In this document: positions 1-64,000 of the stretch, one piece after another
Position numbering within the stretch: the first letter of the stretch is position 1
How the letters are laid out: each line of letters starts with the position of its first letter
Source of the DNA: Escherichia phage Phi1
Length of the DNA stretch: 64,000 nucleotides
Sequence record: EF437941
Strand: one strand, 5' to 3'
Made by a program: the position numbers and the translations under genes
Notes under the pieces: generated by a model
The model's database searches: none
The model's input: the letters and a program-made list of their open reading frames with translations, nothing else
What the model was told of the DNA's origin: nothing

Positions 1-2109
1 TTAAAATTTAACATTCTTAACCAGTTTCATAAAGTCTTGTGCGCGTTTGTCATTATGCAGAATACGATACCAGTTATCTACAATATCATACAGTAACGGG
101 CTATTCTCTTTAAACTTCGCACAAACTGCTTTAATTCGTTCGTTTGCTGCCGTGAATTTTTCGTCACAGATCTTTTTAGTTTCTTCGTCCATAATCCAAC
201 GAGTACGAAGGAGTAACTTGGAAACCTCTTTATTATAATGACGACCGTACAGTCTGTCAATAAATTCTGGAATACAGCGTTCTAATTCATCGTCATGAAA
301 CAACATAGTGATCACACCCAGATATTCGCCATACCCCAGATGATTGGTCTTAACCTTCTTAGCCAGACCAGCCAGCTTACCGCGAACAAATTCTAGCGCA
401 CATTCCAATTGTTCGTCAACGAGATATTTTTGTGTCTCGTTTCGAGTAATAATATACTTTGTTACCCCGAAGTAGTCAAGCGCCGTGTGTAATGTATTTT
501 CATTATAGATCGATTGACGGCTACGGCTTTCGAATGTATCACCCACGCGGAACATGTGCAAGCCGGATAACTCGCGAATCTCTGCCGCTTTCATGTGATG
601 GCTGGTTTTATGCCAACTGTCACCAATCTTTTCCATGATATACACGTTAGGCAGCTTAGGAGTCGCTTCACGTTGTGTACGCTCGGTCTTCTCCGGCTTA
701 ACTGCTTTAGCACGCAGATCATCGGCCTCGGACACTTTAATCACGGTCATTTCAGATTCATCATAATACTGTTTGATGTACTCGAAAGTCTCCATATGTT
801 TTTCGTTTTTCTGACGGAACACCAGTACCTTTTTATTGATGCCGTATTCCTGGACCATACCGTTAAGAGTCAGTGCACGCAGTTTCGGTTTATCGGTGTC
901 ATCAATAAGACACGTAATATCTTCTTTATGCATCCATACAAAATGCGTAATGTTGTATTGACTGCTAACGAAAGCAGGGCGCAATTTACTGATTGTGTGA
1001 CGAGTATGATACAGAGTATACACTTGACCTTCTACGTCATTTGGCGAATCTTTACCCGCATTCACAAACTTATTATAGATTGCTACCGGGTCGTCCCATT
1101 GTCCGATCTTACCCATCTTGCTAATAATATTGCGTTGCGTCGATGAATACTCGCTCATAAATTGAGCAAGTTTACGCTCTGTTTTAATGTTGGCGATCTT
1201 TTCTTTAACCTTTTCCAACATCATTTCATTGATTTCTGCAATGCGTTTTTCGATGTTAGCTTTAGTCTCAATTGACAAGTGAACTTCTTCACGCGATGGC
1301 ATCAGGTCCAGATCACCCAACTCAAAATTAATGTAAATGGTCTGGTGCTGGCGGTTTACAGCTTCTAACCATGTTCCGCGAACATATTCATACGGGATCG
1401 GATACTGGATCTTACCCATGATTGCATATACCACATACGCATCATTATCTCGACCATTACAAACATAATAATTATCAAAGCTAGGGAAATAATTAATTTC
1501 GATTGCGTTGATATTCGGTTTGTGTTCCCCAAAATGACGCAGTACAAACTGTGCTTCTCGATGCCATGTCTGAATGTCTTTTTCTTTCACCGGAATAGTG
1601 ATTTTCAGACCATTGTCTTCATAGGTCGGTTCGTCGAAAATCTGCACCATTTTCGGCATAGAGTTTTGCACGAATGCGGTAAAGCCATAAGCGCGACCAT
1701 TGTAGTAGTTTACGATTGTAAAGGTGTCGGTGTAGCTATAAGCAGATTTCGCACCCAAACCAAAAGATCCGATATAATCATTAGTTTGGTCTTTTGTTGA
1801 TTCAAAGTAAACCGTAAACAGTTGTTCTAATTCTTTCTTAGACGGAATACCAGTACCATAATCACGCACAGAAAAATACGGTTCGATTGCAGTCGGTAAA
1901 TGAATATCAAACGGACGATCTAAGGTTCCGGCTTCTTTGTGGGTGTCGGTAGCATTGCATGAATACTCACGGACGCAAGCACGCTCACAATATTGATAAG
2001 TGTTCTTAGAAAGCACCATAAAAGCCTTGCTACTTGCTTTCAGTGAAAAATCAACCGCACCGCTCAAGTCACTGCCAAATACTTCTTCATTATCAATATG
2101 CATTTTCAT
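1..2109 (-). CDS. rIIA: rIIA protein (membrane-associated; GHKL/HSP90-like ATPase fold in N-terminal half)
   Basis: 702-aa ORF; GTGIP and GSFGLGAKSAY ATPase-type motifs; GAGGA RBS before ATG; position next to topo II gene as in T4. Confidence 0.8.
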   Translation of the reverse strand: MKMHIDNEEVFGSDLSGAVDFSLKASSKAFMVLSKNTYQYCERACVREYSCNATDTHKEAGTLDRPFDIHLPTAIEPYFSVRDYGTGIPSKKELEQLFTVYFESTKDQTNDYIGSFGLGAKSAYSYTDTFTIVNYYNGRAYGFTAFVQNSMPKMVQIFDEPTYEDNGLKITIPVKEKDIQTWHREAQFVLRHFGEHKPNINAIEINYFPSFDNYYVCNGRDNDAYVVYAIMGKIQYPIPYEYVRGTWLEAVNRQHQTIYINFELGDLDLMPSREEVHLSIETKANIEKRIAEINEMMLEKVKEKIANIKTERKLAQFMSEYSSTQRNIISKMGKIGQWDDPVAIYNKFVNAGKDSPNDVEGQVYTLYHTRHTISKLRPAFVSSQYNITHFVWMHKEDITCLIDDTDKPKLRALTLNGMVQEYGINKKVLVFRQKNEKHMETFEYIKQYYDESEMTVIKVSEADDLRAKAVKPEKTERTQREATPKLPNVYIMEKIGDSWHKTSHHMKAAEIRELSGLHMFRVGDTFESRSRQSIYNENTLHTALDYFGVTKYIITRNETQKYLVDEQLECALEFVRGKLAGLAKKVKTNHLGYGEYLGVITMLFHDDELERCIPEFIDRLYGRHYNKEVSKLLLRTRWIMDEETKKICDEKFTAANERIKAVCAKFKENSPLLYDIVDNWYRILHNDKRAQDFMKLVKNVKF

Positions 2110-2123
2110 AATATAATCCTCAC

Positions 2124-2381
2124 TTAATTAAAATCTTCTTTGTCCATCTCTGCGTAGATTACATCCCACGCCCATAAATCAATAAACGCATTATATGTCA
2201 CGGTGCAATCGTTGTCAATCACTTCTTTCGCATATTTCTTGATGTTTTCGTAGGAAACTTGCGGATCAATTTTGTGTTTACGAAGGTGCGCATATTCATA
2301 CCTCAAACATTTCATAAACAGGTCCATCGATTTCTTTTCTCGATGGTACTTGGCGATCAGAAAATCAAAACTTCGACTCAT
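2124..2381 (-). CDS. hypothetical protein (rIIA.1 position)
   Basis: 85-aa ORF tightly packed downstream of rIIA neighbour genes; no recognisable motif. Confidence 0.5.
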   Translation of the reverse strand: MSRSFDFLIAKYHREKKSMDLFMKCLRYEYAHLRKHKIDPQVSYENIKKYAKEVIDNDCTVTYNAFIDLWAWDVIYAEMDKEDFN

Positions 2382-2392
2382 TTTCTACTCCC

Positions 2393-2587
2393 TTATACAT
2401 TTTCAATCACCCATTGCAGATGGGCTTCTGCGTCAACCAGTTCAGCGCGGCTTTTCTCTAAGAACTTGCTGTATTCTTTACGTTCCCAATCAGCAATTTC
2501 GTTTTTCAGGACTTCTTCATAGTAAGCAATTACGCCTTTCAGGTCTGAAACTTTACGGCTTGCCAGTTCGATGTAATGGTTACGCAT
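2393..2587 (-). CDS. hypothetical protein
   Basis: 64-aa ORF, start overlaps stop of upstream gene. Confidence 0.45.
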   Translation of the reverse strand: MRNHYIELASRKVSDLKGVIAYYEEVLKNEIADWERKEYSKFLEKSRAELVDAEAHLQWVIENV

Positions 2588-2774
2588 TTTGATTCTCCTT
2601 TGTTACTAGATAACGAATTTGGTCTTGCATTGCGATCAGTTCCCAGCGTGCTACTTTCATCATGGAAACTGACTCTTTGAACATAATATTAGCTTTTTCC
2701 TTCTCCCCTGTCAAGTAGATTTCTGCAATTTTTTCACAAAATTTTTGAGTTTCTTCATTCTTAAACGGTTTCAT
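2580..2774 (-). CDS. hypothetical protein
   Basis: ORF track start is TTG; first ATG (MKPFKNEE) chosen; promoter cassette immediately upstream. Confidence 0.45.
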   Translation of the reverse strand: MKPFKNEETQKFCEKIAEIYLTGEKEKANIMFKESVSMMKVARWELIAMQDQIRYLVTKENQNA

Positions 2775-2804
2775 ATAAGTCAACCTTTTGTTTTTGATGG
2801 GGAC

Positions 2805-2833
2805 ATTATGCTATATCCCCGATCCAGTGTCAA
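2805..2833 (-). promoter_or_regulatory. early sigma70-like promoter with stem-loop around -10 (PeSL-type)
   Basis: minus strand TTGACA-N17-CATAAT; GGGGATATAGCATAATGTCCCC hairpin. Confidence 0.5.
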
Positions 2834-2840
2834 TAACTTT

Positions 2841-3140
2841 TTAATCTTTTTTCAGTGCATCCATTACTCGCGCTGCGATCAGTTCTCGTAAGCACTGATA
2901 ACCATGATATTTGATGGCAATATCACGCAGGTCATTAACCAGTTCCCGTACTTCATGGTCTTTCAAATCGTCTCTGTATTTCGATTTAACCGTGTCTTTA
3001 GGTGGATTGCGGATAACCTGAAAACCTTGTTCTGCAATCACTGCGGCTTCTCGCTGGCGTTCATGCTGTACTGTATTTTTGATCAGGTCTACTTCCATGA
3101 ACTTTGCCATACTCATCATCATGTTATTCTTTTTGCTCAT
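2841..3140 (-). CDS. hypothetical protein
   Basis: ORF 2841..3221 trimmed to internal ATG (MSKKNN) because a promoter cassette occupies 3175..3202. Confidence 0.5.
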   Translation of the reverse strand: MSKKNNMMMSMAKFMEVDLIKNTVQHERQREAAVIAEQGFQVIRNPPKDTVKSKYRDDLKDHEVRELVNDLRDIAIKYHGYQCLRELIAARVMDALKKD

Positions 3141-3174
3141 TATTAAATCCTCATAAAAGAAAAGGGAGACTCCC

Positions 3175-3202
3175 ATTATAGAGAATCTCCCTTGTATGTC
3201 AA
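3175..3202 (-). promoter_or_regulatory. early promoter (PeSL-type)
   Basis: TTGACA ... TATAAT with GGGAG..CTCCC inverted repeat flanking -10. Confidence 0.5.
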
Positions 3203-3205
3203 GTG

Positions 3206-5029
3206 TTATGATTGCATCCAAATTTTGCGTTGATCTGCATCTTCACTATAGAGCAAATCGAATAGCTCTTTATAGTTTTCCGGCAACGTGATGATCTCCA
3301 TTACAGGATCGTTGATCACGCGATGATAATCTGATTCTGTAAGAGATGCTAACCCTTTGATATATCGAATGCTATAACCTTTGATATTATCTCGGTCGTT
3401 CTCAAAATCTTCTAGGTCATAATACCATCGAACATCATCACCTTTCTTTGGTTCCGCAATGATAATAGGTGTTTTGATAAACCGGATTCGACCATCTTCG
3501 AACAATTCAGGCCAACGTGCAAAGAAAGAGATCAGACTAGGTTTAATAGACCCGATCCCGTCAGTATCAGCGTCAGTCATAATCGCAATATTTTTGTATT
3601 GCATAACTTCCAATGCATCAACACCAAATTGCAAGCCAGTGATCGCCATGATGTTAAAAATTTCGGCGTTCTTAACGATCTTTGCCTCCGGTTGTTCCCA
3701 CGTTGTAAGAGTTTTGCCTCGCAACGGGAAACCGCCATGTAAATCTTGATCACGTACAGAGATCAGATAGTTGATCGCGGAATCACCTTCCGTCAAAAAC
3801 AGGGTAGTTTCTGCGTCAGTTCCAATAAGGTTAGCTTTAACGTGCTTTGCTACCTTAGCCCGTTTTGCTGCCTTTGCTGCCTTAGTCGCTGCCGCTTTAT
3901 CTGCTGCCTCTTTGCGTGCCAGGACTACAGCAATAATAGGCATAATAATGTTTTCTTTCTTCGCAATGACTTTAGCCAGCTTTTTAAAATCCAGATCAAT
4001 ATGACGCTTGATATCACCAGTTGGATTAGTCAAGCGTTCTTTTGTCTGTGAATCAAAACGAAGGTTAGGCAATTCACGAACAATCAAAATACAGGTCAAT
4101 CCAGACTTAACCGCAGCTTTAGTAACATCAACCTTATATTCTTTCTTGATTCGTTTTACAATCTCTTCACAAAGATCATCTGTCACGTAGTCTACGTGTG
4201 TTCCCCCGTTTTTGGTAAACAGACCATTAGCAAAGGATACTGATTTAAAACCTTCTCCCTCGACCGCAGGAACTAGGGCAAGTGAAAAGTTTTTATCTTC
4301 AATGACAAACGGATCATCATTGTATAGTTTAGCATAATCCTTGAACTTACTAACAATACGTTTACCATTAAACTTAAACGTGATCTTAGGAAAGATTACG
4401 CTCAATGATTGCAGACGATCATGAACAATATCTAAAACAGAGTTGTCCATCATATAACCTTCGAAGTGGTCGAAGTCTGGGCAAAATGTAACCTTTGTTC
4501 CCTTCAATTTTGATGGTTTTGATGACCATGTGATATTTTCAGCACCGTTTGTGCACTGTACGGTCATTTCTGTTTCGCCGTCACAAGTTACACCAGTAAA
4601 CCAATCGCTAAAGAAATTTGACAACGACGACCCCACACCGTTCATACCTTGCGTTAATCGATTGGTATCATCAAAGTTAGACCCTGCTTTTGTTCGTGTC
4701 CATGCGGCTACAGGTTGAGGAATCTGTGTACCCTCTGGGGTAGTAACCATATGTTGAGGAATACCGCGACCATTGTCTGTTACCGTAACAATATTGTTTT
4801 GGATATCGACGCTAATCACATTGGCAAATTCAAAATTAGTGCGGATCGCCTCGTCTACAGAGTTATCGATGATCTCATCAATGATTTTAACCAGTCCAGG
4901 AACATATGAAATTTTTGTCCATTTACCGAACAGGAAACGTTGATGTTCTTCGTAAGTTGTTGATCCTATATACATTCCTGCACGCTTAAGGACATGTTCA
5001 CGATCAGATAAAATGCGAAACTCACTCAT
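3206..5029 (-). CDS. 39: DNA topoisomerase II large subunit (gp39, 39/60 fused form; GyrB-like ATPase + Toprim)
   Basis: 607 aa; GHKL ATPase motifs (NGRGIP, GxxGxG), Toprim EGDSA and DxD motifs; size matches unsplit gp39 of T2-type phages. Confidence 0.9.
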   Translation of the reverse strand: MSEFRILSDREHVLKRAGMYIGSTTYEEHQRFLFGKWTKISYVPGLVKIIDEIIDNSVDEAIRTNFEFANVISVDIQNNIVTVTDNGRGIPQHMVTTPEGTQIPQPVAAWTRTKAGSNFDDTNRLTQGMNGVGSSLSNFFSDWFTGVTCDGETEMTVQCTNGAENITWSSKPSKLKGTKVTFCPDFDHFEGYMMDNSVLDIVHDRLQSLSVIFPKITFKFNGKRIVSKFKDYAKLYNDDPFVIEDKNFSLALVPAVEGEGFKSVSFANGLFTKNGGTHVDYVTDDLCEEIVKRIKKEYKVDVTKAAVKSGLTCILIVRELPNLRFDSQTKERLTNPTGDIKRHIDLDFKKLAKVIAKKENIIMPIIAVVLARKEAADKAAATKAAKAAKRAKVAKHVKANLIGTDAETTLFLTEGDSAINYLISVRDQDLHGGFPLRGKTLTTWEQPEAKIVKNAEIFNIMAITGLQFGVDALEVMQYKNIAIMTDADTDGIGSIKPSLISFFARWPELFEDGRIRFIKTPIIIAEPKKGDDVRWYYDLEDFENDRDNIKGYSIRYIKGLASLTESDYHRVINDPVMEIITLPENYKELFDLLYSEDADQRKIWMQS

Positions 5030-5132
5030 TATTAAACCTCTTCATAACATAACCATAACTTACTGCAACCGCCACAAAGACGGCTGCAACAATCATATTA
5101 AAAATTGAGTGATTGTCAAGTATATGACTCAT
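5022..5132 (-). CDS. small hydrophobic protein (36 aa)
   Basis: short ORF MSHILDNHSIFNMIVAAVFVAVAVSYGYVMKRFNNE; ATGA overlaps both neighbours; not in ORF track (<60 aa). Confidence 0.3.
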   Translation of the reverse strand: MSHILDNHSIFNMIVAAVFVAVAVSYGYVMKRFNNE

Positions 5133-5302
5133 GACACACGCACATTTTTATCGTAATACCCGCCATTAATCCCGCGCGGGGCAGTTAATCCCTGTTTGCA
5201 TTCTTTACCACATTCAGGACATTCTGCCTTTTCACGCTCGGAAATTTTGCGGATTTTCTGAAATTGACCATGTTCTTCACAAGAATAATCATATAATGGC
5301 AT
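5129..5302 (-). CDS. FmdB-family zinc-ribbon protein
   Basis: MPLYDYSCEEHG...CPECG: N-terminal MP-x-Y-x-Y-x-C and paired CxxC typical of FmdB zinc ribbon; internal ATG chosen. Confidence 0.6.
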   Translation of the reverse strand: MPLYDYSCEEHGQFQKIRKISEREKAECPECGKECKQGLTAPRGINGGYYDKNVRVS

Positions 5303-5303
5303 A

Positions 5304-5972
5304 TTATCCCCTTTGTTTCTTAACTGAATTTGGATCTGGATTTTCTGGCAAGTCTTCCAGACCCATAGCATAACGTTGTGCATAGATTAGCATAAGAATA
5401 TCGCGAGCGCAATCATGAATTGCATCATGCGCGATAAATCCGTCTAGCGTACCCATTGGTAACGGACACTCACACATCCCGCGATGCATCAATGTACGCT
5501 CAATGGCGGTACGAACATCTCGGATGTTCCAGAATCGCACAGGTTCAAGATTGAACGTCTCTCGTGTATTGTGTGCACGTCGAATCATATCAACTAGTAA
5601 TGGAATATCAAACGCATTACCGCGTGACCACATTACGGATTTAACCGGATCTACTCCTACGGATTCACAGAATGCGTTAAAACGCGCTAAACCTTCTTTA
5701 GTTGATACTTCCGTACCATTTGTGATTAATTGCTTTCTCATGCCTTCTGAGGCGGTATTCTTCCACCATTCAACCACACCATGATCAAACACCCTTACAC
5801 CTTTCTGGGAAGGAATATCAAATTTTACCAGAAAGGAATTGTCAACCAGTTCTTTAAATGTAGGTGGGTTGTGCGGATCTTCTTTAAATCCGATTGCTGC
5901 CATATTGATCACCGCCCCATCAGGCGGATAACCTAAACTTTCAAAGTCAATCATTAAATCCACAGGAAGCAT
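5304..5972 (-). CDS. dexA: exonuclease A (DexA, DnaQ-like 3'-5' exonuclease)
   Basis: DFESLG exo motif I, HDAIHDC motif III; close resemblance to T4 DexA as I remember it; internal ATG chosen. Confidence 0.85.
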   Translation of the reverse strand: MLPVDLMIDFESLGYPPDGAVINMAAIGFKEDPHNPPTFKELVDNSFLVKFDIPSQKGVRVFDHGVVEWWKNTASEGMRKQLITNGTEVSTKEGLARFNAFCESVGVDPVKSVMWSRGNAFDIPLLVDMIRRAHNTRETFNLEPVRFWNIRDVRTAIERTLMHRGMCECPLPMGTLDGFIAHDAIHDCARDILMLIYAQRYAMGLEDLPENPDPNSVKKQRG

Positions 5973-5973
5973 T

Positions 5974-6216
5974 TTAAATATCCTCCGCGATATGCCGGAA
6001 CAACTCCAGATCGTTTTTATCAAGAATGAAACCACTACAATCAATAATTCCTTTACCGTAATTATCGGTTAACAATCGGTCCGTTGCCATGTATGCGCGT
6101 ACTTTGTTGTTAAAATTCATTACATGTTGTGCATAGTCACAATGAATCTTTTGACGGTTCCACGCGACAATTGACTGTAGATGTATTACATTAGCCATAT
6201 CATTAATAACAACCAT
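5974..6216 (-). CDS. hypothetical protein
   Basis: 80-aa ORF; same TGA-T-ATG junction architecture as the two genes upstream. Confidence 0.45.
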   Translation of the reverse strand: MVVINDMANVIHLQSIVAWNRQKIHCDYAQHVMNFNNKVRAYMATDRLLTDNYGKGIIDCSGFILDKNDLELFRHIAEDI

Positions 6217-6446
6217 ATCAAAAACCTCGCTTAGTGAAATGTTCTGTCATTTTATTGATACATACATCTTGGTAGTCACGAGATTTTTTTGACGAATTAA
6301 GAGCTACAGCCAAAAAATCCTGTAACTGTTCGTTTGTCATTTTTGGCTTACAACGCGTATCTAAACTCTTCGTTCTTCTAGCTTCATTAGCCATATCAAA
6401 AACCTCGCTTAGTGAAATGCTCGATCATTTTATTGATACATGCAGC
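6213..6446. repeat. direct repeat pair (about 56 bp each, at 6213..6268 and 6391..6446)
   Basis: ccatatcaaaaacctcgcttagtgaaatg...cattttattgatacat repeated with few mismatches; covers 3' end of one small gene and start of next. Confidence 0.7.
6218..6394 (-). CDS. hypothetical small protein (paralog, C-terminal CINKMTEHFTKRGF)
   Basis: 58-aa ORF found by manual translation; shares C-terminal 14 aa with next gene. Confidence 0.45.
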   Translation of the reverse strand: MANEARRTKSLDTRCKPKMTNEQLQDFLAVALNSSKKSRDYQDVCINKMTEHFTKRGF

Positions 6447-6563
6447 TTCACTATCGCCGGACACGTTCCAGCCGTATAGACCCCATCTAAAGCACATGGT
6501 AACAGTTCCATTGTGACGGCTTACCGTCACATCATTAAATTCTGGGATACTTCGCATAATCAT
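6396..6563 (-). CDS. hypothetical small protein (paralog, C-terminal CINKMIEHFTKRGF)
   Basis: 55-aa ORF found by manual translation; GAGGA RBS. Confidence 0.45.
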   Translation of the reverse strand: MIMRSIPEFNDVTVSRHNGTVTMCFRWGLYGWNVSGDSEAACINKMIEHFTKRGF

Positions 6564-6573
6564 AATAATTTCC

Positions 6574-7965
6574 TCAAATATAGTCTACTCGATACCGCGC
6601 ACGGGTAACACCCACATATAATAACTGCATTGCCAATTCGAAGTCAACATTGTCTGTACACATGCAAGGAGTATACAGGAACACGCGGTCTACGCTGATC
6701 CCTTGTGACTTATGAATGGTGCAAGCTGGTAATGCTTTTACATTCAAGAACATACGTTTCATAGTCCAGAAAGAGTCCCAATCTGGTTTAAATTTTGGAT
6801 TCTCTTTCTTCATTTCGCGATATTGTCCGGCGACCGTATTCAGATAGATAGAGAAAATGTTCTTCTGACGTTGTTCTGTCAGAATGTTGATTTCTACCAA
6901 ATCCGGTTTATCTGTAGTGATTCCGACTGCATCTAAACCGACTTTCTGATTTAGGATTTCTTTGTCTTCGTCATCATCGACGCTTTCCACTTTCAGAGTA
7001 TAGCCTAAAACTGGTTGCGGGTCTACTCCCGTGCAACGTAATGTAAATTCACGCGGGATGACCTCTTTAACTCGGATCATCTCACCATTGTTAAAAATGA
7101 CATTGGGAATCTTCTTCCCGCGTTCATCTCGCAGATATTCGATCAACGGTTCCTGAGTAACCAGAATTTCATCTACAATCACTGGTTCATCGGTGTTATA
7201 AACGCGCTTGCGCACAATTTCATTGAGTTTTTCGACGCTCTTGTTAGTGTAAGCCAGAATACGGTTTTCTAGAAGGTCTTCCGGCGTTTTAACGGTTTCG
7301 AAATAATGTTTCATAAACTCCGGCAGAGTTGAGCTATGGAATACACCCTCGTTACCGCACTGCTTTTCGAATACCCATTTACCGTTACGGACAGCGGTCG
7401 CCACATCAATGATCGGTGCATTAGATCGTTTAATTTCTGTCAACTCCACGTTTTGAAAATTTTCATCCGTGAAGAAAGGAGAAATTGACGTTGCACCGCT
7501 CGGATCAACTGGTCGTAACTGGTGCGGATCGCCCACGGCAATAATAACAATTCGACCGTTGATACTCTTCATGAGAATATCAAATAACTTCTTATCGACC
7601 ATACTCGCTTCATCAACAATGATGATCTGAACATCATCTAGTTTAGGAGTATCTTTTTGTTCAAATACTTGAGTATCTTCATAGTTGGTCGGGTTAAGAC
7701 GCAATAAAGCATGTAAAGTAAATGCTTGACGACCTACCGCTTTACTCAAAACCTTTTTAGCCTGGTGGGTAGGCGTTGCCAAAACCACACCAGTTACACC
7801 ACGGCGGACCATTTCCTGAACAATGAATTTCATCATTGCGGTTTTACCAGTACCCGCCGCACCCCGGACAGTTGTATGCTTCTTTTGTTCAATGCGTTTC
7901 ATTAGAACATCAAAAGCATGTTTTTGCCCGTCTGTCAACATATCGAAAGTTAATACTCTGCTCAT
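6574..7965 (-). CDS. dda: Dda DNA helicase (SF1)
   Basis: 463 aa; Walker A GAAGTGKT, DEASM Walker B; strong similarity along length to T4 Dda as remembered. Confidence 0.9.
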   Translation of the reverse strand: MSRVLTFDMLTDGQKHAFDVLMKRIEQKKHTTVRGAAGTGKTAMMKFIVQEMVRRGVTGVVLATPTHQAKKVLSKAVGRQAFTLHALLRLNPTNYEDTQVFEQKDTPKLDDVQIIIVDEASMVDKKLFDILMKSINGRIVIIAVGDPHQLRPVDPSGATSISPFFTDENFQNVELTEIKRSNAPIIDVATAVRNGKWVFEKQCGNEGVFHSSTLPEFMKHYFETVKTPEDLLENRILAYTNKSVEKLNEIVRKRVYNTDEPVIVDEILVTQEPLIEYLRDERGKKIPNVIFNNGEMIRVKEVIPREFTLRCTGVDPQPVLGYTLKVESVDDDEDKEILNQKVGLDAVGITTDKPDLVEINILTEQRQKNIFSIYLNTVAGQYREMKKENPKFKPDWDSFWTMKRMFLNVKALPACTIHKSQGISVDRVFLYTPCMCTDNVDFELAMQLLYVGVTRARYRVDYI

Positions 7966-8279
7966 TATCCTAAAATCCTCACCTTGCGAACACAGATAGT
8001 ATTGAGTTCTCGCCGTACCCGTTCTTTTTCATATTCCGGAATTTTATATTCGATACCATCCCGAACAATGTCAGAGGACCGGATTATACCAAATTTCCTT
8101 TTGGGCACAACCTTGTATTTCGGTTCACCTGCTAATAGACTCTCACGATAATCTATCTGATCACACATTGACGCTAACGCAGCATCATGTGTTTCGCAAG
8201 TTAGGACGCGACCCTTCGCGTCCACTGAGTATTGAAAGAATCCGTCTTTATCACGATAACATACAGCAAATACATGCAT
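7965..8279 (-). CDS. hypothetical protein (dda.1 position)
   Basis: 104-aa ORF, stop overlaps dda start (TAATG). Confidence 0.5.
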   Translation of the reverse strand: MHVFAVCYRDKDGFFQYSVDAKGRVLTCETHDAALASMCDQIDYRESLLAGEPKYKVVPKRKFGIIRSSDIVRDGIEYKIPEYEKERVRRELNTICVRKVRILG

Positions 8280-9034
8280 TATAAACCTACCTTCGCTTTC
8301 ATCAATTCAATCCACGACGCATCAATCGGAAGCCCGTATTTCACGCGTTCTTTTTGTGCTGGCGTTAAGTTCTCATACTTAGAAAGAGATTCAATCAAAA
8401 CGCTGGTATATTTTAGCACGATTTCGGTATTGTTTGCAATAGCCTTAAGTTTTTCTTCTTTCTTGTTGATTTCGCTAAGTGCTTGCTTGAGATCTGCAAT
8501 TTTCTGATAACGTTCTTCCATACGGAAGAGAGTATTTTTAATCGCTCGCTCGGCTGCCTCTGCTTTCTCCGGTTCGTTGTGCTTTTTGTGGCGCTCGATT
8601 GCTAATTTCTTTTCTTCGATTGCCAGTTCCTGATTTTTGATGCGATTCTCGTTAAGTTCGATCCACTCGATGTACTTCGCACGTAGGGCAATTTCATCAT
8701 CAGAAAGTTTACCGTTAGTTCCTAGTTCCTGGATCTCTTTAAGAGATTCGATAGTGTGATTGCCACGGAAAGAATTATATTTCAGTTTAACCGGAATTAC
8801 ATTGCCATCAACATATCCCAGATTGCAATCAATGCGCTCTAAGGAGAGTCCGTCATCACCTTCACCGAAAGCCTCACCCGAATAGGCGCAACGAGTCTGA
8901 CGGTAAATGTTGCGCACAGTGACTAAGCTCATAGAGAAGTCTTTGTTGCGACGTGAAGCGCCAGCCATGATAGAGTTCAGACGGAAAACAACCAGCGCCA
9001 ATTCTTCGTTAGATTTAAAAGCAAATAGTTTCAT
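8279..9034 (-). CDS. hypothetical protein at srd position (possible Srd-like)
   Basis: 251 aa, coiled-coil C-terminal half; assignment positional only. Confidence 0.5.
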   Translation of the reverse strand: MKLFAFKSNEELALVVFRLNSIMAGASRRNKDFSMSLVTVRNIYRQTRCAYSGEAFGEGDDGLSLERIDCNLGYVDGNVIPVKLKYNSFRGNHTIESLKEIQELGTNGKLSDDEIALRAKYIEWIELNENRIKNQELAIEEKKLAIERHKKHNEPEKAEAAERAIKNTLFRMEERYQKIADLKQALSEINKKEEKLKAIANNTEIVLKYTSVLIESLSKYENLTPAQKERVKYGLPIDASWIELMKAKVGL

Positions 9035-9063
9035 AATTGATTCTCCTTAGTTGGTATGTGTGT

Positions 9064-9092
9064 ATTATTGTCTATCTGGTTTGTGTTGTCAA
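9064..9092 (-). promoter_or_regulatory. early promoter
   Basis: TTGACA-N17-AATAAT followed by GGAGAATCAA RBS. Confidence 0.45.
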
Positions 9093-9095
9093 CAC

Positions 9096-9599
9096 TTAAA
9101 TTAAAGAAAATTTGTAAATCTCTATCAGATCGCCGTTACACGCGTAAACTTCCTCGATCTCATCAAGGATCATGGTCGTCCCTGTCTTGTATATGCACTC
9201 GCGCTCATCTGCCAACATAGCATACAAAGACAGTCGAGTAGTCGGATTGTCATACTCTTTAGACACCACTCGGTCAATAGCATGTTCGTAATAATTCATG
9301 CAAGGCTTGGTGGGTTTTATCGCAATAATCTTTCCTGTTGCATAAACATCGGTTGCAAAGTCCTCGGCTGTTGATTGCAGTGGCGTAAAGCTCATAGGAC
9401 GCTCTACAACGAAAGAATCACCTACAATTAAGGTATCCAACTTACGGCCTTCTCTTTTGCTCACACCGCGATACAAGGCTTCATGATGCACTAACCGTTC
9501 AGTCTTTTCGATCAATCCATTAAGGATCGACATATCGATATTTTCTTTAGAGTTCATCACTTCATCAATGATATTAAGTTCTTCTGGTGTAAATTGCAT
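9096..9599 (-). CDS. ADP-ribosyltransferase, ModA/ModB-like
   Basis: candidate R-S-ExE triad (YRG ... SFT ... ERE) in order; position between srd-like gene and gene 56 as modA/modB in T4; internal ATG with GGAGG RBS. Confidence 0.5.
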   Translation of the reverse strand: MQFTPEELNIIDEVMNSKENIDMSILNGLIEKTERLVHHEALYRGVSKREGRKLDTLIVGDSFVVERPMSFTPLQSTAEDFATDVYATGKIIAIKPTKPCMNYYEHAIDRVVSKEYDNPTTRLSLYAMLADERECIYKTGTTMILDEIEEVYACNGDLIEIYKFSLI

Positions 9600-9667
9600 A
9601 ATAAAAAGCCTCCAATCTTTCGACGGGAGGCATAATAAAACCATTATAGATTAGTGTCAACTAATTT

Positions 9668-10192
9668 TTAGTAGCCGCGTTCTTGACGGGCGAAGTTTTC
9701 AGCATTTTTCAGATAGTACAGAATAAAGAGTTCTTGAGCCTCAATACCCAGCGGGATCATCTTTGACAGAATGAAGTGGATAGCGTCCACAAATTCAAAT
9801 TTCACTTCAAGCTGATCTTCTGGTGACAGTTCAGAGAATTTACGCGCTCGCGCTTCCCCGTGGTTCTTTTTCCACATTTTCCAGATTGCGCTTGCATCTT
9901 TACCGTTGGACATTCCACCCAGCGATGTGTAAAGCTCTCGTGTTTCGTCTGCGATAGCGTCATCCATCCGTTGCATCCAATCCAGCATTTCACCGCAAGT
10001 CTCTAGCTTAGTTGGATTTGGGACCCAATCAAATTTTTCGGATAATGCAACCTGCAAACCAGTTTGCATTTCGAGCATCACCTGAAACGGATCTTTACCT
10101 TCTGCAATCGCGTGATGATATGCGGCGATAGCCGCGTTAATATCTTTTTCGTTAACCAGACCAGCACAAGAATTAAATTCTGACATATTCAC
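9668..10192 (-). CDS. 56: dCTP pyrophosphatase gp56 (MazG-like)
   Basis: 174 aa; C-terminal LYYLKNAENFARQERGY and central MazG-like helices match T4 gp56 as remembered. Confidence 0.8.
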   Translation of the reverse strand: MNMSEFNSCAGLVNEKDINAAIAAYHHAIAEGKDPFQVMLEMQTGLQVALSEKFDWVPNPTKLETCGEMLDWMQRMDDAIADETRELYTSLGGMSNGKDASAIWKMWKKNHGEARARKFSELSPEDQLEVKFEFVDAIHFILSKMIPLGIEAQELFILYYLKNAENFARQERGY

Positions 10193-10200
10193 CTCATTAA

Positions 10201-11229
10201 TTAAAATTTACAATATTTCATAAACCGCATTTTAGCCATCAGACCTTGTACGGTGTTCTCTTTGATGTATTCCATGATCTGGTCGCGTGTAGCGCCCTCG
10301 TCCTGAATCATGGCATTAACGTCTTTAGAATGCCACGGGCAACGATCCCACAAAACAATCTTTTCCCCTGCATTGATAAACTTTTCCAGTCGGTGCATTG
10401 TATCGGCTGACCGTGGTTCCGCATCAAGTACAAACACTCGTTGGTCTGGGAAAGGGATTTCATCTAATCCCAACGTACCGCCAGTAATTGCACACCCGTT
10501 ATCAATAAACAATGAATCGATCGGACCTTCTAAGAAATACACTGGTTTACTCGGATCGGCGCGTTCAAGACCATAGACCTTACTCGCTAACTCGTGAGTT
10601 TTAATCGTCATATATTTGGTCTTTCCGTAATCCTTTCTCAATGCTCGCCCCTGAATGGATTCTATCTTGTTCTCGCGGTTAAAGATAGGAATCACTAAAC
10701 GCGGTTCAGGTTGTGGATTCTTGAAAGTATCAGCCTTAATGTGATTTGCTACCTTTTGCCATTCTCTCGTGAAATACAGAAGATCCCATTTATCGTGGGG
10801 AATGCAACGATCACTGACATACTTTATTATAGGATGATTAGCCGGAAGAGTATCTAATCTCTCGCAGAAAGGCAATGTTTGCACTTTCTTAATCTCCGGC
10901 TTTTCTACCTTTTTCAGTGGCTTGAACGTGGTGTTCTTGTGGTCGCCTTGTTCCTTCCGTCGTTCCATAAGCCATTCCCTGAATAGGTCCGGCTTATATT
11001 GTTTGAGAAATTCACCTAACGGCTGATTGTAGTTACAGTTGAAACAGCCGCAACGCAAACTATCCTTATAGGTATAGATACGGAATCGCGCTTGAGTATG
11101 ATTTTTCTTTGAGTCACCGCAGATCGGACAACTACAGACCAGCGTAAATGAGCTAGTATGCAACCGTTTAAAATTTCGTTCGCCGTATATGGCTTTTTCC
11201 GCTATTTCATAATCTGCGTAGTAAATCAT
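10201..11229 (-). CDS. 61: DNA primase gp61
   Basis: 342 aa; N-terminal CPICGD zinc ribbon, Toprim-like core, C-terminal MAKMR..KY; same length as T4 gp61. Confidence 0.9.
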   Translation of the reverse strand: MIYYADYEIAEKAIYGERNFKRLHTSSFTLVCSCPICGDSKKNHTQARFRIYTYKDSLRCGCFNCNYNQPLGEFLKQYKPDLFREWLMERRKEQGDHKNTTFKPLKKVEKPEIKKVQTLPFCERLDTLPANHPIIKYVSDRCIPHDKWDLLYFTREWQKVANHIKADTFKNPQPEPRLVIPIFNRENKIESIQGRALRKDYGKTKYMTIKTHELASKVYGLERADPSKPVYFLEGPIDSLFIDNGCAITGGTLGLDEIPFPDQRVFVLDAEPRSADTMHRLEKFINAGEKIVLWDRCPWHSKDVNAMIQDEGATRDQIMEYIKENTVQGLMAKMRFMKYCKF

Positions 11230-11238
11230 AATAACCTC

Positions 11239-11442
11239 TTATAGCTCAAATTTCATGAAAGTTCCTACACTTTCATTTTCATTCTCTCCGTTTTCATCTA
11301 AGCCAAATTTATAGACACTACCATCTGGCGATGTGTAAGAGAATACACGAAAACGGCCTACCGGATCAAGTTCTGTAAATTCATATTCTTTTCCGGCTTC
11401 AAAAAGTGCATATGTGCTTTTAAGACATTTCATCGTAATCAT
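11239..11442 (-). CDS. hypothetical protein
   Basis: 67-aa ORF. Confidence 0.5.
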   Translation of the reverse strand: MITMKCLKSTYALFEAGKEYEFTELDPVGRFRVFSYTSPDGSVYKFGLDENGENENESVGTFMKFEL

Positions 11443-11582
11443 TTAAGCGCCACCGACAACAGAATGAGAACTACACCAACATACATTGTGATCTCGGATA
11501 ACTTTTCTGTTTTTGTTTTGTGTCCAGATAATCCGAAAACAACAACACCGATAATAGCGGACAGCAAGCCAACGATAAACAT
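11439..11582 (-). CDS. small membrane protein (47 aa)
   Basis: manual translation MFIVGLLSAIIGVVVFGLSG...; stop overlaps next ATG. Confidence 0.4.
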   Translation of the reverse strand: MFIVGLLSAIIGVVVFGLSGHKTKTEKLSEITMYVGVVLILLSVALK

Positions 11583-11589
11583 GATGATA

Positions 11590-11766
11590 CTAAGCACCGT
11601 CTTTCTCCTTTTTGCGTTTTTCTTTACCCGCTACACTAGGTCCACGATTGGTAATAGATCCGTTCGTTTCACCTGCTGCGATCTTCTCAGGATTGCCGCC
11701 AGCATCGCCAGCGGTCATATCTTCTTTGAGTTTATTTTCTTCAACAAACTGTTTAAAGCCAATCAT
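11590..11766 (-). CDS. small protein (58 aa)
   Basis: manual translation MIGFKQFVEENKLKEDMTAGDAGG...; ATGA overlap with upstream gene. Confidence 0.4.
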   Translation of the reverse strand: MIGFKQFVEENKLKEDMTAGDAGGNPEKIAAGETNGSITNRGPSVAGKEKRKKEKDGA

Positions 11767-12140
11767 AGAATAATCTCTTTCAGTAAGTCAACAATCTGGT
11801 CTTTTGTCAGTTTATCCTGATTCTCTACAATCTTGATAACACAAGCGTTAACATCTTTTCGAGTCACGCGGGAGATCGTTTTAATACGATGAAACGGTTC
11901 GTAGAAATATACTGCTTCATTATAGAGAGCGGATACTTTACGACGCATTTGATCTTTATCCGACAAGAAAACAAGTGCTGTTTTATGACCTTCTACACCC
12001 GCCACGTTATATAGTTCAGCAACACCCCAGCGACCGTCCGGTTCAATCATTCCGGCGTGTTTACCGTCGATAAAAATAAGAATATCTCCGTTGAATGCGG
12101 TTTTGAATGCTACATCTTCCGGCGTAATCATATTTTTCAT
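11763..12140 (-). CDS. hypothetical protein
   Basis: 125-aa ORF. Confidence 0.55.
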   Translation of the reverse strand: MKNMITPEDVAFKTAFNGDILIFIDGKHAGMIEPDGRWGVAELYNVAGVEGHKTALVFLSDKDQMRRKVSALYNEAVYFYEPFHRIKTISRVTRKDVNACVIKIVENQDKLTKDQIVDLLKEIIL

Positions 12141-12170
12141 AATATAGTCTCCTTAGAGTTTCATTATAAA

Positions 12171-12806
12171 TTAATCTAATGTAGAAAGCAAATGTTTTGT
12201 TTCTTTCAGTTGTCGTTCAAGATTTTTGCGTTTCTCTTTAAGTTGCATTTTAGCATTATTTCGCTCTCTTGTAACCTCTTTATCAATGCTCTTATTCCAG
12301 TTATCAATATCAGAATAAGTTGGCATACCCAATTCTAGACCTAATGCGGTTGGATGCAGGGTAACAGTCCATAAACCGCTAATCTTCTTAAACAGGTCTG
12401 GGTGTATTGTACTACCTACATCTTCCGGTGTCAACTCTTTTTCTTCTTTCAGTGGTGGGGTCTCGTCATATGGTTCCAGTGCATTTACTTTAATATCAGA
12501 TACCTCATCAAAGAATCCTCGTACATCCGCAGGAAATACACAAGCAATTTCCCAACCGTGATCACGCAGAGAAGTAATATTTTTCACTCCCCCACCATGT
12601 GTGATGATTGATGTGACATTGCCATCAAGGTCCACCGAATTTACGAGAAATGGCTTATCGTCTGTCAGATCATTATAAAACTGTGCTTCGGCTGTAGTCA
12701 TCTCCAGAAACAGATCTCGGATCGGACGACCATCAGGTGCGTTACCTTCCTTGAGAGTATAAAAGCGACTTACGATCCATTTTGGCGGTAAAGCATTAGC
12801 GATCAT
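12171..12806 (-). CDS. hypothetical protein
   Basis: 211-aa ORF with C-terminal coiled coil. Confidence 0.55.
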   Translation of the reverse strand: MIANALPPKWIVSRFYTLKEGNAPDGRPIRDLFLEMTTAEAQFYNDLTDDKPFLVNSVDLDGNVTSIITHGGGVKNITSLRDHGWEIACVFPADVRGFFDEVSDIKVNALEPYDETPPLKEEKELTPEDVGSTIHPDLFKKISGLWTVTLHPTALGLELGMPTYSDIDNWNKSIDKEVTRERNNAKMQLKEKRKNLERQLKETKHLLSTLD

Positions 12807-12856
12807 GTTATATCTCCTATCAAATCATTCACCAGCGCCCCGCAGGGCGCATTTTA

Positions 12857-14269
12857 TTAGAAAGTCATGTTATTTGCTAGCTCGTCGAGTTTTTCTCGTT
12901 TCTCGGCTTGCTGTGCGCTTTGTGGTTTAACTTGTGCATTCTCCTGATCTGCGATCTGGTTTGGTACTTCATACCAACGCTGATTGCCTTTTTTCACACC
13001 AACGTTAAACCGTGAATAATAGTTCTTGTCACCGTAACGAGACTTGATCTGCTTCATGAGTTGAACGCCCATTTTAGCCAGGTCTTCGGTTTCGATAACA
13101 CCCAACATAAAATCGGCTGTAGCCGGAAGACCTGCTGATTCAGCGGTATCACTCATGTTAAGGTCGGAAGCATCCCAACCCGCGCGGGTAGTCTGTGCCG
13201 CAGTCCAACCAACAACATCCCACTTAACAAAAAATCCTCGCAGTTCTTCCGCAATCGCCTTAACTAGTGTGTAACTATTTTCAGAGTATACACGCAAGCG
13301 AGACGATGCGCAAATCCCCAGATAGTCAACAATCACAACATCAGGTTTAAACTGTTTCTTGAGTCGCAATTCATTCATTAACGCCTCAAAGTGATTGGAG
13401 TTCGCGCCACCAGTCGGATACTGCTTGATCATCAATTTTCCAACCGGACGATCTCCGATCTTCTTATTCTTAACACGCTTCATACGTGCTGAATATTCCG
13501 CAAAAGAAACATTACCATTATCCAATTCATCTAATGTAATGTCAAGCAAGTTTGCGTCGATACGTTTGGCTACGACATGCTCTGCCATCTCCATTGAGAT
13601 ATACAATACATCATAACCACATTCCATATAATCCGCAGCAAGAGAACACAATCCAAGCGATTTACCAACATTTACACCAGCAAGCAACACATTTAGCGTT
13701 TTTCTTTCCGCCCCTCCTTTCGTGATTTTATTCAACATCGGCAGCTTAAACGGGATCTTATTCGCTTTAGTCTGATATAGCAAGAATCGTTTTTCAAAGT
13801 CATTAAACCAGTCATGACCTACATCAGAATCAAACGTAATGGATAGTGCTTCCTGCATGATCTCAGGAATAGCTCCCTCACTCGGCAATTTCTTATTCTG
13901 TTTCTCTTTTGGTAGTTGTGCGTTCGCCTGAATCTCTAGCGCCCGTGACATTGCATTATACATGGCACGGTCACGAATAAATTTTTCGGTTTCCTTCATT
14001 AACCAATCAAGGTCTTCCGGTGTATTCTCCAGCGAATCGAGAAGAGTTTTAGCCCCTTCATATGTTGTCTGATTGCCTCTCTCCTTGTCCAAAGCAATCT
14101 GTAATGCAGTTGGCGTAGGAATATTGGAATATTCGTCTACGTGCTTTTTAATCAGCTTATAAATCAGTTTTTCTTCGTCTTCGGTGAAGTAGTCCGCTTT
14201 AAGGTGAGGCCATACATTCGTAAAGAATGCGCCATTGTAAATCAACTGTGAAAAGATAGTTTTAATCAT
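12857..14269 (-). CDS. 41: replicative DNA helicase gp41 (DnaB-like)
   Basis: 470 aa; Walker A GVNVGKS; RecA-fold C-terminal domain. Confidence 0.9.
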   Translation of the reverse strand: MIKTIFSQLIYNGAFFTNVWPHLKADYFTEDEEKLIYKLIKKHVDEYSNIPTPTALQIALDKERGNQTTYEGAKTLLDSLENTPEDLDWLMKETEKFIRDRAMYNAMSRALEIQANAQLPKEKQNKKLPSEGAIPEIMQEALSITFDSDVGHDWFNDFEKRFLLYQTKANKIPFKLPMLNKITKGGAERKTLNVLLAGVNVGKSLGLCSLAADYMECGYDVLYISMEMAEHVVAKRIDANLLDITLDELDNGNVSFAEYSARMKRVKNKKIGDRPVGKLMIKQYPTGGANSNHFEALMNELRLKKQFKPDVVIVDYLGICASSRLRVYSENSYTLVKAIAEELRGFFVKWDVVGWTAAQTTRAGWDASDLNMSDTAESAGLPATADFMLGVIETEDLAKMGVQLMKQIKSRYGDKNYYSRFNVGVKKGNQRWYEVPNQIADQENAQVKPQSAQQAEKREKLDELANNMTF

Positions 14270-14583
14270 ACATAGCCCCCAACTACACGCATAACAAAGG
14301 TCTTGAGTTTATACCAGAAAGTTTCTTTTTTCAACTTTTCTTCTGCTTCTTTGATCTGCGCGGTTAACGCCTTAATGACGTGTGGATATACCACATCACG
14401 ATCTGACGGCGTGGAGTAGTCGACCACAATACCTTTAGTGTCTGGATCGTATTCAACATTATGAATATAGACAATATGATGTTCTCCCTCTTCATCAACA
14501 ATTATCAGTTCCTGAATAACTGTCTTCATTGCTTCTTGAATCAAGCCGTGTGCTTCTTCTAAACTTGTTGGCTTCTTATCCAT
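14266..14583 (-). CDS. hypothetical protein (gene 40 position)
   Basis: 105-aa ORF between gp41 and uvsX. Confidence 0.5.
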   Translation of the reverse strand: MDKKPTSLEEAHGLIQEAMKTVIQELIIVDEEGEHHIVYIHNVEYDPDTKGIVVDYSTPSDRDVVYPHVIKALTAQIKEAEEKLKKETFWYKLKTFVMRVVGGYV

Positions 14584-14605
14584 AATATAATCCTCTCTAG
14601 ATATG

Positions 14606-14625
14606 AAAAAGGGGCACGTAGCCCC
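14606..14625 (-). terminator. rho-independent terminator
   Basis: GGGGCACGTAGCCCC hairpin followed by T-run on minus strand, downstream of uvsX. Confidence 0.55.
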
Positions 14626-14638
14626 TTTACTACCATTG

Positions 14639-15709
14639 TTATGCTAACATATCTTCGATTTCTTTGTCAACTGCTTCGTCGCTGATCACTTGCCCCAGCT
14701 TATAATGATCGTTGATTGCTTCGTTAAACTTATCGTTTGTCAGAAGTGGTTTCCAGAACTCAATGCTATTGGTTTCTTTAGCACGGAACTTGCGTTCTTC
14801 GGTTTCCATCTCTCCGGTCTCAGTATTCAGGATTGAACGAGAATACCAGCCGTTTGACGGTTTCACTACCCAGCCTAACTCTACAGCCAACTCCAGCAAA
14901 CCGGAATAAGGATCGATGCCACCGCTAAATGTTACGCTAATCGGGAACTTAGATTTTTCTTTAACGGTTCGTGATTTTTCCGCATTCAGGATAAAATCAT
15001 AACCAGTAATTTCGGTTCCTTCTTTCTGCTGACGACGACCAATAATAAAAACTTCATTGGCTGAATACATTGCGCCAGTACCGCCGGACATAACGGTCTT
15101 ACTAAACATTTCTTGCGTTTCGTAAGTGTGGTTAATAGCGATGCACGGGATATCATTCATAGTCAGATACGGCGTAACCATACGGAACAAGCCTTTAAGT
15201 GCTTTAGCTCGCGTCATATCCTGTGCGGATTTCTCATTAATCGCGTCTTCAACTTCTTTTTTACTTGCTAAGTTACCGATTGAGTCAATAAAGATGATCA
15301 CTTTATCTTCACGGGTAATTTGCTCAAGCTGGTTCATGATTTCAAATTTAAGTTCTTCGATGTTCTTGATTGGAACATGCACCACGCGATCAGGATCTAC
15401 ACCCATAGATTCAAGATAAGCGGATGTAATACCGAACTCAGAATCAAAGAACAAACACGCCGCATCAGGATTCTGTTTCATGTATGCACTAACGCAAGTT
15501 AATCCCATGTTTGATTTAAAGTGCTTAGACGGACCAGCAAAGAAAATCAGACCAGATTGAAAGCCTTTTTTAAGATCACCTGAAAACGCAATATTCAGCA
15601 TCGGGATCTTAGTGCGAGTATTTGTTTTTTCGTTAAAGAAGCTGGATTTAGACAGTACCGCAGTAGTTTTCAGGGTAGAGTTCTTTTTCAGTTTTTCCAG
15701 TACAGACAT
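14639..15709 (-). CDS. uvsX: UvsX recombinase (RecA-like)
   Basis: 356 aa; Walker A GPSKHFKS; RecA core. Confidence 0.9.
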   Translation of the reverse strand: MSVLEKLKKNSTLKTTAVLSKSSFFNEKTNTRTKIPMLNIAFSGDLKKGFQSGLIFFAGPSKHFKSNMGLTCVSAYMKQNPDAACLFFDSEFGITSAYLESMGVDPDRVVHVPIKNIEELKFEIMNQLEQITREDKVIIFIDSIGNLASKKEVEDAINEKSAQDMTRAKALKGLFRMVTPYLTMNDIPCIAINHTYETQEMFSKTVMSGGTGAMYSANEVFIIGRRQQKEGTEITGYDFILNAEKSRTVKEKSKFPISVTFSGGIDPYSGLLELAVELGWVVKPSNGWYSRSILNTETGEMETEERKFRAKETNSIEFWKPLLTNDKFNEAINDHYKLGQVISDEAVDKEIEDMLA

Positions 15710-15720
15710 TATTAATACCT

Positions 15721-15948
15721 CTATTCAGTTAATCCGTAATACTTTAATTGCTTCATTGTTATTCGATCTTTGTAGTGCTCTTGAATTAACTTTTTCATCG
15801 CATCAACATCGATCGTCACAAATACTTCGTTGCTGTGATTTCCGTGAACTTTCTTGAAATGCTCTATGCCTTCCTCACGTTCGCGTTTAATCTTTTCAAT
15901 GTCTCTCATAATATATTTCTCACGTTGGCGGGTATCGTCACCCAACAC
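15721..15948 (-). CDS. hypothetical protein
   Basis: 75-aa ORF between DNA polymerase and uvsX, where T4 carries beta-gt and gene 42. Confidence 0.5.
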   Translation of the reverse strand: MLGDDTRQREKYIMRDIEKIKREREEGIEHFKKVHGNHSNEVFVTIDVDAMKKLIQEHYKDRITMKQLKYYGLTE

Positions 15949-15970
15949 CCGCCATTATACACACTTTATC

Positions 15971-18649
15971 TTAAATGTCAAACAGGTCCGTAAGCGATGC
16001 CACCTTTTCATATTGCAGCTTTGCAGCCGTGGTAATGTTCTCAAGCGGTTTGACGAAAGTCTTATTAAACAACAAAGGCCAGTCTAACCACTTCAACACT
16101 TCTGATTCAATTTCTGGAGGAATACGAGTACCAGACAACCAACCAAAACAGATTTCTCCAAACGGATTTCGATCTTTAAGCGGTACAATCATAACCTTCT
16201 CGCCTTCACGAATCGGATCTAGTCCGAATTTTCGAGCATTACGATTATAACACAATACACTCTTAACCGCATACGGACAACCCTTAATCGGATACCCGTT
16301 TGAATCGCTGTATTTCTGTAGGTTGTTTGCCGATGATACCGCAGCAACCTCAAGATAGTCAAGTTTTCTAAACTCTTGCTCAAAAATACCGTAGTATTCC
16401 TGCAATGACTCTTCACCTTCCTGCAACATACGGCGAATACATTCTTTCAGTGATTTCTGACATGCTTTAGGTGTAGAACTACGCTGTGTTTCCAAACCCA
16501 TGATTTTTAGCTTAGGTTCAGCAAAGCGCGTTCCTTCCATATCCCAAACATTAAGAGCATAGCGTTTTTTACCCGTCCAGAATCCACCGATACCCGCAGA
16601 TTTCAACGGAGGACCAGCAATTGCCTCACGGTCCATAAACATCAAGTGCTCGTAGTTGTTCATGTACTCGCATAACTCGCGATATCCCTTGTCGATAATA
16701 GGTTCCATTCGATGTTTACCGAAATTATCAAGGAAGTCAACAAGTTTTTCGGTATCGTCGAAACGGTCTTCCCCGCCAACCTTATCAATAACATTATTAA
16801 CCAGCACATAAACGGAGTCAGTATCACAATAACGAACATATGCAAAATCGGTTGTTCCGCAAAGCTCGTTTAAGTATTCGTTAATCTTACGCTCAATCCA
16901 CTGAATTGCAAGCTGACCGAACAGTGTGATCGCACTCGCGTTACGGAGATCATAAAAACGGAATTTAGGATTCCCCAACGCACCATAAAGGGAGTTGATC
17001 AAAACTTTACGAGAAAGCTGGTTTGTATTGCACAAGATCGACTCGTCTTTACATTCTTCCAGCAATTTCTCTAAGGCATCTTTACTTAATTCAGAAAGCA
17101 TCGATTTAAACGCTTCATCAAAGTCGTGACGCACTTCAACGCTATAGCTAATGGTTCCCCCATAAACATGATTTTCATCGTGTAGAATCGCTTTACAGAG
17201 TTCAGCATTGCGATCACATGCCAACATCATGTTTTTGTACTGCTTACGCTGATCGAATACCTTTTTAATCTCAATCGGTACGATACCATGAATATCTTTT
17301 CGATACATCCACCCGTTAGGCGAGCAAGAATACTCATCACTAGGACGCGGTGCAGTTTTATTGATATACGCGTGCATCGGTGCAGCATCAAAAGATCCCG
17401 CGATTGTTTCAGGCGAAATATTAACCTGTCGAATAATAGATGGATACAGACTTGTCAAGTCAAAGCTCATCATCCAACGGTAAGCATTCGGCACAGGTTC
17501 TTTTACGAATGCGCCAGGATAAGTCTGCTTCGGCTGTATCTTGTTCTCTGGTACTACTTTACCCTCAGCTTTCAGAGATCCGAAGATAATAGCATCCCAT
17601 ACTTTCATCGGGTTATAAACATGGTTAAATTTAATCTTTGCATAGAAACATAGGCTATACACCAGATCAATAAAACCACGCTTTTTATCAATCGCCAGCA
17701 CACGATCAACGTCGCCGATGTTATAATCGATGTAAAGTTGATGGTTGTCATCACGCAATTTCTTTAACGGACCATCATAATCAACCTTACCGATTCCGGT
17801 CTCATATTCAGCAACATAATCTAATGCATATGTTGGTTGAGTCGTAAAGCTAAATTTCTTGTACAGGTCAATATAATCAAGGCTTTCGATCCCCATGATC
17901 GTAAATGCTTCACGCTCGTTGCCAAAATCATCCTGTGAGATTCGGGATTTAATCTTACCGCACGGGCTTAGACGGTTAGCGGTTCTACTTCCGAACTTAT
18001 TACTGATACGTTTAATGATATATGGAATATCGAATGTTTCTGTGTTCCAGCCAGTGAAACCAACGGGTCGGTTTTCCTCAAAGAATCGGATGTATTCTAA
18101 TAGCAATTCATCTTCTGTGTCATAGACGTTATAAACAACGCGCTCTACAATATCAGGTCGAAGAATAGACTTGCTTGCTTCCCAGATTTCACCGCTTTTT
18201 CCTTTCAAATCAAATACAAAGAAACGATCATGCACGGAATCATAATGCGTAATTGCATCGATAGGATATTTCGCTTCTTCTGGTTTAGGAAATTCCGGTG
18301 CAGTGACCTCGATATCAACCCATGCTACACGGATTTTATTTCGGTCATATCGAATCTCGCCTTTATACGTATCGGACAGATATGAGATGATAAAATCATC
18401 CATCCCTAGTGCCTCTTGCCCCATTTCTCCCATCTTTTTACGCCATTTGTTGGCCTCGTTCATAGATGGGAATTTTTTAGCAATGCAAGGCTTGCCATAG
18501 ATATCTTTATAATTCGTAACCATACCAGGCGCGGCATGATGAAATAAAGTTGGCGTGTATTCAACGTAACGCTCTTGTTCTTGTCCAACATCATCAATAT
18601 AACGCTCGTAGATCTTATCACCCACTCGCTCACATGACAGAAAATACAT
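15971..18649 (-). CDS. 43: DNA polymerase gp43 (family B)
   Basis: exo motifs, DxxSLYPS and YGDTDS polymerase motifs; start set at internal ATG with AAGGAG RBS (MYFLSCERVG). Confidence 0.95.
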   Translation of the reverse strand: MYFLSCERVGDKIYERYIDDVGQEQERYVEYTPTLFHHAAPGMVTNYKDIYGKPCIAKKFPSMNEANKWRKKMGEMGQEALGMDDFIISYLSDTYKGEIRYDRNKIRVAWVDIEVTAPEFPKPEEAKYPIDAITHYDSVHDRFFVFDLKGKSGEIWEASKSILRPDIVERVVYNVYDTEDELLLEYIRFFEENRPVGFTGWNTETFDIPYIIKRISNKFGSRTANRLSPCGKIKSRISQDDFGNEREAFTIMGIESLDYIDLYKKFSFTTQPTYALDYVAEYETGIGKVDYDGPLKKLRDDNHQLYIDYNIGDVDRVLAIDKKRGFIDLVYSLCFYAKIKFNHVYNPMKVWDAIIFGSLKAEGKVVPENKIQPKQTYPGAFVKEPVPNAYRWMMSFDLTSLYPSIIRQVNISPETIAGSFDAAPMHAYINKTAPRPSDEYSCSPNGWMYRKDIHGIVPIEIKKVFDQRKQYKNMMLACDRNAELCKAILHDENHVYGGTISYSVEVRHDFDEAFKSMLSELSKDALEKLLEECKDESILCNTNQLSRKVLINSLYGALGNPKFRFYDLRNASAITLFGQLAIQWIERKINEYLNELCGTTDFAYVRYCDTDSVYVLVNNVIDKVGGEDRFDDTEKLVDFLDNFGKHRMEPIIDKGYRELCEYMNNYEHLMFMDREAIAGPPLKSAGIGGFWTGKKRYALNVWDMEGTRFAEPKLKIMGLETQRSSTPKACQKSLKECIRRMLQEGEESLQEYYGIFEQEFRKLDYLEVAAVSSANNLQKYSDSNGYPIKGCPYAVKSVLCYNRNARKFGLDPIREGEKVMIVPLKDRNPFGEICFGWLSGTRIPPEIESEVLKWLDWPLLFNKTFVKPLENITTAAKLQYEKVASLTDLFDI

Positions 18650-18681
18650 AATATAAACTCCTTCACTTACGAAAGACACTC

Positions 18682-18710
18682 ATTATAGGGGAATCGACTT
18701 AGTTTGTCAA
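18682..18710 (-). promoter_or_regulatory. promoter upstream of gene 43
   Basis: TTGACA-N17-TATAAT on minus strand, about 30 nt before the polymerase ATG. Confidence 0.5.
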
Positions 18711-18731
18711 TACCCCTATCCCATCAGTATC

Positions 18732-19094
18732 TTAGCGTCCGATCTGATATTTCTCGATCAGCGTCCACTCTTCTTTCTGTTTGAAAGACAGTACACGGAA
18801 ATTATTAACTTCGGTAGTTTCAAAATCACTATCAATCAAGGTACACAGATTCCACTGCGCCAGAAGTTTTGCAATGTTATTACGGCGTAATTCATCTTCC
18901 CACGTCATTTTAACACTACGACCATCTAATTTCAACAACTCCTTGAAATGAACGATGTAATAGCGCCCCTTCTTCTGGAGAATATGACAAGACTGATACA
19001 GTGTCTTGTCTCGATTGTTGGCAATGCCGCAGCGGGTTAAAGTTTCCTTAATTTTAAGGAAGTTTTCAGGACTAATCAAATTAATTTCAATCAT
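18732..19094 (-). CDS. regA: translational repressor RegA
   Basis: 120 aa; near-collinear match to T4 RegA as remembered. Confidence 0.9.
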   Translation of the reverse strand: MIEINLISPENFLKIKETLTRCGIANNRDKTLYQSCHILQKKGRYYIVHFKELLKLDGRSVKMTWEDELRRNNIAKLLAQWNLCTLIDSDFETTEVNNFRVLSFKQKEEWTLIEKYQIGR

Positions 19095-19095
19095 T

Positions 19096-19674
19096 TTACC
19101 ACCTTTCTATAATCTTTTTAAGTCGTTTCCTTTCTGTCTGATTCTGAGTAACACCCGCAAAAAGTTCATCGGTCGCATACGGTTTAATGTGCTTCAATAA
19201 CTTGTCCATATATCCCTTTTCATTAGCCAAATCGAGATAAAACCGGGCGTCATCCATATTTACACAATATGCTTTCGCCACTGCCATTAAAACCAATTTT
19301 TGGTCCAATTCTTCTGTTAGTTTAGCCCATTTACCGTATCGTTTCCCCTTAGAAATACTCTGTAAGAGATAATCAAAATGCATTTGATCTGGGAGGCCAT
19401 GACCGATTAAATTCATCACATACGCGCTATATAGACAATCTGCGTGCTGGGAAAGAGCGGTGTTAATCCATCTCTGGTTATATGCAGAATTGTTTCCCAC
19501 ATTAACGCGCTGTTTATCTAAGGTGATATGATCCATCAGAGCAAATAATGCATTGTCGGTTTTCTCGGTGAATGTATCCGCTAATTCAGACACCTTTTCC
19601 CAATCACGAGAGCGCCATGCAATTTCATGCTCGTTTAATTGTGTATCATCTTCACCGAAAAATTGACCTAACAT
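19096..19674 (-). CDS. 62: clamp loader small subunit gp62
   Basis: 192 aa; position between regA and gp44. Confidence 0.8.
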   Translation of the reverse strand: MLGQFFGEDDTQLNEHEIAWRSRDWEKVSELADTFTEKTDNALFALMDHITLDKQRVNVGNNSAYNQRWINTALSQHADCLYSAYVMNLIGHGLPDQMHFDYLLQSISKGKRYGKWAKLTEELDQKLVLMAVAKAYCVNMDDARFYLDLANEKGYMDKLLKHIKPYATDELFAGVTQNQTERKRLKKIIERW

Positions 19675-20648
19675 TATACGAACTCCAATTCAACCATTAA
19701 TTGCATTAACAAAAAGACAATATGAATCTCTTTATCAGCCGCGTGCGCAAACATCTGATTATTTTCACCGATAATCTCAGTGAGACGAATAATAGAAGCT
19801 GGCTTAACTTGAGTATACAACTCATTATAAAGTTTCTTGACAAATTGAGCGTATGTATTGGTATATCGCGGTGCAAGTTTACGCACATTAGCAAACTGTT
19901 TAGTTTTAAGTGCTTCCACCACATCGGTTACTTCGGTATTGCTACTTTCGATAACCATGCTCAATACGCCAGCATCAATTTTACCATGTTTAGCGTAGCG
20001 ATCCAAAAGTTTCATTACGCGCCGGAAGTCTGGAAAGTTCTGCTTAACCAGTTCCGCTAATACGCGCATTTCTTCTACTGGCACACCTTCTTTATCAAGA
20101 ATTGCTTTACACCGGACGATCATTTCTTTCATCATGCGAAGCTGATCATCTTTAGTCGGAGATCCAAACGTGATGGGATCAAATCGAGATCGTAACGCCG
20201 GGATAATACCTTCTAGATCGTTTGCTGTGATAATGAATGTCACGTTGTTTGAGTATGCCTCAGAGAAACTACGCAAGTGTCTTTGAGCGTCAGCTAGCCC
20301 CGCTCGGTCATACTCATCGATAATAACAACTTTGCCTTTTTCTCGTTTTTCTTCATCGAGTGATACACTCTGCGCAAAGCGTGTAATCTCATCGCGGATA
20401 AAATCAATCTTACAATCTGCGCCGTTAACAAACAGATAATCAACACCCACATCTTCGCAAAGCGCCTTAGCAACGGTTGTTTTACCAGTACCCGGCGATG
20501 GGCTATGCAGAATCATTGAAGGGATTCGGCCTTGCTTAACAATCTGCGCGAAGATCTTTTTATCTGCTTCCGGCAGAATACATTCAGAAATTGATTTCGG
20601 ACGGTATTTCTGTTCCCACTGAAACTCATTTTCATTAACACTCAGCAT
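19674..20648 (-). CDS. 44: clamp loader large subunit gp44 (AAA+)
   Basis: Walker A SPSPGTGKTT, DEYD Walker B, SRC motif-like; internal ATG with GAGGTGA RBS. Confidence 0.9.
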   Translation of the reverse strand: MLSVNENEFQWEQKYRPKSISECILPEADKKIFAQIVKQGRIPSMILHSPSPGTGKTTVAKALCEDVGVDYLFVNGADCKIDFIRDEITRFAQSVSLDEEKREKGKVVIIDEYDRAGLADAQRHLRSFSEAYSNNVTFIITANDLEGIIPALRSRFDPITFGSPTKDDQLRMMKEMIVRCKAILDKEGVPVEEMRVLAELVKQNFPDFRRVMKLLDRYAKHGKIDAGVLSMVIESSNTEVTDVVEALKTKQFANVRKLAPRYTNTYAQFVKKLYNELYTQVKPASIIRLTEIIGENNQMFAHAADKEIHIVFLLMQLMVELEFV

Positions 20649-20713
20649 ATAATCACCTCTCACAAATTACATCATTAAAACGGGGAGTATTTACACTCCC
20701 CACAAACATTATA

Positions 20714-21403
20714 TTAGTCGGTGTAGCTGGAGTCAAGGTCACACGCGATCATATAAGATACGGTTTCACTTGCCAGCCATACAGCCTTACGGCGAGTGAA
20801 GCTCAGTTTGTAATCGCCGAAGTCAGTAGCAACCAGTTTCATGTTATCTTTACGAATAAAGAAATGGAAGTCTGCGGTTCCGGTATATTCGCCCATATCA
20901 AGACAAAACATCTCATTAGGATTATTTTTGTCAATCTCTTCCCAGCCTTTGATCATAAGACGACCATCAATCGGCAGAAATTCAAGGCGATCCACTTTAA
21001 GCTGATTGCTCATTTTCATAAGCTGTTTCAGATCGTCGTTGCTCAGTTCGTAATCTACATCGCTTGCAGGTGGAGTAACTCGGCCTTTCGGTGACACGAT
21101 AGCGGCAGCACTAGCACCAGGATAATTAATTTTCAGACGATCATTAGACACACGAATGTTTCCGGTGCGGTCATCAACCGTAATATCTGCTTCATCGCCT
21201 ACCAGATTCAGAATACCCAGGAAAGAGTTAAGATCATAGATCCCAATTTCGTGTTCCAGTTCTTGATTCAGAGTCGCTTCACCATATACAACGTTTGTCA
21301 TGTTTTTGGTGATCAGGACGTTTCCTTTTTTCAGGATGATACCTGGGTTAATAGCGGAAAAGTTTTTCAGGGTAGCAATGGTTTCTTTAGTCAGTTTCAT
21401 CAA
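20714..21403 (-). CDS. 45: sliding clamp gp45
   Basis: 229 aa; position and size. Confidence 0.85.
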   Translation of the reverse strand: MMKLTKETIATLKNFSAINPGIILKKGNVLITKNMTNVVYGEATLNQELEHEIGIYDLNSFLGILNLVGDEADITVDDRTGNIRVSNDRLKINYPGASAAAIVSPKGRVTPPASDVDYELSNDDLKQLMKMSNQLKVDRLEFLPIDGRLMIKGWEEIDKNNPNEMFCLDMGEYTGTADFHFFIRKDNMKLVATDFGDYKLSFTRRKAVWLASETVSYMIACDLDSSYTD

Positions 21404-21430
21404 ATCACCTTTATCATGTTAATCAATTAA

Positions 21431-21808
21431 TTACGGGTTTACTTCGTGTTCGTTACGAATCTTGAGCATTTTGTTTTGGAAGTTTTCCGCAGCTTGCTCA
21501 TCAATATTATGAGTATACTTAAATCCAATGTATGCTGTCAAGTATTGTTGCAGAGCATAGACAGTAACAGGATTCTTTGCGGTCTTCTTGCCTTCTAGAT
21601 ATACCAGATCACCACGAACATCAAACGCAAGTTTACGACGAATCACATTATCAACAAACTCATCAACAACAAAATGCCAAATGTTGCTATCGGTTCCAAT
21701 ATCAAAATTAACCACACAGCCATGTTTGACATAATCAAACGGTATCGGGAATAGTTTATAGTCAAGTTCGATAAACATTAATTGTTCTTTTAAGCTCATA
21801 CGTTTCAT
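21431..21808 (-). CDS. hypothetical protein (rpbA position)
   Basis: ORF downstream of gene 45; start ambiguous. Confidence 0.5.
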   Translation of the reverse strand: MKRMSLKEQLMFIELDYKLFPIPFDYVKHGCVVNFDIGTDSNIWHFVVDEFVDNVIRRKLAFDVRGDLVYLEGKKTAKNPVTVYALQQYLTAYIGFKYTHNIDEQAAENFQNKMLKIRNEHEVNP

Positions 21809-21812
21809 TCTA

Positions 21813-22190
21813 TCACTTCCCATCAGCAATTGCGATCAGACGAGTTACTACTACGCTAGCGGCTTCAATCAGCAGTTCATCAGTGTCAATCTGATAACCC
21901 TTTTCGAGAATATCTTTACCTCGAATAGTTTTAGCGCCTTTAGCAATTGAATCATTATAATACTTGCGCATTGCCGCGATCCATTCTTTTTGCACCATAT
22001 CGTCAATATGCGCGTACAGTTCAAAGCGTGCTTGCTGCGGGATAACCTTCATTTTAGCTTTCTCGCTTTCCGGCATTTGTAGTACCCACGCTTTACGGAT
22101 CTTATTCATTGCTCGGTCAAATTCGAGGCTGGTTTTCTTGTTCTGAATGTCTGCTACAGTAATTTTAGCCAGGTTTGCGGAAGTAGTCAT
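21813..22190 (-). CDS. hypothetical protein
   Basis: ORF 21813..22205 with start moved to ATG after GGAGA RBS. Confidence 0.5.
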   Translation of the reverse strand: MTTSANLAKITVADIQNKKTSLEFDRAMNKIRKAWVLQMPESEKAKMKVIPQQARFELYAHIDDMVQKEWIAAMRKYYNDSIAKGAKTIRGKDILEKGYQIDTDELLIEAASVVVTRLIAIADGK

Positions 22191-22220
22191 AATATTAATC
22201 TCCAAAATAAAATCAGTATA

Positions 22221-22451
22221 TCACGTTCTAAAGTTTGTTGCAACCCCAGCATCAGGGTAATCAAGTTTATCTAAGTTGGGGACCAGCATAAACTCATGAT
22301 GACGACAAGACAACATTTTTGTTATGTCTTCATCGCTGTATATGCTGTTTTTCATATCCCCCATACTAACTACATATTCTTCACCGGAATATAGATTGAT
22401 TAAGGTATACAATTCTAACTCCGGCTGCGTTACTCTGTCAAATGTTAACAT
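22221..22451 (-). CDS. hypothetical protein
   Basis: 76-aa ORF. Confidence 0.45.
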   Translation of the reverse strand: MLTFDRVTQPELELYTLINLYSGEEYVVSMGDMKNSIYSDEDITKMLSCRHHEFMLVPNLDKLDYPDAGVATNFRT

Positions 22452-24120
22452 TCATTTCAGTGAATCGCCCACGTTTAACCATCTTGAGATGACGGCTAAA
22501 ATCATCAGGGTTATGGTCACGATGGCTGATAATATACACGTTATCATCTAACTTGTCAATGATGGAATCAAGTGCTTTTACGCCTTGAACGTCCGTAGCC
22601 CCATCATAAATTTCGTCGAGTACCAACAAAGAAATATTAGTACCAGATACCTTACCAGCAACATCACGCCATGTAAAGAGCATCGCAAGATCAATACGTG
22701 CTTTTTCGCCTTGACTGAATGATGTATACGAAAACGATTCACGCCCCCGTGATTTGATTGTTTCGTTAAACTCTTCATCTAGCGTAAAGATATAATCCGC
22801 TTCCATGATATCAAGATAATACGCAATCCGATCATTGAAATATGGAATATATTTCTTGACGATAGACGCCTTAACACCGGAATCTTTCAACATTTCTGTT
22901 ACAAATCCACGGTGATATTTTTCAAGAACTAGCTTTGATTTTTCATTAGTGATCTCTACCAGTTCGTGTTCCAGTTTAGCAAGTTCTTCGGAATTGTCAA
23001 CCCTTTCTTTTTGCAATTCTTGCATTGCTTTCTGGATCTGCTTAGCACGACCTACAGATGCCGTTAAATTCGCTCTCTGTAACTCTATAGCGCGTTTAAT
23101 TTCCAAGACCTTAGTTTGTGCTGTCTGGAAAGAATTGGCCTTCTCTGCGTACTCTACGCGTTTCTCGTCAATCAGAGACAGTTTATGTTCTGCTTGTGCT
23201 TTTTGTTCGCGTACAGCTTGATCATTACCCTGAATGATCGGTTGTGTGCACGTAGGACAGATCCCGCCTTTCTCATGCATATGAATAACACGGTCAAAGT
23301 TCTGGATCTGCGCACCAATCTGTGCGATGGCCGTATTAATTTTAGCCAATGCCGCGCTAGGATCTTCCGGCATAACAACAGCCAATAGCTCATCGGTCAA
23401 GCGCGTTTCTTCGGCTTTAAACGCTTTAGCTGATTCTACTTCTTTCTCGTACATATTCTGCAAACGCTGTAGATTCTCGGCACTCGCCTTGCTAGCGTCT
23501 TCTATGTACTTTTTATGAGTGTTGATTTGTTGCTGAACGTGATTAGCTTTCATTTCCTGCATTTGGATATTCTGGGTAATCTCGCGCACATACGCTTTAT
23601 TCAGTTTATCCATTTCGCCTAGCGTAGCAATATCTAATAGGTCTTCTACCAGTTTACGGCGACCCGCTGCCGGAAGACTCATAAACGGAACATAACCAGC
23701 AGTGCCTAAAACAACGATCTGTTTGAAGCTGGCTAGGTTCATGCCTATGATACCTTCAAAATATTCCTGAAAGTCTTTGGTGCTTGCGCTCTCGTCGATC
23801 TTTTGACCGTCGCGATGCACTTCGAATACTTCCGGCTTTTGACCACGTTTGATATAAAACTCTTTCCCGTCCAGTTCAAACCAGACTTCGACTAACAGTT
23901 TCTTTTTGTGAACGCTGTTAATCAATTGGCCTTTCTTGATACTACGAAACGGTTTACCGAACAACACAAAGCAAAGCGCCTCGATCATTGTTGATTTACC
24001 AGCACCGTTAACACCAGTGATTAGTGTCTTTTTGAATCCGTCTAGCTGAATCTCTACAGGTTCAGCACCCACGCTCATTATATTTTGATAGCGCAAGGTT
24101 TTAAAATTTAACTTTGCCAT
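22438..24120 (-). CDS. 46: recombination endonuclease subunit gp46 (Rad50/SbcC-like ATPase)
   Basis: 560 aa; Walker A GVNGAGKST, coiled coil with CPTC zinc hook, signature and D-loop at C-terminus. Confidence 0.9.
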   Translation of the reverse strand: MAKLNFKTLRYQNIMSVGAEPVEIQLDGFKKTLITGVNGAGKSTMIEALCFVLFGKPFRSIKKGQLINSVHKKKLLVEVWFELDGKEFYIKRGQKPEVFEVHRDGQKIDESASTKDFQEYFEGIIGMNLASFKQIVVLGTAGYVPFMSLPAAGRRKLVEDLLDIATLGEMDKLNKAYVREITQNIQMQEMKANHVQQQINTHKKYIEDASKASAENLQRLQNMYEKEVESAKAFKAEETRLTDELLAVVMPEDPSAALAKINTAIAQIGAQIQNFDRVIHMHEKGGICPTCTQPIIQGNDQAVREQKAQAEHKLSLIDEKRVEYAEKANSFQTAQTKVLEIKRAIELQRANLTASVGRAKQIQKAMQELQKERVDNSEELAKLEHELVEITNEKSKLVLEKYHRGFVTEMLKDSGVKASIVKKYIPYFNDRIAYYLDIMEADYIFTLDEEFNETIKSRGRESFSYTSFSQGEKARIDLAMLFTWRDVAGKVSGTNISLLVLDEIYDGATDVQGVKALDSIIDKLDDNVYIISHRDHNPDDFSRHLKMVKRGRFTEMNVNI

Positions 24121-24364
24121 TAATCCACTCCGCGATCACACATTCCATAATATTAAATGCTAACACATCTTCATCAATGTTGTAAACACTTGCCGCCTTC
24201 ACTTTAACTAGTGTGTCTTTGCGATCTGGCAACATGATCACATAATCCAGTGTCGCAGGATCATATGTCATAAAGGGATCAATGTAAATCCCTTTATTCA
24301 ATGCCAGATATTCGCGAAGACCTTCTATAACCCTGTGTCTAAGGTAGGTCATCGATAGAATCAT
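24101..24364 (-). CDS. hypothetical protein
   Basis: 87-aa ORF. Confidence 0.45.
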   Translation of the reverse strand: MILSMTYLRHRVIEGLREYLALNKGIYIDPFMTYDPATLDYVIMLPDRKDTLVKVKAASVYNIDEDVLAFNIMECVIAEWINGKVKF

Positions 24365-24957
24365 TTTAGTTTATGTTCCTCTAAAAATTCTTCAATTTCA
24401 CCTTGCAGGTCTTCCGCTTGTTGTTCCAGAATATCGCGAAATTCACCTACAGTCAAGCGGTAATCACATTTCACCAGTCGATGTGGGAGAATATACCCTT
24501 TATACATCGTCTCTGACGCTTCCAGGAATACCCCACTATGCATGACAGAGATCCAACCTGTTAACGTCAATGGAGTATTAGGGAAATAATACTTGCTGGA
24601 TTGTTTCCACTGGACGAAAGCACCATATACAATCGGATTATATTCACCAACCACACTCTTAATAATGGATTCTACTTTGTCTTTTACAAAGTCGCCAATG
24701 CCCATAGTCACCATCAATTCTTGTGGGTGAATCACTTTAAGGTAACGACGGTAGCCGTCATCATACCACATCTTAACAACTGGCTGACCCCACATTTTAG
24801 CAATACGCGCTTTCAGATAACCATAGATCGGATTCTTGTAATATGATTGTTTTATTGTGTATGCGTGCACCAATTCAATAAAATATTCCATTGCTATCGA
24901 ATCAGGATCAGCCGCGACCATAGTCGTATTCATAATATGTTCCTCGTTCAATTTCAT
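24361..24957 (-). CDS. hypothetical protein
   Basis: 198-aa ORF. Confidence 0.5.
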   Translation of the reverse strand: MKLNEEHIMNTTMVAADPDSIAMEYFIELVHAYTIKQSYYKNPIYGYLKARIAKMWGQPVVKMWYDDGYRRYLKVIHPQELMVTMGIGDFVKDKVESIIKSVVGEYNPIVYGAFVQWKQSSKYYFPNTPLTLTGWISVMHSGVFLEASETMYKGYILPHRLVKCDYRLTVGEFRDILEQQAEDLQGEIEEFLEEHKLK

Positions 24958-25225
24958 ATTGTTTCAGGTCTTCTAAAAGTTCATCCACTGCTTGTTTCAG
25001 CACATGACGCAGCGTAAAGTAATAGCTTTCATCAAATTCTATTTCCGCGCGAGGAATAGAGCGAAACTTACACTTAACGGTAGTATCAGTGAGTCGCTTT
25101 TCGACCATCATCCGAACTTCTTCATGCTCTTTGGAATACCATACATCAACGGAGATCCCCTTACGTCGAGCAAACATAGGCAATGCCGCATTAAATTCCA
25201 TTACCTTTTGTGCAAGTGTTTTCAT
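24908..25225 (-). CDS. hypothetical protein
   Basis: 105-aa ORF. Confidence 0.45.
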   Translation of the reverse strand: MKTLAQKVMEFNAALPMFARRKGISVDVWYSKEHEEVRMMVEKRLTDTTVKCKFRSIPRAEIEFDESYYFTLRHVLKQAVDELLEDLKQYEIERGTYYEYDYGRG

Positions 25226-25485
25226 CGTACAGACCCCATAGATCCACGCGCAATAACATTCTGGGTAATATCAGCAACCTTACGGGATACGATGTTTGTT
25301 AGCCCCTCTTTGGTGATATTTTCACGATCAAATGGGATTTCGTCATGAGTCCACAAACCATAGTTAGATCGAAATGATAGCATATACTGACCATCTCGCA
25401 CAACTTCAAATACATGGATCTTAGTGAATTTCGATAAACCTTCGTTGATTTCTTTCAGTGCATTAGCAATCATAACAACCTCCAA
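25222..25485 (-). CDS. hypothetical protein
   Basis: 87-aa ORF. Confidence 0.45.
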   Translation of the reverse strand: MEVVMIANALKEINEGLSKFTKIHVFEVVRDGQYMLSFRSNYGLWTHDEIPFDRENITKEGLTNIVSRKVADITQNVIARGSMGSVR

Positions 25486-25527
25486 TCAATTTTTAGAGAG
25501 TATAACGGGGATTTCTCCCCGCGTCAA

Positions 25528-26553
25528 CTAACTTTTTGCGCTATTTACTTCGGCTAAAAGTTCATCAGAAATACGCTTAACTGCCGCAAGTTCTTCCGGT
25601 TCTAGGTTTTGTTCTTCCAGATATTCGTAGACCATCTGAATAGTGCTTTTAACTTCAATAACACCTGTTTCCTGTGATGCGCTACTCTCCAGCTTATGGA
25701 CCACTTTTAGCTTGTGTACAACGGCCTCTAACGCGCTTTCTAACTTACTTAACCCATTATCAGCAACCGTTGCGATAAGACGCACACTAAGCCCCTTAAA
25801 GCGTTCTACATCGATTTTATCATCTGACGGGTAAGTGATACGCACATGATAAGTTTTGTCATTCTGGATAAACTCTTTTTTGTGTGTATCGGTATCGAAT
25901 ACCCAAAACCCACGCGGATCGTTTTCGTCACCCGCCGTTAGTGTGTATGGTGTACCAATATACGTTACGTTACCGCCATCACTGATAGTATGAAAGTGAC
26001 CGGAAAACACTTCACGGTATTTCTTTAGGAAGTCCGCGCTATAACCTTCGGATTTTAGACCTTTATAGAAATAGTAACCGGACAATTCCCAATGGCCTAC
26101 ACAATATTCGCTGAATGAGTTTTGAATAAACTCTAAAATCTCTGATTTGTTATCATCACAAAACCACGGGAACAGATCAAATGATACACCATCAAAGGTG
26201 AATGTTTCCGGCTTATCAATAACTTTAATACAATCATACTGGCTTAACACTTCACGCGGTGCGTTAGGCTGGATCTTGTTTCGTTTAAACATATCATGAT
26301 TCCCAACCGTGATATAACAAGTAATACCAGCCTCTTCCAGTAGCGGGATAATTTTCGTTCTATTAAAACGCATAGTTGCATGTGTGATTGCTTTTCGGCA
26401 ATCAAACCAGTCCCCTGTCTGAATCCATACCTTAATATTATGCTCTTTGGAGTATTCAACCGCTTTCTTGATGGTATCAAGAATATACTCATGCACCCAC
26501 GGATCATCGCCACCGATACCAGTATGCAGATCACCTAAAAGCAAAATTTTCAT
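25528..26553 (-). CDS. 47: recombination nuclease gp47 (Mre11/SbcD-like)
   Basis: 341 aa; calcineurin-like phosphoesterase motifs GDLH, GDWFD, GNHD. Confidence 0.9.
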   Translation of the reverse strand: MKILLLGDLHTGIGGDDPWVHEYILDTIKKAVEYSKEHNIKVWIQTGDWFDCRKAITHATMRFNRTKIIPLLEEAGITCYITVGNHDMFKRNKIQPNAPREVLSQYDCIKVIDKPETFTFDGVSFDLFPWFCDDNKSEILEFIQNSFSEYCVGHWELSGYYFYKGLKSEGYSADFLKKYREVFSGHFHTISDGGNVTYIGTPYTLTAGDENDPRGFWVFDTDTHKKEFIQNDKTYHVRITYPSDDKIDVERFKGLSVRLIATVADNGLSKLESALEAVVHKLKVVHKLESSASQETGVIEVKSTIQMVYEYLEEQNLEPEELAAVKRISDELLAEVNSAKS

Positions 26554-26599
26554 AGTCTCTTCCTCTCTTCGTTTTCGATGCTCTCACTATATCACAGAA

Positions 26600-26625
26600 A
26601 AATAAAAAGGGAAACCCCTTTCAGA
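26600..26625 (-). terminator. weak hairpin/terminator
   Basis: AAAGGGGTTTCCCTTT followed by T-run on minus strand. Confidence 0.3.
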
Positions 26626-26643
26626 GTCTCCCTTATAAAGCCA

Positions 26644-26958
26644 TTACAGCATACTTAATACCGTTTGCCTTGTACTAATCCACATAGCAGAAAGCAGTTC
26701 TGGCGTGTGTGGCTGTTTGTAGATATCACGTAACTTTCCGATAGCGTAGATATACGCATCACGGTTATCATCGATGATAGCTTGTTCAGCCCACCGCTTA
26801 AGGCGTGCAATCTCTCGCGAGTTCTTACGCAAGATCTTTTCCGCTTTCTTAGCGGCTTTAGCCTCTAGTTCTGCTTGTACTTTGTCTACTTCATTCACTG
26901 CAATCTGGTCATGCTGTTCATCGTAAGTCATGTTATTTTCCTTCCGGGATATAGTCAA
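26644..26958 (-). CDS. hypothetical protein
   Basis: 104-aa ORF. Confidence 0.5.
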   Translation of the reverse strand: MTISRKENNMTYDEQHDQIAVNEVDKVQAELEAKAAKKAEKILRKNSREIARLKRWAEQAIIDDNRDAYIYAIGKLRDIYKQPHTPELLSAMWISTRQTVLSML

Positions 26959-27166
26959 TTATTAAAGAAAATTCATCTTCTGATACATTATAGCTATGTG
27001 AGATTGTACCCGTCAAGACCTCAAGATCCGGTGATTTGATATTGCACGGATCGATAATCACCGGAACACCGCAATCTCTCAAAAATAATTTGGCGAAATA
27101 CGGCACAAGGTCAGTTTCAAACTCGGCTTCTTCCAGCAAACGGGAAATGTTAATTTTCAATCTCAT
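26933..27166 (-). CDS. hypothetical protein
   Basis: 77-aa ORF. Confidence 0.45.
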
Positions 27167-27683
27167 AAAATTGGTCCAGGCTAGGCAATTCCTCGGTCAA
27201 TACATCTTCAACCTTTGGCGCTTTCGGTTTATTGACCGATTCCTCGTAGTTGTTGATTTTATCGTAAATGTCCTGTATGAATGCCTCATCAGCAATCTGG
27301 CACATATCAGCGTCGCGTTCGTCATATACATGATGCACAAAATATTTGTATTTTGCGGCTGTCGCTGTTCTTTCTTTTTTAATGCGCTGCACAAAAGCAT
27401 TAAAGCACGCTTGCGTGATGTAAGCATGAGGATTTTTATACTTTGTCTCGTCAAAATTAATCAAACCCTTGACCGCCGCTTCGATTCCGTCGTCGATCAT
27501 TTCTTCGCGCCATGTTTGACTATAACCAGAAAAGTTAAAACGCCGTGATAGATTTTTAGAGATTTGCATAATTGCCAGGCCGATTTGATCGCTCATTGGC
27601 ACTTGCCGACCTTCTGCTGCAATTCGTTGTTTCCAACGGCAAATTTCTTCGTAAAGCTCTTTATTGTTTACATAATCAGACAT
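27150..27683 (-). CDS. 55: late-transcription sigma factor gp55
   Basis: 177 aa; strong similarity to T4 gp55 as remembered ([31 protein letters not shown]). Confidence 0.9.
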
Positions 27684-27723
27684 TTCGCACCCTCGCTATT
27701 ATTTAGGAAATAACCCTTTCGGG

Positions 27724-29193
27724 CTATTCCCCATTGCCATTATACTTTCTTTGCTTAGTTATCCACACTCTAACCATCTCTACTGATTCGCCGTCAGAGG
27801 GATCAAGAGTTTTTCCTTTTTTCTTCATGCGGTACTTAAATCCGTTAAATCTTGCATTCTCTTGCTCGTTAAAGTCGAACATCTTTTTAAATGATTTTCT
27901 CCCTTTACGCTCACCGCATTCTAGCGGAATCATTCGATCTGTTATTACATTGGCATTAGGCAGAAACGTTTTTAGATAATCCACCAACGCCCAATCAGGA
28001 ACATATAGATTAACATTCTCCTTGCTCTCGTTGTCTCTCAGGTTACAACGCAAACATAATTGAAATGCTGGTTCCAGATAATCAGACACATGACGCGCTT
28101 TCAAAAACTCGTTTGTCGGGAGATCACAACTATTAGCAAGACCTTTTAAAATATCAATCTCCCATCGTTGAGGGTTAAAGCTGAACATCACAGCAACATT
28201 TTTATGATGAATGTAAGAGTTAAGACCATAAGATCCGTAAGGTATCCGCTCACCAATACCATTTGTGCACGCTTCACGGTCCCGATTCACGGTATAAATG
28301 AAGTCATCACCACATTCATTTTTAACCATATCAACAAGACGTTCAAAGGTATTGTTTGTTTCTGACTGGTGACGTGACCAGCGTTCGGAGTCCGTCATAA
28401 GGATGATGTTAACTCTATCTGTATTTTTATACTCTTTGAAATATAGTCTGGATTCTAGCGCACTCGGAACAAAATCGCAATTTGCATAGTATCGTAGATA
28501 CTTCCCACTATATGTATCAAAGAGATTTGCACATGCTATCGTAACCTTTTTAAAGTCTCCCCACGTAACGTGTTTGTTATCGTTCAAGAAAACAATTTTC
28601 GACCCATTCTTCCGGTGTCCTTCGTTATGTTTTACCATAACGTTGATTTTCTTCTCTAATAACGCCTCATAAAGCCCTCTAAGAGAAGAATCGATCATAT
28701 CAGTACCATCCTTTGCACTTTCTATCTTTTCTTTGATAGCGGCCTTCTCAGAGTCTTTTAGAACTAAGTTCTGTAGGCATTCCGATTCGTCGGCGATTGG
28801 TTCGCAATGCTTCGTGATAAGTTCAAGATTAGACTTAAACGGATACTCATTAAATTCAACCAGTTGAGGAACTTCATCAATGTAAAGAGCATATTCACCA
28901 AACATTTTTGAACGTTCCATATTAGATAACGCTGTATGTGTAATGAATATCACATCAGCACCATCTTTAACTGATTGCATTATAGACGCTTGCACTGTCT
29001 TAAGGCTTCTTAGTCTTGTGCTATCAATCAAGACAGCACGACCGCCCATTCTTTTAAACTTATTGTAAGATTGTTCACTTAAAACACGAGATGGCGAAGC
29101 AATAACCGCTTTTTCTTTTGTCTCTAGGACGTGGGAAAGTATAGCATCAGTTTTCCCCGCCGCTGGCAATGCGATTAATGTTTCAATCTTCAT
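27724..29193 (-). CDS. P-loop NTPase, helicase-like (function unknown)
   Basis: 489 aa; Walker A ALPAAGKT at residues 8-15, SPSRVL (motif Ia-like), YIDEVPQ Walker B; remaining 370 aa without motifs I recognise. Confidence 0.65.
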   Translation of the reverse strand: MKIETLIALPAAGKTDAILSHVLETKEKAVIASPSRVLSEQSYNKFKRMGGRAVLIDSTRLRSLKTVQASIMQSVKDGADVIFITHTALSNMERSKMFGEYALYIDEVPQLVEFNEYPFKSNLELITKHCEPIADESECLQNLVLKDSEKAAIKEKIESAKDGTDMIDSSLRGLYEALLEKKINVMVKHNEGHRKNGSKIVFLNDNKHVTWGDFKKVTIACANLFDTYSGKYLRYYANCDFVPSALESRLYFKEYKNTDRVNIILMTDSERWSRHQSETNNTFERLVDMVKNECGDDFIYTVNRDREACTNGIGERIPYGSYGLNSYIHHKNVAVMFSFNPQRWEIDILKGLANSCDLPTNEFLKARHVSDYLEPAFQLCLRCNLRDNESKENVNLYVPDWALVDYLKTFLPNANVITDRMIPLECGERKGRKSFKKMFDFNEQENARFNGFKYRMKKKGKTLDPSDGESVEMVRVWITKQRKYNGNGE

Positions 29194-29498
29194 TAGAAAC
29201 CCTTACGTCGTGCTTTCTGGCATTTCTTAATCATTTTATCAGAAATTTCGCGCTTAGGTGCAATCTCTTTCACACCGAAAGCACTAATGCCAAATTCAGA
29301 GAGAATATATTCAACCAACAATTCACGCACACGCGCTTTACCGATATTCACGCCGTTATTTTTCAGATATGTCTGGCCTTCGACTTGCATCAGATCTAAG
29401 TCTGCGTCGGTAATATTGATTTCTTCCATGCGCCCAAATCGAGAATAAACCATGTGTGCGATTGCATTGTGTACTAACATAATATATTCCTCACTCAA
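29193..29498 (-). CDS. hypothetical protein, translationally coupled to NTPase
   Basis: 101-aa ORF whose stop overlaps NTPase start. Confidence 0.5.
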   Translation of the reverse strand: MSEEYIMLVHNAIAHMVYSRFGRMEEINITDADLDLMQVEGQTYLKNNGVNIGKARVRELLVEYILSEFGISAFGVKEIAPKREISDKMIKKCQKARRKGF

Positions 29499-29501
29499 GA
29501 A

Positions 29502-29660
29502 TTACTTAATGATACTTACTTTACCAGATCCGTGACAATGAGCGCAACACCCATCACCACGCAATCCTGTTCCGTTACAGTGTTTACACTTCTTCAACGG
29601 TAAAGCCATTATAGCAAATAAAGCAATAATGAACACAGAAACTAAATTCTCAATAATCAT
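29502..29660 (-). CDS. small membrane-anchored zinc-finger protein (52 aa)
   Basis: manual translation: N-terminal hydrophobic segment then CKHCNGTG...CAHCHGSG (DnaJ-type CxxCxGxG x2); GAGGG RBS. Confidence 0.4.
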   Translation of the reverse strand: MIIENLVSVFIIALFAIMALPLKKCKHCNGTGLRGDGCCAHCHGSGKVSIIK

Positions 29661-29919
29661 AAATCGCCCTCAGTTCTTTATAGCCTCCAATGTGCTCGTT
29701 GTCAATGAATATCTGGGGGTATACAAATCGGAGGCTCTTTGAGTTCAGCCTCCCCGCCAGTTCTTCAATCATATCACGGTCGGGAATAATGTCAACCCCG
29801 ACCTGCTTGAATACTGGTTTAAGTGTATACGGAATACCCAGATCATCCAGTAGCTTCATTGCACCAATACAACCATAACAATGATAAGCCTCTTTCGGTA
29901 TGCCGTATATCTCGATCAT
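29650..29919 (-). CDS. glutaredoxin/NrdH-like redoxin
   Basis: 89 aa; CYGC dithiol motif near N-terminus, glutaredoxin-like length; nrdH position. Confidence 0.6.
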   Translation of the reverse strand: MIEIYGIPKEAYHCYGCIGAMKLLDDLGIPYTLKPVFKQVGVDIIPDRDMIEELAGRLNSKSLRFVYPQIFIDNEHIGGYKELRAIYDY

Positions 29920-30392
29920 TTCTCAGCCTTTAATCTTTCTAGTTCTTCTTGCAGTTCCTTGATCCGTTGGTCACGTTCAAAGTCACGCTGCAACTTAGTG
30001 GCAAATACTCGTTTAAACTGTTTGTAATCATCGATTTTAAACACTTCTTCTTCGCCATAGCGACGCACAGAAACTTCGTAGTTATTGAAGAATTGTTGCA
30101 TCATTGCTTCGGATGATAGTTCTGCTGATACTACTTTAAAATATTGATCTTCGGTAGGTGAAAACCAATTACAAGCATAAAGATAAACCTTTTCATTGTC
30201 TGGACACTGGTAAGCCTTACCATCGATTTCAATCACAGAAACATATTCAGGTATAGTAGATGAATCAATAGCTAAGACTTTAAACGAACGGTCCCCGATA
30301 AACTCGGAGATCACACGATTCGCATCACTGGTTGCAAAGGCTTTACGCGCTTGTTCGCTTTTCCACTGATAGGTCATACCAACAACAAACAT
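29916..30392 (-). CDS. paralog family A protein
   Basis: MFVVGMTYQWKSEQARKAF...IEIDGKAY...; shares the about 90-aa N-terminal domain with seven neighbours. Confidence 0.55.
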   Translation of the reverse strand: MFVVGMTYQWKSEQARKAFATSDANRVISEFIGDRSFKVLAIDSSTIPEYVSVIEIDGKAYQCPDNEKVYLYACNWFSPTEDQYFKVVSAELSSEAMMQQFFNNYEVSVRRYGEEEVFKIDDYKQFKRVFATKLQRDFERDQRIKELQEELERLKAEK

Positions 30393-30393
30393 A

Positions 30394-31218
30394 TTACCAA
30401 CCTCGCTCTTTACCAATCAAAAATTCAACTTCACGACGTTTAATGTCTTCTTGAAGGTCTTTAATCTTCTGGCGATCTTGCATGATTTCGTCCATTTTGT
30501 CAAGTGCTGCAATAAAATCATCGAAACGTTCAAAGGTTTTACCTTCATTTGCTTCGCCAAATTTAACCATTGTCAGGCCGTAACGACTACTAAACAGACG
30601 TTTCAACTGTCCAACGATCTTAGAATCAGTGGTTATAACTTCCAATTCTTCTACTTCTTGAAAGAATTTTCTATCAGAATCAATAAACCAGCTAGTTCCT
30701 TTATGGTCTTTATCCTCGGTTGCGCTCATTAGAGTATGGTCTTTACCATCAATTTCAATTACATCAATTTGCCCACATGGACTAACCTTTTTAACAGTAA
30801 AAGGTCTATAATTTATTGCTCGTGCAATAACATAATTAAGGTTAGATACGTTTTCAGCATAATGACAGAAGTCGGTCATAGCCTTATCATCTTTCCCAGT
30901 GTAAGTTTTACCAACCTCCCATTTCTGGAGAACTTCTTCAACTTCACGAAAGAATTTTCTATCGAATGGACTAAAGAAATATGTTGCAGTCCAAATGTCT
31001 TTTCCTGTAGCAGTTTTCGCCGTATGATAAACACCGTCTAGCTCTATTGCATTAATCCAACCGTTACCCTCGATCTCGATGATGGTAAATGGCTTGTCAC
31101 CAATAGCTACGCTAATATCGCTATTAAGTGGAGAAAGAACACCTTCTCCGTTAGTAATAAACTCAGTTTTAGAGTTTTCATCTTTCCAAGTGTAAGTTTT
31201 ACCAATTTCCCATTTCAT
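30394..31218 (-). CDS. paralog family A protein (two tandem domain copies)
   Basis: MKWEIGKTYTWKD...DRKFFREVEE then KWEVGKTYTGKD...DRKFFQEVEE, followed by coiled-coil tail. Confidence 0.6.
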   Translation of the reverse strand: MKWEIGKTYTWKDENSKTEFITNGEGVLSPLNSDISVAIGDKPFTIIEIEGNGWINAIELDGVYHTAKTATGKDIWTATYFFSPFDRKFFREVEEVLQKWEVGKTYTGKDDKAMTDFCHYAENVSNLNYVIARAINYRPFTVKKVSPCGQIDVIEIDGKDHTLMSATEDKDHKGTSWFIDSDRKFFQEVEELEVITTDSKIVGQLKRLFSSRYGLTMVKFGEANEGKTFERFDDFIAALDKMDEIMQDRQKIKDLQEDIKRREVEFLIGKERGW

Positions 31219-31230
31219 AATATATTCCCC

Positions 31231-31695
31231 TTAACCGATTTTATCAAGTTCGTTTAATGCTTTCTCTGCTTCCTGTATAGCTTGCACCCTTTCCGGCATT
31301 TTGTCAAGAAAATCTTTCAACTCTTCAAAACTGGAGATATGACGCAAGGCGTTAGCACCGATAGCCGCATGTGATTTGCATTCAAAGCGAATTTTATAAT
31401 TATCCATCGCCAATTTGAGAAGATCAATTAGTTTAGATTCTTCTGGAATACTAATTTCTTCAAATCTGCTACGGTCGTGATCCAGAAACCAACAATATAG
31501 ACCTACATCGGTTGAACTCATATAAGTTCCATCATGAAGATATACAGATCGCACGTATCCTTTTTTCACATCAACCGACGCAACTTTAAACGGTAATCTC
31601 AGATATTTCAAATAATCAACATCATACCATTTAAAAAATTGGTTTGCATCTTTTACATCTTTCCACGCATAGGTCTTACCAACTTCCCATTTCAT
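31231..31695 (-). CDS. paralog family A protein
   Basis: MKWEVGKTYAWKD ... DRSRFEEI; helical C-terminus. Confidence 0.6.
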   Translation of the reverse strand: MKWEVGKTYAWKDVKDANQFFKWYDVDYLKYLRLPFKVASVDVKKGYVRSVYLHDGTYMSSTDVGLYCWFLDHDRSRFEEISIPEESKLIDLLKLAMDNYKIRFECKSHAAIGANALRHISSFEELKDFLDKMPERVQAIQEAEKALNELDKIG

Positions 31696-31699
31696 AATA

Positions 31700-32227
31700 T
31701 CATCTCTCATTTTTGATACGTGATTCTAATTGGATCATACGGTCGCGCGTTTGCTTGTATTCGCGGATAGCACCGATCCGGCTAGGCATACCATCCAGTA
31801 CGCTCTTAATCCCTTCTAGGGTAGTGATTTTAGCAATGCTATTATGTAACCCCATCTTATCGATCAACTGAATGTCGTAGGCTTCCATAAGCAGACCCAG
31901 GCGTTCTAAAGTTAGGTCTTCTTCCTTTTCTTCCGATTCTGGAATCTTAGGTTCAATAGTAACTTCTGTAAAGAAACGACGCTCACCCGACCAAAACCAC
32001 ACGCCGGAACAACCAATAGGGGATTCTTTTAACGTCATAGAGTCGTAACCACTGCCGATAATAGTAATTTCTCTAACATCACCATCATCGTCAATGTCTT
32101 CTACCCTAAACGGGCGACCAGCCAACAAGTCAACAATACATCTGTTAATAGACGACGAAAATTTAGTCAGTTCGGCTTTCGACGCTTCGCATTCAATCTT
32201 GTAAGTTTTACCAACTTCCCATTCCAT
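31700..32227 (-). CDS. paralog family A protein
   Basis: MEWEVGKTYKIE ... ERRFFTEV; helical C-terminus; GAGGTGA RBS. Confidence 0.6.
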   Translation of the reverse strand: MEWEVGKTYKIECEASKAELTKFSSSINRCIVDLLAGRPFRVEDIDDDGDVREITIIGSGYDSMTLKESPIGCSGVWFWSGERRFFTEVTIEPKIPESEEKEEDLTLERLGLLMEAYDIQLIDKMGLHNSIAKITTLEGIKSVLDGMPSRIGAIREYKQTRDRMIQLESRIKNER

Positions 32228-32237
32228 AATAATCACC

Positions 32238-32741
32238 TCAAATAATTTTCACTGGAATACTATTAACAATCTTGTATTGTACTTGATTGTCAGACCCCCG
32301 CCACGGCTTCTTCGTTGGCATATCTTTAATATAACGACCATCGATGAACATGTCAACTGATTCTACAATTTTTCTTTGCTCATCATTCAATTGGTCAAGG
32401 GTATAACCGGACCATAGCCAAATATCTTTATTTGGCATCCATGATTTTACTTCATCGATGATCCGCTGTACACCCTTTAAATTGCGTTTATACAGTGGAT
32501 CTCCACCTAAGAATGTTAGCCCCTGAATAAAATCAGGTCTAAGCAGATCCAGAATCAATCCCATTGTATCATCGGTGAATGGTTCCCCGTTCTTAGGATT
32601 GAGTATACTGGAATTAAAGCAACCATCACATGCGTGTGAACATCCGGTAACGTAAAGGGAGACTCTCACTCCCTCACCGTTAACCATATCACAATCTTTA
32701 ATATCGGCATAGCGTAGTTTGCCGTATGTATCAGAACTCAT
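32238..32741 (-). CDS. nrdG: anaerobic ribonucleotide reductase activating protein NrdG (radical SAM)
   Basis: CSHACDGC (Cx3Cx2C-type cluster) near N-terminus; about 167 aa. Confidence 0.85.
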   Translation of the reverse strand: MSSDTYGKLRYADIKDCDMVNGEGVRVSLYVTGCSHACDGCFNSSILNPKNGEPFTDDTMGLILDLLRPDFIQGLTFLGGDPLYKRNLKGVQRIIDEVKSWMPNKDIWLWSGYTLDQLNDEQRKIVESVDMFIDGRYIKDMPTKKPWRGSDNQVQYKIVNSIPVKII

Positions 32742-32883
32742 ATTCAATTACCCCGAACTCGTTTACAATCTGCGCTTTATAGTAACCGCCGCGAGATGCC
32801 AATAGATAAGCTGGGCTTAGGTATTCGTATTCACGGATTTCTACTTGTGCGTTTTCAGTTTCCCAAATCAGTAAAGTCCACAT
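32731..32883 (-). CDS. small protein (50 aa)
   Basis: manual translation MWTLLIWETENAQVEIREYEY...; preceded by cassette RBS GGAGAATCAAAT. Confidence 0.4.
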   Translation of the reverse strand: MWTLLIWETENAQVEIREYEYLSPAYLLASRGGYYKAQIVNEFGVIEYEF

Positions 32884-32924
32884 ATTTGATTCTCCTGTAA
32901 AGTTGTATCTCGTCTTGATGAATA

Positions 32925-32955
32925 TAGTATAGGGGATCTCGCGATCCCAGTCAAG
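32925..32955 (-). promoter_or_regulatory. early promoter (PeSL-type)
   Basis: TTGACT GGGATCGCGAGATCCCC TATACT: the 17-nt spacer is a perfect hairpin. Confidence 0.5.
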
Positions 32956-32958
32956 CGT

Positions 32959-33486
32959 TTATTTTAAATTTTTTCGAATGTATTCAGACCATTCCTTCCC
33001 TGTCATTTCGGACCCGTTCTGGAAACTGAAATATTCATACGGCATCGAGTCAAGATAAAACAGGATCATACATCGCGCCATATAATACCAATCACGATTA
33101 AAGTAAACTACGTTATCACCAGTACCATCAACCCCTTTATCATAACCATCGCGGGTACGGGAGACCCATTGAATAGTATCAGTTTTCTCACGGATAGTAA
33201 CAGGTTCCCAATATCCAGCACATCCAGCATGACCACACGAACAAGTAAGGAAATATTGTCCTTTTGCTTTGTTGTCATCCCATTCACGATGGATTGGTTC
33301 GATCTCGTGAAACAGTGCCAAACAATCATGATTATGCAACACTGGCTTACCATCAATCAATGCATGGAATGTATGCAAACGACCAGTAGACAAATAGCTA
33401 TCCTCACGCTCAACCAGTTCAATAGCAATCCTTTTAGCTCGTTCTTTGTGTCGTTGTGCTTTACGCTTACGGTTTAATGATTTCAT
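32959..33486 (-). CDS. hypothetical Cys/His-rich protein
   Basis: HNHDC ... CSCGHAGCAGYW; start at ATG after GAGGTGA RBS. Confidence 0.5.
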   Translation of the reverse strand: MKSLNRKRKAQRHKERAKRIAIELVEREDSYLSTGRLHTFHALIDGKPVLHNHDCLALFHEIEPIHREWDDNKAKGQYFLTCSCGHAGCAGYWEPVTIREKTDTIQWVSRTRDGYDKGVDGTGDNVVYFNRDWYYMARCMILFYLDSMPYEYFSFQNGSEMTGKEWSEYIRKNLK

Positions 33487-33503
33487 ATTCACCTCACACA
33501 TTA

Positions 33504-34046
33504 TCAAAGGTCGCGATATAGTACATTATGAAAATGAGAACTTGCATTACCAATATTGTAGATAATAAATTCTTCATCCGGCGCTTGCGCTACAAATTGA
33601 GTATGAGCAACCGCCACAACCTTAAAAATACGATCCGTTATCTTGTGTTTAATTTCTGCTCCTACTTCCATAGGAACATATTCCTGTGTTTCTGTTTCAG
33701 TCGCAAAACAGCCATCTTCTTCATAAGCACGAACAAATCGATCGCAATCAGTACGCTTAACAAATTCAAGAGTATACAATTCTCGTGAATTGTCGGTATA
33801 GACCAATACAGAATTATTATGATAGCGAATCACATACAGGTTATTATCATCGTCAATTACGCAAAAGCTACGGATTCCTTCGCCTTTACTCCAGCAGATA
33901 TTAACCACCGTTCCTCTAATAAAAAAACTTTCCTTTAAATTAAAACTAGTCAATGTGCTAGCGTGCATTTTAACAACAACACCATCGCCAATTTCCAGTT
34001 TACGAAGTTTAACTTCTTTGCTCAGTACACAAAACATCATCATCAT
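33504..34046 (-). CDS. hypothetical protein
   Basis: 180-aa ORF. Confidence 0.5.
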   Translation of the reverse strand: MMMMFCVLSKEVKLRKLEIGDGVVVKMHASTLTSFNLKESFFIRGTVVNICWSKGEGIRSFCVIDDDNNLYVIRYHNNSVLVYTDNSRELYTLEFVKRTDCDRFVRAYEEDGCFATETETQEYVPMEVGAEIKHKITDRIFKVVAVAHTQFVAQAPDEEFIIYNIGNASSHFHNVLYRDL

Positions 34047-34075
34047 GTTGTCCTCTCGTTGTTTTCGATGTGAGC

Positions 34076-34103
34076 ATTATACATTAGCTAATCACGTTGT
34101 CAA
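34076..34103 (-). promoter_or_regulatory. early promoter
   Basis: TTGACA-N16/17-TATAAT. Confidence 0.5.
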
Positions 34104-34113
34104 CACCCCAAAA

Positions 34114-34140
34114 CGAAAAAGCCGACCCTTTCGGATCGGC
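34114..34140 (-). terminator. rho-independent terminator after nrdD
   Basis: AGCCGATCCGAAAGGGTCGGCTTTTTCG; same hairpin family as terminators at 47362 and 53276. Confidence 0.6.
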
Positions 34141-34146
34141 TAAAAA

Positions 34147-36009
34147 TTACATGTGCTTAACGCGGTTTACCATCTCGGAGTGTTTCCCGTGGTTAAATGG
34201 ACGCAGATCAACAGATCCAAGATATCCACTAACGCGACGGATAACATTCATTTTTTCCAGATTATCATTGCCGCAATCAGGACAAACAAAACCAGTCTCG
34301 GTCGCTCTCATTTCCTTAGTAGATCCGCATACATGACACACATCAGAAGGAGTATTAACACCGAAGTAGTGCAATTTATCCATTGCATAGTCTACTACAG
34401 TTTCAAGACCTTTCAGGTTGTTTTTCATGTCTGGGAACTCAACATAAGAGATCATGCCACCGGACGCCAGCCAGTGATAATCTTTCTCAAAGTCGATTTT
34501 CTCAAATGGAGTGACTTTCCGGTCTACGTCGAGGTGGAATGAGTTGGTGTACCAGTCTTTATCGGTAGCGCCCTTAACAATACCAAATTGCTCTCGGTCC
34601 AGTCGATTAAATCGATAGCAAAGGCTCTCGGCTGGCGTACCGTAAAGACTAAACCCAAGTCCGGTTTCGTCCTTCCATTTTTCAGTATAATGACGCAAGA
34701 TCTTAAGAATATGTTTACCGTATCGCTGCACATCTTCCGAATCAAACGGATGAACACCAAACAGGACGCTCAATACCTCATGTAAACCAATATATCCAAG
34801 AGAGATACTAGCGCGACCATCTTTCAGCACTTCAAAAATTTCATCGTTTTGATGAATACGGAAAAATGCACCTTCGGTATACAGTACAGGAGCAACATTG
34901 GCTTTAGCCCCTTTTAAAGCGTCTACGCGACTCATGAGCGCATCAAAGCAAATAGGCATACGATTAGCTAGCTCTTGTTCGAATAGCTCAATTCTGCGCA
35001 TTACAGACGCTTTACCAGCACGACGCGCGGCAATAAGGGCAATACGCGGAAGATTCAGAGTCACAACACCTAAGTTATTACGTCCGTCTAATACTTCTTC
35101 GCCTTTCTCATTATGCCACACACCCAGGAAGCTACGACAACCCATCGGGCTAACCGGAACACTAGATCCAGTGATACTACGGTTATTCTTCGCAGAGATA
35201 TAATCAGGGGTAAGACGCTTACTAGAACATTCCAATGCAAGTTGCTTAATGTCGTAGTTCGGATCTTCCGGGTTAAGGTTTAATCCTTCTTCTAAGAACA
35301 TCACCAGCTTAGGAAACACCGGAGTTATACCATCTTTACCTAAACCTTTAGTTCGAACTTTCAGGATCGCTTTCTGAATCAGTTTTTCTTCCCAGCTAGT
35401 ACCCATACCAAATGTTAAAGTCACAAAAGGCGTTTGACCGTTGGTGGAGAACAAAGTGTTGATTTCATATTCCAACGCTTGATACCCGTCTAGCGTTTCT
35501 TTTTCTGTCTTCTCTTGTGCATAGAGAGTATCAGCTTTGATTCCGTAGGTTTCGGCATCAGCAAGGTGTTTATGATATGTTTTCTCAACATACGGTGCTA
35601 ACACCTGATCGATGTTTGCAATTGTGGTCCCGCCATATTGATGACTTGCCACCTGTGCGATAATTTGAGCGGTTACAGCACAAGCAACACCGATCGATTT
35701 AGGACTTTCGATTTGTGCGCTACCCAATTTAAAACCATTCTCTAACATGTCTTTGAGATTAACAAGACAGCAGTTAGTAAACGGCATAGCGGGTGCATAA
35801 TCCATATCATGATAATGAATATCACCGTCTACATGCGCTTTATAGATGTGCTCAGGTAACACGGTTTTAGCAATCTGTTTAGACACAGCGCCAGCAATCA
35901 GATCTCGACGTGTCGGGAATGTTCGCGCGTCTTTGTTCGCGTTCTCTTTGCTTACTTCGTTTTCTTTACCCGTTGCGATCTCTGTAATGTCTTTGATTAG
36001 TTTTTCCAT
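34147..36009 (-). CDS. nrdD: anaerobic ribonucleoside-triphosphate reductase NrdD
   Basis: 620 aa; C-terminal zinc ribbon CHVCGS...CPDCG and glycyl radical motif RVSGYLG; continuous ORF (no intron). Confidence 0.95.
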   Translation of the reverse strand: MEKLIKDITEIATGKENEVSKENANKDARTFPTRRDLIAGAVSKQIAKTVLPEHIYKAHVDGDIHYHDMDYAPAMPFTNCCLVNLKDMLENGFKLGSAQIESPKSIGVACAVTAQIIAQVASHQYGGTTIANIDQVLAPYVEKTYHKHLADAETYGIKADTLYAQEKTEKETLDGYQALEYEINTLFSTNGQTPFVTLTFGMGTSWEEKLIQKAILKVRTKGLGKDGITPVFPKLVMFLEEGLNLNPEDPNYDIKQLALECSSKRLTPDYISAKNNRSITGSSVPVSPMGCRSFLGVWHNEKGEEVLDGRNNLGVVTLNLPRIALIAARRAGKASVMRRIELFEQELANRMPICFDALMSRVDALKGAKANVAPVLYTEGAFFRIHQNDEIFEVLKDGRASISLGYIGLHEVLSVLFGVHPFDSEDVQRYGKHILKILRHYTEKWKDETGLGFSLYGTPAESLCYRFNRLDREQFGIVKGATDKDWYTNSFHLDVDRKVTPFEKIDFEKDYHWLASGGMISYVEFPDMKNNLKGLETVVDYAMDKLHYFGVNTPSDVCHVCGSTKEMRATETGFVCPDCGNDNLEKMNVIRRVSGYLGSVDLRPFNHGKHSEMVNRVKHM

Positions 36010-36054
36010 TGTATCACCTATGAAAAAGCGGGATTTTCTCCCGCTCGTTGATAG

Positions 36055-36549
36055 TTATTTTACCAGTTCTGCTAATTCTTTTTCTTTAGCTTCCAGTTCA
36101 GCCTTAAGCTGTTTAATCTCTTGTCGCTTCTTATTAGCGGCTTCCTGCTTACTATTTCGGATAATCTGATCTAGATACAACTCCCAATCCTGAATATTTT
36201 TGATAATATAACCGTCAACATTAATTGGTCGGATATTTAGTACAGCTTCCAGTTTAGTCGCAAAAACTTTAATTGCTGGTGTGAAGTATTCATATTCGTT
36301 ATCTTCAAACCAATAACCTAGACTTGCATTCTCAATGCGAAGACGAAGTTCAAGATCAAGGTCTTTATCTTCGGTGTAAAGATCTTGCACATGTCCCATC
36401 GAGCTAACAACAACTTTAAAACGAATTTTATCAACACCACCAAACACATCAGTAAGGATACCAGCAATTGAGCTATTAGCGCAAGATTGGTCGCTGAATG
36501 CGTCAAGGTTTTCTTTAGTTACAGTATACCAAACATCTTGTACCCACAT
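36055..36549 (-). CDS. paralog family A-like protein (divergent)
   Basis: divergent copy of the N-terminal domain plus coiled-coil C-terminus (KQLKAELEAKEKELAEL). Confidence 0.5.
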   Translation of the reverse strand: MWVQDVWYTVTKENLDAFSDQSCANSSIAGILTDVFGGVDKIRFKVVVSSMGHVQDLYTEDKDLDLELRLRIENASLGYWFEDNEYEYFTPAIKVFATKLEAVLNIRPINVDGYIIKNIQDWELYLDQIIRNSKQEAANKKRQEIKQLKAELEAKEKELAELVK

Positions 36550-36579
36550 AATATAATCCTCTCGTTGTTAAGTGGGAGT

Positions 36580-36607
36580 ATTATAGCATACTCCCTTTGC
36601 ATGTCAA
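36580..36607 (-). promoter_or_regulatory. early promoter (PeSL-type)
   Basis: TTGACA ... TATAAT inside GGGAGTATGCTATAATACTCCC hairpin. Confidence 0.5.
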
Positions 36608-37782
36608 GCACGAACTTTTTTCTTTACTGCTTTCACCTTCTGGCGAATTGCTCGAATCTCTTCGATCTCTTTTTCAGTCTCTTTAACAATTTCTTTGCGA
36701 TTCTGAATATCTGTATCGAGATTATCATCAAGTTTAGGCAGCATGTCAATCAAGAACTTTTTAAAGTCTTTCAGGTTTCGGATAACAGCACCTTCACCCA
36801 TTACCGCCACCCCTACACCATCCGGCAGATCACCAAACAGCTTAACCAGTTCAGATAGATGACCATGATCTTCTAGTGCTTCTTCCGGTTCAGATGGCAG
36901 TTCAACAAAGTAATAACGTTCATCATTGCTGATCAGGTGATACCAGCAAAGCCCAAAAGATTTAGGAGTATATTCTACACCACCAACTTCAACCGCGTCA
37001 ACACTTCCGAAAGAATCTACTTTAGTTACCTTAAATCCATGTTCCAGCGTTTTAATAATTTCAATAACATGACTGGATACGGTTTCAGTATTAAACCAAT
37101 GAGGCAAATTATGTGGATTTGGTTTGTATCGTTCGCCTACTTTAAATCTCTGACCACGCTCTTGCATACGGACATATTCAACTCGCGTGATTTCCGCGAA
37201 GTATTCAAATTCGCTACCGTCAAACAAGCAATTCCATTGATCACAAAAACGATCCGCCTTAACGGTTTCACCTTTCGCGGTGATCATGGTAGCCGACCCG
37301 TGCAATTCTTCTTCAACTAAAAAGCCATATTCGACAAAATCAACAAGTTTCATGGCTTCTTTGTGCTCTGGATCATGCTCTCCCCAGAATCGCTTAAATT
37401 CTTGCAAACCTTCCGGGGTAAACGAATAACATTTACCTTTTTCAAAGTAAGTCGGCATTGCATCCTCTTTCTTGTTCATCGCTTCGTATGCCTCTTTTGA
37501 GATACGTTTAAAGAATTTACGCTCATCGTGCATAAGCATAACAGCCCAATAATAAACGATATCCTCAGCGGAATAAACTACATCTCCAGCTTCAATAGTA
37601 ATAACATGACCGTGGTCATCTTTTTCTAATACTTTAAAGCCCTTTTCTACGATTCCAGCAACCCGAATATGACCACGGCGCGAAGCATCGGTCGGAATAG
37701 TTGAATAGCGAGAAAAGTCTAGAAACTCATCTTTACCACCTTCACGGAATGCATAGTAATGCCCTTCAAAGAATTTAGCCAT
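36604..37782 (-). CDS. paralog family A protein (multi-domain, 392 aa)
   Basis: three to four repeats of the family domain (e.g. HDERKFFKRI, NDERYYFVEL) plus coiled-coil tail. Confidence 0.6.
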   Translation of the reverse strand: MAKFFEGHYYAFREGGKDEFLDFSRYSTIPTDASRRGHIRVAGIVEKGFKVLEKDDHGHVITIEAGDVVYSAEDIVYYWAVMLMHDERKFFKRISKEAYEAMNKKEDAMPTYFEKGKCYSFTPEGLQEFKRFWGEHDPEHKEAMKLVDFVEYGFLVEEELHGSATMITAKGETVKADRFCDQWNCLFDGSEFEYFAEITRVEYVRMQERGQRFKVGERYKPNPHNLPHWFNTETVSSHVIEIIKTLEHGFKVTKVDSFGSVDAVEVGGVEYTPKSFGLCWYHLISNDERYYFVELPSEPEEALEDHGHLSELVKLFGDLPDGVGVAVMGEGAVIRNLKDFKKFLIDMLPKLDDNLDTDIQNRKEIVKETEKEIEEIRAIRQKVKAVKKKVRA

Positions 37783-37813
37783 AATATAATCCTCTCGTTG
37801 TTTAAATGGGAGT

Positions 37814-37842
37814 ATCTTACTACTCCCGTTTCATCATGTCAA
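37814..37842 (-). promoter_or_regulatory. early promoter (PeSL-type)
   Basis: TTGACA-N17-TAAGAT with GGGAGTAGTAAGATACTCCC hairpin; -35 overlaps upstream stop codon. Confidence 0.5.
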
Positions 37843-38405
37843 GCGTTAAATGACTTTTGGATCTCTTTCAGTTCAGCTACTTTATCGGCGCTATACTTTG
37901 CTTGATGTTCCATGCGCTTAAGCTCACCTTTGATATAGGTTTCTAGCTTAGGTTTATTCTCAATCAGAAAATCTTTCAAGTCATCGGCATTTTTAAAGTA
38001 TAGCTGATTATCAAAGCTAAAATCTTCCAGCGTCAATGATACCAAAGAAGACTTCGCAAACAAGTTAATCAGATCTTCCAGAGATTCTTCTTTCTTAACT
38101 GGTTTCATTTCTTCAAACTGCTTTTTAGTGATGCGTTTAAAGTATTTGCGCTCGCTTGCATCAATCATTATTGACGCGCCCTCATAATCATGAGTTTCTA
38201 CCAAATACACTTTACCCATAACATTAACCGTAAGAACTTTAAAGCCCCGGTGAAGCACACCATACAGGAACTTGTTATGTTGTGGATAGCGTTTAACAAA
38301 TTCCTCTGCGGACTCAGAATTACGGAAAGTGTAATAACGACCTCGTTCAAAAACAGCATCATTTGAAGACTTAGACGGATACAATTTATACGTTTTCTGT
38401 ACCAT
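37839..38405 (-). CDS. paralog family A protein
   Basis: MVQKTYKLY ... SERKYFKRI; helical C-terminus. Confidence 0.55.
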   Translation of the reverse strand: MVQKTYKLYPSKSSNDAVFERGRYYTFRNSESAEEFVKRYPQHNKFLYGVLHRGFKVLTVNVMGKVYLVETHDYEGASIMIDASERKYFKRITKKQFEEMKPVKKEESLEDLINLFAKSSLVSLTLEDFSFDNQLYFKNADDLKDFLIENKPKLETYIKGELKRMEHQAKYSADKVAELKEIQKSFNA

Positions 38406-38419
38406 AATATAATCCTCTA

Positions 38420-38692
38420 TCATTTCACTAATTGAACAGCACGAAACAGAATGCGGTCACACGGAAGCAGCATAAATTCCCAACGCGGATCAAAGTCTTT
38501 AGCGGTGTATGTTTTCCCATCAACAGAGATTTCACTTACATAACCAATAGGTGACACTTTAAGAACAGTAAATCCATTCTTGATTGCTTCGTAGGTATCT
38601 TTCAGACCTTCGTAGTCGTCCTCTAAGAAGTCTTTACGTGCTTGCTCAGATTTAAAAACATAGGCCACGCCAGCTTTAAACATCTTACGCAT
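38420..38692 (-). CDS. paralog family A protein (single domain)
   Basis: MRKMFKAGVAYVFKSEQARKDF ... VDGKTYTAKDF; AAGGAGAATCAACA RBS. Confidence 0.55.
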   Translation of the reverse strand: MRKMFKAGVAYVFKSEQARKDFLEDDYEGLKDTYEAIKNGFTVLKVSPIGYVSEISVDGKTYTAKDFDPRWEFMLLPCDRILFRAVQLVK

Positions 38693-38723
38693 TGTTGATT
38701 CTCCTTCTTGATTAGATGGGAGC

Positions 38724-38752
38724 ATTTTACTACTCCCATTTCTTATTGTCAA
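38724..38752 (-). promoter_or_regulatory. early promoter (PeSL-type)
   Basis: TTGACA-N17-TAAAAT with GGGAG..CTCCC hairpin. Confidence 0.5.
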
Positions 38753-38755
38753 CTA

Positions 38756-39229
38756 CTATCTTAATCTTTGTATGAATTGTTTCTTATACTTCTTCGTGAT
38801 TTCTTCTCGTGTATCAGCGTCGCAGTAATCGAAACCTTCTGCGTCCATAATAGCAACCATCTCCGCTCGTGTCAAGCGTGAAAATCGTTTTACTTTATCA
38901 ACGGCATATTGAGGATGTAAATGATTGTTGGTGTAGTCTCCTTTGATGTAATTAACATAGTTTGTAGCCCAAACAACGAAATCAGCACCTAAAGCACCAA
39001 CACCAAACCGTTTAAAGTCTCCGGTCAACGATCCTTCTAGGCGGTTGCAACACGAATGAAGCAATCCCCTTACGCGGCCTTGCCCTTTCCCTTCTAGATC
39101 GTGGTCGTGGTCAAGATGGTTTTTGCTCATATCCTCAAAAAGTGGCAATTGACAAAGGGGGCAAATGCCCCCCTGTTTTTCGAATAGTTCTTGTTTGTAC
39201 TCTTTAGCACTCTTAGCAGTCAGTAACAT
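38756..39229 (-). CDS. 49: endonuclease VII (gp49, Holliday junction resolvase)
   Basis: 157 aa from internal ATG; CPLCQ ... HLDHDHDL ... RGLLHSCCN zinc/His-Cys box matches T4 endo VII. Confidence 0.9.
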   Translation of the reverse strand: MLLTAKSAKEYKQELFEKQGGICPLCQLPLFEDMSKNHLDHDHDLEGKGQGRVRGLLHSCCNRLEGSLTGDFKRFGVGALGADFVVWATNYVNYIKGDYTNNHLHPQYAVDKVKRFSRLTRAEMVAIMDAEGFDYCDADTREEITKKYKKQFIQRLR

Positions 39230-39253
39230 AAATTCACCCTCCAAAGAAGGTAT

Positions 39254-39535
39254 TTAACCATTAATCTTGTTTTTGACTACAAAGGATCGGAACTCATCAA
39301 AGCCACCGATATAATCACCATCATAGAAAATCTGCGGCATGGTGGCAATAACTTCTACCCCTGCGCGATCCTGAATATCGGCAATGATAGAATCAATCTT
39401 TACCGGGCGACCGTTTTCGTCCACACCATCATTAACCGGAATGTAGATGTAAGGGATCTTACGCGCTTCACAAAGGCGCTTTGCATTCTGGCAATACTTA
39501 CAGTTGTAACCTTCAAAACCAAAAATTTCTACCAT
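39254..39535 (-). CDS. nrdC: NrdC thioredoxin/glutaredoxin
   Basis: CKYC active site followed by NAKRL as in T4 thioredoxin (CVYC..NAKRL); about 93 aa. Confidence 0.75.
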   Translation of the reverse strand: MVEIFGFEGYNCKYCQNAKRLCEARKIPYIYIPVNDGVDENGRPVKIDSIIADIQDRAGVEVIATMPQIFYDGDYIGGFDEFRSFVVKNKING

Positions 39536-39543
39536 GTTATACC

Positions 39544-40356
39544 TCAATCTACGTTAGTTACATAAACTTCTTGCGTATCAGAAGACTTGCCACCTGAACG
39601 ATCTAGGCAATAGGTCTTATTCAACAAGACGCAGTTTAAATCATTCCGCTTGATAAAGTCAAGAAGATGATCATTTGCCTTTCCCTTATGATGCGTGACA
39701 TTACTTATACCAAACTGAAAACCACGCGCCATAATAGATTCTACCCACTGATAGAATTTAATCTCTTCCTCGTCACTCCAGAACTTATTATATTCCGCAG
39801 AAGTGATAAGGTACGGCGGGTCCAAATAAACGAAATCACCTGGCAAGATCTCGATCTCGTCATAACGACCGGACGTAAAACTGATTCGACCGTCTTTGTT
39901 TTCTTCCTTAAAATTCAGGACACGCTCTACCGCGTTTTCGTTAAAAGTCCGGCGACCAAAATTAGCATTAAATTCGCCCTTCCTGTTATGGCGGTTAATG
40001 TTGCTAAAACTGTGCTGAATCAGAACAAACAGAGATAGCGGATCTGGATTCTCATTATACTTCTTACGGAATGCCATGTAAGCATCTTTATCATCACGAG
40101 ACAAATCATTCTCGGCAATAATCCGCTTGATCGTAGAAACCGGATCAGGACACTCGTCAATCGCTTTGTACGCTTCAATTAAGCGGTGATCATAGTCATT
40201 AGCCAGCACATCCCCTTCGACGTACAGAGACACGCTCAAGCCGCCACAAAAGGCATCAACAAAGCGGTTATAGTGCTTAGGGAAATACTTACTAACACCT
40301 GGCAATAGCTTTTCCTTATTGCCAGTATAGGGAATTAAACCTAATGCTTTCTTCAT
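39544..40356 (-). CDS. dam: DNA adenine methyltransferase Dam
   Basis: 270 aa; FCGG SAM-binding motif and DPPY catalytic motif; collinear with T4 Dam as remembered. Confidence 0.9.
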   Translation of the reverse strand: MKKALGLIPYTGNKEKLLPGVSKYFPKHYNRFVDAFCGGLSVSLYVEGDVLANDYDHRLIEAYKAIDECPDPVSTIKRIIAENDLSRDDKDAYMAFRKKYNENPDPLSLFVLIQHSFSNINRHNRKGEFNANFGRRTFNENAVERVLNFKEENKDGRISFTSGRYDEIEILPGDFVYLDPPYLITSAEYNKFWSDEEEIKFYQWVESIMARGFQFGISNVTHHKGKANDHLLDFIKRNDLNCVLLNKTYCLDRSGGKSSDTQEVYVTNVD

Positions 40357-40787
40357 TATCCCTTCCTCAAATAAGTTCTCTCAATCTCTACCAGTTCGAA
40401 AAATTCTTGCCAATCACACGGAAAATTGCAGTTTCCGAAATGATCCTCTTTGTAAAGTTCTTTACCGGATGGCAGCTTAATATCTGTTACGCTGTAGTAT
40501 CCGCAACAATCGCAATCACCCTCTGTATATTTTGTTTTAGTCGGAATATCCATCATTGCCAGATACAAAGGTACATCGTCTTGCTCAAAGTTCATGTAAC
40601 CTTCATGGTCGAATGAAACAAAGTTATCATCGCCACCGAAAGGGATATAATGGTCATAATCGGTTACAGGTTGACCGTGTAATTCCCATTCTACAATTTT
40701 AACATTACCACTAAACTTTATACCCATAATTTCAACAAGAAAATGAGTATCGTCAATGTAAATCTTACTAGGGGTTGGATAAACCAT
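40356..40787 (-). CDS. hypothetical protein
   Basis: 143-aa ORF. Confidence 0.5.
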   Translation of the reverse strand: MVYPTPSKIYIDDTHFLVEIMGIKFSGNVKIVEWELHGQPVTDYDHYIPFGGDDNFVSFDHEGYMNFEQDDVPLYLAMMDIPTKTKYTEGDCDCCGYYSVTDIKLPSGKELYKEDHFGNCNFPCDWQEFFELVEIERTYLRKG

Positions 40788-40797
40788 TATATAATCC

Positions 40798-41094
40798 TCA
40801 TATCTCAGAGAATAGAATCTCTGTTAGCTTCACTGACTGCTCTCTGAATGTTAGCGTATACTCGAAAGGAAAGTCAACACCTAATTTCAGAAGAGAATAG
40901 CCTACCGCCTCTTTATGTTTATCGGTTAGGGCGATCCTAACCAATTCCCGTTGAATCTCTTTAGGCGGTGAATGGATAGTAACACGGGTATCATGTAATG
41001 TCCAGTCACCATTTCGAATTAAGATTAACGGTTTATCATCATTGAAGATCACCGACCCCTTTCCGGTCGGTGAGTGTTTTATATTAATCATCAA
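40798..41094 (-). CDS. hypothetical protein
   Basis: 98-aa ORF. Confidence 0.5.
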   Translation of the reverse strand: MMINIKHSPTGKGSVIFNDDKPLILIRNGDWTLHDTRVTIHSPPKEIQRELVRIALTDKHKEAVGYSLLKLGVDFPFEYTLTFREQSVKLTEILFSEI

Positions 41095-41305
41095 ATTCTA
41101 AGAAATATTCTGGAACGATATAACCGTTAAAGTCATTACACTTATAAAAATGTGGTGCATTTAATGCTGGATGAGCATTAGTAAAGAGTTTACCCTCTAG
41201 AAACAGAATGTAATTAATAGGTCTAATACCGACAGAATCAGGGTCTAAACCTTTTTCTTTCAGTTCAGCCAGCGTTAAAACTCGTCCAGATCGTAACTTA
41301 GCCAT
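41084..41305 (-). CDS. hypothetical protein
   Basis: 73-aa ORF. Confidence 0.45.
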   Translation of the reverse strand: MAKLRSGRVLTLAELKEKGLDPDSVGIRPINYILFLEGKLFTNAHPALNAPHFYKCNDFNGYIVPEYFLEFDD

Positions 41306-41591
41306 GATTTACCCCCAATTCATCAAGATTATGTCGCAGCATTTCAGAGTATTTTTCTACTTCCTTAATCTTAGTGTGGATCTCCACGATCTCATCTTCA
41401 CTATCAGAAAGTTTAATGGCAATAGGGGTGCTGCTTTTACCCACCTTGATCGCTTCTTTCAGTTCAACCAACATGTCCGCGTGTTTCAATAGTAATTCTT
41501 CACGTTGAACATAAGCTACGGTCAAAGCCTCATCAGCGATTTCTAAAGCATTTTCAGCGACACCAACAACCATTTTACGAGTAGACAGCAT
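41298..41591 (-). CDS. hypothetical protein
   Basis: 97-aa ORF. Confidence 0.45.
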   Translation of the reverse strand: MLSTRKMVVGVAENALEIADEALTVAYVQREELLLKHADMLVELKEAIKVGKSSTPIAIKLSDSEDEIVEIHTKIKEVEKYSEMLRHNLDELGVNHG

Positions 41592-41605
41592 AAATTCACC
41601 TCACA

Positions 41606-41914
41606 TTATTTCACATTAACGCCGTCATCAATCCAGCCGACGCTATTTGGTTTAACAGTTTTACCATAGGATGCATACTTAATCAAGCATGGTTTAACAT
41701 CATTATCAAATCTTCCTAAACGTACCCCAAGATCAGGAATATCCATGTATGCGGCTTTATATCCCCATGTGCCATATTCAGAATCAATCTCAACCGGACG
41801 GCCTTTAAAAGCATACACTACACCGTGACGGTCAACGATAACATAGCAATAACCAGCCGGAAGATACACAGTTTCGCCGTAAACTTTAACTGGAGTAGCA
41901 GAAGAGATAAACAT
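41606..41914 (-). CDS. hypothetical protein
   Basis: 102-aa ORF. Confidence 0.5.
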   Translation of the reverse strand: MFISSATPVKVYGETVYLPAGYCYVIVDRHGVVYAFKGRPVEIDSEYGTWGYKAAYMDIPDLGVRLGRFDNDVKPCLIKYASYGKTVKPNSVGWIDDGVNVK

Positions 41915-41984
41915 AATATAATCCTCACATCGTTCATTTGATGCGGTTATTATAGATTAACCGCATTTTCATGTCAAACAGTTT

Positions 41985-42293
41985 TTAAAAATCTTCTTCC
42001 GGTTTATATCGACCGTCATCGACTGGTTTTGGACTGAATCCGGTATGTGTGCGCGGCTTCGCTTCCGGTTTACCGGCAATCATCAAACCAAAACATTTCA
42101 GCCCTTTATAACACATAACAATATTAACCACGCTCCAAGTTATAGGCCATATAATAGAACAAATGGCATATGCTCCAATATCGACCTCTTTGGTGTCCTT
42201 GTCGAATCTGGCATACAAGCAAATTATAAGATAGGTGATCATTGCACCAGTAGGCCAAATATAAAGCACATTAACAATATCTTGTGTTGTCAC
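41985..42293 (-). CDS. hypothetical membrane protein
   Basis: 102 aa, two hydrophobic segments. Confidence 0.5.
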   Translation of the reverse strand: MTTQDIVNVLYIWPTGAMITYLIICLYARFDKDTKEVDIGAYAICSIIWPITWSVVNIVMCYKGLKCFGLMIAGKPEAKPRTHTGFSPKPVDDGRYKPEEDF

Positions 42294-42302
42294 GTTATCC
42301 TC

Positions 42303-42581
42303 CTACATGTCTTGCAGAGCATAAAAGCATTTTTCTTCGTAGTCATAGAAAATGTCAAAGTATGCTTTTTCTACATACTCACCATTGATCCAAGCGGCAG
42401 TAACAATCAGAGTGGTCCAGTTAGATCCGCTCTCAACGGTAAAGGTTTTAATACCCAGCTTAACAGCCAAGTCACGAGCAAACTGGTCGCAACCACGACA
42501 GGATGTGATATTGGAAGTTTTGATTTTAAAGCCACCGCGAGTTTTAGAAATTTCTACTTTAGCGAAAGACAGGTTGCTCAT
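42303..42581 (-). CDS. hypothetical protein
   Basis: 92-aa ORF with cassette RBS. Confidence 0.5.
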   Translation of the reverse strand: MSNLSFAKVEISKTRGGFKIKTSNITSCRGCDQFARDLAVKLGIKTFTVESGSNWTTLIVTAAWINGEYVEKAYFDIFYDYEEKCFYALQDM

Positions 42582-42623
42582 TTTGATTCTCCTTAAGAAA
42601 GTATGTTTCGTTTTGATGTGTGT

Positions 42624-42652
42624 AGTATAGGGGATACGTGATCCCCTGTCAA
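42624..42652 (-). promoter_or_regulatory. early promoter (PeSL-type)
   Basis: TTGACA GGGGATCACGTATCCCC TATACT: spacer is a perfect palindrome. Confidence 0.5.
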
Positions 42653-42659
42653 CAACTTT

Positions 42660-42989
42660 TTATGATTTTAGTGAATTAACTACTACATCAAAATGATGTA
42701 CAGAGTACACCTTACGAAACACGTATTCATCATGTTTAGGAATCGCCCCTAACCGCTCTATTTCGCTCGCTGACACGATAAACCGCTTATCTGGTGCATT
42801 TACCTTATATGCTTCAACAACGCACGGAAAACGCGTTTTAGCGAGTTCTGGATAGTTTTCCGAATCCATCAGGACAATGAATACCCTATTACATTGATTG
42901 TAGAATCCTGTTTTTGATTTCATCAAGTTTTCTTCTCTGTGAAATTCGTGCAATCTTCCTTTCATGATTTCGTTGGTTCCTGTCTTCAT
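42660..42989 (-). CDS. hypothetical protein
   Basis: ORF; start uncertain (overlaps upstream ORF). Confidence 0.45.
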   Translation of the reverse strand: MKTGTNEIMKGRLHEFHREENLMKSKTGFYNQCNRVFIVLMDSENYPELAKTRFPCVVEAYKVNAPDKRFIVSASEIERLGAIPKHDEYVFRKVYSVHHFDVVVNSLKS

Positions 42990-43230
42990 AGTCTACCCAC
43001 TCAACAAGGTCTTTACCTAACTCGAAAGCCCATTCTCGGTCCTGCTTTACGTTTTGTAGGTATGGGCTTTCCGACACTCGACGAAGTGATGTTGTCGTAA
43101 CAAGAATGATCCCAGGAATGGTCGGATGTTCCTTGCCATATACAATAGGACGCGAGTTACTATCAATACCTTGTAAGAAGGTGTATCCTGAATCACTTAG
43201 AATCATATACTTTTTCATTTCACACATCAC
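42889..43230 (-). CDS. hypothetical protein
   Basis: 113-aa ORF. Confidence 0.45.
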   Translation of the reverse strand: MMCEMKKYMILSDSGYTFLQGIDSNSRPIVYGKEHPTIPGIILVTTTSLRRVSESPYLQNVKQDREWAFELGKDLVEWVDYEDRNQRNHERKIARISQRRKLDEIKNRILQSM

Positions 43231-43487
43231 AGTTTCCTCAACCAGTTATTAAAGCGAGTAAACCATGATGCTTTTCGTGCTTCTTCTTCGGCTTTGCACG
43301 CACGCAAACCACTGAAACACCATTCATAATCATCACTGAAACATGATTCAACAGGAACACCCGCATTTCGTAGTTCTCTGGTCGTTATCATGAATCCTTG
43401 ACATAATGGGCGACCTTCAACAATGATAGGAAGTTTAACTTTTTCCATGAAAGTATACCCAGCACGGTCAATAATTTCAATCTTCAT
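43227..43487 (-). CDS. paralog family B protein
   Basis: MKIEIIDRAGYTFMEKVKLPIIVEGR...; paralog of 43505..43702 and 45820..46041. Confidence 0.5.
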   Translation of the reverse strand: MKIEIIDRAGYTFMEKVKLPIIVEGRPLCQGFMITTRELRNAGVPVESCFSDDYEWCFSGLRACKAEEEARKASWFTRFNNWLRKL

Positions 43488-43504
43488 AATATAATCTCAA
43501 TTAG

Positions 43505-43702
43505 TTATACCGCCCAGGCTTCATTTGCACGAAAACACCATTCATACTCAGGAAAATAACCTTTAATTGGTACGCCAGCTTTTTGTAGTTCCTGCGTTTC
43601 TACAAGATAATCAAGCCCATAACGACGACCTTCCACGATGATAGGAAGTTTAACGCCATTCATGAAAGAAAATCCACCGTCATCAATAATTTCAATTTTC
43701 AT
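43505..43702 (-). CDS. paralog family B protein
   Basis: MKIEIIDDGGFSFMNGVKLPIIVEGR...YEWCF. Confidence 0.5.
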   Translation of the reverse strand: MKIEIIDDGGFSFMNGVKLPIIVEGRRYGLDYLVETQELQKAGVPIKGYFPEYEWCFRANEAWAV

Positions 43703-43946
43703 TTACATTATCTCCATAGATCTTTCCAGCAATATCAATTTCACCAGCGCGAACATCTAGGATAAGATGCGGTAGGTGTATGCAGTTTTCCCACCCTACG
43801 CGCTTCATTTCTTCTACGGTAACGTAAGCCCACCCGTTCGCTGTAATAAAGTCTACTTCAACCTTGATAGGAAAGCAAGACTTTTCTATGTCTTCGAATC
43901 CGACAATATGTTTTGTTGTTGAATATGGAATATATCCGGTGATCAT
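43692..43946 (-). CDS. hypothetical protein
   Basis: 84-aa ORF. Confidence 0.45.
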   Translation of the reverse strand: MITGYIPYSTTKHIVGFEDIEKSCFPIKVEVDFITANGWAYVTVEEMKRVGWENCIHLPHLILDVRAGEIDIAGKIYGDNVNEN

Positions 43947-44404
43947 TTTGTGATCTCCTTATACTCAACACACCATAAGCGGGTAGCCCATGATAAACGC
44001 TCATAACGCTGGCAGAAATCGGACCATAGATATTGTGCACCGTTCGGCATAGTTGAAATATGCGTTTTCTCTCCAACTTTCACGAAAGAAGTATTCGATT
44101 TTGTGATCTCGACCGGAGTATATCCGAAAGCGGGTTCCAATCCAACATCTGAACTAAATTCCAATTTAACAGAATTTGTTTTTCTGACCGCTGTACGGTT
44201 TCCTTCTGGGTATAGCACAGCAGGTTTAGCGCCTAAGCGGATAAACTCAGTGTTTTTAATAAACAGAATATCATGATAACCGTCATATTCCGACACTTCC
44301 ATAGTAACAGGAAAATCGATATGTGCTAAACCTGGTAGATCTCGCATATCATGAAATGTAGCCATCAACTTTTTCATCTTGTATGCCTCACTCTTCTGTT
44401 TCAT
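43943..44404 (-). CDS. hypothetical protein
   Basis: 153-aa ORF. Confidence 0.5.
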   Translation of the reverse strand: MKQKSEAYKMKKLMATFHDMRDLPGLAHIDFPVTMEVSEYDGYHDILFIKNTEFIRLGAKPAVLYPEGNRTAVRKTNSVKLEFSSDVGLEPAFGYTPVEITKSNTSFVKVGEKTHISTMPNGAQYLWSDFCQRYERLSWATRLWCVEYKEITK

Positions 44405-44624
44405 TTCTTTTATATGGTACTATAACAGGATTAATACAGCAAGCACCAATTACGTTATGAGCACCACAATTTAAACATTTATAGTCATGGAACTTATTAA
44501 GAAATCGACCAAACTCATAACCGACTAGCGCCGCATGTACTTGAGTCTCGATCTCATCCATATCAGCCAATGTTTTAACCTTCATAGTATAATCCTCAAA
44601 TGGTAGTTTTGCGAAGATGGTCAT
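44388..44624 (-). CDS. hypothetical protein
   Basis: 78-aa ORF. Confidence 0.45.
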   Translation of the reverse strand: MTIFAKLPFEDYTMKVKTLADMDEIETQVHAALVGYEFGRFLNKFHDYKCLNCGAHNVIGACCINPVIVPYKRNETEE

Positions 44625-44886
44625 TACATGCTTTTAATGCATCGGTCGCGGTGTCATAGCGAGTATTATCATAGCACCAATAACCATCTGTCAACTGATA
44701 AATTAATCCATCCTTTTTAGCTTCGATGAAAGACAACTCTTTGAAAGTTTCTACTTTCTTTGCTGATACTCCACGGTCACGGCGTTTATAGAGTTTAGCT
44801 AAAATGCGTTCAGCTTGTTCCTCTTTATCGCCAGACAGATCCCAGATGATGCTTCGGATATGCTTGATTAATTGTTCAGTGGTCAT
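44596..44886 (-). CDS. hypothetical protein
   Basis: 96-aa ORF with cassette RBS. Confidence 0.5.
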   Translation of the reverse strand: MTTEQLIKHIRSIIWDLSGDKEEQAERILAKLYKRRDRGVSAKKVETFKELSFIEAKKDGLIYQLTDGYWCYDNTRYDTATDALKACNDHLRKTTI

Positions 44887-44915
44887 CTTTGATTCTCCTT
44901 AGTTGGTATGCGTGC

Positions 44916-44943
44916 ATTATAGCATTGTGATTATCTTTGTCAA
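44916..44943 (-). promoter_or_regulatory. early promoter
   Basis: TTGACA-N16-TATAAT. Confidence 0.5.
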
Positions 44944-44947
44944 CACC

Positions 44948-44981
44948 CAAAAAACAAAAAAGGCTATCCCGAAGGATAGCC
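44948..44981 (-). terminator. rho-independent terminator
   Basis: GGCTATCCTTCGGGATAGCC hairpin followed by T-run on minus strand. Confidence 0.6.
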
Positions 44982-44988
44982 CATAAAA

Positions 44989-45765
44989 TTACACGCGAGC
45001 ACCGTAGATCGTGCCTACTTTATCCCAACGAGGGGCATTACCAGTAACGGCTTTACCAGCAGCACCACCGTTATATTCTGTACCGTTACCCTGAGTATTA
45101 CATCTTCCTCCAGCAGCACCAACGTTACCTCCAGCACCGCCTGTATATGCACTAAGAGACCCCGAACCAACAGATCCTTTACCTGGAGCGGAAATGGAGC
45201 CAGCGGTTGCACCAGAACCCATATTAGAGGAAGACCCACCAGCACCGAATGGGCGACCACCGCCACCACCAAATACTAGTATACCCCTGTTACCGCCACC
45301 ACCACCGCCACCGCCGCCAACGATAGCACCGTTATTTGTAATTCGTAGACGTGTACCGATAGCGTTATTGATTGCGTTTCCACCAGCAGCGCCAGCAGCG
45401 TTACTACCACCATTACCCCCACGTCCGTAGACAGTCACACCGGAGTTAATGATCAATGTTACATATTCGTTTGTTAACGAGCTAGGGAAGTCAAGACAAG
45501 GAACGCCAGTAGAATGAGAAACAATATTACCAGTGATAGTAATTACTACCGGAGTAGATCCTTGTGCTTTCATCCAGTTAATAAGAGTGTCTTTATTGTA
45601 AGAGTTACTAGCACCAATGCTATAATGAATCTCTTTAGAGCGTCCGACCATTGCCGACATATACGCCGGACGACCTAAGCGTACAGCTTGCATTGCGGCG
45701 CTCATCCACCGTTGACCAGTCTCGGACACCGCAGATGATCCTACCCATCCAGAAGATATTGCCAT
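44989..45765 (-). CDS. glycine-rich protein (function unknown)
   Basis: 258 aa; globular N-terminal region then long Gly/Ala/Ser/Asn low-complexity region with G9 run; GAGGA RBS; own terminator. Confidence 0.6.
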   Translation of the reverse strand: MAISSGWVGSSAVSETGQRWMSAAMQAVRLGRPAYMSAMVGRSKEIHYSIGASNSYNKDTLINWMKAQGSTPVVITITGNIVSHSTGVPCLDFPSSLTNEYVTLIINSGVTVYGRGGNGGSNAAGAAGGNAINNAIGTRLRITNNGAIVGGGGGGGGGNRGILVFGGGGGRPFGAGGSSSNMGSGATAGSISAPGKGSVGSGSLSAYTGGAGGNVGAAGGRCNTQGNGTEYNGGAAGKAVTGNAPRWDKVGTIYGARV

Positions 45766-45819
45766 AAAATTTCCTCACAAGAAAAGCCCCAATTAAGGGG
45801 CATTGATTGATAATATTAC

Positions 45820-46041
45820 TTAGATGACCTCTGCTTCACCATCCAGGAAGAAAGACCATGTTTTGTTAGGATAGCGAAGCGCCCATGATTCAGCAGTTTT
45901 AACACCAGCTTCGAACAATTGACGGCTGGTTACTTTAGCCATACCATCTTCGATGGCAACGTTTTCAATAATCATCGGGTACTTAGCGCCACGCATGAAA
46001 CCGAAACCAGCGGAAGATTTGATAATTTTAACAGTTGCCAT
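45820..46041 (-). CDS. paralog family B protein
   Basis: MATVKIIKSSAGFGFMRGAKYPMIIENV...; internal ATG after GGAGAATCAAAA. Confidence 0.5.
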   Translation of the reverse strand: MATVKIIKSSAGFGFMRGAKYPMIIENVAIEDGMAKVTSRQLFEAGVKTAESWALRYPNKTWSFFLDGEAEVI

Positions 46042-46080
46042 TTTTGATTCTCCTAGAAAGTGTCGTGTTTCGATGGGTGT

Positions 46081-46110
46081 ATTATGCAATAACACCGGAA
46101 CGATGTCAAC
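46081..46110 (-). promoter_or_regulatory. early promoter
   Basis: TTGACA-N17-CATAAT. Confidence 0.5.
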
Positions 46111-46127
46111 ACTTTCTAAGAAAAATT

Positions 46128-46412
46128 TTAAATTAATCGAATATAGCCCAGAATTTCAGCACCTTTAGCTAGTCCTAAAACCTCCCATTCAAGGTCGCCG
46201 TAGTCATAATTTGCAACCATCAGTTCACCGTTTTTCATGCAGCAATCATGAGAGAAAATTTGCCCCGCATAAACTACGATAGTAATAAACTTTCCTGATT
46301 CTGGCGGTATGGAAGACAAAGCGACCATATGACCATTCAGCTTAGTCACCAGTGATGGAACAATAAAATTCGGGCTTACCTGAATACCGTTAAATTCGTT
46401 TGTGTCTTTCAT
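46128..46412 (-). CDS. hypothetical protein
   Basis: 94-aa ORF. Confidence 0.45.
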   Translation of the reverse strand: MKDTNEFNGIQVSPNFIVPSLVTKLNGHMVALSSIPPESGKFITIVVYAGQIFSHDCCMKNGELMVANYDYGDLEWEVLGLAKGAEILGYIRLI

Positions 46413-46759
46413 GCCAGACCTCGCAAAACACTAATAGCATAATCATGCTGGTTATTCATAATATCAATTGCATTGTGATAACGAGCTAAACCATCAAGGA
46501 TAAATTCTTGTTTATCCTGTTTCAGTTTGGTATCACGCGCAGCCATAAGAGCATCGAGAACAGGTCCAAAGTGATTATCTAATTCATCTTCGGTTGCAAT
46601 GTTTCCTATTGCATCGTCGATCCGTGATTCTAATGCTTGCTTTTCGTTGATCACTTGCTGGGTATATTCCAACACATCAAGAATATCGCGGGTAACGTCG
46701 CCATGATAAGGTATCCCCGCATGAAGATGATCAATTAATCGCTGAATATCAATGTTCAT
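46409..46759 (-). CDS. hypothetical protein
   Basis: 116-aa ORF. Confidence 0.5.
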   Translation of the reverse strand: MNIDIQRLIDHLHAGIPYHGDVTRDILDVLEYTQQVINEKQALESRIDDAIGNIATEDELDNHFGPVLDALMAARDTKLKQDKQEFILDGLARYHNAIDIMNNQHDYAISVLRGLA

Positions 46760-47094
46760 TTGTAACCCTCCTCTGAAAGCACATCCCAGATCGTTGCGTC
46801 AAGATGCATTAAATTCCACATAATAGAGTCATAACTACCGAAGCCAGAAGTAAAAATTACATCACACTGGCGATAAGTCTTATGAAAATCGGTAGCGGTC
46901 TTTGCGTCAATAGGCATATCGTCACCGGAAAGCACCAGACATTTAAGAATCATAACTCTGTTAGCCGTTGGCGCTTGCTTAGTCTTTTCAGCATATTTTT
47001 CGATGATCCGTTTTGCCTTTTCTTCTTTGATACGTCCAGACCAAATCCGGTTTCGGTATTGATTCATAATAATTTCAATCACATCATTTTGCAT
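46756..47094 (-). CDS. hypothetical protein
   Basis: 112-aa ORF. Confidence 0.5.
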   Translation of the reverse strand: MQNDVIEIIMNQYRNRIWSGRIKEEKAKRIIEKYAEKTKQAPTANRVMILKCLVLSGDDMPIDAKTATDFHKTYRQCDVIFTSGFGSYDSIMWNLMHLDATIWDVLSEEGYK

Positions 47095-47293
47095 TCTTCA
47101 CGGTCTCCATAATTGTTTTGTAAGCCAGTTTAAGATGATCACCGAAAAACTTTGCAGTGTTACCCTTCGGATCGCGGAGCATGGTTTCTACGATCTCATC
47201 GGCAGTAACAATTTCTCCTTTCTTTGCTGCATGTTCTACCATATACTTCAAAGTTTCTTCGGAAGCAAGTGCTGCGGCTACTGGATTAATCAT
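47084..47293 (-). CDS. hypothetical protein
   Basis: 69-aa ORF with cassette RBS. Confidence 0.5.
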   Translation of the reverse strand: MINPVAAALASEETLKYMVEHAAKKGEIVTADEIVETMLRDPKGNTAKFFGDHLKLAYKTIMETVKNAK

Positions 47294-47322
47294 TTTGATT
47301 CTCCTTTGTTGTCGATGTGTGC

Positions 47323-47351
47323 ATTATGCTATACCATGATCCGGTTGTCAA
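47323..47351 (-). promoter_or_regulatory. early promoter
   Basis: TTGACA-N17-CATAAT. Confidence 0.5.
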
Positions 47352-47361
47352 CACCTAAAAA

Positions 47362-47387
47362 CGAAAAAGCCACCCTTTCGGATGGCT
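47362..47387 (-). terminator. rho-independent terminator
   Basis: AGCCATCCGAAAGGGTGGCT hairpin followed by T-run. Confidence 0.55.
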
Positions 47388-47402
47388 TTTGATTATATTT
47401 TA

Positions 47403-47700
47403 TTCACGTCCATTTGTATAGTAGTGTTTGAATCGACCGTAACCAGTTTCAATGGTCATTGTTCTTTGGTGAACAATAGCCCAATAACCGTTACAGGAAT
47501 ATTGCAGATACAAATCTTTACCTTTCATAAACTCATTAAAGATTGTTTCTGCCAGTCATAATAGACAACATCTTCAAGTTACCCATCCATGCGGGTCTTC
47601 CGATTCGGCAGTAATTGAACACGCGAAAGTATGAGGAAGCCAAATGGTTGTGTTAATGCTAGTTTTCTTTTACTTCTGGTATGTATCCCACTGTGACTAA
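47403..47700 (-). pseudogene. possible decayed gene / gene remnant
   Basis: three short minus-strand ORF fragments (14, about 40, and 42 codons) in different frames, no long ORF, no obvious RBS. Confidence 0.25.
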
Positions 47701-47702
47701 CA

Positions 47703-48101
47703 TTAAGCCAGTCGAGTGAGTTTATAAATTGTTTTAAAGCATAGAGCTTTGATATCGTCTAAAACACTCTGTAACGAGCTATCAACATCATTATAAATCT
47801 CACTAGCCATTTGCGTTAACTCTTGCAAATAGGCAATTTCGCTAATCTCCTTGCGGACGACCAACGTTGGCTGATAACGACCAGTGATCCCAATATTGGT
47901 TTCAGTGAAATTATCAACCAATTCTTGCATTTCAAGATAGAACTCTTCTAGAGCCTTATGTTTTGCATAAGACCCCGGACCAGTTACCCCAAAATGCGCA
48001 GAATGCATATAAGTAACACTCATCAGACATTCACCGATAAAGCGGTCAACTTTATTAGCTTTCCCATCTTCGGACGTCTTTCGAAAATCACTGAATTTCA
48101 T
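47703..48101 (-). CDS. hypothetical protein, possibly ferritin/Dps-like
   Basis: YMHSAHFGVTGPGSYAKHKALEEFY resembles Dps helix-A/B signature; shorter than Dps; start set at internal ATG. Confidence 0.45.
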   Translation of the reverse strand: MKFSDFRKTSEDGKANKVDRFIGECLMSVTYMHSAHFGVTGPGSYAKHKALEEFYLEMQELVDNFTETNIGITGRYQPTLVVRKEISEIAYLQELTQMASEIYNDVDSSLQSVLDDIKALCFKTIYKLTRLA

Positions 48102-48390
48102 GTTCTCGATTCTCCATATTATGCAACATAACAAATTGTTGTGCGGCATATTCCCCCATAATAAAACACTGCTTAGAATCCATACATTTACTACGAGCAT
48201 ACATCTTCATAATATGGGCATGAAATTTCTGGCTGGTTTCAATGGAAGGAGATATTTTGTTTACATATACTATCATTGCACCGTCGAAATAATCAGTAAA
48301 GTCACCAGTTGGATCATATTGATCAGCACTAACGCTTCCGACCGCAGTAAAGCATATTGCCGCTGTTAGAGTTTTACGAATAAATGACAT
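48088..48390 (-). CDS. rI: RI lysis-inhibition antiholin-like periplasmic protein
   Basis: 100 aa; N-terminal signal/anchor; two Cys in C-terminal domain; adjacent to tk; late-promoter motif upstream. Confidence 0.55.
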   Translation of the reverse strand: MSFIRKTLTAAICFTAVGSVSADQYDPTGDFTDYFDGAMIVYVNKISPSIETSQKFHAHIMKMYARSKCMDSKQCFIMGEYAAQQFVMLHNMENREHEIQ

Positions 48391-48423
48391 AAGTCATTCC
48401 CCCAGATTTAAAATATTCAGTTA

Positions 48424-48431
48424 TATTTATA
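48424..48431 (-). promoter_or_regulatory. T4-type late promoter motif TATAAATA
   Basis: exact TATAAATA on minus strand about 35 nt upstream of the rI-like ATG. Confidence 0.45.
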
Positions 48432-48458
48432 ATCTGGGGCTTTATTTATGATTAACTC

Positions 48459-49055
48459 TTATTTGGTAGTACCGTCAATAAAATGTTTACGGCACACAGA
48501 AACATATTTATCCTCTGCACCAACTTCTATTTGAGCACCATCGCGAATAACATTACCATCTTTATCTACTCGAAGGACCATTGTTGCTTTCTTGCCACAA
48601 TGACAAATACCCTTCATTTCGACCAGCTTATCGGCAAATGCCATTAATGCCGCAGATCCTTCAAATAGATTGCCCTGAAAGTCAGTGCGAAGGCCATAGC
48701 ACAGTACAGGGATATTTGCATCATCAACAAGCGCACACAAGCCTAAAACATGCTCTTTAGTCATAAATTGGGCTTCGTCTACAAAAACTGCATCTGGACG
48801 CCATCGATCCGGTCTACGCTTACCTAACGATTCACGATAAACCAAGTCGAAAAGATCATCAGATTTAGTGAAGGTGATCGCTGGAGCACTTAGGCCAATT
48901 CGGGAAACGACTTCACTTTCTGAATCTCGATTATCAATCGCTGGCTTAAGAATTAATACTCGCATATCACGTTCGGTATAGTTATAAGCACTTTGTAATA
49001 GGGAAGTTGATTTGCCAGCGTTCATAGATGCATAGTAGAAATATAATTGCGCCAT
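48459..49055 (-). CDS. tk: thymidine kinase
   Basis: 198 aa; P-loop MNAGKST, VDEAQF, zinc ribbon CHCGKKA ... CRKH. Confidence 0.9.
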   Translation of the reverse strand: MAQLYFYYASMNAGKSTSLLQSAYNYTERDMRVLILKPAIDNRDSESEVVSRIGLSAPAITFTKSDDLFDLVYRESLGKRRPDRWRPDAVFVDEAQFMTKEHVLGLCALVDDANIPVLCYGLRTDFQGNLFEGSAALMAFADKLVEMKGICHCGKKATMVLRVDKDGNVIRDGAQIEVGAEDKYVSVCRKHFIDGTTK

Positions 49056-49348
49056 TAATTAATCTCCAAAAATCCAGCAAGACCTAAACCGATATAAGTC
49101 CATATACCAATAAAAAAGATGTTAATGCTCATGGCAAGGATAAACCCTTTCAGCGTTTTGGGATACCCAACCCAATATTCCCGACCATCTTCTAACCGGA
49201 TCAACTTATTGCCTTGCGAGTCCATATCAACTACAACATGTTTATTTCGAGATTGCACTAGATATTGTTTTACAATCTCTACACCCGCCATAATAACAAT
49301 AACGAAAATAAAAGTCCACACAACAAGATTAATGATAGTCTCAAGCAT
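49055..49348 (-). CDS. hypothetical membrane protein
   Basis: 97 aa, two hydrophobic segments. Confidence 0.5.
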   Translation of the reverse strand: MLETIINLVVWTFIFVIVIMAGVEIVKQYLVQSRNKHVVVDMDSQGNKLIRLEDGREYWVGYPKTLKGFILAMSINIFFIGIWTYIGLGLAGFLEIN

Positions 49349-49391
49349 TTTCTATCACCTCCACCCAATCAGGTGTTTCCTGAAAGACTCC

Positions 49392-49583
49392 TTAGCCTTC
49401 ATGATGGTCGCAACCTTTATTGCTACAGTACATCCACCAATCCCACATTCCCCACGGTAAACGCTGCATATCGTCGTTACAACAAGTGAAGATGATAGGC
49501 CAACCACATCTAACACATCGGCAGTTTTCTTTCATGTGAGCGGTATTAGGCTTCTTCATAGATGACTCCAATATAATCGACAT
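49392..49583 (-). CDS. Cys-rich small protein
   Basis: 63 aa; CRCVRCG ... CCND ... CSNKGC. Confidence 0.4.
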   Translation of the reverse strand: MSIILESSMKKPNTAHMKENCRCVRCGWPIIFTCCNDDMQRLPWGMWDWWMYCSNKGCDHHEG

Positions 49584-49786
49584 TTACATTTAGGGCAATG
49601 CGGTTCTTTAATATAATACCCGTCTGTCTTTGGAACACTAACAGGAGCGGTTTTTATATTATATTCAGTGAAACAACGAAAACAAGTTACGTTTTCTACA
49701 GACTGACGTTTCACCCAATCACCGGAATATAGATCATTTTTATTTGTCATATTCAACCACCACAATGTTAATGTCTGGAGTAGCAA
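49556..49786 (-). CDS. Cys-rich small protein (zinc-ribbon-like)
   Basis: CFRCF ... CPKCKC. Confidence 0.4.
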   Translation of the reverse strand: MLLQTLTLWWLNMTNKNDLYSGDWVKRQSVENVTCFRCFTEYNIKTAPVSVPKTDGYYIKEPHCPKCKCRLYWSHL

Positions 49787-50195
49787 TATTAATAATCTCT
49801 TCTACACATTCCCACTCAAGGCCACCGATACCGCAACCGATTTTAGGAATATAGAAAGGCTGTATAGCACCTTCAAAAACATCATTGAGAGACTCAAATC
49901 CTTTCAGGATAGCACCATATTCAGCATTTGGACCCGGTCGGAATTGGGTATAGAGATTCACCCCGCACCAGTTATAACCATTAACTTGATGCGTCCAGAT
50001 ACTAAACCCACCCAACTTTTCTACCTTACCGCGAGAAGTTTGCTTGTCAATCTCTAACGCTTGCGGGAACTCTTTCGCGATCTTTGCAGCAATACCAGCG
50101 CCCATAGTATGAAAACAATTACAACCATGAATTAAATGACCGTTTCCTTGTTTAAACAGGGCGATGAGATCGCCCTTTACAGTATCAATAATCAT
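49740..50195 (-). CDS. macro domain protein (ADP-ribose binding/processing)
   Basis: 151 aa; HGCNCFHTMGAGIA and GCGIGG motifs typical of macro domains. Confidence 0.65.
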   Translation of the reverse strand: MIIDTVKGDLIALFKQGNGHLIHGCNCFHTMGAGIAAKIAKEFPQALEIDKQTSRGKVEKLGGFSIWTHQVNGYNWCGVNLYTQFRPGPNAEYGAILKGFESLNDVFEGAIQPFYIPKIGCGIGGLEWECVEEIINIATPDINIVVVEYDK

Positions 50196-50210
50196 AATAT
50201 AAACCTCTCA

Positions 50211-50570
50211 TTAGTCACGGGAAGACAACCCAGCCATAAAACGGCTTAACAGTGTGTCGCGATAAGCAAAGCATAATTGCTTATCAGGGGCAGTATCACA
50301 CAGGTTGCGTTTTGTTTTAGCAAAGCTGGCAATACTCAGATCCCATGCTCGATTTTTTCGTTTTTCGTCTCGACCTTGTTTGTATGCTTCATCAAGTTCG
50401 AGCGCGATAAAATCACTACACATGTTATCATCATCACAGAAAGTTTTAATTATCTTTTTGTTGATCTCAAATCCTTTGTATTCGAACTTTGGATAAGGGC
50501 GCTCATTACTAGCAAGCGCACCAGCCGAGAACATCATAGCAATCATAGCAATTATTGTCAACTTTTTCAT
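50211..50570 (-). CDS. secreted/periplasmic hypothetical protein
   Basis: 119 aa; N-terminal signal peptide (MKKLTIIAMIAMMFSAGALA), four Cys. Confidence 0.5.
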   Translation of the reverse strand: MKKLTIIAMIAMMFSAGALASNERPYPKFEYKGFEINKKIIKTFCDDDNMCSDFIALELDEAYKQGRDEKRKNRAWDLSIASFAKTKRNLCDTAPDKQLCFAYRDTLLSRFMAGLSSRD

Positions 50571-50577
50571 ATATTCC

Positions 50578-51168
50578 TCAATAGCGTTTAGTCTTAAGAA
50601 TGCCTTTACTCTTTAGATGGTTAGCCTTTTTTAGTACGTCATCAGCATAACCTAATCCGGCTTTATAGTTCCATCCAGCATTGTAAGAAGCTAGCGCGAG
50701 TCGGATATTACCGTTTCGAATATCCAGCCAGTATGCTAACTCATCCATCGCGTAGAATGCAGAAACCTCGCGATTCATGATAAAGTTGATAGTCTGGCGA
50801 TCACTCATTTTAACACCACGCTTTGCATTTTTCGCTTTCACCGTTTTAAGGTAATTTTGAAATAATCCATAAGCATGATGATTTTTCTTTGGTGCTAAGT
50901 TTGCACCCGCGCTTGATTCTTGCCATGCGATACCCGCTAGGATGTGGCCTAAACCCTTTCCGTTATAGCGAATATTCGGATGGTACTTTTTCAACTTACC
51001 GCTTTTCTCGAATTGCTCGCCGTATTGATAGGCGAAATGTAAATTATCTAGTTGGTGTGCTGTAAAGTTGTCTATCGGCGCTTTTTTGATCGGTGCGCTA
51101 GTCGATGCGTGTGTAGCACCAACGGCTAGTGACAGACTCAATACTATCGCTTTTAGAACTTTTAACAT
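50578..51168 (-). CDS. soluble lytic transglycosylase-like protein with signal peptide
   Basis: 196 aa; signal peptide; SLT motifs GIAWQES (catalytic Glu) and SYNAG. Confidence 0.65.
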   Translation of the reverse strand: MLKVLKAIVLSLSLAVGATHASTSAPIKKAPIDNFTAHQLDNLHFAYQYGEQFEKSGKLKKYHPNIRYNGKGLGHILAGIAWQESSAGANLAPKKNHHAYGLFQNYLKTVKAKNAKRGVKMSDRQTINFIMNREVSAFYAMDELAYWLDIRNGNIRLALASYNAGWNYKAGLGYADDVLKKANHLKSKGILKTKRY

Positions 51169-51204
51169 TAATTTCTCCTGTTTGGCTTAACTTTCTGATT
51201 CCAT

Positions 51205-51231
51205 AATATAGCCCTATCACCAGAAAGTCAA
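51205..51231 (-). promoter_or_regulatory. promoter (TTGACT-N15-TATATT; possible MotA-box-like TGCTTGA)
   Basis: minus strand AATGCTTGACT...TATATT upstream of SLT gene. Confidence 0.35.
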
Positions 51232-51254
51232 GCATTATTTTTAACCAATTTCCA

Positions 51255-51677
51255 TTATTGGTCTACCTTCAAAACAACCGCCGACATTTTACCCGCCAGT
51301 CGTTTTGGATTCTCTATAATCATTCGGCAGCATAGACCGTGATATGGCTTACCCTCTTCGATTAGATCTACTGTCATCCCGATCCACATGTTACCGTCAG
51401 TAATTTCTAATCGATTAGGTCGGTCTTCCATTTTCAGGAAGTCGAAGATCTCCGGCAAACGAGTTTCTATCTTATTGAATAGTTCCATTGTCTTATGTTC
51501 ATCAATATGACGATCGGTTAGACGGTCGATCATATGCGGACTAAAGCGAATGAAAATATACTCACCATAACCATCATTCAAGCACTTTTCTTTGATCTTC
51601 GCATTGGTTTTGCGCATTTCGGTTTCGAAGAATCTACGCAGCTTACTACGGCGAACATGTACGTTAATTGTTTCCAT
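51255..51677 (-). CDS. regB: RegB site-specific endoribonuclease
   Basis: RRSKLRRFFETE, RLEITDGNMWIGMTV, CRMIIENPKRLAGK match T4 RegB as remembered; start at ATG after AAGGA. Confidence 0.85.
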   Translation of the reverse strand: METINVHVRRSKLRRFFETEMRKTNAKIKEKCLNDGYGEYIFIRFSPHMIDRLTDRHIDEHKTMELFNKIETRLPEIFDFLKMEDRPNRLEITDGNMWIGMTVDLIEEGKPYHGLCCRMIIENPKRLAGKMSAVVLKVDQ

Positions 51678-51681
51678 TTTA

Positions 51682-52017
51682 TTATCCTTTCTTAAACAAA
51701 TTGCGAATCCAGTATACAAACGGGATTTCTTTAAACTTGAATTTCTCTATAGTTAATTCTTTAGTAGCAAGATGAATACCATAAGCATCATGTGTCACGA
51801 TATGCCATTTTCTATAGTCCAAATGTGAACAACCGTCTGGATCTAGGTTAATAAGAGTTTCTCGCTCACTAGGATTATTTTTCCACAATTTTGTAATAGG
51901 ATCGCACATAATTCGACCTAGCGTACCATGAATAATCTCACAACGGTAAAGTTTTCCAGCAGTGAGATAGGCGCACCCGTCATAGTCGGTATAAACAAAC
52001 ACTTCTTTAACACTCAT
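51682..52017 (-). CDS. paralog family C protein
   Basis: DGCAYL ... DPDGCSHLDYRKW; internal ATG after AAGGAG. Confidence 0.5.
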   Translation of the reverse strand: MSVKEVFVYTDYDGCAYLTAGKLYRCEIIHGTLGRIMCDPITKLWKNNPSERETLINLDPDGCSHLDYRKWHIVTHDAYGIHLATKELTIEKFKFKEIPFVYWIRNLFKKG

Positions 52018-52045
52018 TTTAATACTCCTTTGTTTCGATGGGGGT

Positions 52046-52074
52046 ATATTACTACCCCCGTTTTGTTGTGTCAA
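52046..52074 (-). promoter_or_regulatory. early promoter (PeSL-type)
   Basis: TTGACA-N17-TAATAT within GGGGGTAGTAATATACCCCC hairpin. Confidence 0.5.
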
Positions 52075-52320
52075 CTACTTTTTCAAGATTTTTTTAATTG
52101 CGTTCCAAAGACCTTTATTCTCAGGTTGTTTTGGTTCTTCGATCAGTGTCCAGGTTCGACCGTCTAAGTGTGCACAATTTTTAAGACAAATAAAAATCTG
52201 GTGTCCCTTATCATCACGGATATAACCACTATTCGCAAATCTTTCATGTGGTGTATATTCATACAGTGTATTTGGTGTAATATACTTGCGGTTACTATAA
52301 GGTGTCATCACATACATCAT
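52075..52320 (-). CDS. paralog family C protein
   Basis: NCAHLDGRTW motif. Confidence 0.5.
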   Translation of the reverse strand: MMYVMTPYSNRKYITPNTLYEYTPHERFANSGYIRDDKGHQIFICLKNCAHLDGRTWTLIEEPKQPENKGLWNAIKKILKK

Positions 52321-52511
52321 GGTACTAACTCCCATTTATCACCGCGAAGATGAGAACATCCACCATCAAGAAGGATCGTAATACGAAACCCCGCATCATC
52401 TTCAATATACCCGATAGTCGGTGGATATTCGTCGTCTCGTGCCGGGGTAAAATCATACATCTTTCCCGGTGTGATATCAGTGCCTTTATTGCTATTGGTA
52501 TAAACTTGCAT
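52317..52511 (-). CDS. paralog family C protein
   Basis: GGCSHLRGDKW motif. Confidence 0.5.
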   Translation of the reverse strand: MQVYTNSNKGTDITPGKMYDFTPARDDEYPPTIGYIEDDAGFRITILLDGGCSHLRGDKWELVP

Positions 52512-52532
52512 TTTCTTAATCTCCTATATTAA

Positions 52533-53231
52533 CTAACCACGGGTATAGTGTTCCAGAACAACTGTCAGATGAATATATTCTAATAGATCTTTCCAAAAGT
52601 CAACATCTGGTTCTTCCGGCATACCGTTTTTCTTTGCCTCTTCACGAGCGAGTTTAACACGCTCGTAGAGATCTTTCAATTCTTCCCGCACATTATCAAA
52701 GGTTCTTTCTCCTAACTTACACGCTAAAATAGAAGAACGTCGCGCGAGCGGGAATTGTAGATCACCTGTCTGATAGATTTCAAGTAGCTGATAACCAACA
52801 CGCAGAGCATGAGAAAGATCTTTCCAGTTACTGAAATACTTTTCAGATTTGGCTACCTGTTTCTTGAGATAACCAGACAAACCCCACATCCCAACATGAT
52901 AGAATTTATCGCGATGTGTTCGGATGTATTCCCATTCTCTGGAGGATTCGATCAACATGTTACTAGGAGCGTGCACCATGTCAATAGCGCCGATATCACC
53001 TTTACATGCCAGATTGATAAACCGTTTTAGACTGAACATATTAACGTCAATATCGTCTTTGGTGTTCTTGATACCTTGACCGCTAGTGCTTTGGTCATAG
53101 TGTTCTTTCATCGATCCTAAGATAATTTCTTTCGCAGTCGGAACAAAGATACCACGATAATCTTTATCGGAATTTTCAGTATCAAGGCCGTATAAGTGAG
53201 ATCCGAAGACCATTTTAACCATTGTATGCAT
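52533..53231 (-). CDS. Pol-beta superfamily nucleotidyltransferase (function unknown)
   Basis: 232 aa; N-terminal FGSHLYG-x6-SDKD = G[SG]x(9-13)DxD nucleotidyltransferase signature; helical C-terminal half; GAGGG RBS. Confidence 0.65.
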   Translation of the reverse strand: MHTMVKMVFGSHLYGLDTENSDKDYRGIFVPTAKEIILGSMKEHYDQSTSGQGIKNTKDDIDVNMFSLKRFINLACKGDIGAIDMVHAPSNMLIESSREWEYIRTHRDKFYHVGMWGLSGYLKKQVAKSEKYFSNWKDLSHALRVGYQLLEIYQTGDLQFPLARRSSILACKLGERTFDNVREELKDLYERVKLAREEAKKNGMPEEPDVDFWKDLLEYIHLTVVLEHYTRG

Positions 53232-53275
53232 AATTAAACCCTCAGTTGATTAAGAGATTGCATCATATCATCATA

Positions 53276-53308
53276 AAACGAAAAAGCCAACCCTTTTCGG
53301 ATTGGCTT
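53276..53308 (-). terminator. rho-independent terminator
   Basis: GCCAATCCGAAAAGGGTTGGC hairpin followed by T-run, downstream of grcA-like gene. Confidence 0.55.
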
Positions 53309-53317
53309 GATGAAAAA

Positions 53318-53734
53318 TTAGAGAGATTCGGTAAAGGTACGCGCGATAACGTCACGCTGCTGGTCTGGAGTCAGACTATTGAAGCGCACCGCGTAACCAG
53401 AAACGCGAATTGTAAGCTGCGGGTACTTCTCAGGATGTTCAACAGCGTCCAGCAACATTTCTCGTAACAATACGTTAACATTCAAATGCTGACCACCTTC
53501 GACAACCGGAGCACCATTATCTACAATGACAGGGCGGAAGCTAGTTGTGTGCAGTGCCAGCGAATCGACGTCTTCTGCGGTGATCACATGATCTTCTGCG
53601 AAAGTTTTACTAACAATTACTTTAGCGCCGATCAGTGCTTTCGGTTCGGATACCAGAATCATAGGCGCGAAGTGTCCACCAATAATAGTACCTTTATGCT
53701 CACCTTTCATGATTTGAATTGCTTTAAATTCCAT
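53318..53734 (-). CDS. grcA: autonomous glycyl radical cofactor GrcA/YfiD-like protein
   Basis: 138 aa; C-terminal about 60 aa nearly identical to E. coli GrcA as I remember it ([11 protein letters not shown]...[32 protein letters not shown]). Confidence 0.85.
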
Positions 53735-53744
53735 AATTCACCTC

Positions 53745-53870
53745 TTATAGATCAGGACGTTCGTCATTAACTTTTCCAACCAAAACACCATAGAGTTTAT
53801 CAGGTTGGACTTTACGATTCTTTTTAATTGTAGCACGAAATCGACGAGCTACGCTATCTTTATTTTTCAT
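53745..53870 (-). CDS. small basic protein (41 aa)
   Basis: manual translation MKNKDSVARRFRATIKKNRKVQPDKLYGVLVGKVNDERPDL; TAATG overlap with upstream gene. Confidence 0.35.
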   Translation of the reverse strand: MKNKDSVARRFRATIKKNRKVQPDKLYGVLVGKVNDERPDL

Positions 53871-54355
53871 TAGTTGATACCTAAGCCAATGAAAATAGGT
53901 TGGTCTTCTACATTACCCATCCCAACACTAAGTCGATTTACTTCTAAAAACTGCAATACGCTGTCAGTAAATCCGCGCATGGTAGTATCTAGGATAAAAA
54001 TTGTTTTGTCAAGACTACGACCTCGCCATGTGATCGGATTCAGGAAAGTTCGGATCGACGTACAATCTACATTTGAAATATTTACATTTTCACCGCGACC
54101 GCGATCTCGGATCGTTTTGACATGTTCCCGCGTTGTTGAAACGATAAAGACACTATAGCCTTTTCGCGTATAATGATCATATAACTTGATTGTAGCGTCT
54201 GTATGCCCTGTTTGACGGCCTAAATTGATTGAGACGATGGAATCTAGGTCATCAGCAAAATTGCGTCGCTTACGGCGTTCTATGATGCCATTTACGGCAG
54301 ATACACACGCAGCATAAATCAAATCTTTACTTTCTAATTTTACATCAATATTCAT
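53870..54355 (-). CDS. hypothetical protein
   Basis: 161-aa ORF. Confidence 0.5.
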   Translation of the reverse strand: MNIDVKLESKDLIYAACVSAVNGIIERRKRRNFADDLDSIVSINLGRQTGHTDATIKLYDHYTRKGYSVFIVSTTREHVKTIRDRGRGENVNISNVDCTSIRTFLNPITWRGRSLDKTIFILDTTMRGFTDSVLQFLEVNRLSVGMGNVEDQPIFIGLGIN

Positions 54356-54417
54356 GGTAAAGTCTCCAGTGAACGGGGAGAGATCCTTAGATGGTCTCCC
54401 CGTTGATGGTTAATATT

Positions 54418-54807
54418 TTATTTTTGGTCTGGGTATTTGCTGTGTGGTAATTGTAGATGAGGACCATCTTTAAACGATACCCAATCCCCACCCCATTCAA
54501 CAGGAACACCCAATTCTCGACCAGCTTGTTTAAATGCATCAGCGATCATGCGGTAATATTTCATATTCCATGTATCTTTATCTTTCGGATACGCTACAAC
54601 GTCAACCGCGAAACCGTGAAGATGACGAGATTTCATAGTCTTAGATTTACCTTCCGCAACATATTTCTTTTGCGTTGCGAGACTACGCACACCTTCCGTA
54701 ATACCAAAATCGACCGGAGTCAGTTCTAACGCACGATGAACGACTTTTACCAGGTCTGGATGTACACCAACAAGCCGATCTTTGCTTCTTTGAGATAATT
54801 TAAACAT
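54418..54807 (-). CDS. endolysin, L-alanyl-D-glutamate peptidase (peptidase M15/VanY-like)
   Basis: 129 aa; SRHLHGFAVDV zinc-binding motif (SxHxxGxAxD) and C-terminal His; occupies the position of lysozyme e. Confidence 0.8.
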   Translation of the reverse strand: MFKLSQRSKDRLVGVHPDLVKVVHRALELTPVDFGITEGVRSLATQKKYVAEGKSKTMKSRHLHGFAVDVVAYPKDKDTWNMKYYRMIADAFKQAGRELGVPVEWGGDWVSFKDGPHLQLPHSKYPDQK

Positions 54808-54835
54808 TATTCACCCCCTTTGTGAGTGATAATAT

Positions 54836-55027
54836 TTAGATTCCGGCGATCCTGCATAGAGTTCTTGTATTAGCACCAATAAGGATAGCATTAACGACAA
54901 CCATTCCCCAATCAACCCACGGATTATTATAAATGTTAAATCCGTTTGTTAGGCCAAATACAAGCATTCCAGTACACATACTCAGAGCAACAATCAACAT
55001 CACGGTAAAACCAAATGCAAATCTCAT
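54836..55027 (-). CDS. small membrane protein
   Basis: 63 aa, two hydrophobic helices. Confidence 0.45.
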   Translation of the reverse strand: MRFAFGFTVMLIVALSMCTGMLVFGLTNGFNIYNNPWVDWGMVVVNAILIGANTRTLCRIAGI

Positions 55028-55028
55028 A

Positions 55029-55295
55029 TCATTTTCCTTTTCTCTGTTTACGTTTATAAAAGTAATACATTACATCATCACGTCCGGTGATCCAACATGC
55101 TAGGGCAGTAAACAGGTTTACAATTCCCAACACACCTACTGACGCGGCGCTGTCAACAGACATAGGAACAGTAAAGGCCATAGCTAACATAGCAACGCCA
55201 CAAATGACATTAAGCACCATTATAATAAGACCGAAGAAAACCATTGTCAATCCTCCCAAATAAGAAAACCAACAATCACGCCAGTGATAAGACAT
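55029..55295 (-). CDS. small membrane protein
   Basis: 88 aa, hydrophobic. Confidence 0.45.
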   Translation of the reverse strand: MSYHWRDCWFSYLGGLTMVFFGLIIMVLNVICGVAMLAMAFTVPMSVDSAASVGVLGIVNLFTALACWITGRDDVMYYFYKRKQRKGK

Positions 55296-55438
55296 GATGC
55301 GCCGCTAATAAGACAACCCGCGCCAAGTGATTCCCACCAGATCAGAGAAGCGACAATAACGCAAAATCCCCAGACTACCGCAATCACAACATAGGCAATG
55401 GTCGCCCAAAACATATATTTGTTCATAATAAACCCCAT
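55247..55438 (-). CDS. small membrane protein
   Basis: 63 aa, hydrophobic. Confidence 0.4.
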   Translation of the reverse strand: MGFIMNKYMFWATIAYVVIAVVWGFCVIVASLIWWESLGAGCLISGASCLITGVIVGFLIWED

Positions 55439-55611
55439 TCACCAAACAAATAAGAAAAAAGCCATATCAACAGAAACGAGGCAATTGATCCGGCAAGCAA
55501 AATGATATTAGAGAATCCGCCGTCTATCCAGGCGACAAAACAGAATACGCCAGTATAGAAGCATAAACCCATTACAAAGCATACTATAAGCAACCATAGA
55601 CAAAACGCCAT
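55423..55611 (-). CDS. small membrane protein
   Basis: 62 aa, hydrophobic. Confidence 0.4.
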   Translation of the reverse strand: MAFCLWLLIVCFVMGLCFYTGVFCFVAWIDGGFSNIILLAGSIASFLLIWLFSYLFGEWGLL

Positions 55612-55672
55612 AGAAAGCCCTCCATCGAGATAAATTAGTGCGGGTAGGGGACTGCACTACCCGCTTTGTTAA

Positions 55673-55831
55673 TCAACGCAGAGCTTGTTCTAGCGCGATC
55701 CCAAACCATCCACAAACAACGCCCATACAGACAGCTACAAGAAGATTCATTCTCTCTTTAGGGATCATTGCAATCATAACAACAACCATACAGAAAGCCA
55801 TTACCATTGAAGTTAACATTTGTTCAACCAT
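55673..55831 (-). CDS. small membrane protein (52 aa)
   Basis: manual translation MVEQMLTSMVMAFCMVVVMIAM... Confidence 0.35.
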   Translation of the reverse strand: MVEQMLTSMVMAFCMVVVMIAMIPKERMNLLVAVCMGVVCGWFGIALEQALR

Positions 55832-55833
55832 TA

Positions 55834-56172
55834 TCACACCTTTAAAGTCATAGACGCATAAACATTAATGCCAGGCCAGTTAGGATCGCAATTATACTCA
55901 ACATCCCACAAATAAAGCGGTTTAGATGTATCAGCCAAGTTTTTAAAATCTTCTACCCACATTTCAATGCTATATGATGGATAAACTAGGCTGTCATATC
56001 CTCCGTAACGTTGGCCTACTGGTCGGTCAGTAAAAACTACCTCAAGATCCGGTAATTCTTTTTCAAGGATAACCGCCAGCGCATAAATCAGACGGTCTTC
56101 CTTGTTACGCTGCCGAAGGACCGTTGTCAGTTGGTTTTTCTGGTTCACTAGCAAGCACCTCCACATTTTCAC
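55834..56172 (-). CDS. hypothetical protein (start uncertain; overlaps upstream ORF by 68 nt)
   Basis: 112-aa ORF. Confidence 0.4.
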   Translation of the reverse strand: MKMWRCLLVNQKNQLTTVLRQRNKEDRLIYALAVILEKELPDLEVVFTDRPVGQRYGGYDSLVYPSYSIEMWVEDFKNLADTSKPLYLWDVEYNCDPNWPGINVYASMTLKV

Positions 56173-56425
56173 AGAATGAAATTTTCACAGACACAATTTT
56201 ACCATAAGTGAAGAATGAATATACATTATCGATATATTCAACGTCACCTACAATCACATCAAACTGCGGATCAGCAACCGCCGCAACATATTCTACCAGT
56301 TCATCAAGAGAATGCAACTTAATTTCATCAATTCGGCTGTATTTGGTTGCATCTTTGATTTTAAAACCACGTTCTTTCAGCTTATCAATTAGAATTTCAC
56401 GCGGAGTTTCAAACAGTTTGCTCAT
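56105..56425 (-). CDS. hypothetical protein
   Basis: 106-aa ORF with GAGGATT RBS. Confidence 0.5.
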   Translation of the reverse strand: MSKLFETPREILIDKLKERGFKIKDATKYSRIDEIKLHSLDELVEYVAAVADPQFDVIVGDVEYIDNVYSFFTYGKIVSVKISFCENVEVLASEPEKPTDNGPSAA

Positions 56426-56446
56426 AATATAATCCTCACATTAAAT

Positions 56447-56647
56447 CTAAAATTTGTTAACGACGAATTGCATAATTAGACTAATCACAAACATTGCAAA
56501 CCAAGTATAAATGCAACAGATAAAAGCTACATACAATTCAATCTGGTCAGAGAATACACCGGGTAAAAGCATTAGCAAAATAACAACAGTAAAGACGCTA
56601 GCGATACCCGCAACAAAACCAATATCATTTTTACTAATCGTCATCAA
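56447..56647 (-). CDS. small membrane protein
   Basis: 66 aa hydrophobic. Confidence 0.45.
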   Translation of the reverse strand: MMTISKNDIGFVAGIASVFTVVILLMLLPGVFSDQIELYVAFICCIYTWFAMFVISLIMQFVVNKF

Positions 56648-56853
56648 GTCACCGTTTTGTAAAGAAACACAATAAAATCCAAGACAAGAAAGACAGTGTA
56701 AATGATCATCGTCAAGACAGTAAACACTGTCAAATTTTCATCGTTAGTTAATTCATAGTCGCCCATCCATACAATCACAAGATATAGCATTGAAAGAATG
56801 GAAGCACCTACGAAGTTAAAAAACATATTCTTGAGCGTCATATTAACAACCAT
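56644..56853 (-). CDS. small membrane protein
   Basis: 69 aa hydrophobic. Confidence 0.45.
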   Translation of the reverse strand: MVVNMTLKNMFFNFVGASILSMLYLVIVWMGDYELTNDENLTVFTVLTMIIYTVFLVLDFIVFLYKTVT

Positions 56854-57025
56854 CGCGGCTTAAGTCAACAGCAATTGCATACAGCATAATGAATATGCTA
56901 GCAGATCCAAGAATCAATACACCCTCACATTTTGAAACTCGCTCATCAAAATGTAACATTATCCATCCGAGGATGTTAAAGGCGCAGACCGCGCCTATGT
57001 TCGCTAACCAATTAATCTTTTTCAT
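56843..57025 (-). CDS. small membrane protein
   Basis: 60 aa hydrophobic. Confidence 0.4.
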   Translation of the reverse strand: MKKINWLANIGAVCAFNILGWIMLHFDERVSKCEGVLILGSASIFIMLYAIAVDLSRDGC

Positions 57026-57033
57026 AATATACC

Positions 57034-57360
57034 TTAGAAAGAAACAGTTTTCAAGAAATCCAGATTTTCAGTACCGAAAACAGAAAAGTAGTGTTTTCCT
57101 TTTTCGGTTTTAGAGAAAGCGATTGTCTTCTCTACATGGTGACGGAAGCCAGACAGACGATCACCCAGGTCAAGGCGGCAAGCGTAAGTAGTGCCGTTTT
57201 CGAAAGTAACCTCGATTTGAGTTTTGTCATATTCGCTTTCATAGGCTTTTGCTGCCGCGTCCTGTGCTTTACGCTCGAAGTCTTCGAAGTGGAATACTTC
57301 GTTTGCGTTAGCGAATACAGAAGATTCAGAGAAGATAACTTTAACAGATACTGGTTTCAT
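57034..57360 (-). CDS. hypothetical protein
   Basis: 108-aa ORF with cassette RBS. Confidence 0.5.
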   Translation of the reverse strand: MKPVSVKVIFSESSVFANANEVFHFEDFERKAQDAAAKAYESEYDKTQIEVTFENGTTYACRLDLGDRLSGFRHHVEKTIAFSKTEKGKHYFSVFGTENLDFLKTVSF

Positions 57361-57402
57361 TTTGATACTCCTTAGTAGTTCGTGTTTCGTTTCGATGGGT
57401 GT

Positions 57403-57431
57403 ATTATGCTATACACCCTCTTGTGTGTCAA
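57403..57431 (-). promoter_or_regulatory. early promoter
   Basis: TTGACA-N17-CATAAT. Confidence 0.5.
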
Positions 57432-57439
57432 CAACTTTT

Positions 57440-57628
57440 TTAGTCTTTTTTCATAATTTCTAGAGCAGTTTCTACAGCACCTTTCCAACCCTCCCACATA
57501 ATGGACATAGTAATGAAGTTAAAGCACCCGCAGGAATCAACCTTTTTAGAGATAAACCATTCAACAAATCCTTCGCTCATACCATGCTCTTTAGCGGATT
57601 CGCGTAATTGTTCAATTTGGTCTTCCAT
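57440..57628 (-). CDS. hypothetical protein
   Basis: 62-aa ORF. Confidence 0.45.
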   Translation of the reverse strand: MEDQIEQLRESAKEHGMSEGFVEWFISKKVDSCGCFNFITMSIMWEGWKGAVETALEIMKKD

Positions 57629-57637
57629 AGTATCACC

Positions 57638-57826
57638 TCAACACTTAACGTTATTCAAACGATTTTGAAAGTACATATAGCAAGCATAATTTTGCTTTGG
57701 TTGTACCGTATCAGATAGACACGCTTTTACAGCCTCGCGGTCCGATGGATCTACACCCTCAGCTTTAAGTAATGCTAAAATCTGGTTATATCGTACTCTT
57801 AGTTGTACTAATGGTTTATCCCCCAT
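57638..57826 (-). CDS. hypothetical protein
   Basis: start at internal ATG after GGGGG RBS. Confidence 0.45.
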   Translation of the reverse strand: MGDKPLVQLRVRYNQILALLKAEGVDPSDREAVKACLSDTVQPKQNYACYMYFQNRLNNVKC

Positions 57827-57836
57827 ATTACCCCCA

Positions 57837-58064
57837 TTATAGTTGATCAGCAATGTATGCGGTGCATTTGCGGAGTTTAGCCATAGCACCACCTTTCATG
57901 TCGCTTGCGCCTACAATGTTCATGATCTCTAAGCGATCAGCCGGATTCAGTCTAGTAGCCCAGATCTGGTTAGCCAGTTCCATTTTACCCATCTGCGGTT
58001 CCATCTCAAACAGTTCACGCTCAAAGTCGATAATTTCTTTTGCGGCGTCTTTAAAGTTAATCAT
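57837..58064 (-). CDS. hypothetical protein
   Basis: 75-aa ORF with cassette RBS. Confidence 0.5.
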   Translation of the reverse strand: MINFKDAAKEIIDFERELFEMEPQMGKMELANQIWATRLNPADRLEIMNIVGASDMKGGAMAKLRKCTAYIADQL

Positions 58065-58093
58065 TTTGATTCTCCCGTTTCGTTGATGGTTGT

Positions 58094-58122
58094 ATTGTAG
58101 GGGAGTTATCCTCCCCTGTCAA
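58094..58122 (-). promoter_or_regulatory. early promoter (PeSL-type)
   Basis: TTGACA GGGGAGGATAACTCCCC TACAAT: spacer is a hairpin. Confidence 0.5.
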
Positions 58123-58130
58123 CACTTTTA

Positions 58131-58316
58131 TCAGAAATATGCAATATAGTTTGCCAGTCCTACAGAGTCATCATTCGGCATTGCTTTTACTGCCAGTTCA
58201 AACCCTGCTTCAACTTTCTGTTTAGCGGATTCTTCGTTATAACCCCAGATTACCAGAATAGCTACTACGTTTTCTTTGCTTACTGCTTTCAGTGCTTTAG
58301 TGATGCGACGTGCCAT
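58131..58316 (-). CDS. hypothetical protein
   Basis: 61-aa ORF. Confidence 0.45.
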   Translation of the reverse strand: MARRITKALKAVSKENVVAILVIWGYNEESAKQKVEAGFELAVKAMPNDDSVGLANYIAYF

Positions 58317-58362
58317 AATTTGATTCTCCGTTTAAGAAAGTGTGTTTCGTTTCGATGGGTGT

Positions 58363-58391
58363 ATTATGCTATAGGCCGGATCTGGTGTCAA
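58363..58391 (-). promoter_or_regulatory. early promoter
   Basis: TTGACA-N17-CATAAT. Confidence 0.5.
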
Positions 58392-58415
58392 CAACTTTTT
58401 TAAAAAAATTTTAGG

Positions 58416-58444
58416 CAATAAAAAAGCCACTCCGAAGAGTGGCT
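58416..58444 (-). terminator. rho-independent terminator
   Basis: AGCCACTCTTCGGAGTGGCT hairpin (UUCG loop) followed by T6. Confidence 0.6.
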
Positions 58445-58448
58445 TATA

Positions 58449-58590
58449 GGGAAGGTAGCGAATCTTCCTTGTCTCCAACCTGCTAGCGGCCTAGCAAGTG
58501 AATGCTTTAGCGTACCGGATCGCCCACATACGCTGTAATAAATGCGGCTAGGTGACGTCCAAATCATTCTAACCGCGCTGTCTTTAGTTC
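58449..58590 (-). ncRNA. candidate small structured RNA (untranslated region between late-promoter motif and terminator)
   Basis: no plausible ORF; two stable hairpins; TATAAATA motif at 58596..58603 upstream and terminator downstream. Confidence 0.25.
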
Positions 58591-58594
58591 ACTA

Positions 58595-58813
58595 TTATTT
58601 ATATCGCTTTCTCTCGCGACGTTTTTGATCTTCTTCCTTGATAGAGTTAAATGCATCAAAAAGACACATGACACTGATAATGAACATAACCGTATTTTCT
58701 ACGATATCCAACGGCTTCGCATCAGTACAGATCACCCAAACGGTAAGAAATGCAAATAAGGCAGAAGAGATCACAAGCATGATACTTGCTAAGATATAAA
58801 AAGTCATTTTCAT
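58595..58813 (-). CDS. small membrane protein
   Basis: 72 aa, two TM helices then basic tail. Confidence 0.45.
   Translation of the reverse strand: MKMTFYILASIMLVISSALFAFLTVWVICTDAKPLDIVENTVMFIISVMCLFDAFNSIKEEDQKRRERKRYK
58596..58603 (-). promoter_or_regulatory. T4-type late promoter motif TATAAATA
   Basis: exact TATAAATA on minus strand. Confidence 0.35.
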
Positions 58814-59004
58814 GGTTTTACCTCAATTCTTCGATATTCATCACACATCCACGCAGTAAGCAAGAATCCCAACACATAAGCAACAAAATACGTTAATGCT
58901 TCTTCTGGTTCGGTGCTATGCGCCATCATCAGACCAGCGAGAAAGGTCTTAACAATTACATTTAAAATAATTAGCCACGCAAATAATTTCATCGTTTGCC
59001 CCAT
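58810..59004 (-). CDS. small membrane protein
   Basis: 64 aa. Confidence 0.45.
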   Translation of the reverse strand: MGQTMKLFAWLIILNVIVKTFLAGLMMAHSTEPEEALTYFVAYVLGFLLTAWMCDEYRRIEVKP

Positions 59005-59228
59005 TTCGGACGAGTCTTTTCAAACTTATACATTACGCAACAATCTCGAATCATCCACGTAACAAGAGCACCAGTCAACACAGACAACACACAGAAGAAG
59101 TAAAACGGTCCGGTTGCATTATCAACATGAGCAAGCCATGTAAAGAAAACACATGCAAGGAATGTAAAGAACATCATAAAACACAAGAAAGCAAAATATT
59201 TTATGCTACTCATAGCGCCACCATACAA
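58989..59228 (-). CDS. small membrane protein
   Basis: 79 aa. Confidence 0.45.
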   Translation of the reverse strand: MYGGAMSSIKYFAFLCFMMFFTFLACVFFTWLAHVDNATGPFYFFCVLSVLTGALVTWMIRDCCVMYKFEKTRPKWGKR

Positions 59229-59316
59229 CAGATCATAAGAAAACCCAACGCAATAAGAATTGCATCAAATTTAGTGAACTCCGGTCCACCTATCAACATC
59301 ATTCGTTCCTGTTCAG

Positions 59317-59559
59317 TTATAGATCACAGAGCCATCTTAAAGCACCACATAAAGCGAGCAGAATACTAGGTATAAACGAGATCAAAACAAGTTTGCAAAA
59401 ATCATCTAAGGTAACACCGGAATAGCTACCAACTGTAACAACACCGATCATAAGACACAGAAAGAAAACAAATGCAATCAGAAACAAAGTATTGCTAAAC
59501 AGTTTAGTGATCATTAGACACCCCACGACGGTCAATTTCAAAAACTTTTTTATCATCAA
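59317..59559 (-). CDS. small membrane protein
   Basis: 80 aa. Confidence 0.45.
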   Translation of the reverse strand: MMIKKFLKLTVVGCLMITKLFSNTLFLIAFVFFLCLMIGVVTVGSYSGVTLDDFCKLVLISFIPSILLALCGALRWLCDL

Positions 59560-59707
59560 CGAAGCATGTCACAACTGCCTCGTTGACTTCCGCAAATTGT
59601 TGTGTTACCCACTTAAGGTCAGATCGAAACAATGTTCTATTAATAACAAATGTTTTACCGCTCTTATCCTTACCCATAAATTTTGCTTTAACCATATCCA
59701 ATTCCAT
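59504..59707 (-). CDS. hypothetical protein
   Basis: 67-aa ORF with AAGGTGA RBS. Confidence 0.45.
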   Translation of the reverse strand: MELDMVKAKFMGKDKSGKTFVINRTLFRSDLKWVTQQFAEVNEAVVTCFVDDKKVFEIDRRGVSNDH

Positions 59708-59716
59708 ATTATCACC

Positions 59717-59875
59717 TTATTTGCTAATCGCTAAACCTAATCCGAAGAGAGCACCCGACGCTACAGTATACCCGAAAGTTTCAAAGGCAGTAAAGATATC
59801 TAAGCCACCAGCTAACAGAGTTGCAGTAAACAGAGTACCAGCTACGAACATAAAAGTTTTACCGATAAATTTCAT
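59717..59875 (-). CDS. small membrane protein (52 aa)
   Basis: manual translation MKFIGKTFMFVAGTLFTATLLAGGLDIF... Confidence 0.4.
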   Translation of the reverse strand: MKFIGKTFMFVAGTLFTATLLAGGLDIFTAFETFGYTVASGALFGLGLAISK

Positions 59876-59906
59876 TTTGATTCTCCTTTCGTTTGTTTGT
59901 GGGGGT

Positions 59907-59935
59907 ATCTTACTACCCCCGTTTCATGTTGTCAA
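59907..59935 (-). promoter_or_regulatory. early promoter (PeSL-type)
   Basis: TTGACA-N17-TAAGAT inside GGGGGTAGTAAGATACCCCC hairpin. Confidence 0.5.
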
Positions 59936-59941
59936 CTATTT

Positions 59942-60316
59942 TTAAGAATATTTTACTTCGTCTACAATGTCTTTCATGACATTGATTTCCATTCCGGTCA
60001 GAACACGTTGGAACATGTGCTGAACATACGCTTTCAGGTATTCATTTGATGGCTTGCTATCGAAAGTCTTTTTAGTGTAGTAGTCATCACCGAAAGCTAC
60101 TGTAATTACATTTTCGTCGTCGTTCCAAGCGATATAAGCAAATTTGCCGTTATCCCAGAAGCGAGCACTAATTGCTACTTTTGTTGAATCGAATCCTACT
60201 TCGCTGTGAGATTCAAGAACTACTTGCGTGCCAGTTTCTTTATGAATGTAGTAGCGGGATACTAAGTCAAAGTTACGGGTGTAGTGACATTCGAACTTAT
60301 CTTTAAACATCATCAT
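59942..60316 (-). CDS. hypothetical protein
   Basis: ORF with GGAGAATCAAAA RBS. Confidence 0.5.
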   Translation of the reverse strand: MMMFKDKFECHYTRNFDLVSRYYIHKETGTQVVLESHSEVGFDSTKVAISARFWDNGKFAYIAWNDDENVITVAFGDDYYTKKTFDSKPSNEYLKAYVQHMFQRVLTGMEINVMKDIVDEVKYS

Positions 60317-60354
60317 TTTTGATTCTCCCAAGTGTTTTTCGTTTCTATGTGTGC

Positions 60355-60383
60355 ATTATGCTATAGTCGTTTATGGTTGTCAA
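60355..60383 (-). promoter_or_regulatory. early promoter
   Basis: TTGACA-N17-CATAAT. Confidence 0.5.
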
Positions 60384-60391
60384 CACATAAA

Positions 60392-60420
60392 AACAAAAAA
60401 ACCCCGAAAAATTTTCGGGG
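60392..60420 (-). terminator. rho-independent terminator
   Basis: CCCCGAAAATTTTTCGGGG hairpin followed by T-run. Confidence 0.6.
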
Positions 60421-60427
60421 TATAGAA

Positions 60428-60898
60428 TTACAGTTTGGTCGTCCACTCCAGGTCTAGATCTTCGACATATTCATGAGATCGGACAATCTCTAAATCGAAC
60501 TCTAGGTCAGTGCCAAATTTACGCGCACCAACATCATAAGAAAGCGTGATATGCGGTACATATTCAGGATAATCCCACGTCGCACCTAAAGCAGTTCCGA
60601 TATCGTGTCTGAATTGCATGTAGTCGCTTTCAAATGCCAACACAAGCGCATTAGTACCGGATTGAGTTTCAAACACTTTCAGATGGCATAGAGAGCCTAA
60701 AAACTTTTCACCCTCTTCTGGGATAAACGGAACATAGACACGAGAATATAAGATAGTGCTATGCAGTTTATCACGAGGAACGGCATTAGGCAGATCGTAG
60801 AACTCCTGCAATTTTTCAATGCGGTCTAGTGTATCCTCAGTGAATTTAACAGCCGCATATGTACCTTTAACGGATTCTCGAAACGGGGTCATAATCAA
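60428..60898 (-). CDS. 57B: 2H phosphoesterase, gp57B/Acb1-like (anti-CBASS cyclic-nucleotide phosphodiesterase candidate)
   Basis: 156 aa; two H-x-T/S-x motifs (HSTI, HITL) at the spacing of 2H phosphoesterases; immediately downstream of 57A-like and gene 1 as in T4. Confidence 0.65.
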   Translation of the reverse strand: MIMTPFRESVKGTYAAVKFTEDTLDRIEKLQEFYDLPNAVPRDKLHSTILYSRVYVPFIPEEGEKFLGSLCHLKVFETQSGTNALVLAFESDYMQFRHDIGTALGATWDYPEYVPHITLSYDVGARKFGTDLEFDLEIVRSHEYVEDLDLEWTTKL

Positions 60899-61161
60899 GC
60901 CTCCGTGATCAGTTCTACTTCCTCTTTATCGTCTTCCGCTGCTTCGTCTTTAGGGAGAAGTGCTTTCACTTCTTCGACAATCGCATCAAGGGAAACAGTG
61001 CCGTTTTCGTCTGGCTGAATACCCAGAATGCGTACCAGTTCCATCAATACACGCTCACGATCTTTCAGTTGGCCTTCTAAGAATGCGGCCTTTTCTTGAG
61101 TGTCAAACAGACGTACTTTCAGGACATTAATCATTTGTTCATGCTGATTGGACATATTCAC
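60895..61161 (-). CDS. 57A: tail-fibre assembly chaperone gp57A-like
   Basis: 88 aa, acidic coiled coil; position between gene 1 and 57B. Confidence 0.55.
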   Translation of the reverse strand: MNMSNQHEQMINVLKVRLFDTQEKAAFLEGQLKDRERVLMELVRILGIQPDENGTVSLDAIVEEVKALLPKDEAAEDDKEEVELITEA

Positions 61162-61187
61162 ATCTCCTACTTGTTGATAACTTTTTA

Positions 61188-61844
61188 TTAAATGTTCGCG
61201 AGAATCGCGCTTTCAAATTCTTCTAATGTGCCATTATTTATAATGATGGTTTCACCGTCAATAGGCAAAATTCCTTTTTCGGTGGAGTGAGTCGATACAA
61301 TACCAGTATCACGCTGAATATGCAACACCTTAGCACCCATAGAACGCATGAGAGCAATTTCAATAGGCTGACGCACATCAACCACTACAAAATACCCTTC
61401 TTCATTTTTGCGCTTCATAAACTCATCCACAAAGAGATTACACCAATAAAGCGGATTGATCAAGTTAACCATTATATCAGTACCGAGAGTGGTTAACATG
61501 AGACGAATAGACCAGACGTTATTATGTTTTTCGCCGATCTCATTAACGACCTTGTAAATCTCAGCCAGACGATCACAAGTAAAGGAGCTACCGCCATACT
61601 TCGAATCTAGCATAAGCAGACACTGAATAAACCACTTATGCGCGGTGTAGGTATCAATACCTAGATCGGCTTCTCTGTCACGCCCTAACCCGTCAAAGTC
61701 AAGATAAGTCAGACCTAAGTCTGGTTGACATTCGCATAAGATTTCTTTGATCGGTGCTGCCAGTTGATAACTGTGTCCATCAATGATTAACGCGGCAGTG
61801 TCTTTTCCTACTCGCTTTTTACCACAAAGTGCAATCAATTTCAT
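61188..61844 (-). CDS. 1: deoxynucleoside monophosphate kinase gp1
   Basis: 218 aa; P-loop GKKRVGKDT, TLGTD, VVVDVRQ; collinear with T4 gp1 as remembered. Confidence 0.85.
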   Translation of the reverse strand: MKLIALCGKKRVGKDTAALIIDGHSYQLAAPIKEILCECQPDLGLTYLDFDGLGRDREADLGIDTYTAHKWFIQCLLMLDSKYGGSSFTCDRLAEIYKVVNEIGEKHNNVWSIRLMLTTLGTDIMVNLINPLYWCNLFVDEFMKRKNEEGYFVVVDVRQPIEIALMRSMGAKVLHIQRDTGIVSTHSTEKGILPIDGETIIINNGTLEEFESAILANI

Positions 61845-61859
61845 TATATAAGCCTCTTA

Positions 61860-62450
61860 TTACTTTCTAAAAGCAGGGTGCATAGCTTTAATACCTTCCA
61901 CCCGCTGACGATCCGCCGCCTGAATTGCTGGGCGAGGAACGATCAGTTGACCATCACGTTCAATGCTCATTGTTTTAAATGGAAGAATTGCAGTACACAC
62001 CAGAGATTCATGCATATCATCGGTGTATGTTAACTCAAGTTCCCCCAATTGTGAACACCAACAACCATAAAAGTTAAAGGTGCAAACAATGTTACGTCGT
62101 TCATTGTCCATCATGTGAACTTGAACGGCTTCCGGCATTGAATCCTTCCACGCTGTGGAATTACCGTTATTGTAGTCTACTATAGAAAGCATCCATGTGT
62201 AAAGGTTTAGATAGCTTTCTAGATGTTCATCGACAATAAACCGAACTACCAACGGGTCAAACTCCACATGACTAGACGGATAATCAGCAACCGCCAAACC
62301 ATATTGACCAGCAACTTGCTTAGTCGGTGGAATGGTTATAGCAGGAAGTGTAACACCTTGACAGTTTAAAGTAAAGCCTTTTGTTAGTTGTCCATCTGGA
62401 ATATTGATCTGCCAGTTACTAGGGTTAGCATAGTTAAAGAGATTAGACAT
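61860..62450 (-). CDS. hypothetical protein at gene 3 position (possible tail completion protein)
   Basis: 196-aa ORF following gene 1; positional inference only; GAGGAA RBS. Confidence 0.4.
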   Translation of the reverse strand: MSNLFNYANPSNWQINIPDGQLTKGFTLNCQGVTLPAITIPPTKQVAGQYGLAVADYPSSHVEFDPLVVRFIVDEHLESYLNLYTWMLSIVDYNNGNSTAWKDSMPEAVQVHMMDNERRNIVCTFNFYGCWCSQLGELELTYTDDMHESLVCTAILPFKTMSIERDGQLIVPRPAIQAADRQRVEGIKAMHPAFRK

Positions 62451-62639
62451 TACTGATTCCTCAAATGAAAATATTTATTAACAATTGTCGCTTTGCGACG
62501 TGCCGTAGGCACTGACTACTTTTTAACCGAAACAAATTTTTATTATTCTAAAGATCTTTCTTCGTTTTGGTTATGTTTTAACCAATAACTATATTTTTAT
62601 ACAGTAATAAATAAAACGGGTACTATACGAGGACTTCTT

Positions 62640-62894
62640 ATGACAGAAGACATTTTGTTAAAACTCTATGATCGTTTGGATAACGAATTAGCAACATTGC
62701 GGGGTGAAGTTCTCTATTTGTCTAAATGCAATACAGATCTGCTTAAGCAGATTGCAGAAAGGGATGACCAAATAAAATCCCTTTCAGGTGCATTACGTGA
62801 TCGCGACAAGGCATTAGAGATTTTACAGCGTGTTACCAATAAGGAAGAATTAAAAGACTTCTTACATGGTTATGCTCATGCTATCGATCTATAA
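62640..62894 (+). CDS. hypothetical coiled-coil protein (plus strand)
   Basis: 84-aa ORF with GAGGA RBS 7 nt upstream; followed by strong bidirectional terminator. Confidence 0.5.
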   Translation: MTEDILLKLYDRLDNELATLRGEVLYLSKCNTDLLKQIAERDDQIKSLSGALRDRDKALEILQRVTNKEELKDFLHGYAHAIDL

Positions 62895-62895
62895 T

Positions 62896-62926
62896 AAAAA
62901 AGCCCGTCAATGACGGGCTTAATTTT
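62896..62926. terminator. bidirectional rho-independent terminator
   Basis: AAAAA AGCCCGTCAATGACGGGCT TAATTTT between convergent genes. Confidence 0.6.
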
Positions 62927-63977
62927 AATATGTATCAGCTAATTTAATTATGTTATCAAGTTCCGTGATTGGTAAAGTTTCTGTGTATCCATCTTTCAAC
63001 ATGGATTTGTCAACAACGCCACAATGATAAGTTCTCTTTATTTCCTTTTCAAGTTCCCACGGAATCCAGCCATCAACACTTTGTTTGACGTAAACAAGTT
63101 TGTGAACAAACTTAGATTTCTGCATATGTTGTTTCATTCTGGTTTCTGGTAATTCATTGGTTACACCAAACTTTATAAATTTATCATCTAACGTCTGGAT
63201 ATAAAAATATCCCATCTCAGATGGACGATAGCCAGAAGAACTACATTTCGGACACCCTTTAGATCTATGACCATCAAAAGTACAAAATCTAACAGAAAAC
63301 TCCTGATTGTGTTTATTGCACTTCATTTTCAACCATGATTTATCAGATCCTATCCATCCACCATCAAATTCAATAAAACTATAATTTAATTGGTCGCATC
63401 TTTCAATTATTCGTTTAATAGCCACACTTTCTGGTAACAAGTGTGTTGTCTTTTTACTTTCGTTTACACATTTCTTACAACCACATGTCCCACACTTCGT
63501 GAAGTTAAAGAATTGTGTGTTCTTCCAAATATGGTTATGTTTCTTACATTTTAATATCATTTTAGTAGTGACGTGCTTCCACGCACCAACAAAACCTAAA
63601 AATTCATAGTTTAATTCCTCACATCTTTCTTTTGCTATTTTAATAGCGTCTTCTTCTAGTAAAGACCCGTTACACTGCGGACAGCCTACTATAACCTTTT
63701 TACCATAGAAACTATTGCTAGAAACATCATAGATAGACCCGTGCTTATTGCATTGGATAACAGATCTAGTCAATTTTCCTTTCCATTCTCCAGAAAATCC
63801 TAAGAATGTATGGTCGACAAGTTTACACCTTTCAATAACTTTATCCGCAAATTCTCTAGGAGATTTTGTTACCTTGTTTACTCTGTATTCTATTTCTTCC
63901 GGTTGACGAAGATCATAAACGTGGGGATTGCTCCCCACGGAATTAATATTACGCATCTTTCCACACCTTCCTTGCAT
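62925..63977 (-). CDS. multi-zinc-ribbon protein with C-terminal T5orf172/GIY-YIG-like domain (homing-endonuclease-like)
   Basis: 350 aa; three repeated modules with CxxC pairs; C-terminus GYFYIQ...KFGVT...R...E pattern resembling GIY-YIG/T5orf172. Confidence 0.5.
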   Translation of the reverse strand: MQGRCGKMRNINSVGSNPHVYDLRQPEEIEYRVNKVTKSPREFADKVIERCKLVDHTFLGFSGEWKGKLTRSVIQCNKHGSIYDVSSNSFYGKKVIVGCPQCNGSLLEEDAIKIAKERCEELNYEFLGFVGAWKHVTTKMILKCKKHNHIWKNTQFFNFTKCGTCGCKKCVNESKKTTHLLPESVAIKRIIERCDQLNYSFIEFDGGWIGSDKSWLKMKCNKHNQEFSVRFCTFDGHRSKGCPKCSSSGYRPSEMGYFYIQTLDDKFIKFGVTNELPETRMKQHMQKSKFVHKLVYVKQSVDGWIPWELEKEIKRTYHCGVVDKSMLKDGYTETLPITELDNIIKLADTY

Positions 63978-64000
63978 CGTAATTTTTTCCCTTTGACAAG

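What the first reader, a model, noticed from the sequence alone, without database searches (positions are those of the whole stretch)
29916..38692. Expanded paralogous gene family (8 copies, about 90-aa domain) flanking nrdG/nrdD
Eight minus-strand genes share an N-terminal domain: W-E-V-G-K-T-Y-x-W-K near the start, a central PF..V and IEIDGK-like strand, and a [DE]RKFF-x-EV end. One cluster is at 29916..32227 and the other at 36055..38692. Copy number varies inside single proteins (two in the 274-aa protein, three to four in the 392-aa protein), and most carry a helical or coiled-coil tail. Each gene has its own promoter/RBS cassette. I do not recognise the domain from any characterised family. 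Tandem, internally duplicated and rapidly diverging genes next to cassette promoters are what I would expect of a phage host-interaction or counter-defence family.
Basis: seen in the sequence. Interest (0 to 1): 0.8.

Follow-up and report, generated by a model that had tools for sequence, protein, structure and literature searches.

The report
Expanded GoF-like gene family in RB49-type phage
The eight repeated genes are real, but their shared domain is the N-terminal barrel of phage T4's GoF/Frd.2 proteins, already described but of unknown function; this RB49-like phage carries an unusually large set (nine genes, twelve domain copies), so it is a new member of a known kind.

Summary
The window is a Krischvirus (RB49-like T4-type coliphage). 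All eight minus-strand genes share a ~90-aa N-terminal domain, with copy numbers 1, 2, 1, 1, 1, 3, 1, 1.

The domain is not unknown. It is the N-terminal domain of T4 GoF and Frd.2 (profile E 4e-17 and 7e-9), the family that Kim et al. 2025 called "LSm-like". My AlphaFold2 model (pLDDT 85.5) shows a five-stranded SH3-like barrel. Its nearest solved folds are FeoA, IdeR and the Mib repeat, not Hfq.

Six genes add a shared small C-terminal domain ending in a long helix. The genes are under purifying selection (dN/dS 0.08-0.5). Whole alleles are swapped between phages, and domain number changes by exact 288-bp steps (phage E26 has one barrel where this phage has two). Distant T4-like phages carry similar arrays in the same slot next to nrdD.

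Only three genes have their own promoter cassette, a known PeSL element; g1-g4 sit in the nrdG operon.

Function is still inferred: probably early accessory adaptors acting on mRNA fate. Counter-defence is unproven.

The parts
29916..30392 (-). g1, 158 aa: one GoF-like N-terminal barrel (DNA 30117-30392) plus the shared C-terminal domain with a terminal helix
   Evidence: ORF; RB49p048; profile E 7e-35; phrog_5347 over the full length
30394..31218 (-). g2, 274 aa: two barrels in tandem (30931-31218 and 30637-30927) plus the shared C-terminal domain (30394-30636)
   Evidence: Two profile domains, E 2e-38 and 4e-40. Direct DNA repeats 288-291 bp apart. Phage E26 lacks exactly the second barrel
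31231..31695 (-). g3, 154 aa: one barrel plus the shared C-terminal domain
   Evidence: BLASTP to g4 E 7e-13 over 1-142
31700..32227 (-). g4, 175 aa: one barrel plus acidic linker plus the shared C-terminal domain. This is the protein modelled
36055..36549 (-). g5, 164 aa: the most divergent barrel plus a helical tail whose homology to the shared C-terminal domain is not shown
   Evidence: Leave-one-out profile E 2e-9; C-terminal profile E 0.11 only; phrog_15067
36604..37782 (-). g6, 392 aa (RB49 'frd.2/goF'): three barrels (37492-37782, 37177-37455, 36883-37155) plus the shared C-terminal domain (36604-36882)
   Evidence: Three profile domains, E 1e-24, 1e-23 and 3e-27 after iteration; phrog_8944 'goF'; RB49p058
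37839..38405 (-). g7, 188 aa: a 16-residue leader, one basic barrel (38097-38357) and the shared C-terminal domain
   Evidence: barrel pI 9.5
38420..38692 (-). g8, 90 aa: the barrel alone, with no C-terminal domain
   Evidence: Profile E 2e-31; RB49p060
12171..12806 (-). One barrel (12492-12785) plus a helical tail
   Evidence: Profile E 1.8e-6 on first pass and 5e-20 with the leave-one-out (g5-excluded) profile. RB49 Dc2. The BFVD structure match list includes Dc2 of phage ECD7, E 1e-7
36574..36607 (-). PeSL-type promoter/stem-loop cassette before g5 (TTGACA...GGGAGTA-TGCTATAA-TACTCCC), followed by the shared ribosome-binding cassette AACAACGAGAGGATTATATTATG
   Evidence: 12 of 12 sigma-70 match; pattern search gives 3 hits against 0 expected; promoter annotated in GEC-3S; PeSL defined in PMC2839356
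37808..37842 (-). PeSL-type cassette before g6
   Evidence: 23 of 23 nt ribosome-binding cassette identical to that of g5 (D3)
38718..38752 (-). PeSL-type cassette before g8; it probably drives g8-g7-g6
   Evidence: 79-nt repeat with the g6 cassette at 71% (D2); promoter annotated in GEC-3S

Best explanation
These genes are a Krischvirus expansion of the phage T4 GoF/Frd.2/MotB.1 family: nine genes with twelve domain copies.

Architecture. Each protein carries one to three copies of a ~90-aa SH3-like, five-stranded beta-barrel. This is the fold Kim et al. call 'LSm-like' and which is closest to FeoA. An acidic linker follows. In six genes (g1-g4, g6, g7) there is then a shared ~78-aa helix/beta-hairpin/helix domain ending in a long amphipathic helix, which probably pairs chains.

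Expression. The genes are read from sigma-70-type early promoters. g8-g7-g6 and g5 are served by PeSL cassettes, and g1-g4 form the tail of the nrdG operon.

Origin. The family grew by tandem gene duplication, by in-frame duplication or deletion of single 288-bp barrel units between short direct repeats, and by exchange of whole alleles between phages.

Function (inferred, not shown). They are non-essential prereplicative accessory proteins in which the conserved barrel is a scaffold and its variable surface binds a ligand. By analogy with GoF, the pathway touched is most likely mRNA fate: transcript stability, or the Rho/RNase interplay. They would act either by binding RNA directly or, given that most copies are acidic, by binding host RNA-metabolism proteins. 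Having several barrels per chain and pairing of chains would increase avidity.
For: Shown:
- Family identity. A window-only profile hits T4 GoF at E 5e-10 and Frd.2 at 2.5e-4. A broader profile gives GoF 4e-17, Frd.2 7e-9 and MotB.1 4e-5. PHROG 'goF' families are hit. Pfam FRD2 is the only Pfam family that relatives hit repeatedly.
- C-terminal domain. Full-length PHROG and BLASTP alignments link g1-g4, g6 and g7. The modelled terminal helix 147-174 has pLDDT ~95.
- Selection. dN/dS is 0.08-0.5 for every paralog. The genes are intact in 57 Krischvirus genomes.
- Unit gain and loss. The E26 gene equals the first barrel of g2 joined to the g2 C-terminal domain, an exact 288-bp difference whose junction lies inside a 30-nt direct repeat.
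- Conserved slot. Arrays next to nrdD recur in distant relatives L013, L014 and L015.
- Promoters.

From the literature:
- GoF(D25Y) stabilises a gene-41 leader RNA post-transcriptionally. GoF is an abundant early protein, and GoF and MotB.1 also migrate at about twice the monomer size on non-reducing SDS gels, read by the authors as a dimer (PMC12152347).
- frd.2 was the only 'Fit' gene of unknown function in T4 in the CRISPRi-ART screen (PMC11879866).

Supporting inference: the two GoF suppressor positions are naturally aromatic (g2b, g3, g4, g6a, g6b) and basic (g2a, g2b, g4, g6a, g7) in the window copies.
Against: [quoted passage not shown] The mRNA link therefore rests on one gain-of-function allele.
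- Nine of the twelve barrels are acidic (net charge -2 to -10), which is untypical of RNA binders.
- No Sm or Hfq protein appears among my fold neighbours, and all fold scores are low.
- No experiment exists for any Krischvirus member.
- Pairing through the terminal helix is inferred only.
- Homology of the C-terminal tails of g5 and Dc2 is not shown.
Confidence: 0.55

Rival explanations
1. The paralogs would be counter-defence or host-takeover inhibitors. Each barrel surface would be tuned to bind and neutralise a different host protein, such as a defence-system component, with no role in RNA.
For: - The genes lie in a hyperplastic accessory region flanked by mobile PeSL cassettes.
- The paralogs are expanded. 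Conservation is confined to core hydrophobic residues while surface positions vary.
- Divergent alleles are swapped between close phages: g2 75%, g5 64% and g7 82% amino-acid identity against ~99% for the neighbouring genes.
- Most copies are acidic.
- The nearest solved folds (FeoA, Mib repeat, IdeR SH3, Tudor) are largely protein- or peptide-binding modules; this characterisation comes from my own knowledge.
- T4 members are dispensable on laboratory strains.
Against: - No family member has been reported as an anti-defence factor in the papers I could search.
- The only phenotypes known concern rho alleles and mRNA level.
- dN/dS is below 1 throughout, with no sign of positive selection at whole-gene level.
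Confidence: 0.25
2. The proteins would be true Sm/Hfq-like RNA chaperones. The barrels would assemble into six-membered rings (for example three barrels per chain in a dimer, or two per chain in a trimer) that bind phage or host RNAs as Hfq does.
For: - GoF(D25Y) stabilises RNA.
- Chains with 1, 2 or 3 barrels plus an oligomerising helix could in principle give six barrels.
Against: - There are no Pfam LSM or Hfq hits, even at E 1, across 48 relatives.
- The model has no helix before strand 1 and instead places two helices between strands 1 and 2.
- AlphaFold3 gave Kim et al. no confident dimer or hexamer.
- Most barrels are acidic.
Confidence: 0.07
3. The genes would be functionally inert 'ORFan' passengers, copied and shuffled by PeSL-mediated recombination and kept only by hitch-hiking.
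For: - PeSL cassettes promote insertion, deletion and mini-circle formation of non-essential ORFs in RB49 and phi1.
- T4 homologues are dispensable in the laboratory.
Against: - dN/dS is 0.08-0.5 in all nine genes.
- The reading frames are intact in 57 genomes.
- The family, and its slot next to nrdD, are retained in relatives so distant that only profiles detect them.
- GoF is made at about 20,000 copies per cell.
- frd.2 knock-down lowers T4 fitness.
Confidence: 0.05

Closest known systems
Phage T4 GoF (comC-alpha), 141 aa
   Same: The N-terminal barrel is homologous over its full length (E 4e-17). It shares the motifs F-x-V-x-K-x-Y, PF-K-I and F-F-D-E-V, the acidic linker after the barrel, and its status as an early non-essential gene.
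   Different: - T4 has one single-barrel goF next to gene 39. RB49-type phages have nothing at that site but carry nine genes elsewhere, some with two or three barrels.
- The C-terminal domain here ends in a long helix and shows no detected similarity to the short GoF tail.
- GoF has Ala-Gly where most copies here have Arg-Lys/Arg. It has Asp where five copies have an aromatic residue.
Phage T4 Frd.2 (Pfam PF03197 FRD2) and MotB.1
   Same: Both belong to the same barrel family (E 7e-9 and 4e-5). RB49's g6 was originally named frd.2.
   Different: No window protein reaches the PF03197 threshold. The T4 proteins have single barrels with different C-terminal parts.
FeoA and the C-terminal SH3-like domain of DtxR/IdeR/SloR regulators
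   Different: - There is no sequence-profile relation (Pfam FeoA is not hit).
- The scores are low enough to indicate a shared fold only.
- No FeoB or metal-regulator context was noticed next to the family genes in the window.
Sm/LSm/Hfq fold
   Same: It is a small, strongly bent five-stranded antiparallel sheet. This is the label used in the 2025 paper, and there is a link to RNA through GoF(D25Y).
   Different: The helix placement differs, there are no Sm motifs or profile hits, no ring is predicted, and Sm/Hfq is not among my nearest fold neighbours.
PeSL regulatory cassettes of RB49/phi1 (Arbiol et al. 2010; Comeau et al. 2014)
   Same: The 'cassette promoters' before g5, g6 and g8 are a strong sigma-70 promoter combined with a GC-rich stem-loop, located in a hyperplastic region next to nrdD.
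   Different: Only three of the nine family genes have one. These three share the same GGGAGTA/TACTCCC stem, with the -10 hexamer in its loop.

Membership tests
GoF/Frd.2/MotB.1 phage family (Kim et al. 2025) | [quoted passage not shown] | tested here: met
   The window-only profile gives GoF E 5e-10 and Frd.2 2.5e-4. The broad profile gives 4e-17, 7e-9 and 4e-5. All alignments are full-length.
GoF/Frd.2/MotB.1 phage family (Kim et al. 2025) | The N-terminal domain is predicted as a bent five-stranded antiparallel beta-sheet | tested here: met
   AF2 model of g4: pLDDT 85.5, strands at 8-11, 40-45, 51-56, 59-62 and 86-89
GoF/Frd.2/MotB.1 phage family (Kim et al. 2025) | N-terminal domain joined by a flexible linker to a variable C-terminal domain | tested here: met
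   pLDDT dips to 62 at residues 91-100, in the acidic linker. The C-terminal parts differ between subgroups. g8 lacks a C-terminal domain.
GoF/Frd.2/MotB.1 phage family (Kim et al. 2025) | Nearest solved folds are FeoA/IdeR-type SH3-like domains | tested here: met
GoF/Frd.2/MotB.1 phage family (Kim et al. 2025) | Early (prereplicative) expression in a T4-type phage | tested here: inconclusive
   Sigma-70-type promoter cassettes lie before g5, g6 and g8, and the nrdG operon promoter serves g1-g4. No expression data exist.
GoF/Frd.2/MotB.1 phage family (Kim et al. 2025) | Effect on mRNA level or stability, or suppression of rho (nusD) restriction | not testable with these tools
   This needs reporter or decay assays, or plating on rho mutants.
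Pfam PF03197 FRD2 | Score above the Pfam gathering threshold | tested here: not met
   No window protein hits FRD2 at E <= 0.1. Only 4 of 48 aligned relatives hit it, best E 2e-5.
Sm/LSm/Hfq | Match to LSM or Hfq sequence profiles (Sm1/Sm2 motifs) | tested here: not met
   No such Pfam hit for the eight proteins or for 48 relatives at E <= 1
Sm/LSm/Hfq | N-terminal alpha-helix followed by the five strands | tested here: not met
   The model begins with strand 1 and has two helices (14-23 and 26-35) between strands 1 and 2.
Sm/LSm/Hfq | Sm/Hfq structures among the closest fold neighbours | tested here: not met
Sm/LSm/Hfq | Hexameric or heptameric ring that binds RNA | not testable with these tools
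   No multimer prediction was available to me. AlphaFold3 gave Kim et al. no confident multimers.
FeoA (Pfam PF04023) | Sequence-profile match | tested here: not met
   No Pfam FeoA hit. The similarity is at fold level only.
PeSL cassette (Arbiol et al. 2010) | Strong sigma-70-like promoter combined with a stem-loop, in a hyperplastic region | tested here: met
   TTGACA-N6-9-GGGAG-N10-12-CTCCC occurs three times against 0 expected, before g5, g6 and g8. Promoter matches are 10 to 12 of 12. nrdD is named as a PeSL-associated gene in PMC2839356.
PeSL cassette (Arbiol et al. 2010) | Promoter and terminator activity; recombination into mini-circles | not testable with these tools
   This needs reporter fusions or PCR on phage DNA.
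Known phage anti-defence proteins | Homology to, or demonstrated inhibition of, a defence system | not tested
   No anti-defence library was available. Literature searches found no link.

The most novel reading that the evidence does not exclude
The Krischvirus paralogs would be the naturally 'active' forms of GoF. Several copies (g2b, g4, g6a) already carry, on one face of the barrel, the aromatic residue and the basic residue that T4 GoF acquires only through its rho-suppressor mutations D25Y and G84R. Proteins with one to three barrels, paired by the C-terminal helix, would then be multivalent protectors of phage transcripts against Rho-dependent termination or RNase attack. Different paralogs would be tuned to different transcripts or host factors. 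On this reading, wild-type T4 GoF is a weakened outlier of the family.
Probability: 0.12. Interest if true: 0.65.

Novelty: new member of a known kind. Interest (0 to 1): 0.35.

Why it matters
GoF has been a puzzle since its rho-suppressor alleles were isolated. Its wild-type role is still unknown, and the 2025 study found activity only in a mutant.

This phage offers twelve natural variants of the same barrel, arranged one, two or three per chain, with or without the helical tail. Some natively carry the residues that activate T4 GoF. That gives a ready panel for asking what the barrel binds.

The locus is also a clean example of how T4-type phages remodel accessory genes: exact one-domain steps between short direct repeats, allele swapping, and PeSL cassettes.

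It does not reveal a new kind of system.

Tried and rejected
- Pfam and NCBIfam scans of the nine proteins gave only sub-threshold noise, such as RecT, LYR, HALZ and ribosomal protein L23.
- The search for homologous proteins with the alignment returned only 8 hits and was of little use.
- The single-sequence AF2 run was unusable (pLDDT 40). It was replaced by a run on a 48-row alignment.
The afdb50 fold library was unavailable.
- The PDB sequence search found no relative. The Rfam scan of 27-41 kb found nothing.
- Profile hits to giant proteins (P0012, 5094 aa; P0016, 797 aa) are repeat-summed artefacts on adhesin-like repeats.
- A possible tenth member at 59942-60355 (E ~0.01), and weaker ones at 56105-56440 and 33504-34046, were not accepted.
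- Homology of the g5 and Dc2 tails to the shared C-terminal domain could not be shown.
- RB49 was scanned for further members at 1-70 kb, 114-146 kb and 155-164 kb, and none was found. The regions 70-114 kb and 146-155 kb (structural and tail-fibre genes) were not scanned.
- I considered calling the fold 'LSm'. I rejected this as a membership claim because the tested Sm features were not met.

Full report
**What the window is**

The 8.8-kb stretch matches 57 phage records at 90-99% DNA identity (54 of them over at least 80% of the query), all Krischvirus (RB49-like T4-type coliphages). RB49 itself matches at 96.4%. The RB49 record shows the same gene order: nrdH, four hypothetical genes, nrdG, three small ORFs, nrdD, four hypothetical genes, then gene 49. 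All are on the minus strand.

**Observation check**

The eight ORFs exist and their starts agree with the RB49 gene calls. All-against-all BLASTP links them at E 1e-7 to 7e-13. A profile made from six obvious copies finds two copies in g2. It also finds g6 (E 7e-19), g7 (1e-6) and an unlisted gene at 12171-12806 (1.8e-6) among the 645 six-frame ORFs of the window. Iteration settles on three copies in g6. The weakest gene, g5, scores E 2e-9 over the whole domain against a broader profile built without it.

The alignment has invariant Tyr, Phe and Phe. The similarity is even visible in DNA. A 57-nt repeat marks the 5' ends of g2b, g2a, g3 and g4 at 63-82% identity. A 30-nt repeat (90% identity, 288 nt apart) marks the ends of the two g2 domains.

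The observation therefore holds, with these corrections:
- Copy numbers are 1, 2, 1, 1, 1, 3, 1, 1.
- There is a ninth gene. It is RB49's Dc2, lying between genes 41 and 61.
- No further member was found in the parts of RB49 that I scanned.

**What the domain is**

PHROG profiles already tie these proteins to families annotated 'goF mRNA metabolism modulator', and RefSeq labels two of them that way. T4 GoF shows the same motifs on direct reading. The window-only profile aligns to all of its N-terminal domain at E 5e-10, and to Frd.2 at 2.5e-4. The broad profile gives GoF 4e-17, Frd.2 7e-9 and MotB.1 4e-5.

No window protein hits any Pfam or NCBIfam model. Among 48 relatives, the only Pfam family hit repeatedly is PF03197 FRD2. 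No relative has a solved structure.

**Structure**

A single-sequence prediction failed. With a 48-row alignment, the AF2 model of g4 reached pLDDT 85.5. Its elements, in order:
- strand 8-11, then helices 14-23 and 26-35
- strands 40-45, 51-56 and 59-62
- a loop with short helices, then strand 86-89
- a low-confidence acidic linker
- helix 103-116, a beta-hairpin, helix 137-145, and a long helix 147-174

Foldseek against viral models finds 81 proteins at E below 1e-3, all unnamed. They come from T4-type phages of Escherichia, Aeromonas, Proteus, Morganella, Edwardsiella, Citrobacter, Pectobacterium and Serratia. The list also includes phAPEC8, which lies outside Straboviridae, and Dc2 of phage ECD7.

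**Architecture**

g1-g4, g6 and g7 share the C-terminal domain. Full-length PHROG 5347 alignments and BLASTP pairs run through it. g5 and Dc2 have helical tails, but I could not show that these are homologous. g8 is a bare barrel.

Nine of the twelve barrels are acidic, g7 is basic, and g3 and g8 are near neutral.

**Evolution**

Against RB49 and the more distant JK32, every paralog has dN/dS of 0.08-0.5. The values for nrdD are 0.05-0.10, for gp41 0, and for the neighbouring 489-aa gene 0.02.

g2, g5 and g7 are only 75%, 64% and 82% identical to their JK32 counterparts, and their dS is raised as well. This points to allele replacement rather than fast point mutation.

Phages E26 and ELT4 have a 178-aa gene at the g2 position. 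It equals the first barrel of g2 joined directly to the g2 C-terminal domain. The difference is exactly 288 bp, and the junction lies inside the 30-nt direct repeat.

An exhaustive profile search of 1.84 billion representative proteins finds only 75 at E below 1e-3. The long ones are repeat artefacts. Among all 69 short proteins returned by the two protein searches that match the profile, ten have two or three barrels.

Three distant relatives show that arrays are the rule:
- A 71-kb contig has five adjacent genes with two or three barrels each, a few genes upstream of an nrdD that is split by endonuclease genes.
- A 3.3-kb contig has six adjacent single-barrel genes.
- A third contig has gene 49, then three family genes, then nrdD, the same slot as g5-g8.

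RB49 has nothing at T4's goF/motB.1 site between gene 39 and dexA.

**Transcription**

Consensus scans find strong sigma-70-type sites directly before g5 (12 of 12), g8 (11 of 12) and g6 (10 of 12), and a weak one before g2.

The three strong sites are one cassette type: TTGACA, then a GGGAGTA/TACTCCC stem with the -10 hexamer in its loop, then a shared ribosome-binding stretch. That stretch is identical before g5 and g6. The cassette pattern occurs three times in the window against none expected. These are the PeSL cassettes of Arbiol et al. 2010: strong early promoters combined with stem-loops that mediate shuffling in RB49 and phi1, with nrdD named among the associated genes.

g1, g3, g4 and g7 start 1-14 nt after the preceding gene. 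The GEC-3S annotators place only four promoters in the whole stretch, which puts g1-g4 in the nrdG operon.

No Rfam family or meaningful tandem DNA repeat lies in the region. Plus-strand ORFs are short and antisense to the supported genes.

**How it probably works**

*Shown:* family identity, fold class, modular architecture, purifying selection, unit-wise domain gain and loss, and promoter layout.

*From the literature:*
- GoF is an abundant early protein and is dispensable in the laboratory.
- GoF(D25Y) raises the stability of a gene-41-leader RNA post-transcriptionally and independently of Hfq. Wild-type GoF and MotB.1 do little.
- GoF and MotB.1 also run as dimers on non-reducing gels.
- frd.2 was the one unknown 'Fit' gene of T4 in a knock-down screen.

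*Inferred:* the barrel core is a scaffold, because the conserved columns are hydrophobic. The variable surface binds the ligand. The terminal helix pairs chains. Several barrels per chain raise avidity.

The two GoF suppressor positions can be placed reliably because they sit three residues after, and two residues before, conserved phenylalanines. In the window copies, the first is Tyr, Trp or Phe in five copies. The second is Lys or Arg in five copies. The residue before it is Arg in nine of twelve, where GoF has Ala-Gly. Kim et al. place both sites on one face of the barrel. Copies g2b, g4 and g6a therefore natively have the 'activated' pattern.

This favours a role in mRNA fate. However, the acidic charge of most barrels and the protein-binding character of the nearest folds leave a protein-ligand or counter-defence role open. 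I put about 0.9 on the family assignment and about 0.3 on the mRNA mechanism. The stated confidence of 0.55 is for the combined statement.

**Novelty and verdict**

The domain, its fold and its family are published, and two of the genes are already labelled goF-like. New here:
- the scale of the Krischvirus set, nine genes with twelve barrels
- Dc2 as a member
- the two- and three-barrel chains and the exact one-unit polymorphism
- the shared C-terminal domain
- the conserved slot beside nrdD in distant phages
- the natural occurrence of the suppressor-type residues

This makes it a new member of a known kind, of moderate interest. It is useful mainly as a natural variant panel for the old question of what GoF does.

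Noticed in passing
window 30646-30675 and 30934-30963; L011 1601-2137 (phage E26): Phage E26 (and, by its tblastn match, ELT4) carries a single-barrel version of g2. In E26 it differs by exactly 288 bp. The junction falls inside a 30-nt direct repeat (90% identical), which looks like a textbook unequal-recombination product.
   Followed up: yes
window 27724-29193 (-): A 489-aa protein of unknown function (phrog_2467) has a weak DEAD/helicase P-loop match (Pfam E 3e-6). It is extremely conserved (dN/dS 0.02) and keeps its place in a distant relative (L015).
   Followed up: partly
window 33504-34046 (-), promoter 34103-34076, terminator 34141-34120: The 180-aa ORF between nrdD and nrdG is only 60% identical to its JK32 counterpart although the flanks are ~99% identical. 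It has a perfect 12-of-12 sigma-70 promoter placed right after the nrdD terminator. It gave only a sub-threshold hit to the barrel profile.
   Followed up: partly
window 12807-12856 (between gene 41 and Dc2): The family member Dc2 sits directly downstream of helicase gene 41, after a GCGCCC-TGCG-GGGCGC hairpin. T4 GoF(D25Y) acts on gene 41 mRNA. This may be a coincidence.
   Followed up: no
RB49 record 3205-5971 (L005): RB49-type genomes have no goF, cef, motB or motB.1 between gene 39 and dexA, where T4 keeps them. The whole family sits elsewhere in the genome.
   Followed up: partly
L013 13991-18722: In a distant T4-like contig, nrdD is broken into pieces by a SegE-like GIY-YIG gene and an I-HmuI-like endonuclease gene. 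Just upstream lie five multi-barrel family genes.
   Followed up: no
window 59942-60355 (-) and 56105-56440 (-): These are marginal matches to the barrel profile (E about 0.01 and 0.04). The first also weakly matches Pfam Gp30.7. Whether they are very distant relatives is unresolved.
   Followed up: partly
window 36547-36569, 37780-37802, 38403-38425, 34041-34063: The translation-start cassette AACAACGAGAGGATTATATTATG is identical before g5 and g6 and 78-83% identical before g7 and the 180-aa ORF. The ribosome-binding region is therefore shared beyond the family.
   Followed up: partly
proteins P0012 and P0016: The barrel profile picks up giant repetitive bacterial adhesin-like proteins through many short partial matches. 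This is a trap for automated family building.
   Followed up: yes

Follow-up and report, generated by a model that had tools for sequence, protein, structure and literature searches.

T4-like phages devote much of their genome to early ORFans of unknown function, and one such block in Escherichia phage Phi1 (sequence record EF437941) raises the question of whether six short open reading frames (ORFs) belong to two duplicated families, and what such families might do. A sequence-only reading of the 64,000-nucleotide stretch analysed here (the window) had grouped these ORFs by shared motifs into two sets of three, family B and family C, and had taken them as a sign of local gene duplication. The window is from a Krischvirus and shows ~97% identity to the RB49-type, T4-like coliphage RB49, in which all six ORFs are annotated as hypothetical genes; the window proteins share 91-100% identity with their RB49 counterparts. 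The six ORFs were confirmed at the coordinates given in Table 1, all on the minus strand (the earlier reading gave no strand), where neighbouring genes (called below by their numbers) are also listed. Shine-Dalgarno sequences precede the chosen starts, such as AGGAG 8 nt before the ATG of B3. For C2, the start at 52320 (GGGAG 7 nt before it) has better support than the upstream one annotated in RB49, and the C3 stop codon overlaps the 52320 start (ATGA).

Table 1. Genes, C-terminal tails and predicted promoters of families B and C in the window
Feature	Position	Strand	Length (aa)	Description
RB49ORF071c	42660..42923	-	87	Probable B-superfamily member; hhalign against B core 92.5%, E 4.8e-7
RB49ORF072c	42889..43227	-	112	Probable fourth B member with long charged C-terminal helix
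B1 (RB49ORF073c)	43227..43487	-	86	Predicted SH3-like barrel (residues 1-60) and C-terminal helix
B1 tail ARKASWFTRFNNWLRKL	43230..43280	-		Predicted cationic amphipathic helix, putative membrane-targeting sequence
B2 (RB49ORF074c)	43505..43702	-	65	Predicted barrel alone, tail-less
RB49ORF075c	43692..43946	-	84	Possible (weak) B-superfamily member; hhalign 20%, E 1e-3
RB49ORF076c	43943..44377	-	144	Probable N-terminal B-superfamily domain; hhalign 86.8%, E 4.3e-6
B3 (RB49ORF080c)	45820..46041	-	73	Predicted barrel alone; upstream of g38
Predicted promoter before B3	46081..46109	-		Early sigma-70-type cassette, TTGACA-17-CATAAT, then ACACCCATCGAAAC; scan 11/12
C1 (RB49ORF095c)	51682..52017	-	111	C domain, extension and tail
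C1 tail IPFVYWIRNLFKKG	51685..51726	-		Predicted amphipathic, basic
Predicted promoter before C1	52046..52074	-		Early cassette, TTGACA-17-TAATAT, then ACCCCCATCGAAAC
C2 (RB49ORF096c)	52075..52320	-	81	C domain, Pro-rich linker and tail
C2 tail KGLWNAIKKILKK	52078..52116	-		Predicted amphipathic
C3 (RB49ORF097c)	52317..52511	-	64	Bare C domain

Pairwise BLASTP comparison within family B gave E 8.5e-23 for B1/B2 (57% identity over 58 aa), 7e-7 for B1/B3 and 9e-6 for B2/B3, and within family C 8e-12 for C2/C3, 7e-5 for C1/C3 and 1e-3 for C1/C2, so that the similarity proposed from the motifs was significant on alignment. The motif MKIEIID..G.SFM..VKLPIIVEG...YEWCF was found in B1 and B2 and, in looser form, in B3; DGCSHL/NCAHLDGRTW was present in family C as proposed. 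Furthermore, the 66-position profile phrog_7345 was matched at full length by B1 (E 2.8e-38, profile positions 1-65), B2 (1.3e-35) and B3 (4.9e-34), and phrog_6261 by C1 (E 1.1e-37) and C3 (3.6e-29), while C2 matched phrog_15978 (E 6.9e-61) and secondarily phrog_6261 (E 6.3e-6). It might be argued that the shared motifs are chance or compositional similarities of unrelated short ORFs, or that the ORFs are not genes, given their small size (64-111 aa) and the weakness of the C1/C2 match by itself. We give this practically no credence, because E-values reach 1e-22 and 1e-11, independent PHROG profiles group the members together, orthologues occur in >60 phage records (tblastn), dN/dS is far below 1 and the AlphaFold (AF2) models are highly confident. 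Both groups are therefore true paralog families in a local or tandem arrangement, for which the term local gene duplication is correct. No relation was detected between the two families, either by BLASTP of B-versus-C pairs (E >=0.08 or no match) or by hhalign (probability 0.35%). A brief hhalign match of the B N-terminus to the C3 C-terminus (27.8%, 19 columns) is not taken as a relation.

Although the three B copies are paralogs, as had been proposed, their number had been under-counted. When family B was represented by an hhalign profile built without the neighbouring genes, against which 26 of 27 control genes scored <3%, 071c, 072c and 076c were added and, weakly, 075c. The match of 072c had a probability of 69.6% and E 4.2e-5 over 55 columns, and HMMs built without this gene found it at E 0.011 and 0.0024 in a search of 1021 six-frame ORFs. 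071c and 076c matched each other by BLASTP (E 1e-3). For 075c, a 35-nt DNA repeat of 71% identity, spanning the FPIxVE motif, is common to this gene, B1 and B2, and the metagenomic chimera P0027 consists of a B3 N-terminus and a 075c-like C-terminus. In all, four to seven related B genes form a run in the surroundings of g38, the adhesin gene. More distant relatives were found in Tlsvirus and in Proteus, Providencia and Morganella phages, sometimes in two copies.

Family C is spread as a widespread phage domain (348 clusters at 50% identity), and is therefore no local invention. In other T4-like phages, C arrays of up to five genes/six domains, fused forms included, are found at the nrdC.11-regB position. 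Two of them, in L005 and L006, lie between RlaP/nrdC.11 and regB; that of L006 comprises five genes and six domains, including a fused two-domain protein (P0051). C2 and C3 each have a reciprocal-best orthologue (L005b for C2) in L005, a distinct T4-like phage with an nrdC.11 of only 57% identity. The extension was absent from 135 of 163 wider family members, a tally that is approximate because the profile included tail columns. A six-frame translation of T4 48-68 kb gave, in an HMM search at E<=1, no C match and one insignificant B match (E 0.18), and T4 vs.3, vs.4 and vs.5, which occupy the syntenic position, were rejected as C homologues (no detectable HMM homology). An ORF at 11239-11442 was likewise not accepted as a fourth C member (E 0.21). 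Given that the order RlaP, C array, regB is kept in three divergent T4-like lineages, the C proteins could be nucleic-acid (RNA)-binding cofactors tied to the RegB endoribonuclease and the nrdC.11/RlaP nucleotidyltransferase. However, T4 lacks any detectable C domain despite having both regB and nrdC.11, C domains are also present in phages of Vibrio and Klebsiella and in further phage contigs where regB is not nearby, and the C core consensus is acidic, not basic, which together make such a role unlikely.

B2, B3 and C1-C3 are under purifying selection (dN/dS 0.02, 0.06, 0.14, 0.16 and 0.26, respectively), and the copies arose by old tandem duplication. Paralogs share 33-57% amino-acid identity, with most pairs at 33-40% and without DNA-level similarity. 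A recent burst of duplication in this phage lineage would be consistent with the adjacent or tandem position of the members, with a 77-nt 5' DNA repeat that B1 and B2 still share at 79% identity, and with the distribution of B2. Copy number indeed differed among relatives, since B2 is present in only some Krischviruses (it is absent from JSE, Makalu_001 and G2248), and therefore at least this copy was gained or lost recently. For the families as a whole, however, a recent burst has little probability, as most pairs are so diverged, C2 and C3 have their own orthologues in L005, C arrays occupy the same locus in L006, and B-type genes, at times as two copies, reside in the unrelated Proteus, Providencia, Morganella and Tls-like phages.

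The old copies have been reshuffled by recombination, including copy loss or gain, allele replacement, fusions and paralog chimeras (P0034, P0005, P0027 and P0029). B3 is 96-99% conserved among relatives. B1 and C2 show allele replacement, with divergent alleles among relatives, those of C2 falling into two classes (70-73% versus 95-100% identity), and no genes of the region vary more than these two, whose variability equals or exceeds that of the adhesin gp38.

The AF2 models of both families were confident and represented small SH3-like beta-barrels; according to these models, B and C proteins are each built on a five-stranded barrel of this kind. No Pfam SH3 or KOW family was matched by B or C proteins at E<=1, nor by any of 98 family-C members, and no Pfam or NCBIfam family was above threshold for the B/C members or the 98 family-C relatives. 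FosA-type NCBIfam matches of C1 were dismissed, being far under the cut-offs. A PDB sequence search gave no solved structure above threshold for B or C, and the PHROG annotation gave uncharacterized proteins alone, as did the BFVD search, whose matches were all uncharacterized phage proteins. The sole recurrent Pfam match of family C was DUF6501 (PF20111; gathering threshold 23.8 bits), found in 5 of 98 members (best E 1.1e-3; P0051 at 16.4 bits, below threshold) and in none of C1-C3. These results suggest that family C is a candidate new domain family, one Pfam does not yet hold.

Judging from their sequences, B1, C2 and C1 carry probable membrane-anchoring tails. When the 122 C-termini of the window were ordered by hydrophobic moment, the B1 tail (helix residues 70-85 in the predicted model; hydrophobic moment 0.63, charge +3) ranked third, the last 14 residues of C2 (NKGLWNAIKKILKK; moment 0.63) second, and the C1 tail (moment 0.49, charge +3) fifteenth, with 072c at the top; the 13-mer KGLWNAIKKILKK of C2 had a moment of 0.72 and a charge of +5. 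For comparison, the FtsA helix has a moment of 0.57 and a charge of +3. Extreme C-terminal position, predicted amphipathic helix and net positive charge, as in FtsA/MinD-type sequences, were found in all three proteins. C2-like tails also occur in L005b (GVWAKIVEKFKKLL), P0052 and gene 3 of L006, and the B1 tail is conserved while the B1 core diverges.

The ungapped alignment of the B1 tail with the E. coli FtsA helix (GSWIKRLNSWLRKEF) had a BLOSUM62 score of 52, as against 19.4 +/- 4.2 for shuffles (0 of 1000 reached 52), a likeness noticed post hoc and for which the Karlin-Altschul proteome-wide E of a 17-mer with that score is ~0.2. Such a match could mean that B1 mimics FtsA, its tail having been captured or imitated to disturb the divisome and block host cell division; the tail is identical to FtsA 406-418 (SWIKRLNSWLRKE) at 8 of 13 aligned positions, both are extreme C-terminal segments, and their score far exceeds that of the shuffles. 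However, DNA identity in codon register was only 25/42, no more than the protein identity implies, and therefore gives no sign of recent capture; an origin of the tail by recent capture of the ftsA 3' end was rejected on this ground. In addition, the best PDB sequence match of the B1 tail was the C-terminal membrane helix of the yeast nucleoporin Nup53 (KSKKSWLNRLNNWL, E 1.3), a comparable match that favours a convergent origin as a membrane-binding helix of generic kind. What the FtsA helix itself is known to bind is lipid rather than a specific protein partner. We thus consider mimicry of FtsA very improbable, and the likeness among the B1, FtsA and Nup53 tails is probably convergent.

The B and C genes are probably expressed early, from predicted sigma-70-type promoters that resemble PeSL (promoter-early stem-loop) cassettes. 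The B3 and C1 cassettes have the consensus TGTTGACA-N17-(C/T)A(T/A)(A/T)AT-AC(A/C)CCCATCGAAAC; cassettes in front of 078c, 084c and two further genes align with it. The B3 cassette aligns with five other cassettes of the window, and the minus strand carries 4 exact copies of CCCATCGAAAC, versus 0.98 expected. In PeSL cassettes a stem-loop usually adjoins the promoter; one at 52037-52062 overlaps the C1 cassette, and the sequence directly upstream of B3 showed none. Both PeSL cassettes and hyperplastic regions were described for RB49/phi1 (Arbiol et al. 2010, PMC2839356), and the novel ORFs of RB49, 151 in number, are reported to cluster among early genes (PMC1524935).

The duplications behind families B and C are real and old, and their products are probably early accessory proteins, which is fairly ordinary for such a phage region. 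As to their role, we lean slightly towards two sequence-unrelated families of small accessory proteins of the RB49-type hyperplastic region, whose predicted SH3-like barrels, multiplied by old duplication, would have a binding role early in infection, some of them tethered to the membrane. The barrels may be binding modules for host or phage macromolecules; in one or two members of each family (B1, C2 and C1), a cationic amphipathic helix at the C-terminus, similar in type to those of FtsA, MinD and Nup53, would anchor the protein to the cytoplasmic membrane from the inside, and the tail-less paralogs would either work in the cytosol or associate with the anchored copies. The unusual variability of B1 and C2 may be the mark of an arms race in which they inhibit host defences or are targeted by them, but could instead reflect relaxed constraint or recombination hot spots.

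A possible though doubtful alternative is that the proteins are counter-defence or decoy proteins, whose barrels bind and block, or are sensed by, a host immunity protein, with the paralogs covering different host alleles. In line with this, B1 and C2 vary at or beyond the gp38 level, the genes sit in a non-essential hyperplastic region (PMC2839356), and a C-domain protein (P0153) carries a Tad2-like domain, albeit one below the Pfam cut-off. On the other hand, B3, B2 and C1 are highly conserved rather than diversifying, no described anti-defence protein was matched, and Gp54 of phage Bas11 was rejected as a sequence relative of B or C, as the PDB profile search was empty at E<=10. It is also conceivable, if rather improbable, that the arrays provide interchangeable SH3-like modules of which one paralog tethers the set through its FtsA/Nup53-like helix, giving a membrane-anchored multi-barrel scaffold that would capture or inactivate a host factor early. 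Fused versions with two to four domains occur naturally in other phages, which suggests that the modules could work together. The target might be at the membrane, e.g., part of the divisome or of the envelope, or a defence protein associated with the membrane, and the rapid allele turnover of the tethered B1 and C2 would then track host variation.

With at least 10 ORFs of a 10-kb stretch placed in just two predicted barrel families, one of them widespread and with a conserved locus and natural fusions, and with probable membrane anchors on specific paralogs, an anonymous block of hypothetical genes becomes a small set of testable hypotheses on localisation, partners and interplay with defence; the understanding of phage biology is unchanged unless a function is found. 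Neither these ORFs nor their paralogy came up in the literature covered (PMC2839356, PMC1524935, and Krischvirus and defence papers).

Compared with known systems, the window proteins are full-length, high-scoring members of phrog_7345 (B) and phrog_6261/phrog_15978 (C), and the PHROG families and the RB49 literature (PMC2839356, PMC1524935) give no function, paralogy, fold, tails or extended membership for them. The small-barrel domains compared were SH3, KOW, the retroviral integrase C-terminal domain and bacterial SH3b. Gp54 of Bas11 (PDB 9axb), a small beta-barrel that triggers CapRel(SJ46) (PMC11578894), differs from B and C in having six strands according to that paper, in belonging to a different phage group and in its lack of sequence similarity. 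As in the PeSL cassettes of RB49/phi1, the strong sigma-70-like promoter cassette in front of B3 and C1 is one that recurs elsewhere in the window, and stem-loop and promoter units flank neighbouring genes. Gene shuffling between PeSLs is explained in that paper (PMC2839356); however, in several rearrangements seen here (P0005, P0034) the coding sequences of paralogs are fused in frame, and therefore recombination within gene families also contributes. Finally, the FtsA, MinD and Nup53 helices resemble the B1, C2 and C1 tails in their extreme C-terminal position, length (13-17 residues), high hydrophobic moment, net charge of +3 to +5 and Trp/Phe/Leu on one face, and an SW-x-x-R-x-N-x-WL pattern is common to B1, FtsA and Nup53. 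What differs is the partner domain, as the helix is joined to an actin-like or ParA-like ATPase in FtsA/MinD, whereas in B1, C2 and C1 it is joined to a predicted barrel of 60 residues.

The 43000-52600 region matched 84 phage records by megablast, and the best of these (Cognac, Whisky, RB49, JSE and others) were 95-98% identical across 97-98% of the query; all are Krischvirus, the RB49-like T4-type coliphages. Every gene of the region is carried by the minus strand. In order of transcription these are vs.8, vs.6, nrdC.11, C3, C2, C1, regB, vs.1, vs, tk.4, three small ORFs and tk, followed by rI, rI.-1, 084c to 081c, B3, g38 (adhesin), 078c to 075c, B2, B1, 072c and 071c, where B1-B3 and C1-C3 are the members of two small-protein families and the remaining numbers follow the RB49ORF series.

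Coordinates of the features in the window and in compared phages
Feature	Position	Strand	Remark
B1 (ORF073c)	43227-43487	-	hypothetical protein in RB49 annotation
B2 (ORF074c)	43505-43702	-	hypothetical protein in RB49 annotation
B3 (ORF080c)	45820-46041	-	hypothetical protein in RB49 annotation
C1 (ORF095c)	51682-52017	-	hypothetical protein in RB49 annotation
C2 (ORF096c)	52075-52320	-	hypothetical protein in RB49 annotation
C3 (ORF097c)	52317-52511	-	hypothetical protein in RB49 annotation
B2 residues 2-20	43643-43699		local match to C3
C3 residues 43-61	52329-52385		local match to B2
078c	44596-44886	-	weakly similar to 083c
083c	46756-47094	-	weakly similar to 078c
g38	44989-45765	-	gp38 adhesin gene
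084c/rI.-1 gap	~47300-47700		stem-loop and promoter
CCCATCGAAAC copies	46067-46077, 52032-52042, 57389-57399, 58349-58359	-	immediately downstream of -10 box, near-identical early promoter cassettes
Tandem mini-paralog pair	6218-6394, 6396-6563	-	58 and 55 aa
Glutaredoxin/NrdC-like ORFs	29650-29919, 39254-39535	-	~9 kb apart
Larger paralog group	29916-32227, 36055-38725	-	two-domain member at 30394-31218
Very small ORFs	54836-59875	-	52-88 aa
B-type ORF, Escherichia phage LL5 (L003)	1102-1314	+	no annotation
~715-aa gene, Brandy (L013)	5608-7755		between 084c and rI.-1
~715-aa gene, G2248 (L016)	5529-7673		between 084c and rI.-1
C1 orthologue and vs.1, G2248 (L016)	1191-1526, 2041-2631		each labelled 'putative endoribonuclease RegB'

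The sequence-only reading had proposed two paralog families of three copies each, and the motifs it quoted for both are found in the sequences. BLASTP connected all members within family B (B1/B2, E 8.5e-23; B1/B3, 7e-7; B2/B3, 9e-6) and within family C (C2/C3, E 8e-12; C1/C3, 7e-5; C1/C2, 1e-3), and no pair between the two families matched significantly. PHROG profiles, whose construction is independent of the window, placed B1, B2 and B3 in phrog_7345, C1 and C3 in phrog_6261, and C2 in phrog_15978 with phrog_6261 as a secondary match, so that both families are confirmed at these ORFs. The three members of family B were thus borne out, but the count was too low, as profile comparison adds neighbours (see below). 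The ORFs of both families are real genes. Shine-Dalgarno sequences are present at the proposed start codons, and pooled dN/dS values (Nei-Gojobori, seven Krischvirus genomes) were 0.02 for B2, 0.06 for B3, 0.14 for C1, 0.26 for C3 and, inside one allele class, 0.16 for C2, a range equal to that of neighbouring known genes. C2 starts at 52320, overlapping the stop of C3, which suggests that C3 and C2 are translationally coupled.

When the 1021 six-frame ORFs of the window were all scanned with an HMM of B1-B3, the adjacent same-strand genes 072c, 075c and 071c were among its four best non-self matches. A B-core profile of 35 sequences, from which these genes were excluded, was then compared with ortholog alignments by hhalign, giving probabilities of 92.5% for 071c (E 4.8e-7), 86.8% for 076c (E 4.3e-6), 69.6% for 072c (E 4.2e-5) and 20% for 075c (E 1e-3), while 26 of 27 control genes of the same region stayed below 3%, the exception being C3 through a 19-column local match. 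In addition, B1, B2 and 075c have in common a 35-nt DNA repeat spanning the FPIxVE motif. These scores and the repeat argue that the 076c-071c run and 080c are probably six or seven diverged members of a single gene family. The weak N-terminal similarity of 078c to 083c (BLASTP E 0.03), with the 071c/076c pair, suggests that an old segmental duplication may underlie more of the block around g38. Beyond Krischvirus, the B domain occurred in an unannotated ORF of Tlsvirus LL5 (B-profile E 1e-6), two genes of Proteus phage RS51pmB, genes of Providencia phage PSTCR6 and Morganella phage Rgz1, and a metagenomic T4-like contig; these proteins of 65-85 aa carry the N-terminal motif MKIKxl..GG....l..i.fPvvVeG and the C-terminal motif f.lg.EaEvv, as in family B. 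The LL5 record annotates HOT39_gp85 on the opposite strand over the B-type ORF, probably a mis-call.

AlphaFold2 run on the family alignments predicted for B1 a small beta-barrel, after which residues 70-85 form a helix at the C-terminal end (mean pLDDT 86.7; residues 1-60 above 93), and for C3 a compact barrel in which a 3-10 turn precedes the last strand (pLDDT 96.3, pTM 0.82). The two profiles were unrelated by hhalign (probability 0.35%), no Pfam or NCBIfam family exceeded threshold for either, and all BFVD fold matches were uncharacterized phage proteins. As a separate observation, the B2/C3 local match (IEIIDDGGFSFMNGVKL and ITILLDGGCSHLRGDKW; hhalign 27.8%, also hinted at by BLASTP, E 0.08) could be due to chance, to a circular permutation or to a strand-turn-strand motif present in both.

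When 1.84 billion representative proteins were searched exhaustively with a profile, 348 C-domain clusters were obtained at E <=1e-3, mostly stand-alone proteins of 58-70 aa, with the consensus MKVKTDY.GC.YiTaGKvYEv....G.I.DD.G..i.I.l..CAHL.Gg.WEvV, in which Y19 and W60 are invariant and T14, K17, D39, C52 and H54 nearly so. Among isolated phages, the domain occurs for example in large Vibrio myoviruses and in a Klebsiella Jedunavirus; neither B nor C members were detectable in the 48-68 kb region of T4. As in the window, the nrdC.11 (RlaP)-regB interval holds C domains in two metagenomic T4-like contigs, L005 and L006, whose phages are distant (identity 57% for nrdC.11, 51% for regB and 63% for tk). 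L006 has six C domains in five consecutive genes, including the fused two-domain P0051, and L005 has two C genes before the contig end, which are reciprocal-best orthologues of C3 and C2, C2-type tail included. The existence of these orthologues in a distant phage places the C2/C3 duplication before the divergence of these phages. The position beside regB would fit an RNA-linked role, to which we assign lower probability than to the binding function considered below. In G2248, the RegB label on the C1 orthologue and vs.1 appears to be spill-over from the adjoining true regB. Fused three- and four-domain C proteins also occur (P0061, P0059), and such natural fusions suggest that C paralogs act jointly or on a multivalent target. 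Several other C-domain fusions have a ...PKTWGEMTDAEKGALLLA.HEGK.IE... module in common, and in the metagenomic P0153 the C domain precedes a sub-threshold match to Tad2 (Thoeris anti-defence 2, DUF2829; E 7.8e-4, 20.4 bits, cut-off 25).

Between Krischviruses, identity is 95-100% for most genes of the region. B1 and C2, on the other hand, each fall into two allele classes (58-62% vs 91-95% and 70-73% vs 95-100% identity, respectively), and copy number differs among related phages, B2 being missing in JSE, Makalu_001 and G2248. Adhesin g38, which lies inside the hyperplastic region apart from the usual tail-fibre block, shows 78-84% identity and is absent in G2248, where 080c is directly followed by 078c. 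In-frame metagenomic chimeras join the N-terminus of C3 to the C-terminus of C2 (P0034), B2 to B1 (P0005), B3 to a 075c-like C-terminus (P0027) and 084c to B2 (P0029). Together with the allele classes and the variable presence of B2, the chimeras indicate that the arrays have been reshaped by recombination, both between paralogs and between neighbours that are unrelated; the deletions implied by P0027 and P0029 would take out g38 too. At 084c/rI.-1, Brandy and G2248 carry an extra gene where the window and RB49 have only a ~300-nt gap, an indel at a PeSL-like (promoter-early stem-loop) site.

B1, C2 and C1 end in ARKASWFTRFNNWLRKL, KGLWNAIKKILKK (preceded by a proline-rich linker) and IPFVYWIRNLFKKG, respectively, with net charges of +3 to +5; B2, B3 and C3 are without such tails. 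By hydrophobic moment of the C-terminal 14-mers of 122 minus-strand ORFs, 072c ranked 1, C2 2, B1 3 and C1 15. Tailed C paralogs occur in other arrays too (L005b, the C2 orthologue, GVWAKIVEKFKKLL; L006 gene 3, KIVCFWKTKIW), and in divergent B1 alleles the barrel changes while the tail is almost constant. The B1 tail can be aligned with GSWIKRLNSWLRKEF, residues 405-420 of E. coli FtsA, which experiments have defined as an amphipathic membrane helix (PMC9098913), at an ungapped BLOSUM62 score of 52 (shuffled tails, 19.4 +/- 4.2; 0/1000 reach 52). FtsA mimicry, which this score would favour, has lower probability in our view: an unbiased search of PDB sequences with the B1 tail gave as best match the yeast Nup53 C-terminal helix KSKKSWLNRLNNWL (E 1.3), a documented membrane-binding amphipathic helix (PMC8700311). 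There was no sign of recent capture of the FtsA helix, since in-register DNA identity was only 25/42. We infer instead that the tails are convergent membrane-targeting helices, a prediction under which B1, C2 and C1 would, with moderate confidence, be tethered to the membrane. More tentatively, the proteins of both families may serve as modules that bind host targets or defences; a purely counter-defence role is again of lower probability.

The window holds further duplicated or small ORFs. The larger paralog group, presumably family A of the sequence-only reading, has ORFs starting M(K/E)WE(I/V)GKTY... and BLASTP links of E 1e-5 to 8e-12. The adjacent mini-paralogs have the C-terminal block ...CINKM(T/I)EHFTKRGF in common (E 4e-8), the two glutaredoxin/NrdC-like ORFs are 33% identical (E 8e-10), and the long series of very small ORFs is strongly hydrophobic and transmembrane-looking.

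These results show that the hyperplastic region contains two genuine paralog families of mini-proteins, predicted to be SH3-like, which are old, arranged in local arrays and subject to turnover by recombination. Public databases already have the genes and their clustering, as hypothetical proteins and PHROGs, and the literature searched gave no account of the B and C genes as paralogs, of their fold and tails, or of the conserved locus of the C array. The paralog finding is correct, yet fairly ordinary for a T4-like hyperplastic region; modestly interesting extensions are the larger B family, a C domain that is widespread among phages but has no Pfam entry so far, and the probable membrane anchors.

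Finally, a strong sigma-70-type promoter is predicted directly ahead of B3 and of C1, with the pattern TGTTGACA, 17 nt, CATAAT or TAATAT, AC(A/C)CCCATCGAAAC and then a GGAG ribosome-binding site. This cassette is alignable with those upstream of 078c, 084c and two genes near 57.4 and 58.3 kb; exact copies of CCCATCGAAAC on the minus strand numbered 4 against 0.98 expected, and the cassettes containing it align across ~60 nt. Early expression of the family B and C genes would follow, with moderate confidence, from two comparisons: novel ORFs of RB49 were reported among early genes (PMC1524935), and the cassettes of the window match the PeSL elements described, along with hyperplastic regions, in RB49 and phi1 (PMC2839356).

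Follow-up and report, generated by a model that had tools for sequence, protein, structure and literature searches.

The open reading frame (ORF) at positions 44989-45765 on the minus strand of the analyzed window, a stretch of phage DNA of 64,000 nucleotides, is, with a probability of about 97%, gene 38 (g38) of an RB49-like coliphage (Krischvirus, Straboviridae), encoding the adhesin that sits as a monomer on the tip of each long tail fibre. Both the identity of gp38 and the displaced position of its gene are already known. Nothing argues against the assignment, which is carried by full-length profile matches, collinear structural homologs, a confident structure model and a pattern of sequence variation characteristic of the family.

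Identification of the glycine-rich protein as gp38

Read directly from the window, the ORF comprises 258 codons from ATG to TAA. The initial annotation had reported a glycine-rich protein of 258 amino acids here without stating the strand; the ORF is real and lies on the minus strand. Composition counts agreed with its description of an ordered N-terminal part of some 110 residues followed by about 150 residues dominated by G, A, S and N and including a run of nine glycines: residues 1-110 are of ordinary composition (9% Gly), and residues 111-258 consist of Gly to 34% and of G/A/S/N to 64%, uninterrupted glycine stretches occurring at residues 150-158 (G9) and 166-170 (G5). It had also correctly discounted a collagen G-X-Y repeat, glycine counts of 21, 8 and 21 over the three phases showing no such periodicity.

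Both Pfam profiles of the gp38 family were matched over their full length and above the curated cut-offs, namely Gp38_N (PF21721) by residues 1-40 (profile positions 1-40 of 40; E = 3.9e-18, 65.6 bits versus a cut-off of 25) and GP38 (PF05268) by residues 45-258 (profile positions 1-218 of 218; E = 1.8e-70, 237.6 bits versus a cut-off of 25). PHROG 2056, 'tail fiber protein; host specificity', matched at 6e-97. A sequence search of the PDB returned the gp38 chain from the gp37 tip complex of Salmonella phage S16 (6F45 chain D; E = 2.9e-50), collinear over residues 1-256, as well as the receptor-binding domain of PP01 gp38 (9V85; E = 1.2e-34). The initial annotation had named two findings that would overturn its reading, a match to a known structural protein and a different correct reading frame. 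The first of these was obtained, as the protein matches gp38 (6F45_D); the second was not, since the full-length matches to profiles and structures leave no doubt about the frame. Two other ORFs overlapping the gene, at 45194-45430 (plus strand, poly-Pro) and 45015-45272 (minus strand), were rejected as by-products of the GGN codon runs.

At the nucleotide level, g38 is 95-97% identical to its counterparts in RB49, JSE, ELT3, KFS-EC, Whisky49, Cognac49 and other Krischvirus genomes, with values of 96.8-97.4% for RB49 and ELT3; at the protein level, T6 gp38 is 55% identical to the window protein. The family is widespread, being present in 796 phage records according to tblastn, and every homolog listed in a metagenomic protein search carries both gp38 Pfam domains. 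Public annotation of the gene is inconsistent, ranging from 'hypothetical protein' to 'distal long tail fiber assembly catalyst', a name inherited from T4, and the ELT3 record (L004 1573-2277) starts g38 at an internal Met, giving a length of 705 nt versus 777. Coordinates of the gene, its domains and its flanking elements are collected in Table 1.

Table 1. Features of the g38 locus in window coordinates (GRM, glycine-rich motif; HVS, hypervariable segment; PeSL, promoter-early stem-loop)
Feature	Position	Strand	Basis or remark
Strong intrinsic terminator after g38, stem-loop half of PeSL cassette	44950..44982	-	hairpin 44982-44961
Perfect sigma70 promoter TTGACA-16-TATAAT, promoter half of PeSL	44916..44943	-	corresponds to RB49 Pe:45336
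Gene 38 CDS, 258-aa T2/T6/S16-type long-tail-fibre adhesin (receptor-recognising protein gp38)	44989..45765	-	Pfam, PHROG, PDB; stop included
N-terminal attachment domain, residues 1-40	45646..45765	-	Gp38_N match; model helices 8-16, 21-27, 36-39
Middle β-strand (β-helix) domain, residues 45-113	45427..45633	-	model strands
Predicted receptor-binding polyglycine-II sandwich domain, residues 114-242	45040..45426	-	conservation, model, 6f45_D superposition
GRM1 114-120, HVS1 121-149, GRM2 150-158, HVS2 159-165, GRM3 166-174	residues	-	conservation among 30 homologs
HVS3 175-208, GRM4 209-219, HVS4 220-231, GRM5 232-242	residues	-	conservation among 30 homologs
Nine-glycine run, residues 150-158, assigned to GRM2	45292..45318	-	alignment
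HVS4 loop, residues 220-231, with E230 and Y231	45073..45108	-	both residues kept in window protein
Ribosome-binding site (RBS) GAGGAAA, 4 nt before ATG	45770..45776	-	read from sequence
Short GC hairpin GCCCC-TTAATT-GGGGC followed by UUUUCUU, weak and terminator-like, no promoter after it	45786..45801	-	sequence
73-aa ORF (RB49p080 homolog), probably co-transcribed with g38	45820..46041	-	no Pfam match
Nearest upstream promoter, early-type sigma70 TTGACA-17-CATAAT	46081..46109	-	corresponds to RB49 Pe:46502

Probable receptor binding at the fibre tip

For RB49, presence of gp38 at the fibre tip and its role in receptor binding are supported by spontaneous host-range mutants with changes only in gp38, either E230K alone or E230K together with Y231S (PMC9569957), and by the listing of RB49 as an OmpA-targeting phage (bioRxiv 10.64898/2026.04.02.716166). 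RB49-like phages recognise OmpA and certain O-antigens through gp38 (PMC9569957). Because the window protein shares 252 of its 258 residues with RB49 gp38 and retains both E230 and Y231, this allele most likely targets OmpA and O-antigen too.

The partner protein gp37 was analyzed in the RB49 reference genome, g37 being located outside the window. RB49 gp37 carries a Peptidase_S74 intramolecular chaperone domain at residues 871-930, and its C-terminal 299 amino acids matched the S16 gp37 chain 6f45_A (E = 3.9e-5). The full-length gp37 query had not matched this chain in the PDB, and the C-terminal part was needed to detect it. Both the chaperone domain and the C-terminal match to 6F45 fit the docking mechanism of S16, in which the N-terminal domain of gp38 docks on the gp37 fibre tip (Trojet 2011; Dunne 2018 as related in PMC12032242). 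Following that mechanism, the C-terminal intramolecular chaperone of gp37 would be cleaved off, whereupon the N-terminal domain of gp38 would dock on the tip of the gp37 trimer. The glycine-rich motifs would pack as a three-layer polyglycine-II sandwich, and the hypervariable loops, projecting from the distal face of this sandwich, would bind the receptor and thereby start adsorption.

The assembly-catalyst product name, which the records of RB49, JSE and GEC-3S carry, implies a different role, namely that of a non-virion chaperone for tail-fibre assembly like T4 gp38. This name, however, was carried over from T4, and the T2/T6-type gp38 is a small adhesin unrelated to that of T4, which is the C-terminal domain of gp37 (Trojet 2011, PMC3157838). 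By its Pfam matches, in turn, the window protein falls among the adhesins, its structural match is to the tip complex of S16 gp37 and gp38, the RB49 host-range mutations map in gp38 itself (PMC9569957), and RB49 gp37 already has an intramolecular chaperone domain of its own. We therefore consider a chaperone function very improbable and retain the assignment as an adhesin.

Displaced position of g38

In RB49, genes 34-37 occupy 145-154.7 kb on the plus strand, g37 ending at 154656, and g38 is found at 45367-46143 on the minus strand. There, the gene is flanked by the tk/rI block on one side and dam/nrdC/49 on the other, and small ORFs without an assigned function surround it. The synteny in which g38 directly follows g37, a typical but not a defining feature, is absent. 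The usual g38 slot is taken in RB49, because g37 is followed by the small ORF dc5 and then by the holin gene t. The dc5 ORF of RB49 (L002 14700-14939), located between g37 and t, is a 65/79-aa ORF without a Pfam match.

This arrangement has been described before. Gene 38 is kept apart from g37 in RB49-like phages (Trojet 2011, PMC3157838), it lies 'approximately 55 kb downstream of gp37' in five Krischvirus phages (bioRxiv 10.64898/2026.04.02.716166), and the same displacement is found in FL37 and FL38 (PMC12032242). The first 25 kb of the window were matched best by FL38, and both these 25 kb and the 12 kb around g38 are 96-98% identical to RB49, JSE, ELT3 and the other Krischvirus genomes named above, so that the window is a segment of an RB49-like Straboviridae genome. 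An early hyperplastic tk-dam location about 55 kb from genes 34-37 is thus the normal published arrangement for Krischvirus; the initial annotation, which had called the gene unusual among early genes, was right about the position, but this is already published for RB49-like phages.

Being located far from g37 among small early ORFs, and having no late promoter, the gene could also be seen as a displaced, redundant or decaying copy, with the working adhesin supplied by another gene. Yet the ORF is intact, and at least 52 Krischvirus records place it in this tk-dam region between the same neighbouring genes. Related genomes contain a single place matching g38, the slot beside g37 being filled by the 65/79-aa ORF only, and variation within the gene follows the functional pattern of glycine-rich motifs (GRMs) and hypervariable segments (HVSs). 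Moreover, the RB49 mutants selected for altered host range had changed only in g38 (PMC9569957). A redundant or decaying copy is hence extremely improbable, and g38 at its displaced position is best regarded as the functional adhesin gene.

Predicted fold and specificity domain

Structure prediction, which the initial annotation had proposed as a check, gave a confident model on which only gp38 structures superpose. The AlphaFold2 model, built on an alignment of 30 sequences, reached a mean pLDDT of 90.7 and a pTM of 0.83. In a Foldseek search of the PDB it superposed on 6f45_D (E = 1.6e-22, TM 0.84/0.87, rmsd 2.6 Å), followed by PP01 gp38 (9v85_C; E = 1.3e-19). Beyond these two, Foldseek found nothing better than E = 3 in the PDB, and the best β-helix enzyme, a pectate lyase, was non-significant (E = 5, TM 0.2).

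Members of the gp38 family combine an N-terminal attachment domain with a β-helix domain and a three-layer polyglycine-II sandwich (Dunne 2018 as related in PMC12032242), and the predicted fold of the window protein has this S16-type three-domain architecture. Its middle domain is modelled with strands at residues 46-50, 53-56, 73-77, 81-83, 91-93, 102-106 and 111-113 (pLDDT 89-96). The glycine-rich part (about residues 114-242) contains almost no α or β structure by DSSP, yet shows pLDDT values of 86-98 in the AlphaFold2 model. High confidence without α/β structure is in keeping with an ordered core of the polyglycine-II type and not with a linker lacking order.

The specificity domain of gp38 is built from five GRMs and four HVSs (Trojet 2011, PMC3157838), and the C-terminal part of the window protein follows this design. 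We delimited the segments by conservation in an alignment of 30 homologs that are 44-97% identical, adopting the scheme of Trojet 2011, so that the boundaries given in Table 1 are approximate. The five motifs, GRGGNGG (114-120), G9 (150-158), GGGGGRPFG (166-174), GGxGGxVGxxG (209-219) and GGAAGxAVxG (232-242), are invariant or at least 90% conserved among these homologs, and the segments separating them are variable and bear indels. Within the nine-glycine run, G152-G155 never vary, and conservation reaches at least 90% at G150, G151, G156 and G157. On the model, the glycine runs are conserved motifs that build the predicted polyglycine-II sandwich, and the intervening segments are its putative hypervariable receptor-binding loops.

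The initial annotation had likened the composition of the glycine-rich region to bacteriocin or colicin translocation regions or to β-helical, fibre-like domains. The relation to fibres held; the likeness to bacteriocins did not, and neither did a β-helix for the glycine-rich part, which in gp38 forms a polyglycine-II sandwich (Dunne 2018 as related in PMC12032242). A β-helix fibre was also rejected on the outcome of the sequence and fold searches of the PDB and of the Pfam search. The glycine-rich composition is what speaks for a bacteriocin- or colicin-like protein with a flexible translocation domain, an explanation whose probability is next to nil and which is refuted by Pfam, PDB, model and fold search, as no colicin or microcin appeared in the Pfam, PDB sequence or fold searches, the model predicts order in the glycine-rich part (pLDDT 86-98), and its Gly positions are conserved and stay in register from homolog to homolog, as would be expected of a structural core.

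Allelic differences and modular variation

Relative to RB49 gp38, the window protein carries six changes: K4S, A5S, Q84H, A149V, R162I in HVS2 and E201S in HVS3. Judged from the sequence, R162I and E201S might shift host range relative to RB49. At codons 162 (45280-45282) and 201 (45163-45165), these two substitutions each remove a charge in a predicted receptor-binding loop. Val149 (A149V) and Ile162 are both absent from the four nearest database relatives.

A 2.3-kb alignment was made of the window with RB49, ELT3 and GEC-3S, the last being a less closely related Krischvirus. Compared with GEC-3S, nucleotide identity was 95-97% in the flanks, 98.1% in g38 codons 1-106 and 97.6% in the last 13 codons, but just 68.1%, with indels, in codons 107-245, divergence thus being confined to the part of the gene that encodes the specificity module. 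Across the family, the two halves of gp38 are uncoupled. The gp38 proteins of BF15 and Ac3 have T2-like N-terminal domains that are 43-45% identical to that of the window protein, together with a C-terminal module (residues 107-245) of 74-78% identity, and other gp38 proteins show the converse, with N-terminal domains 89-99% and C-terminal domains 53-60% identical. This uncoupling corresponds to the shuffling of specificity modules by recombination, which is already known, and the sharing with BF15 and Ac3 points to an exchange of the module between genera despite the differing locations of the gene.

Transcription of g38

Downstream of g38, the strong terminator reported by the initial annotation was borne out by the hairpin at 44982-44961, which has a 9-bp stem, a UUCG loop and a U-tract (dG -15.3 kcal/mol, z = -3.4). 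The promoter that it had attributed to g38 as its own cassette promoter, in turn, was misassigned: the promoter at 44943-44916 lies downstream of both the g38 stop codon and the terminator, drives the next ORF (44886-44596) and belongs to that gene. This 96-aa ORF (44596-44886, minus strand) has a sub-threshold Pfam match to Csm6_6H (E 0.009, 16.5 bits versus a cut-off of 27.6) that is probably due to chance.

PeSL cassettes consist of a GC-rich stem-loop to which a near-perfect sigma70 promoter is directly joined, and they lie on the early strand of a hyperplastic region (PMC4122927). The element at 44982-44916 is of this kind, with a stem and U-tract followed 17 nt later by TTGACA-16-TATAAT on the early strand, and it is not part of the regulation of g38 itself. 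Across the whole window, 35 sigma70 promoters agree with the consensus at 11 or more of 12 positions, and every one of them is on the minus strand; in 13 cases a stable hairpin precedes the promoter by no more than 50 nt, making the unit PeSL-like (for example 44982-44916, 47390-47323, 34103, 27016 and 22559).

Upstream, the 54-nt spacer preceding g38 contains just a hairpin and the RBS, both invariant in the window, RB49, ELT3 and GEC-3S; the hairpin (45801-45786) is annotated as a terminator in GEC-3S. The nearest promoter, at 46109-46081, precedes the 73-aa ORF, which lies between it and g38. The GEC-3S annotation gives the same order of promoter, ORF, terminator, g38, terminator and promoter, and the predicted early promoters Pe:46502 and Pe:45336 bracket g38 likewise in RB49 (Nolan 2006 supplement).

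A T4-type late promoter was defined as TATAAATA (or AATAAATA) shortly upstream of a gene or operon. RB49 g34 and g36 have the T4 late promoter TATAAATA 29-34 nt before their starts. For g38, no TATAAATA with up to one mismatch was present on the minus strand at 45766-46452, that is, in the 690 nt upstream of the gene, and inspection of the 54-nt intergenic leader by eye yielded at best candidates with at least three mismatches. The nearest exact TATAAATA is located at 48431-48424, before rI, and is separated from g38 by the strong PeSL terminator at 47390-47365. Consistently, a single late promoter, Pl:48756, was predicted in the first 64 kb of RB49, and none for g38 (Nolan 2006). A possible MotA box (TGCTG) found by eye inside the upstream ORF was discarded owing to its wrong core and 15-nt spacing. 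Occlusion of the RBS by RNA structure, on the model of the early/late switch of the T4 lysozyme type, was likewise rejected, as the fold of 45830-45736 did not exceed shuffled sequences in stability (z = -0.13); the RBS of g38 is not stably paired in the centroid structure of this segment. A literature search for Krischvirus transcriptome or expression studies returned nothing relevant.

The plain reading of this layout is that g38 would be transcribed together with the 73-aa ORF from the early-type promoter at 46109-46081, by read-through of the weak hairpin at 45801-45786, with transcription ending at the strong terminator at 44982-44961. So read, the transcription of g38 would be a modest curiosity. 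A possible weak point of the read-through from an early promoter is that an adhesin is needed late, whereas the promoter is of the early type. More specifically, the displaced Krischvirus g38 may have lost late control and be expressed early via 46109-46081 and the leaky, conserved hairpin, or it may use an unrecognised type of promoter; we consider this possible but rather doubtful. If g38 were expressed early via the leaky hairpin, the receptor-binding tip would therefore be made minutes before the fibre it caps. Either early expression or an unrecognised promoter type would, if true, be a genuine if minor exception to the T4 rule by which virion genes are expressed late.

Significance and comparison with known systems

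The main host-range determinant of most T-even-like phages is gp38, which is also an engineering target for therapeutic phages. The window copy itself adds nothing new in this respect: the allele differs by six residues from RB49 gp38, a protein whose use of receptors has been investigated by experiment, and crystal structures exist for the family. What is useful is an unambiguous annotation of the product as an adhesin, not as an 'assembly catalyst' or a 'hypothetical protein', along with a corrected regulatory reading in which the promoter belongs to the next gene. Two minor leads are the charge changes R162I and E201S in the receptor loops and the existence of a virion gene without a late promoter.

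The closest known system is RB49. Its g38 (RB49p079, NP_891650) shares slot, strand, flanking hairpin, terminator and promoter with the window gene, and gp38 is likewise 258 amino acids long in RB49 and in other Krischvirus phages (JSE, phi1, ELT3, KFS-EC, Whisky49, Cognac49). The element following g38 is built in the same way as the PeSL cassettes described for RB49 and phi1 (Arbiol 2010, PMC2839356; Comeau 2014, PMC4122927). In contrast to these complete cassettes, only the stem-loop half, without a promoter, is found upstream of g38.

S16 gp38 (6F45 chain D; Dunne et al. 2018) has the same three-part architecture and is 44% identical to the window protein in the structural alignment, but its hypervariable loops differ, as presumably does its receptor. 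The T2/T6-type gp38 proteins of Tequatrovirus and Mosigvirus (T6, PP01, Ac3, BF15) have the same Pfam domains and the same design of five GRMs and four HVSs, and the Ac3 and BF15 alleles have a set of HVSs in common with the window protein, their C-terminal domains being 74-78% identical to it. In contrast, the N-terminal domains of the Tequatrovirus and Mosigvirus proteins are just 43-47% identical to that of the window protein, and in these genera g38 directly follows g37 and precedes the holin gene, whereas the window g38 is found about 55 kb away on the early-gene strand.
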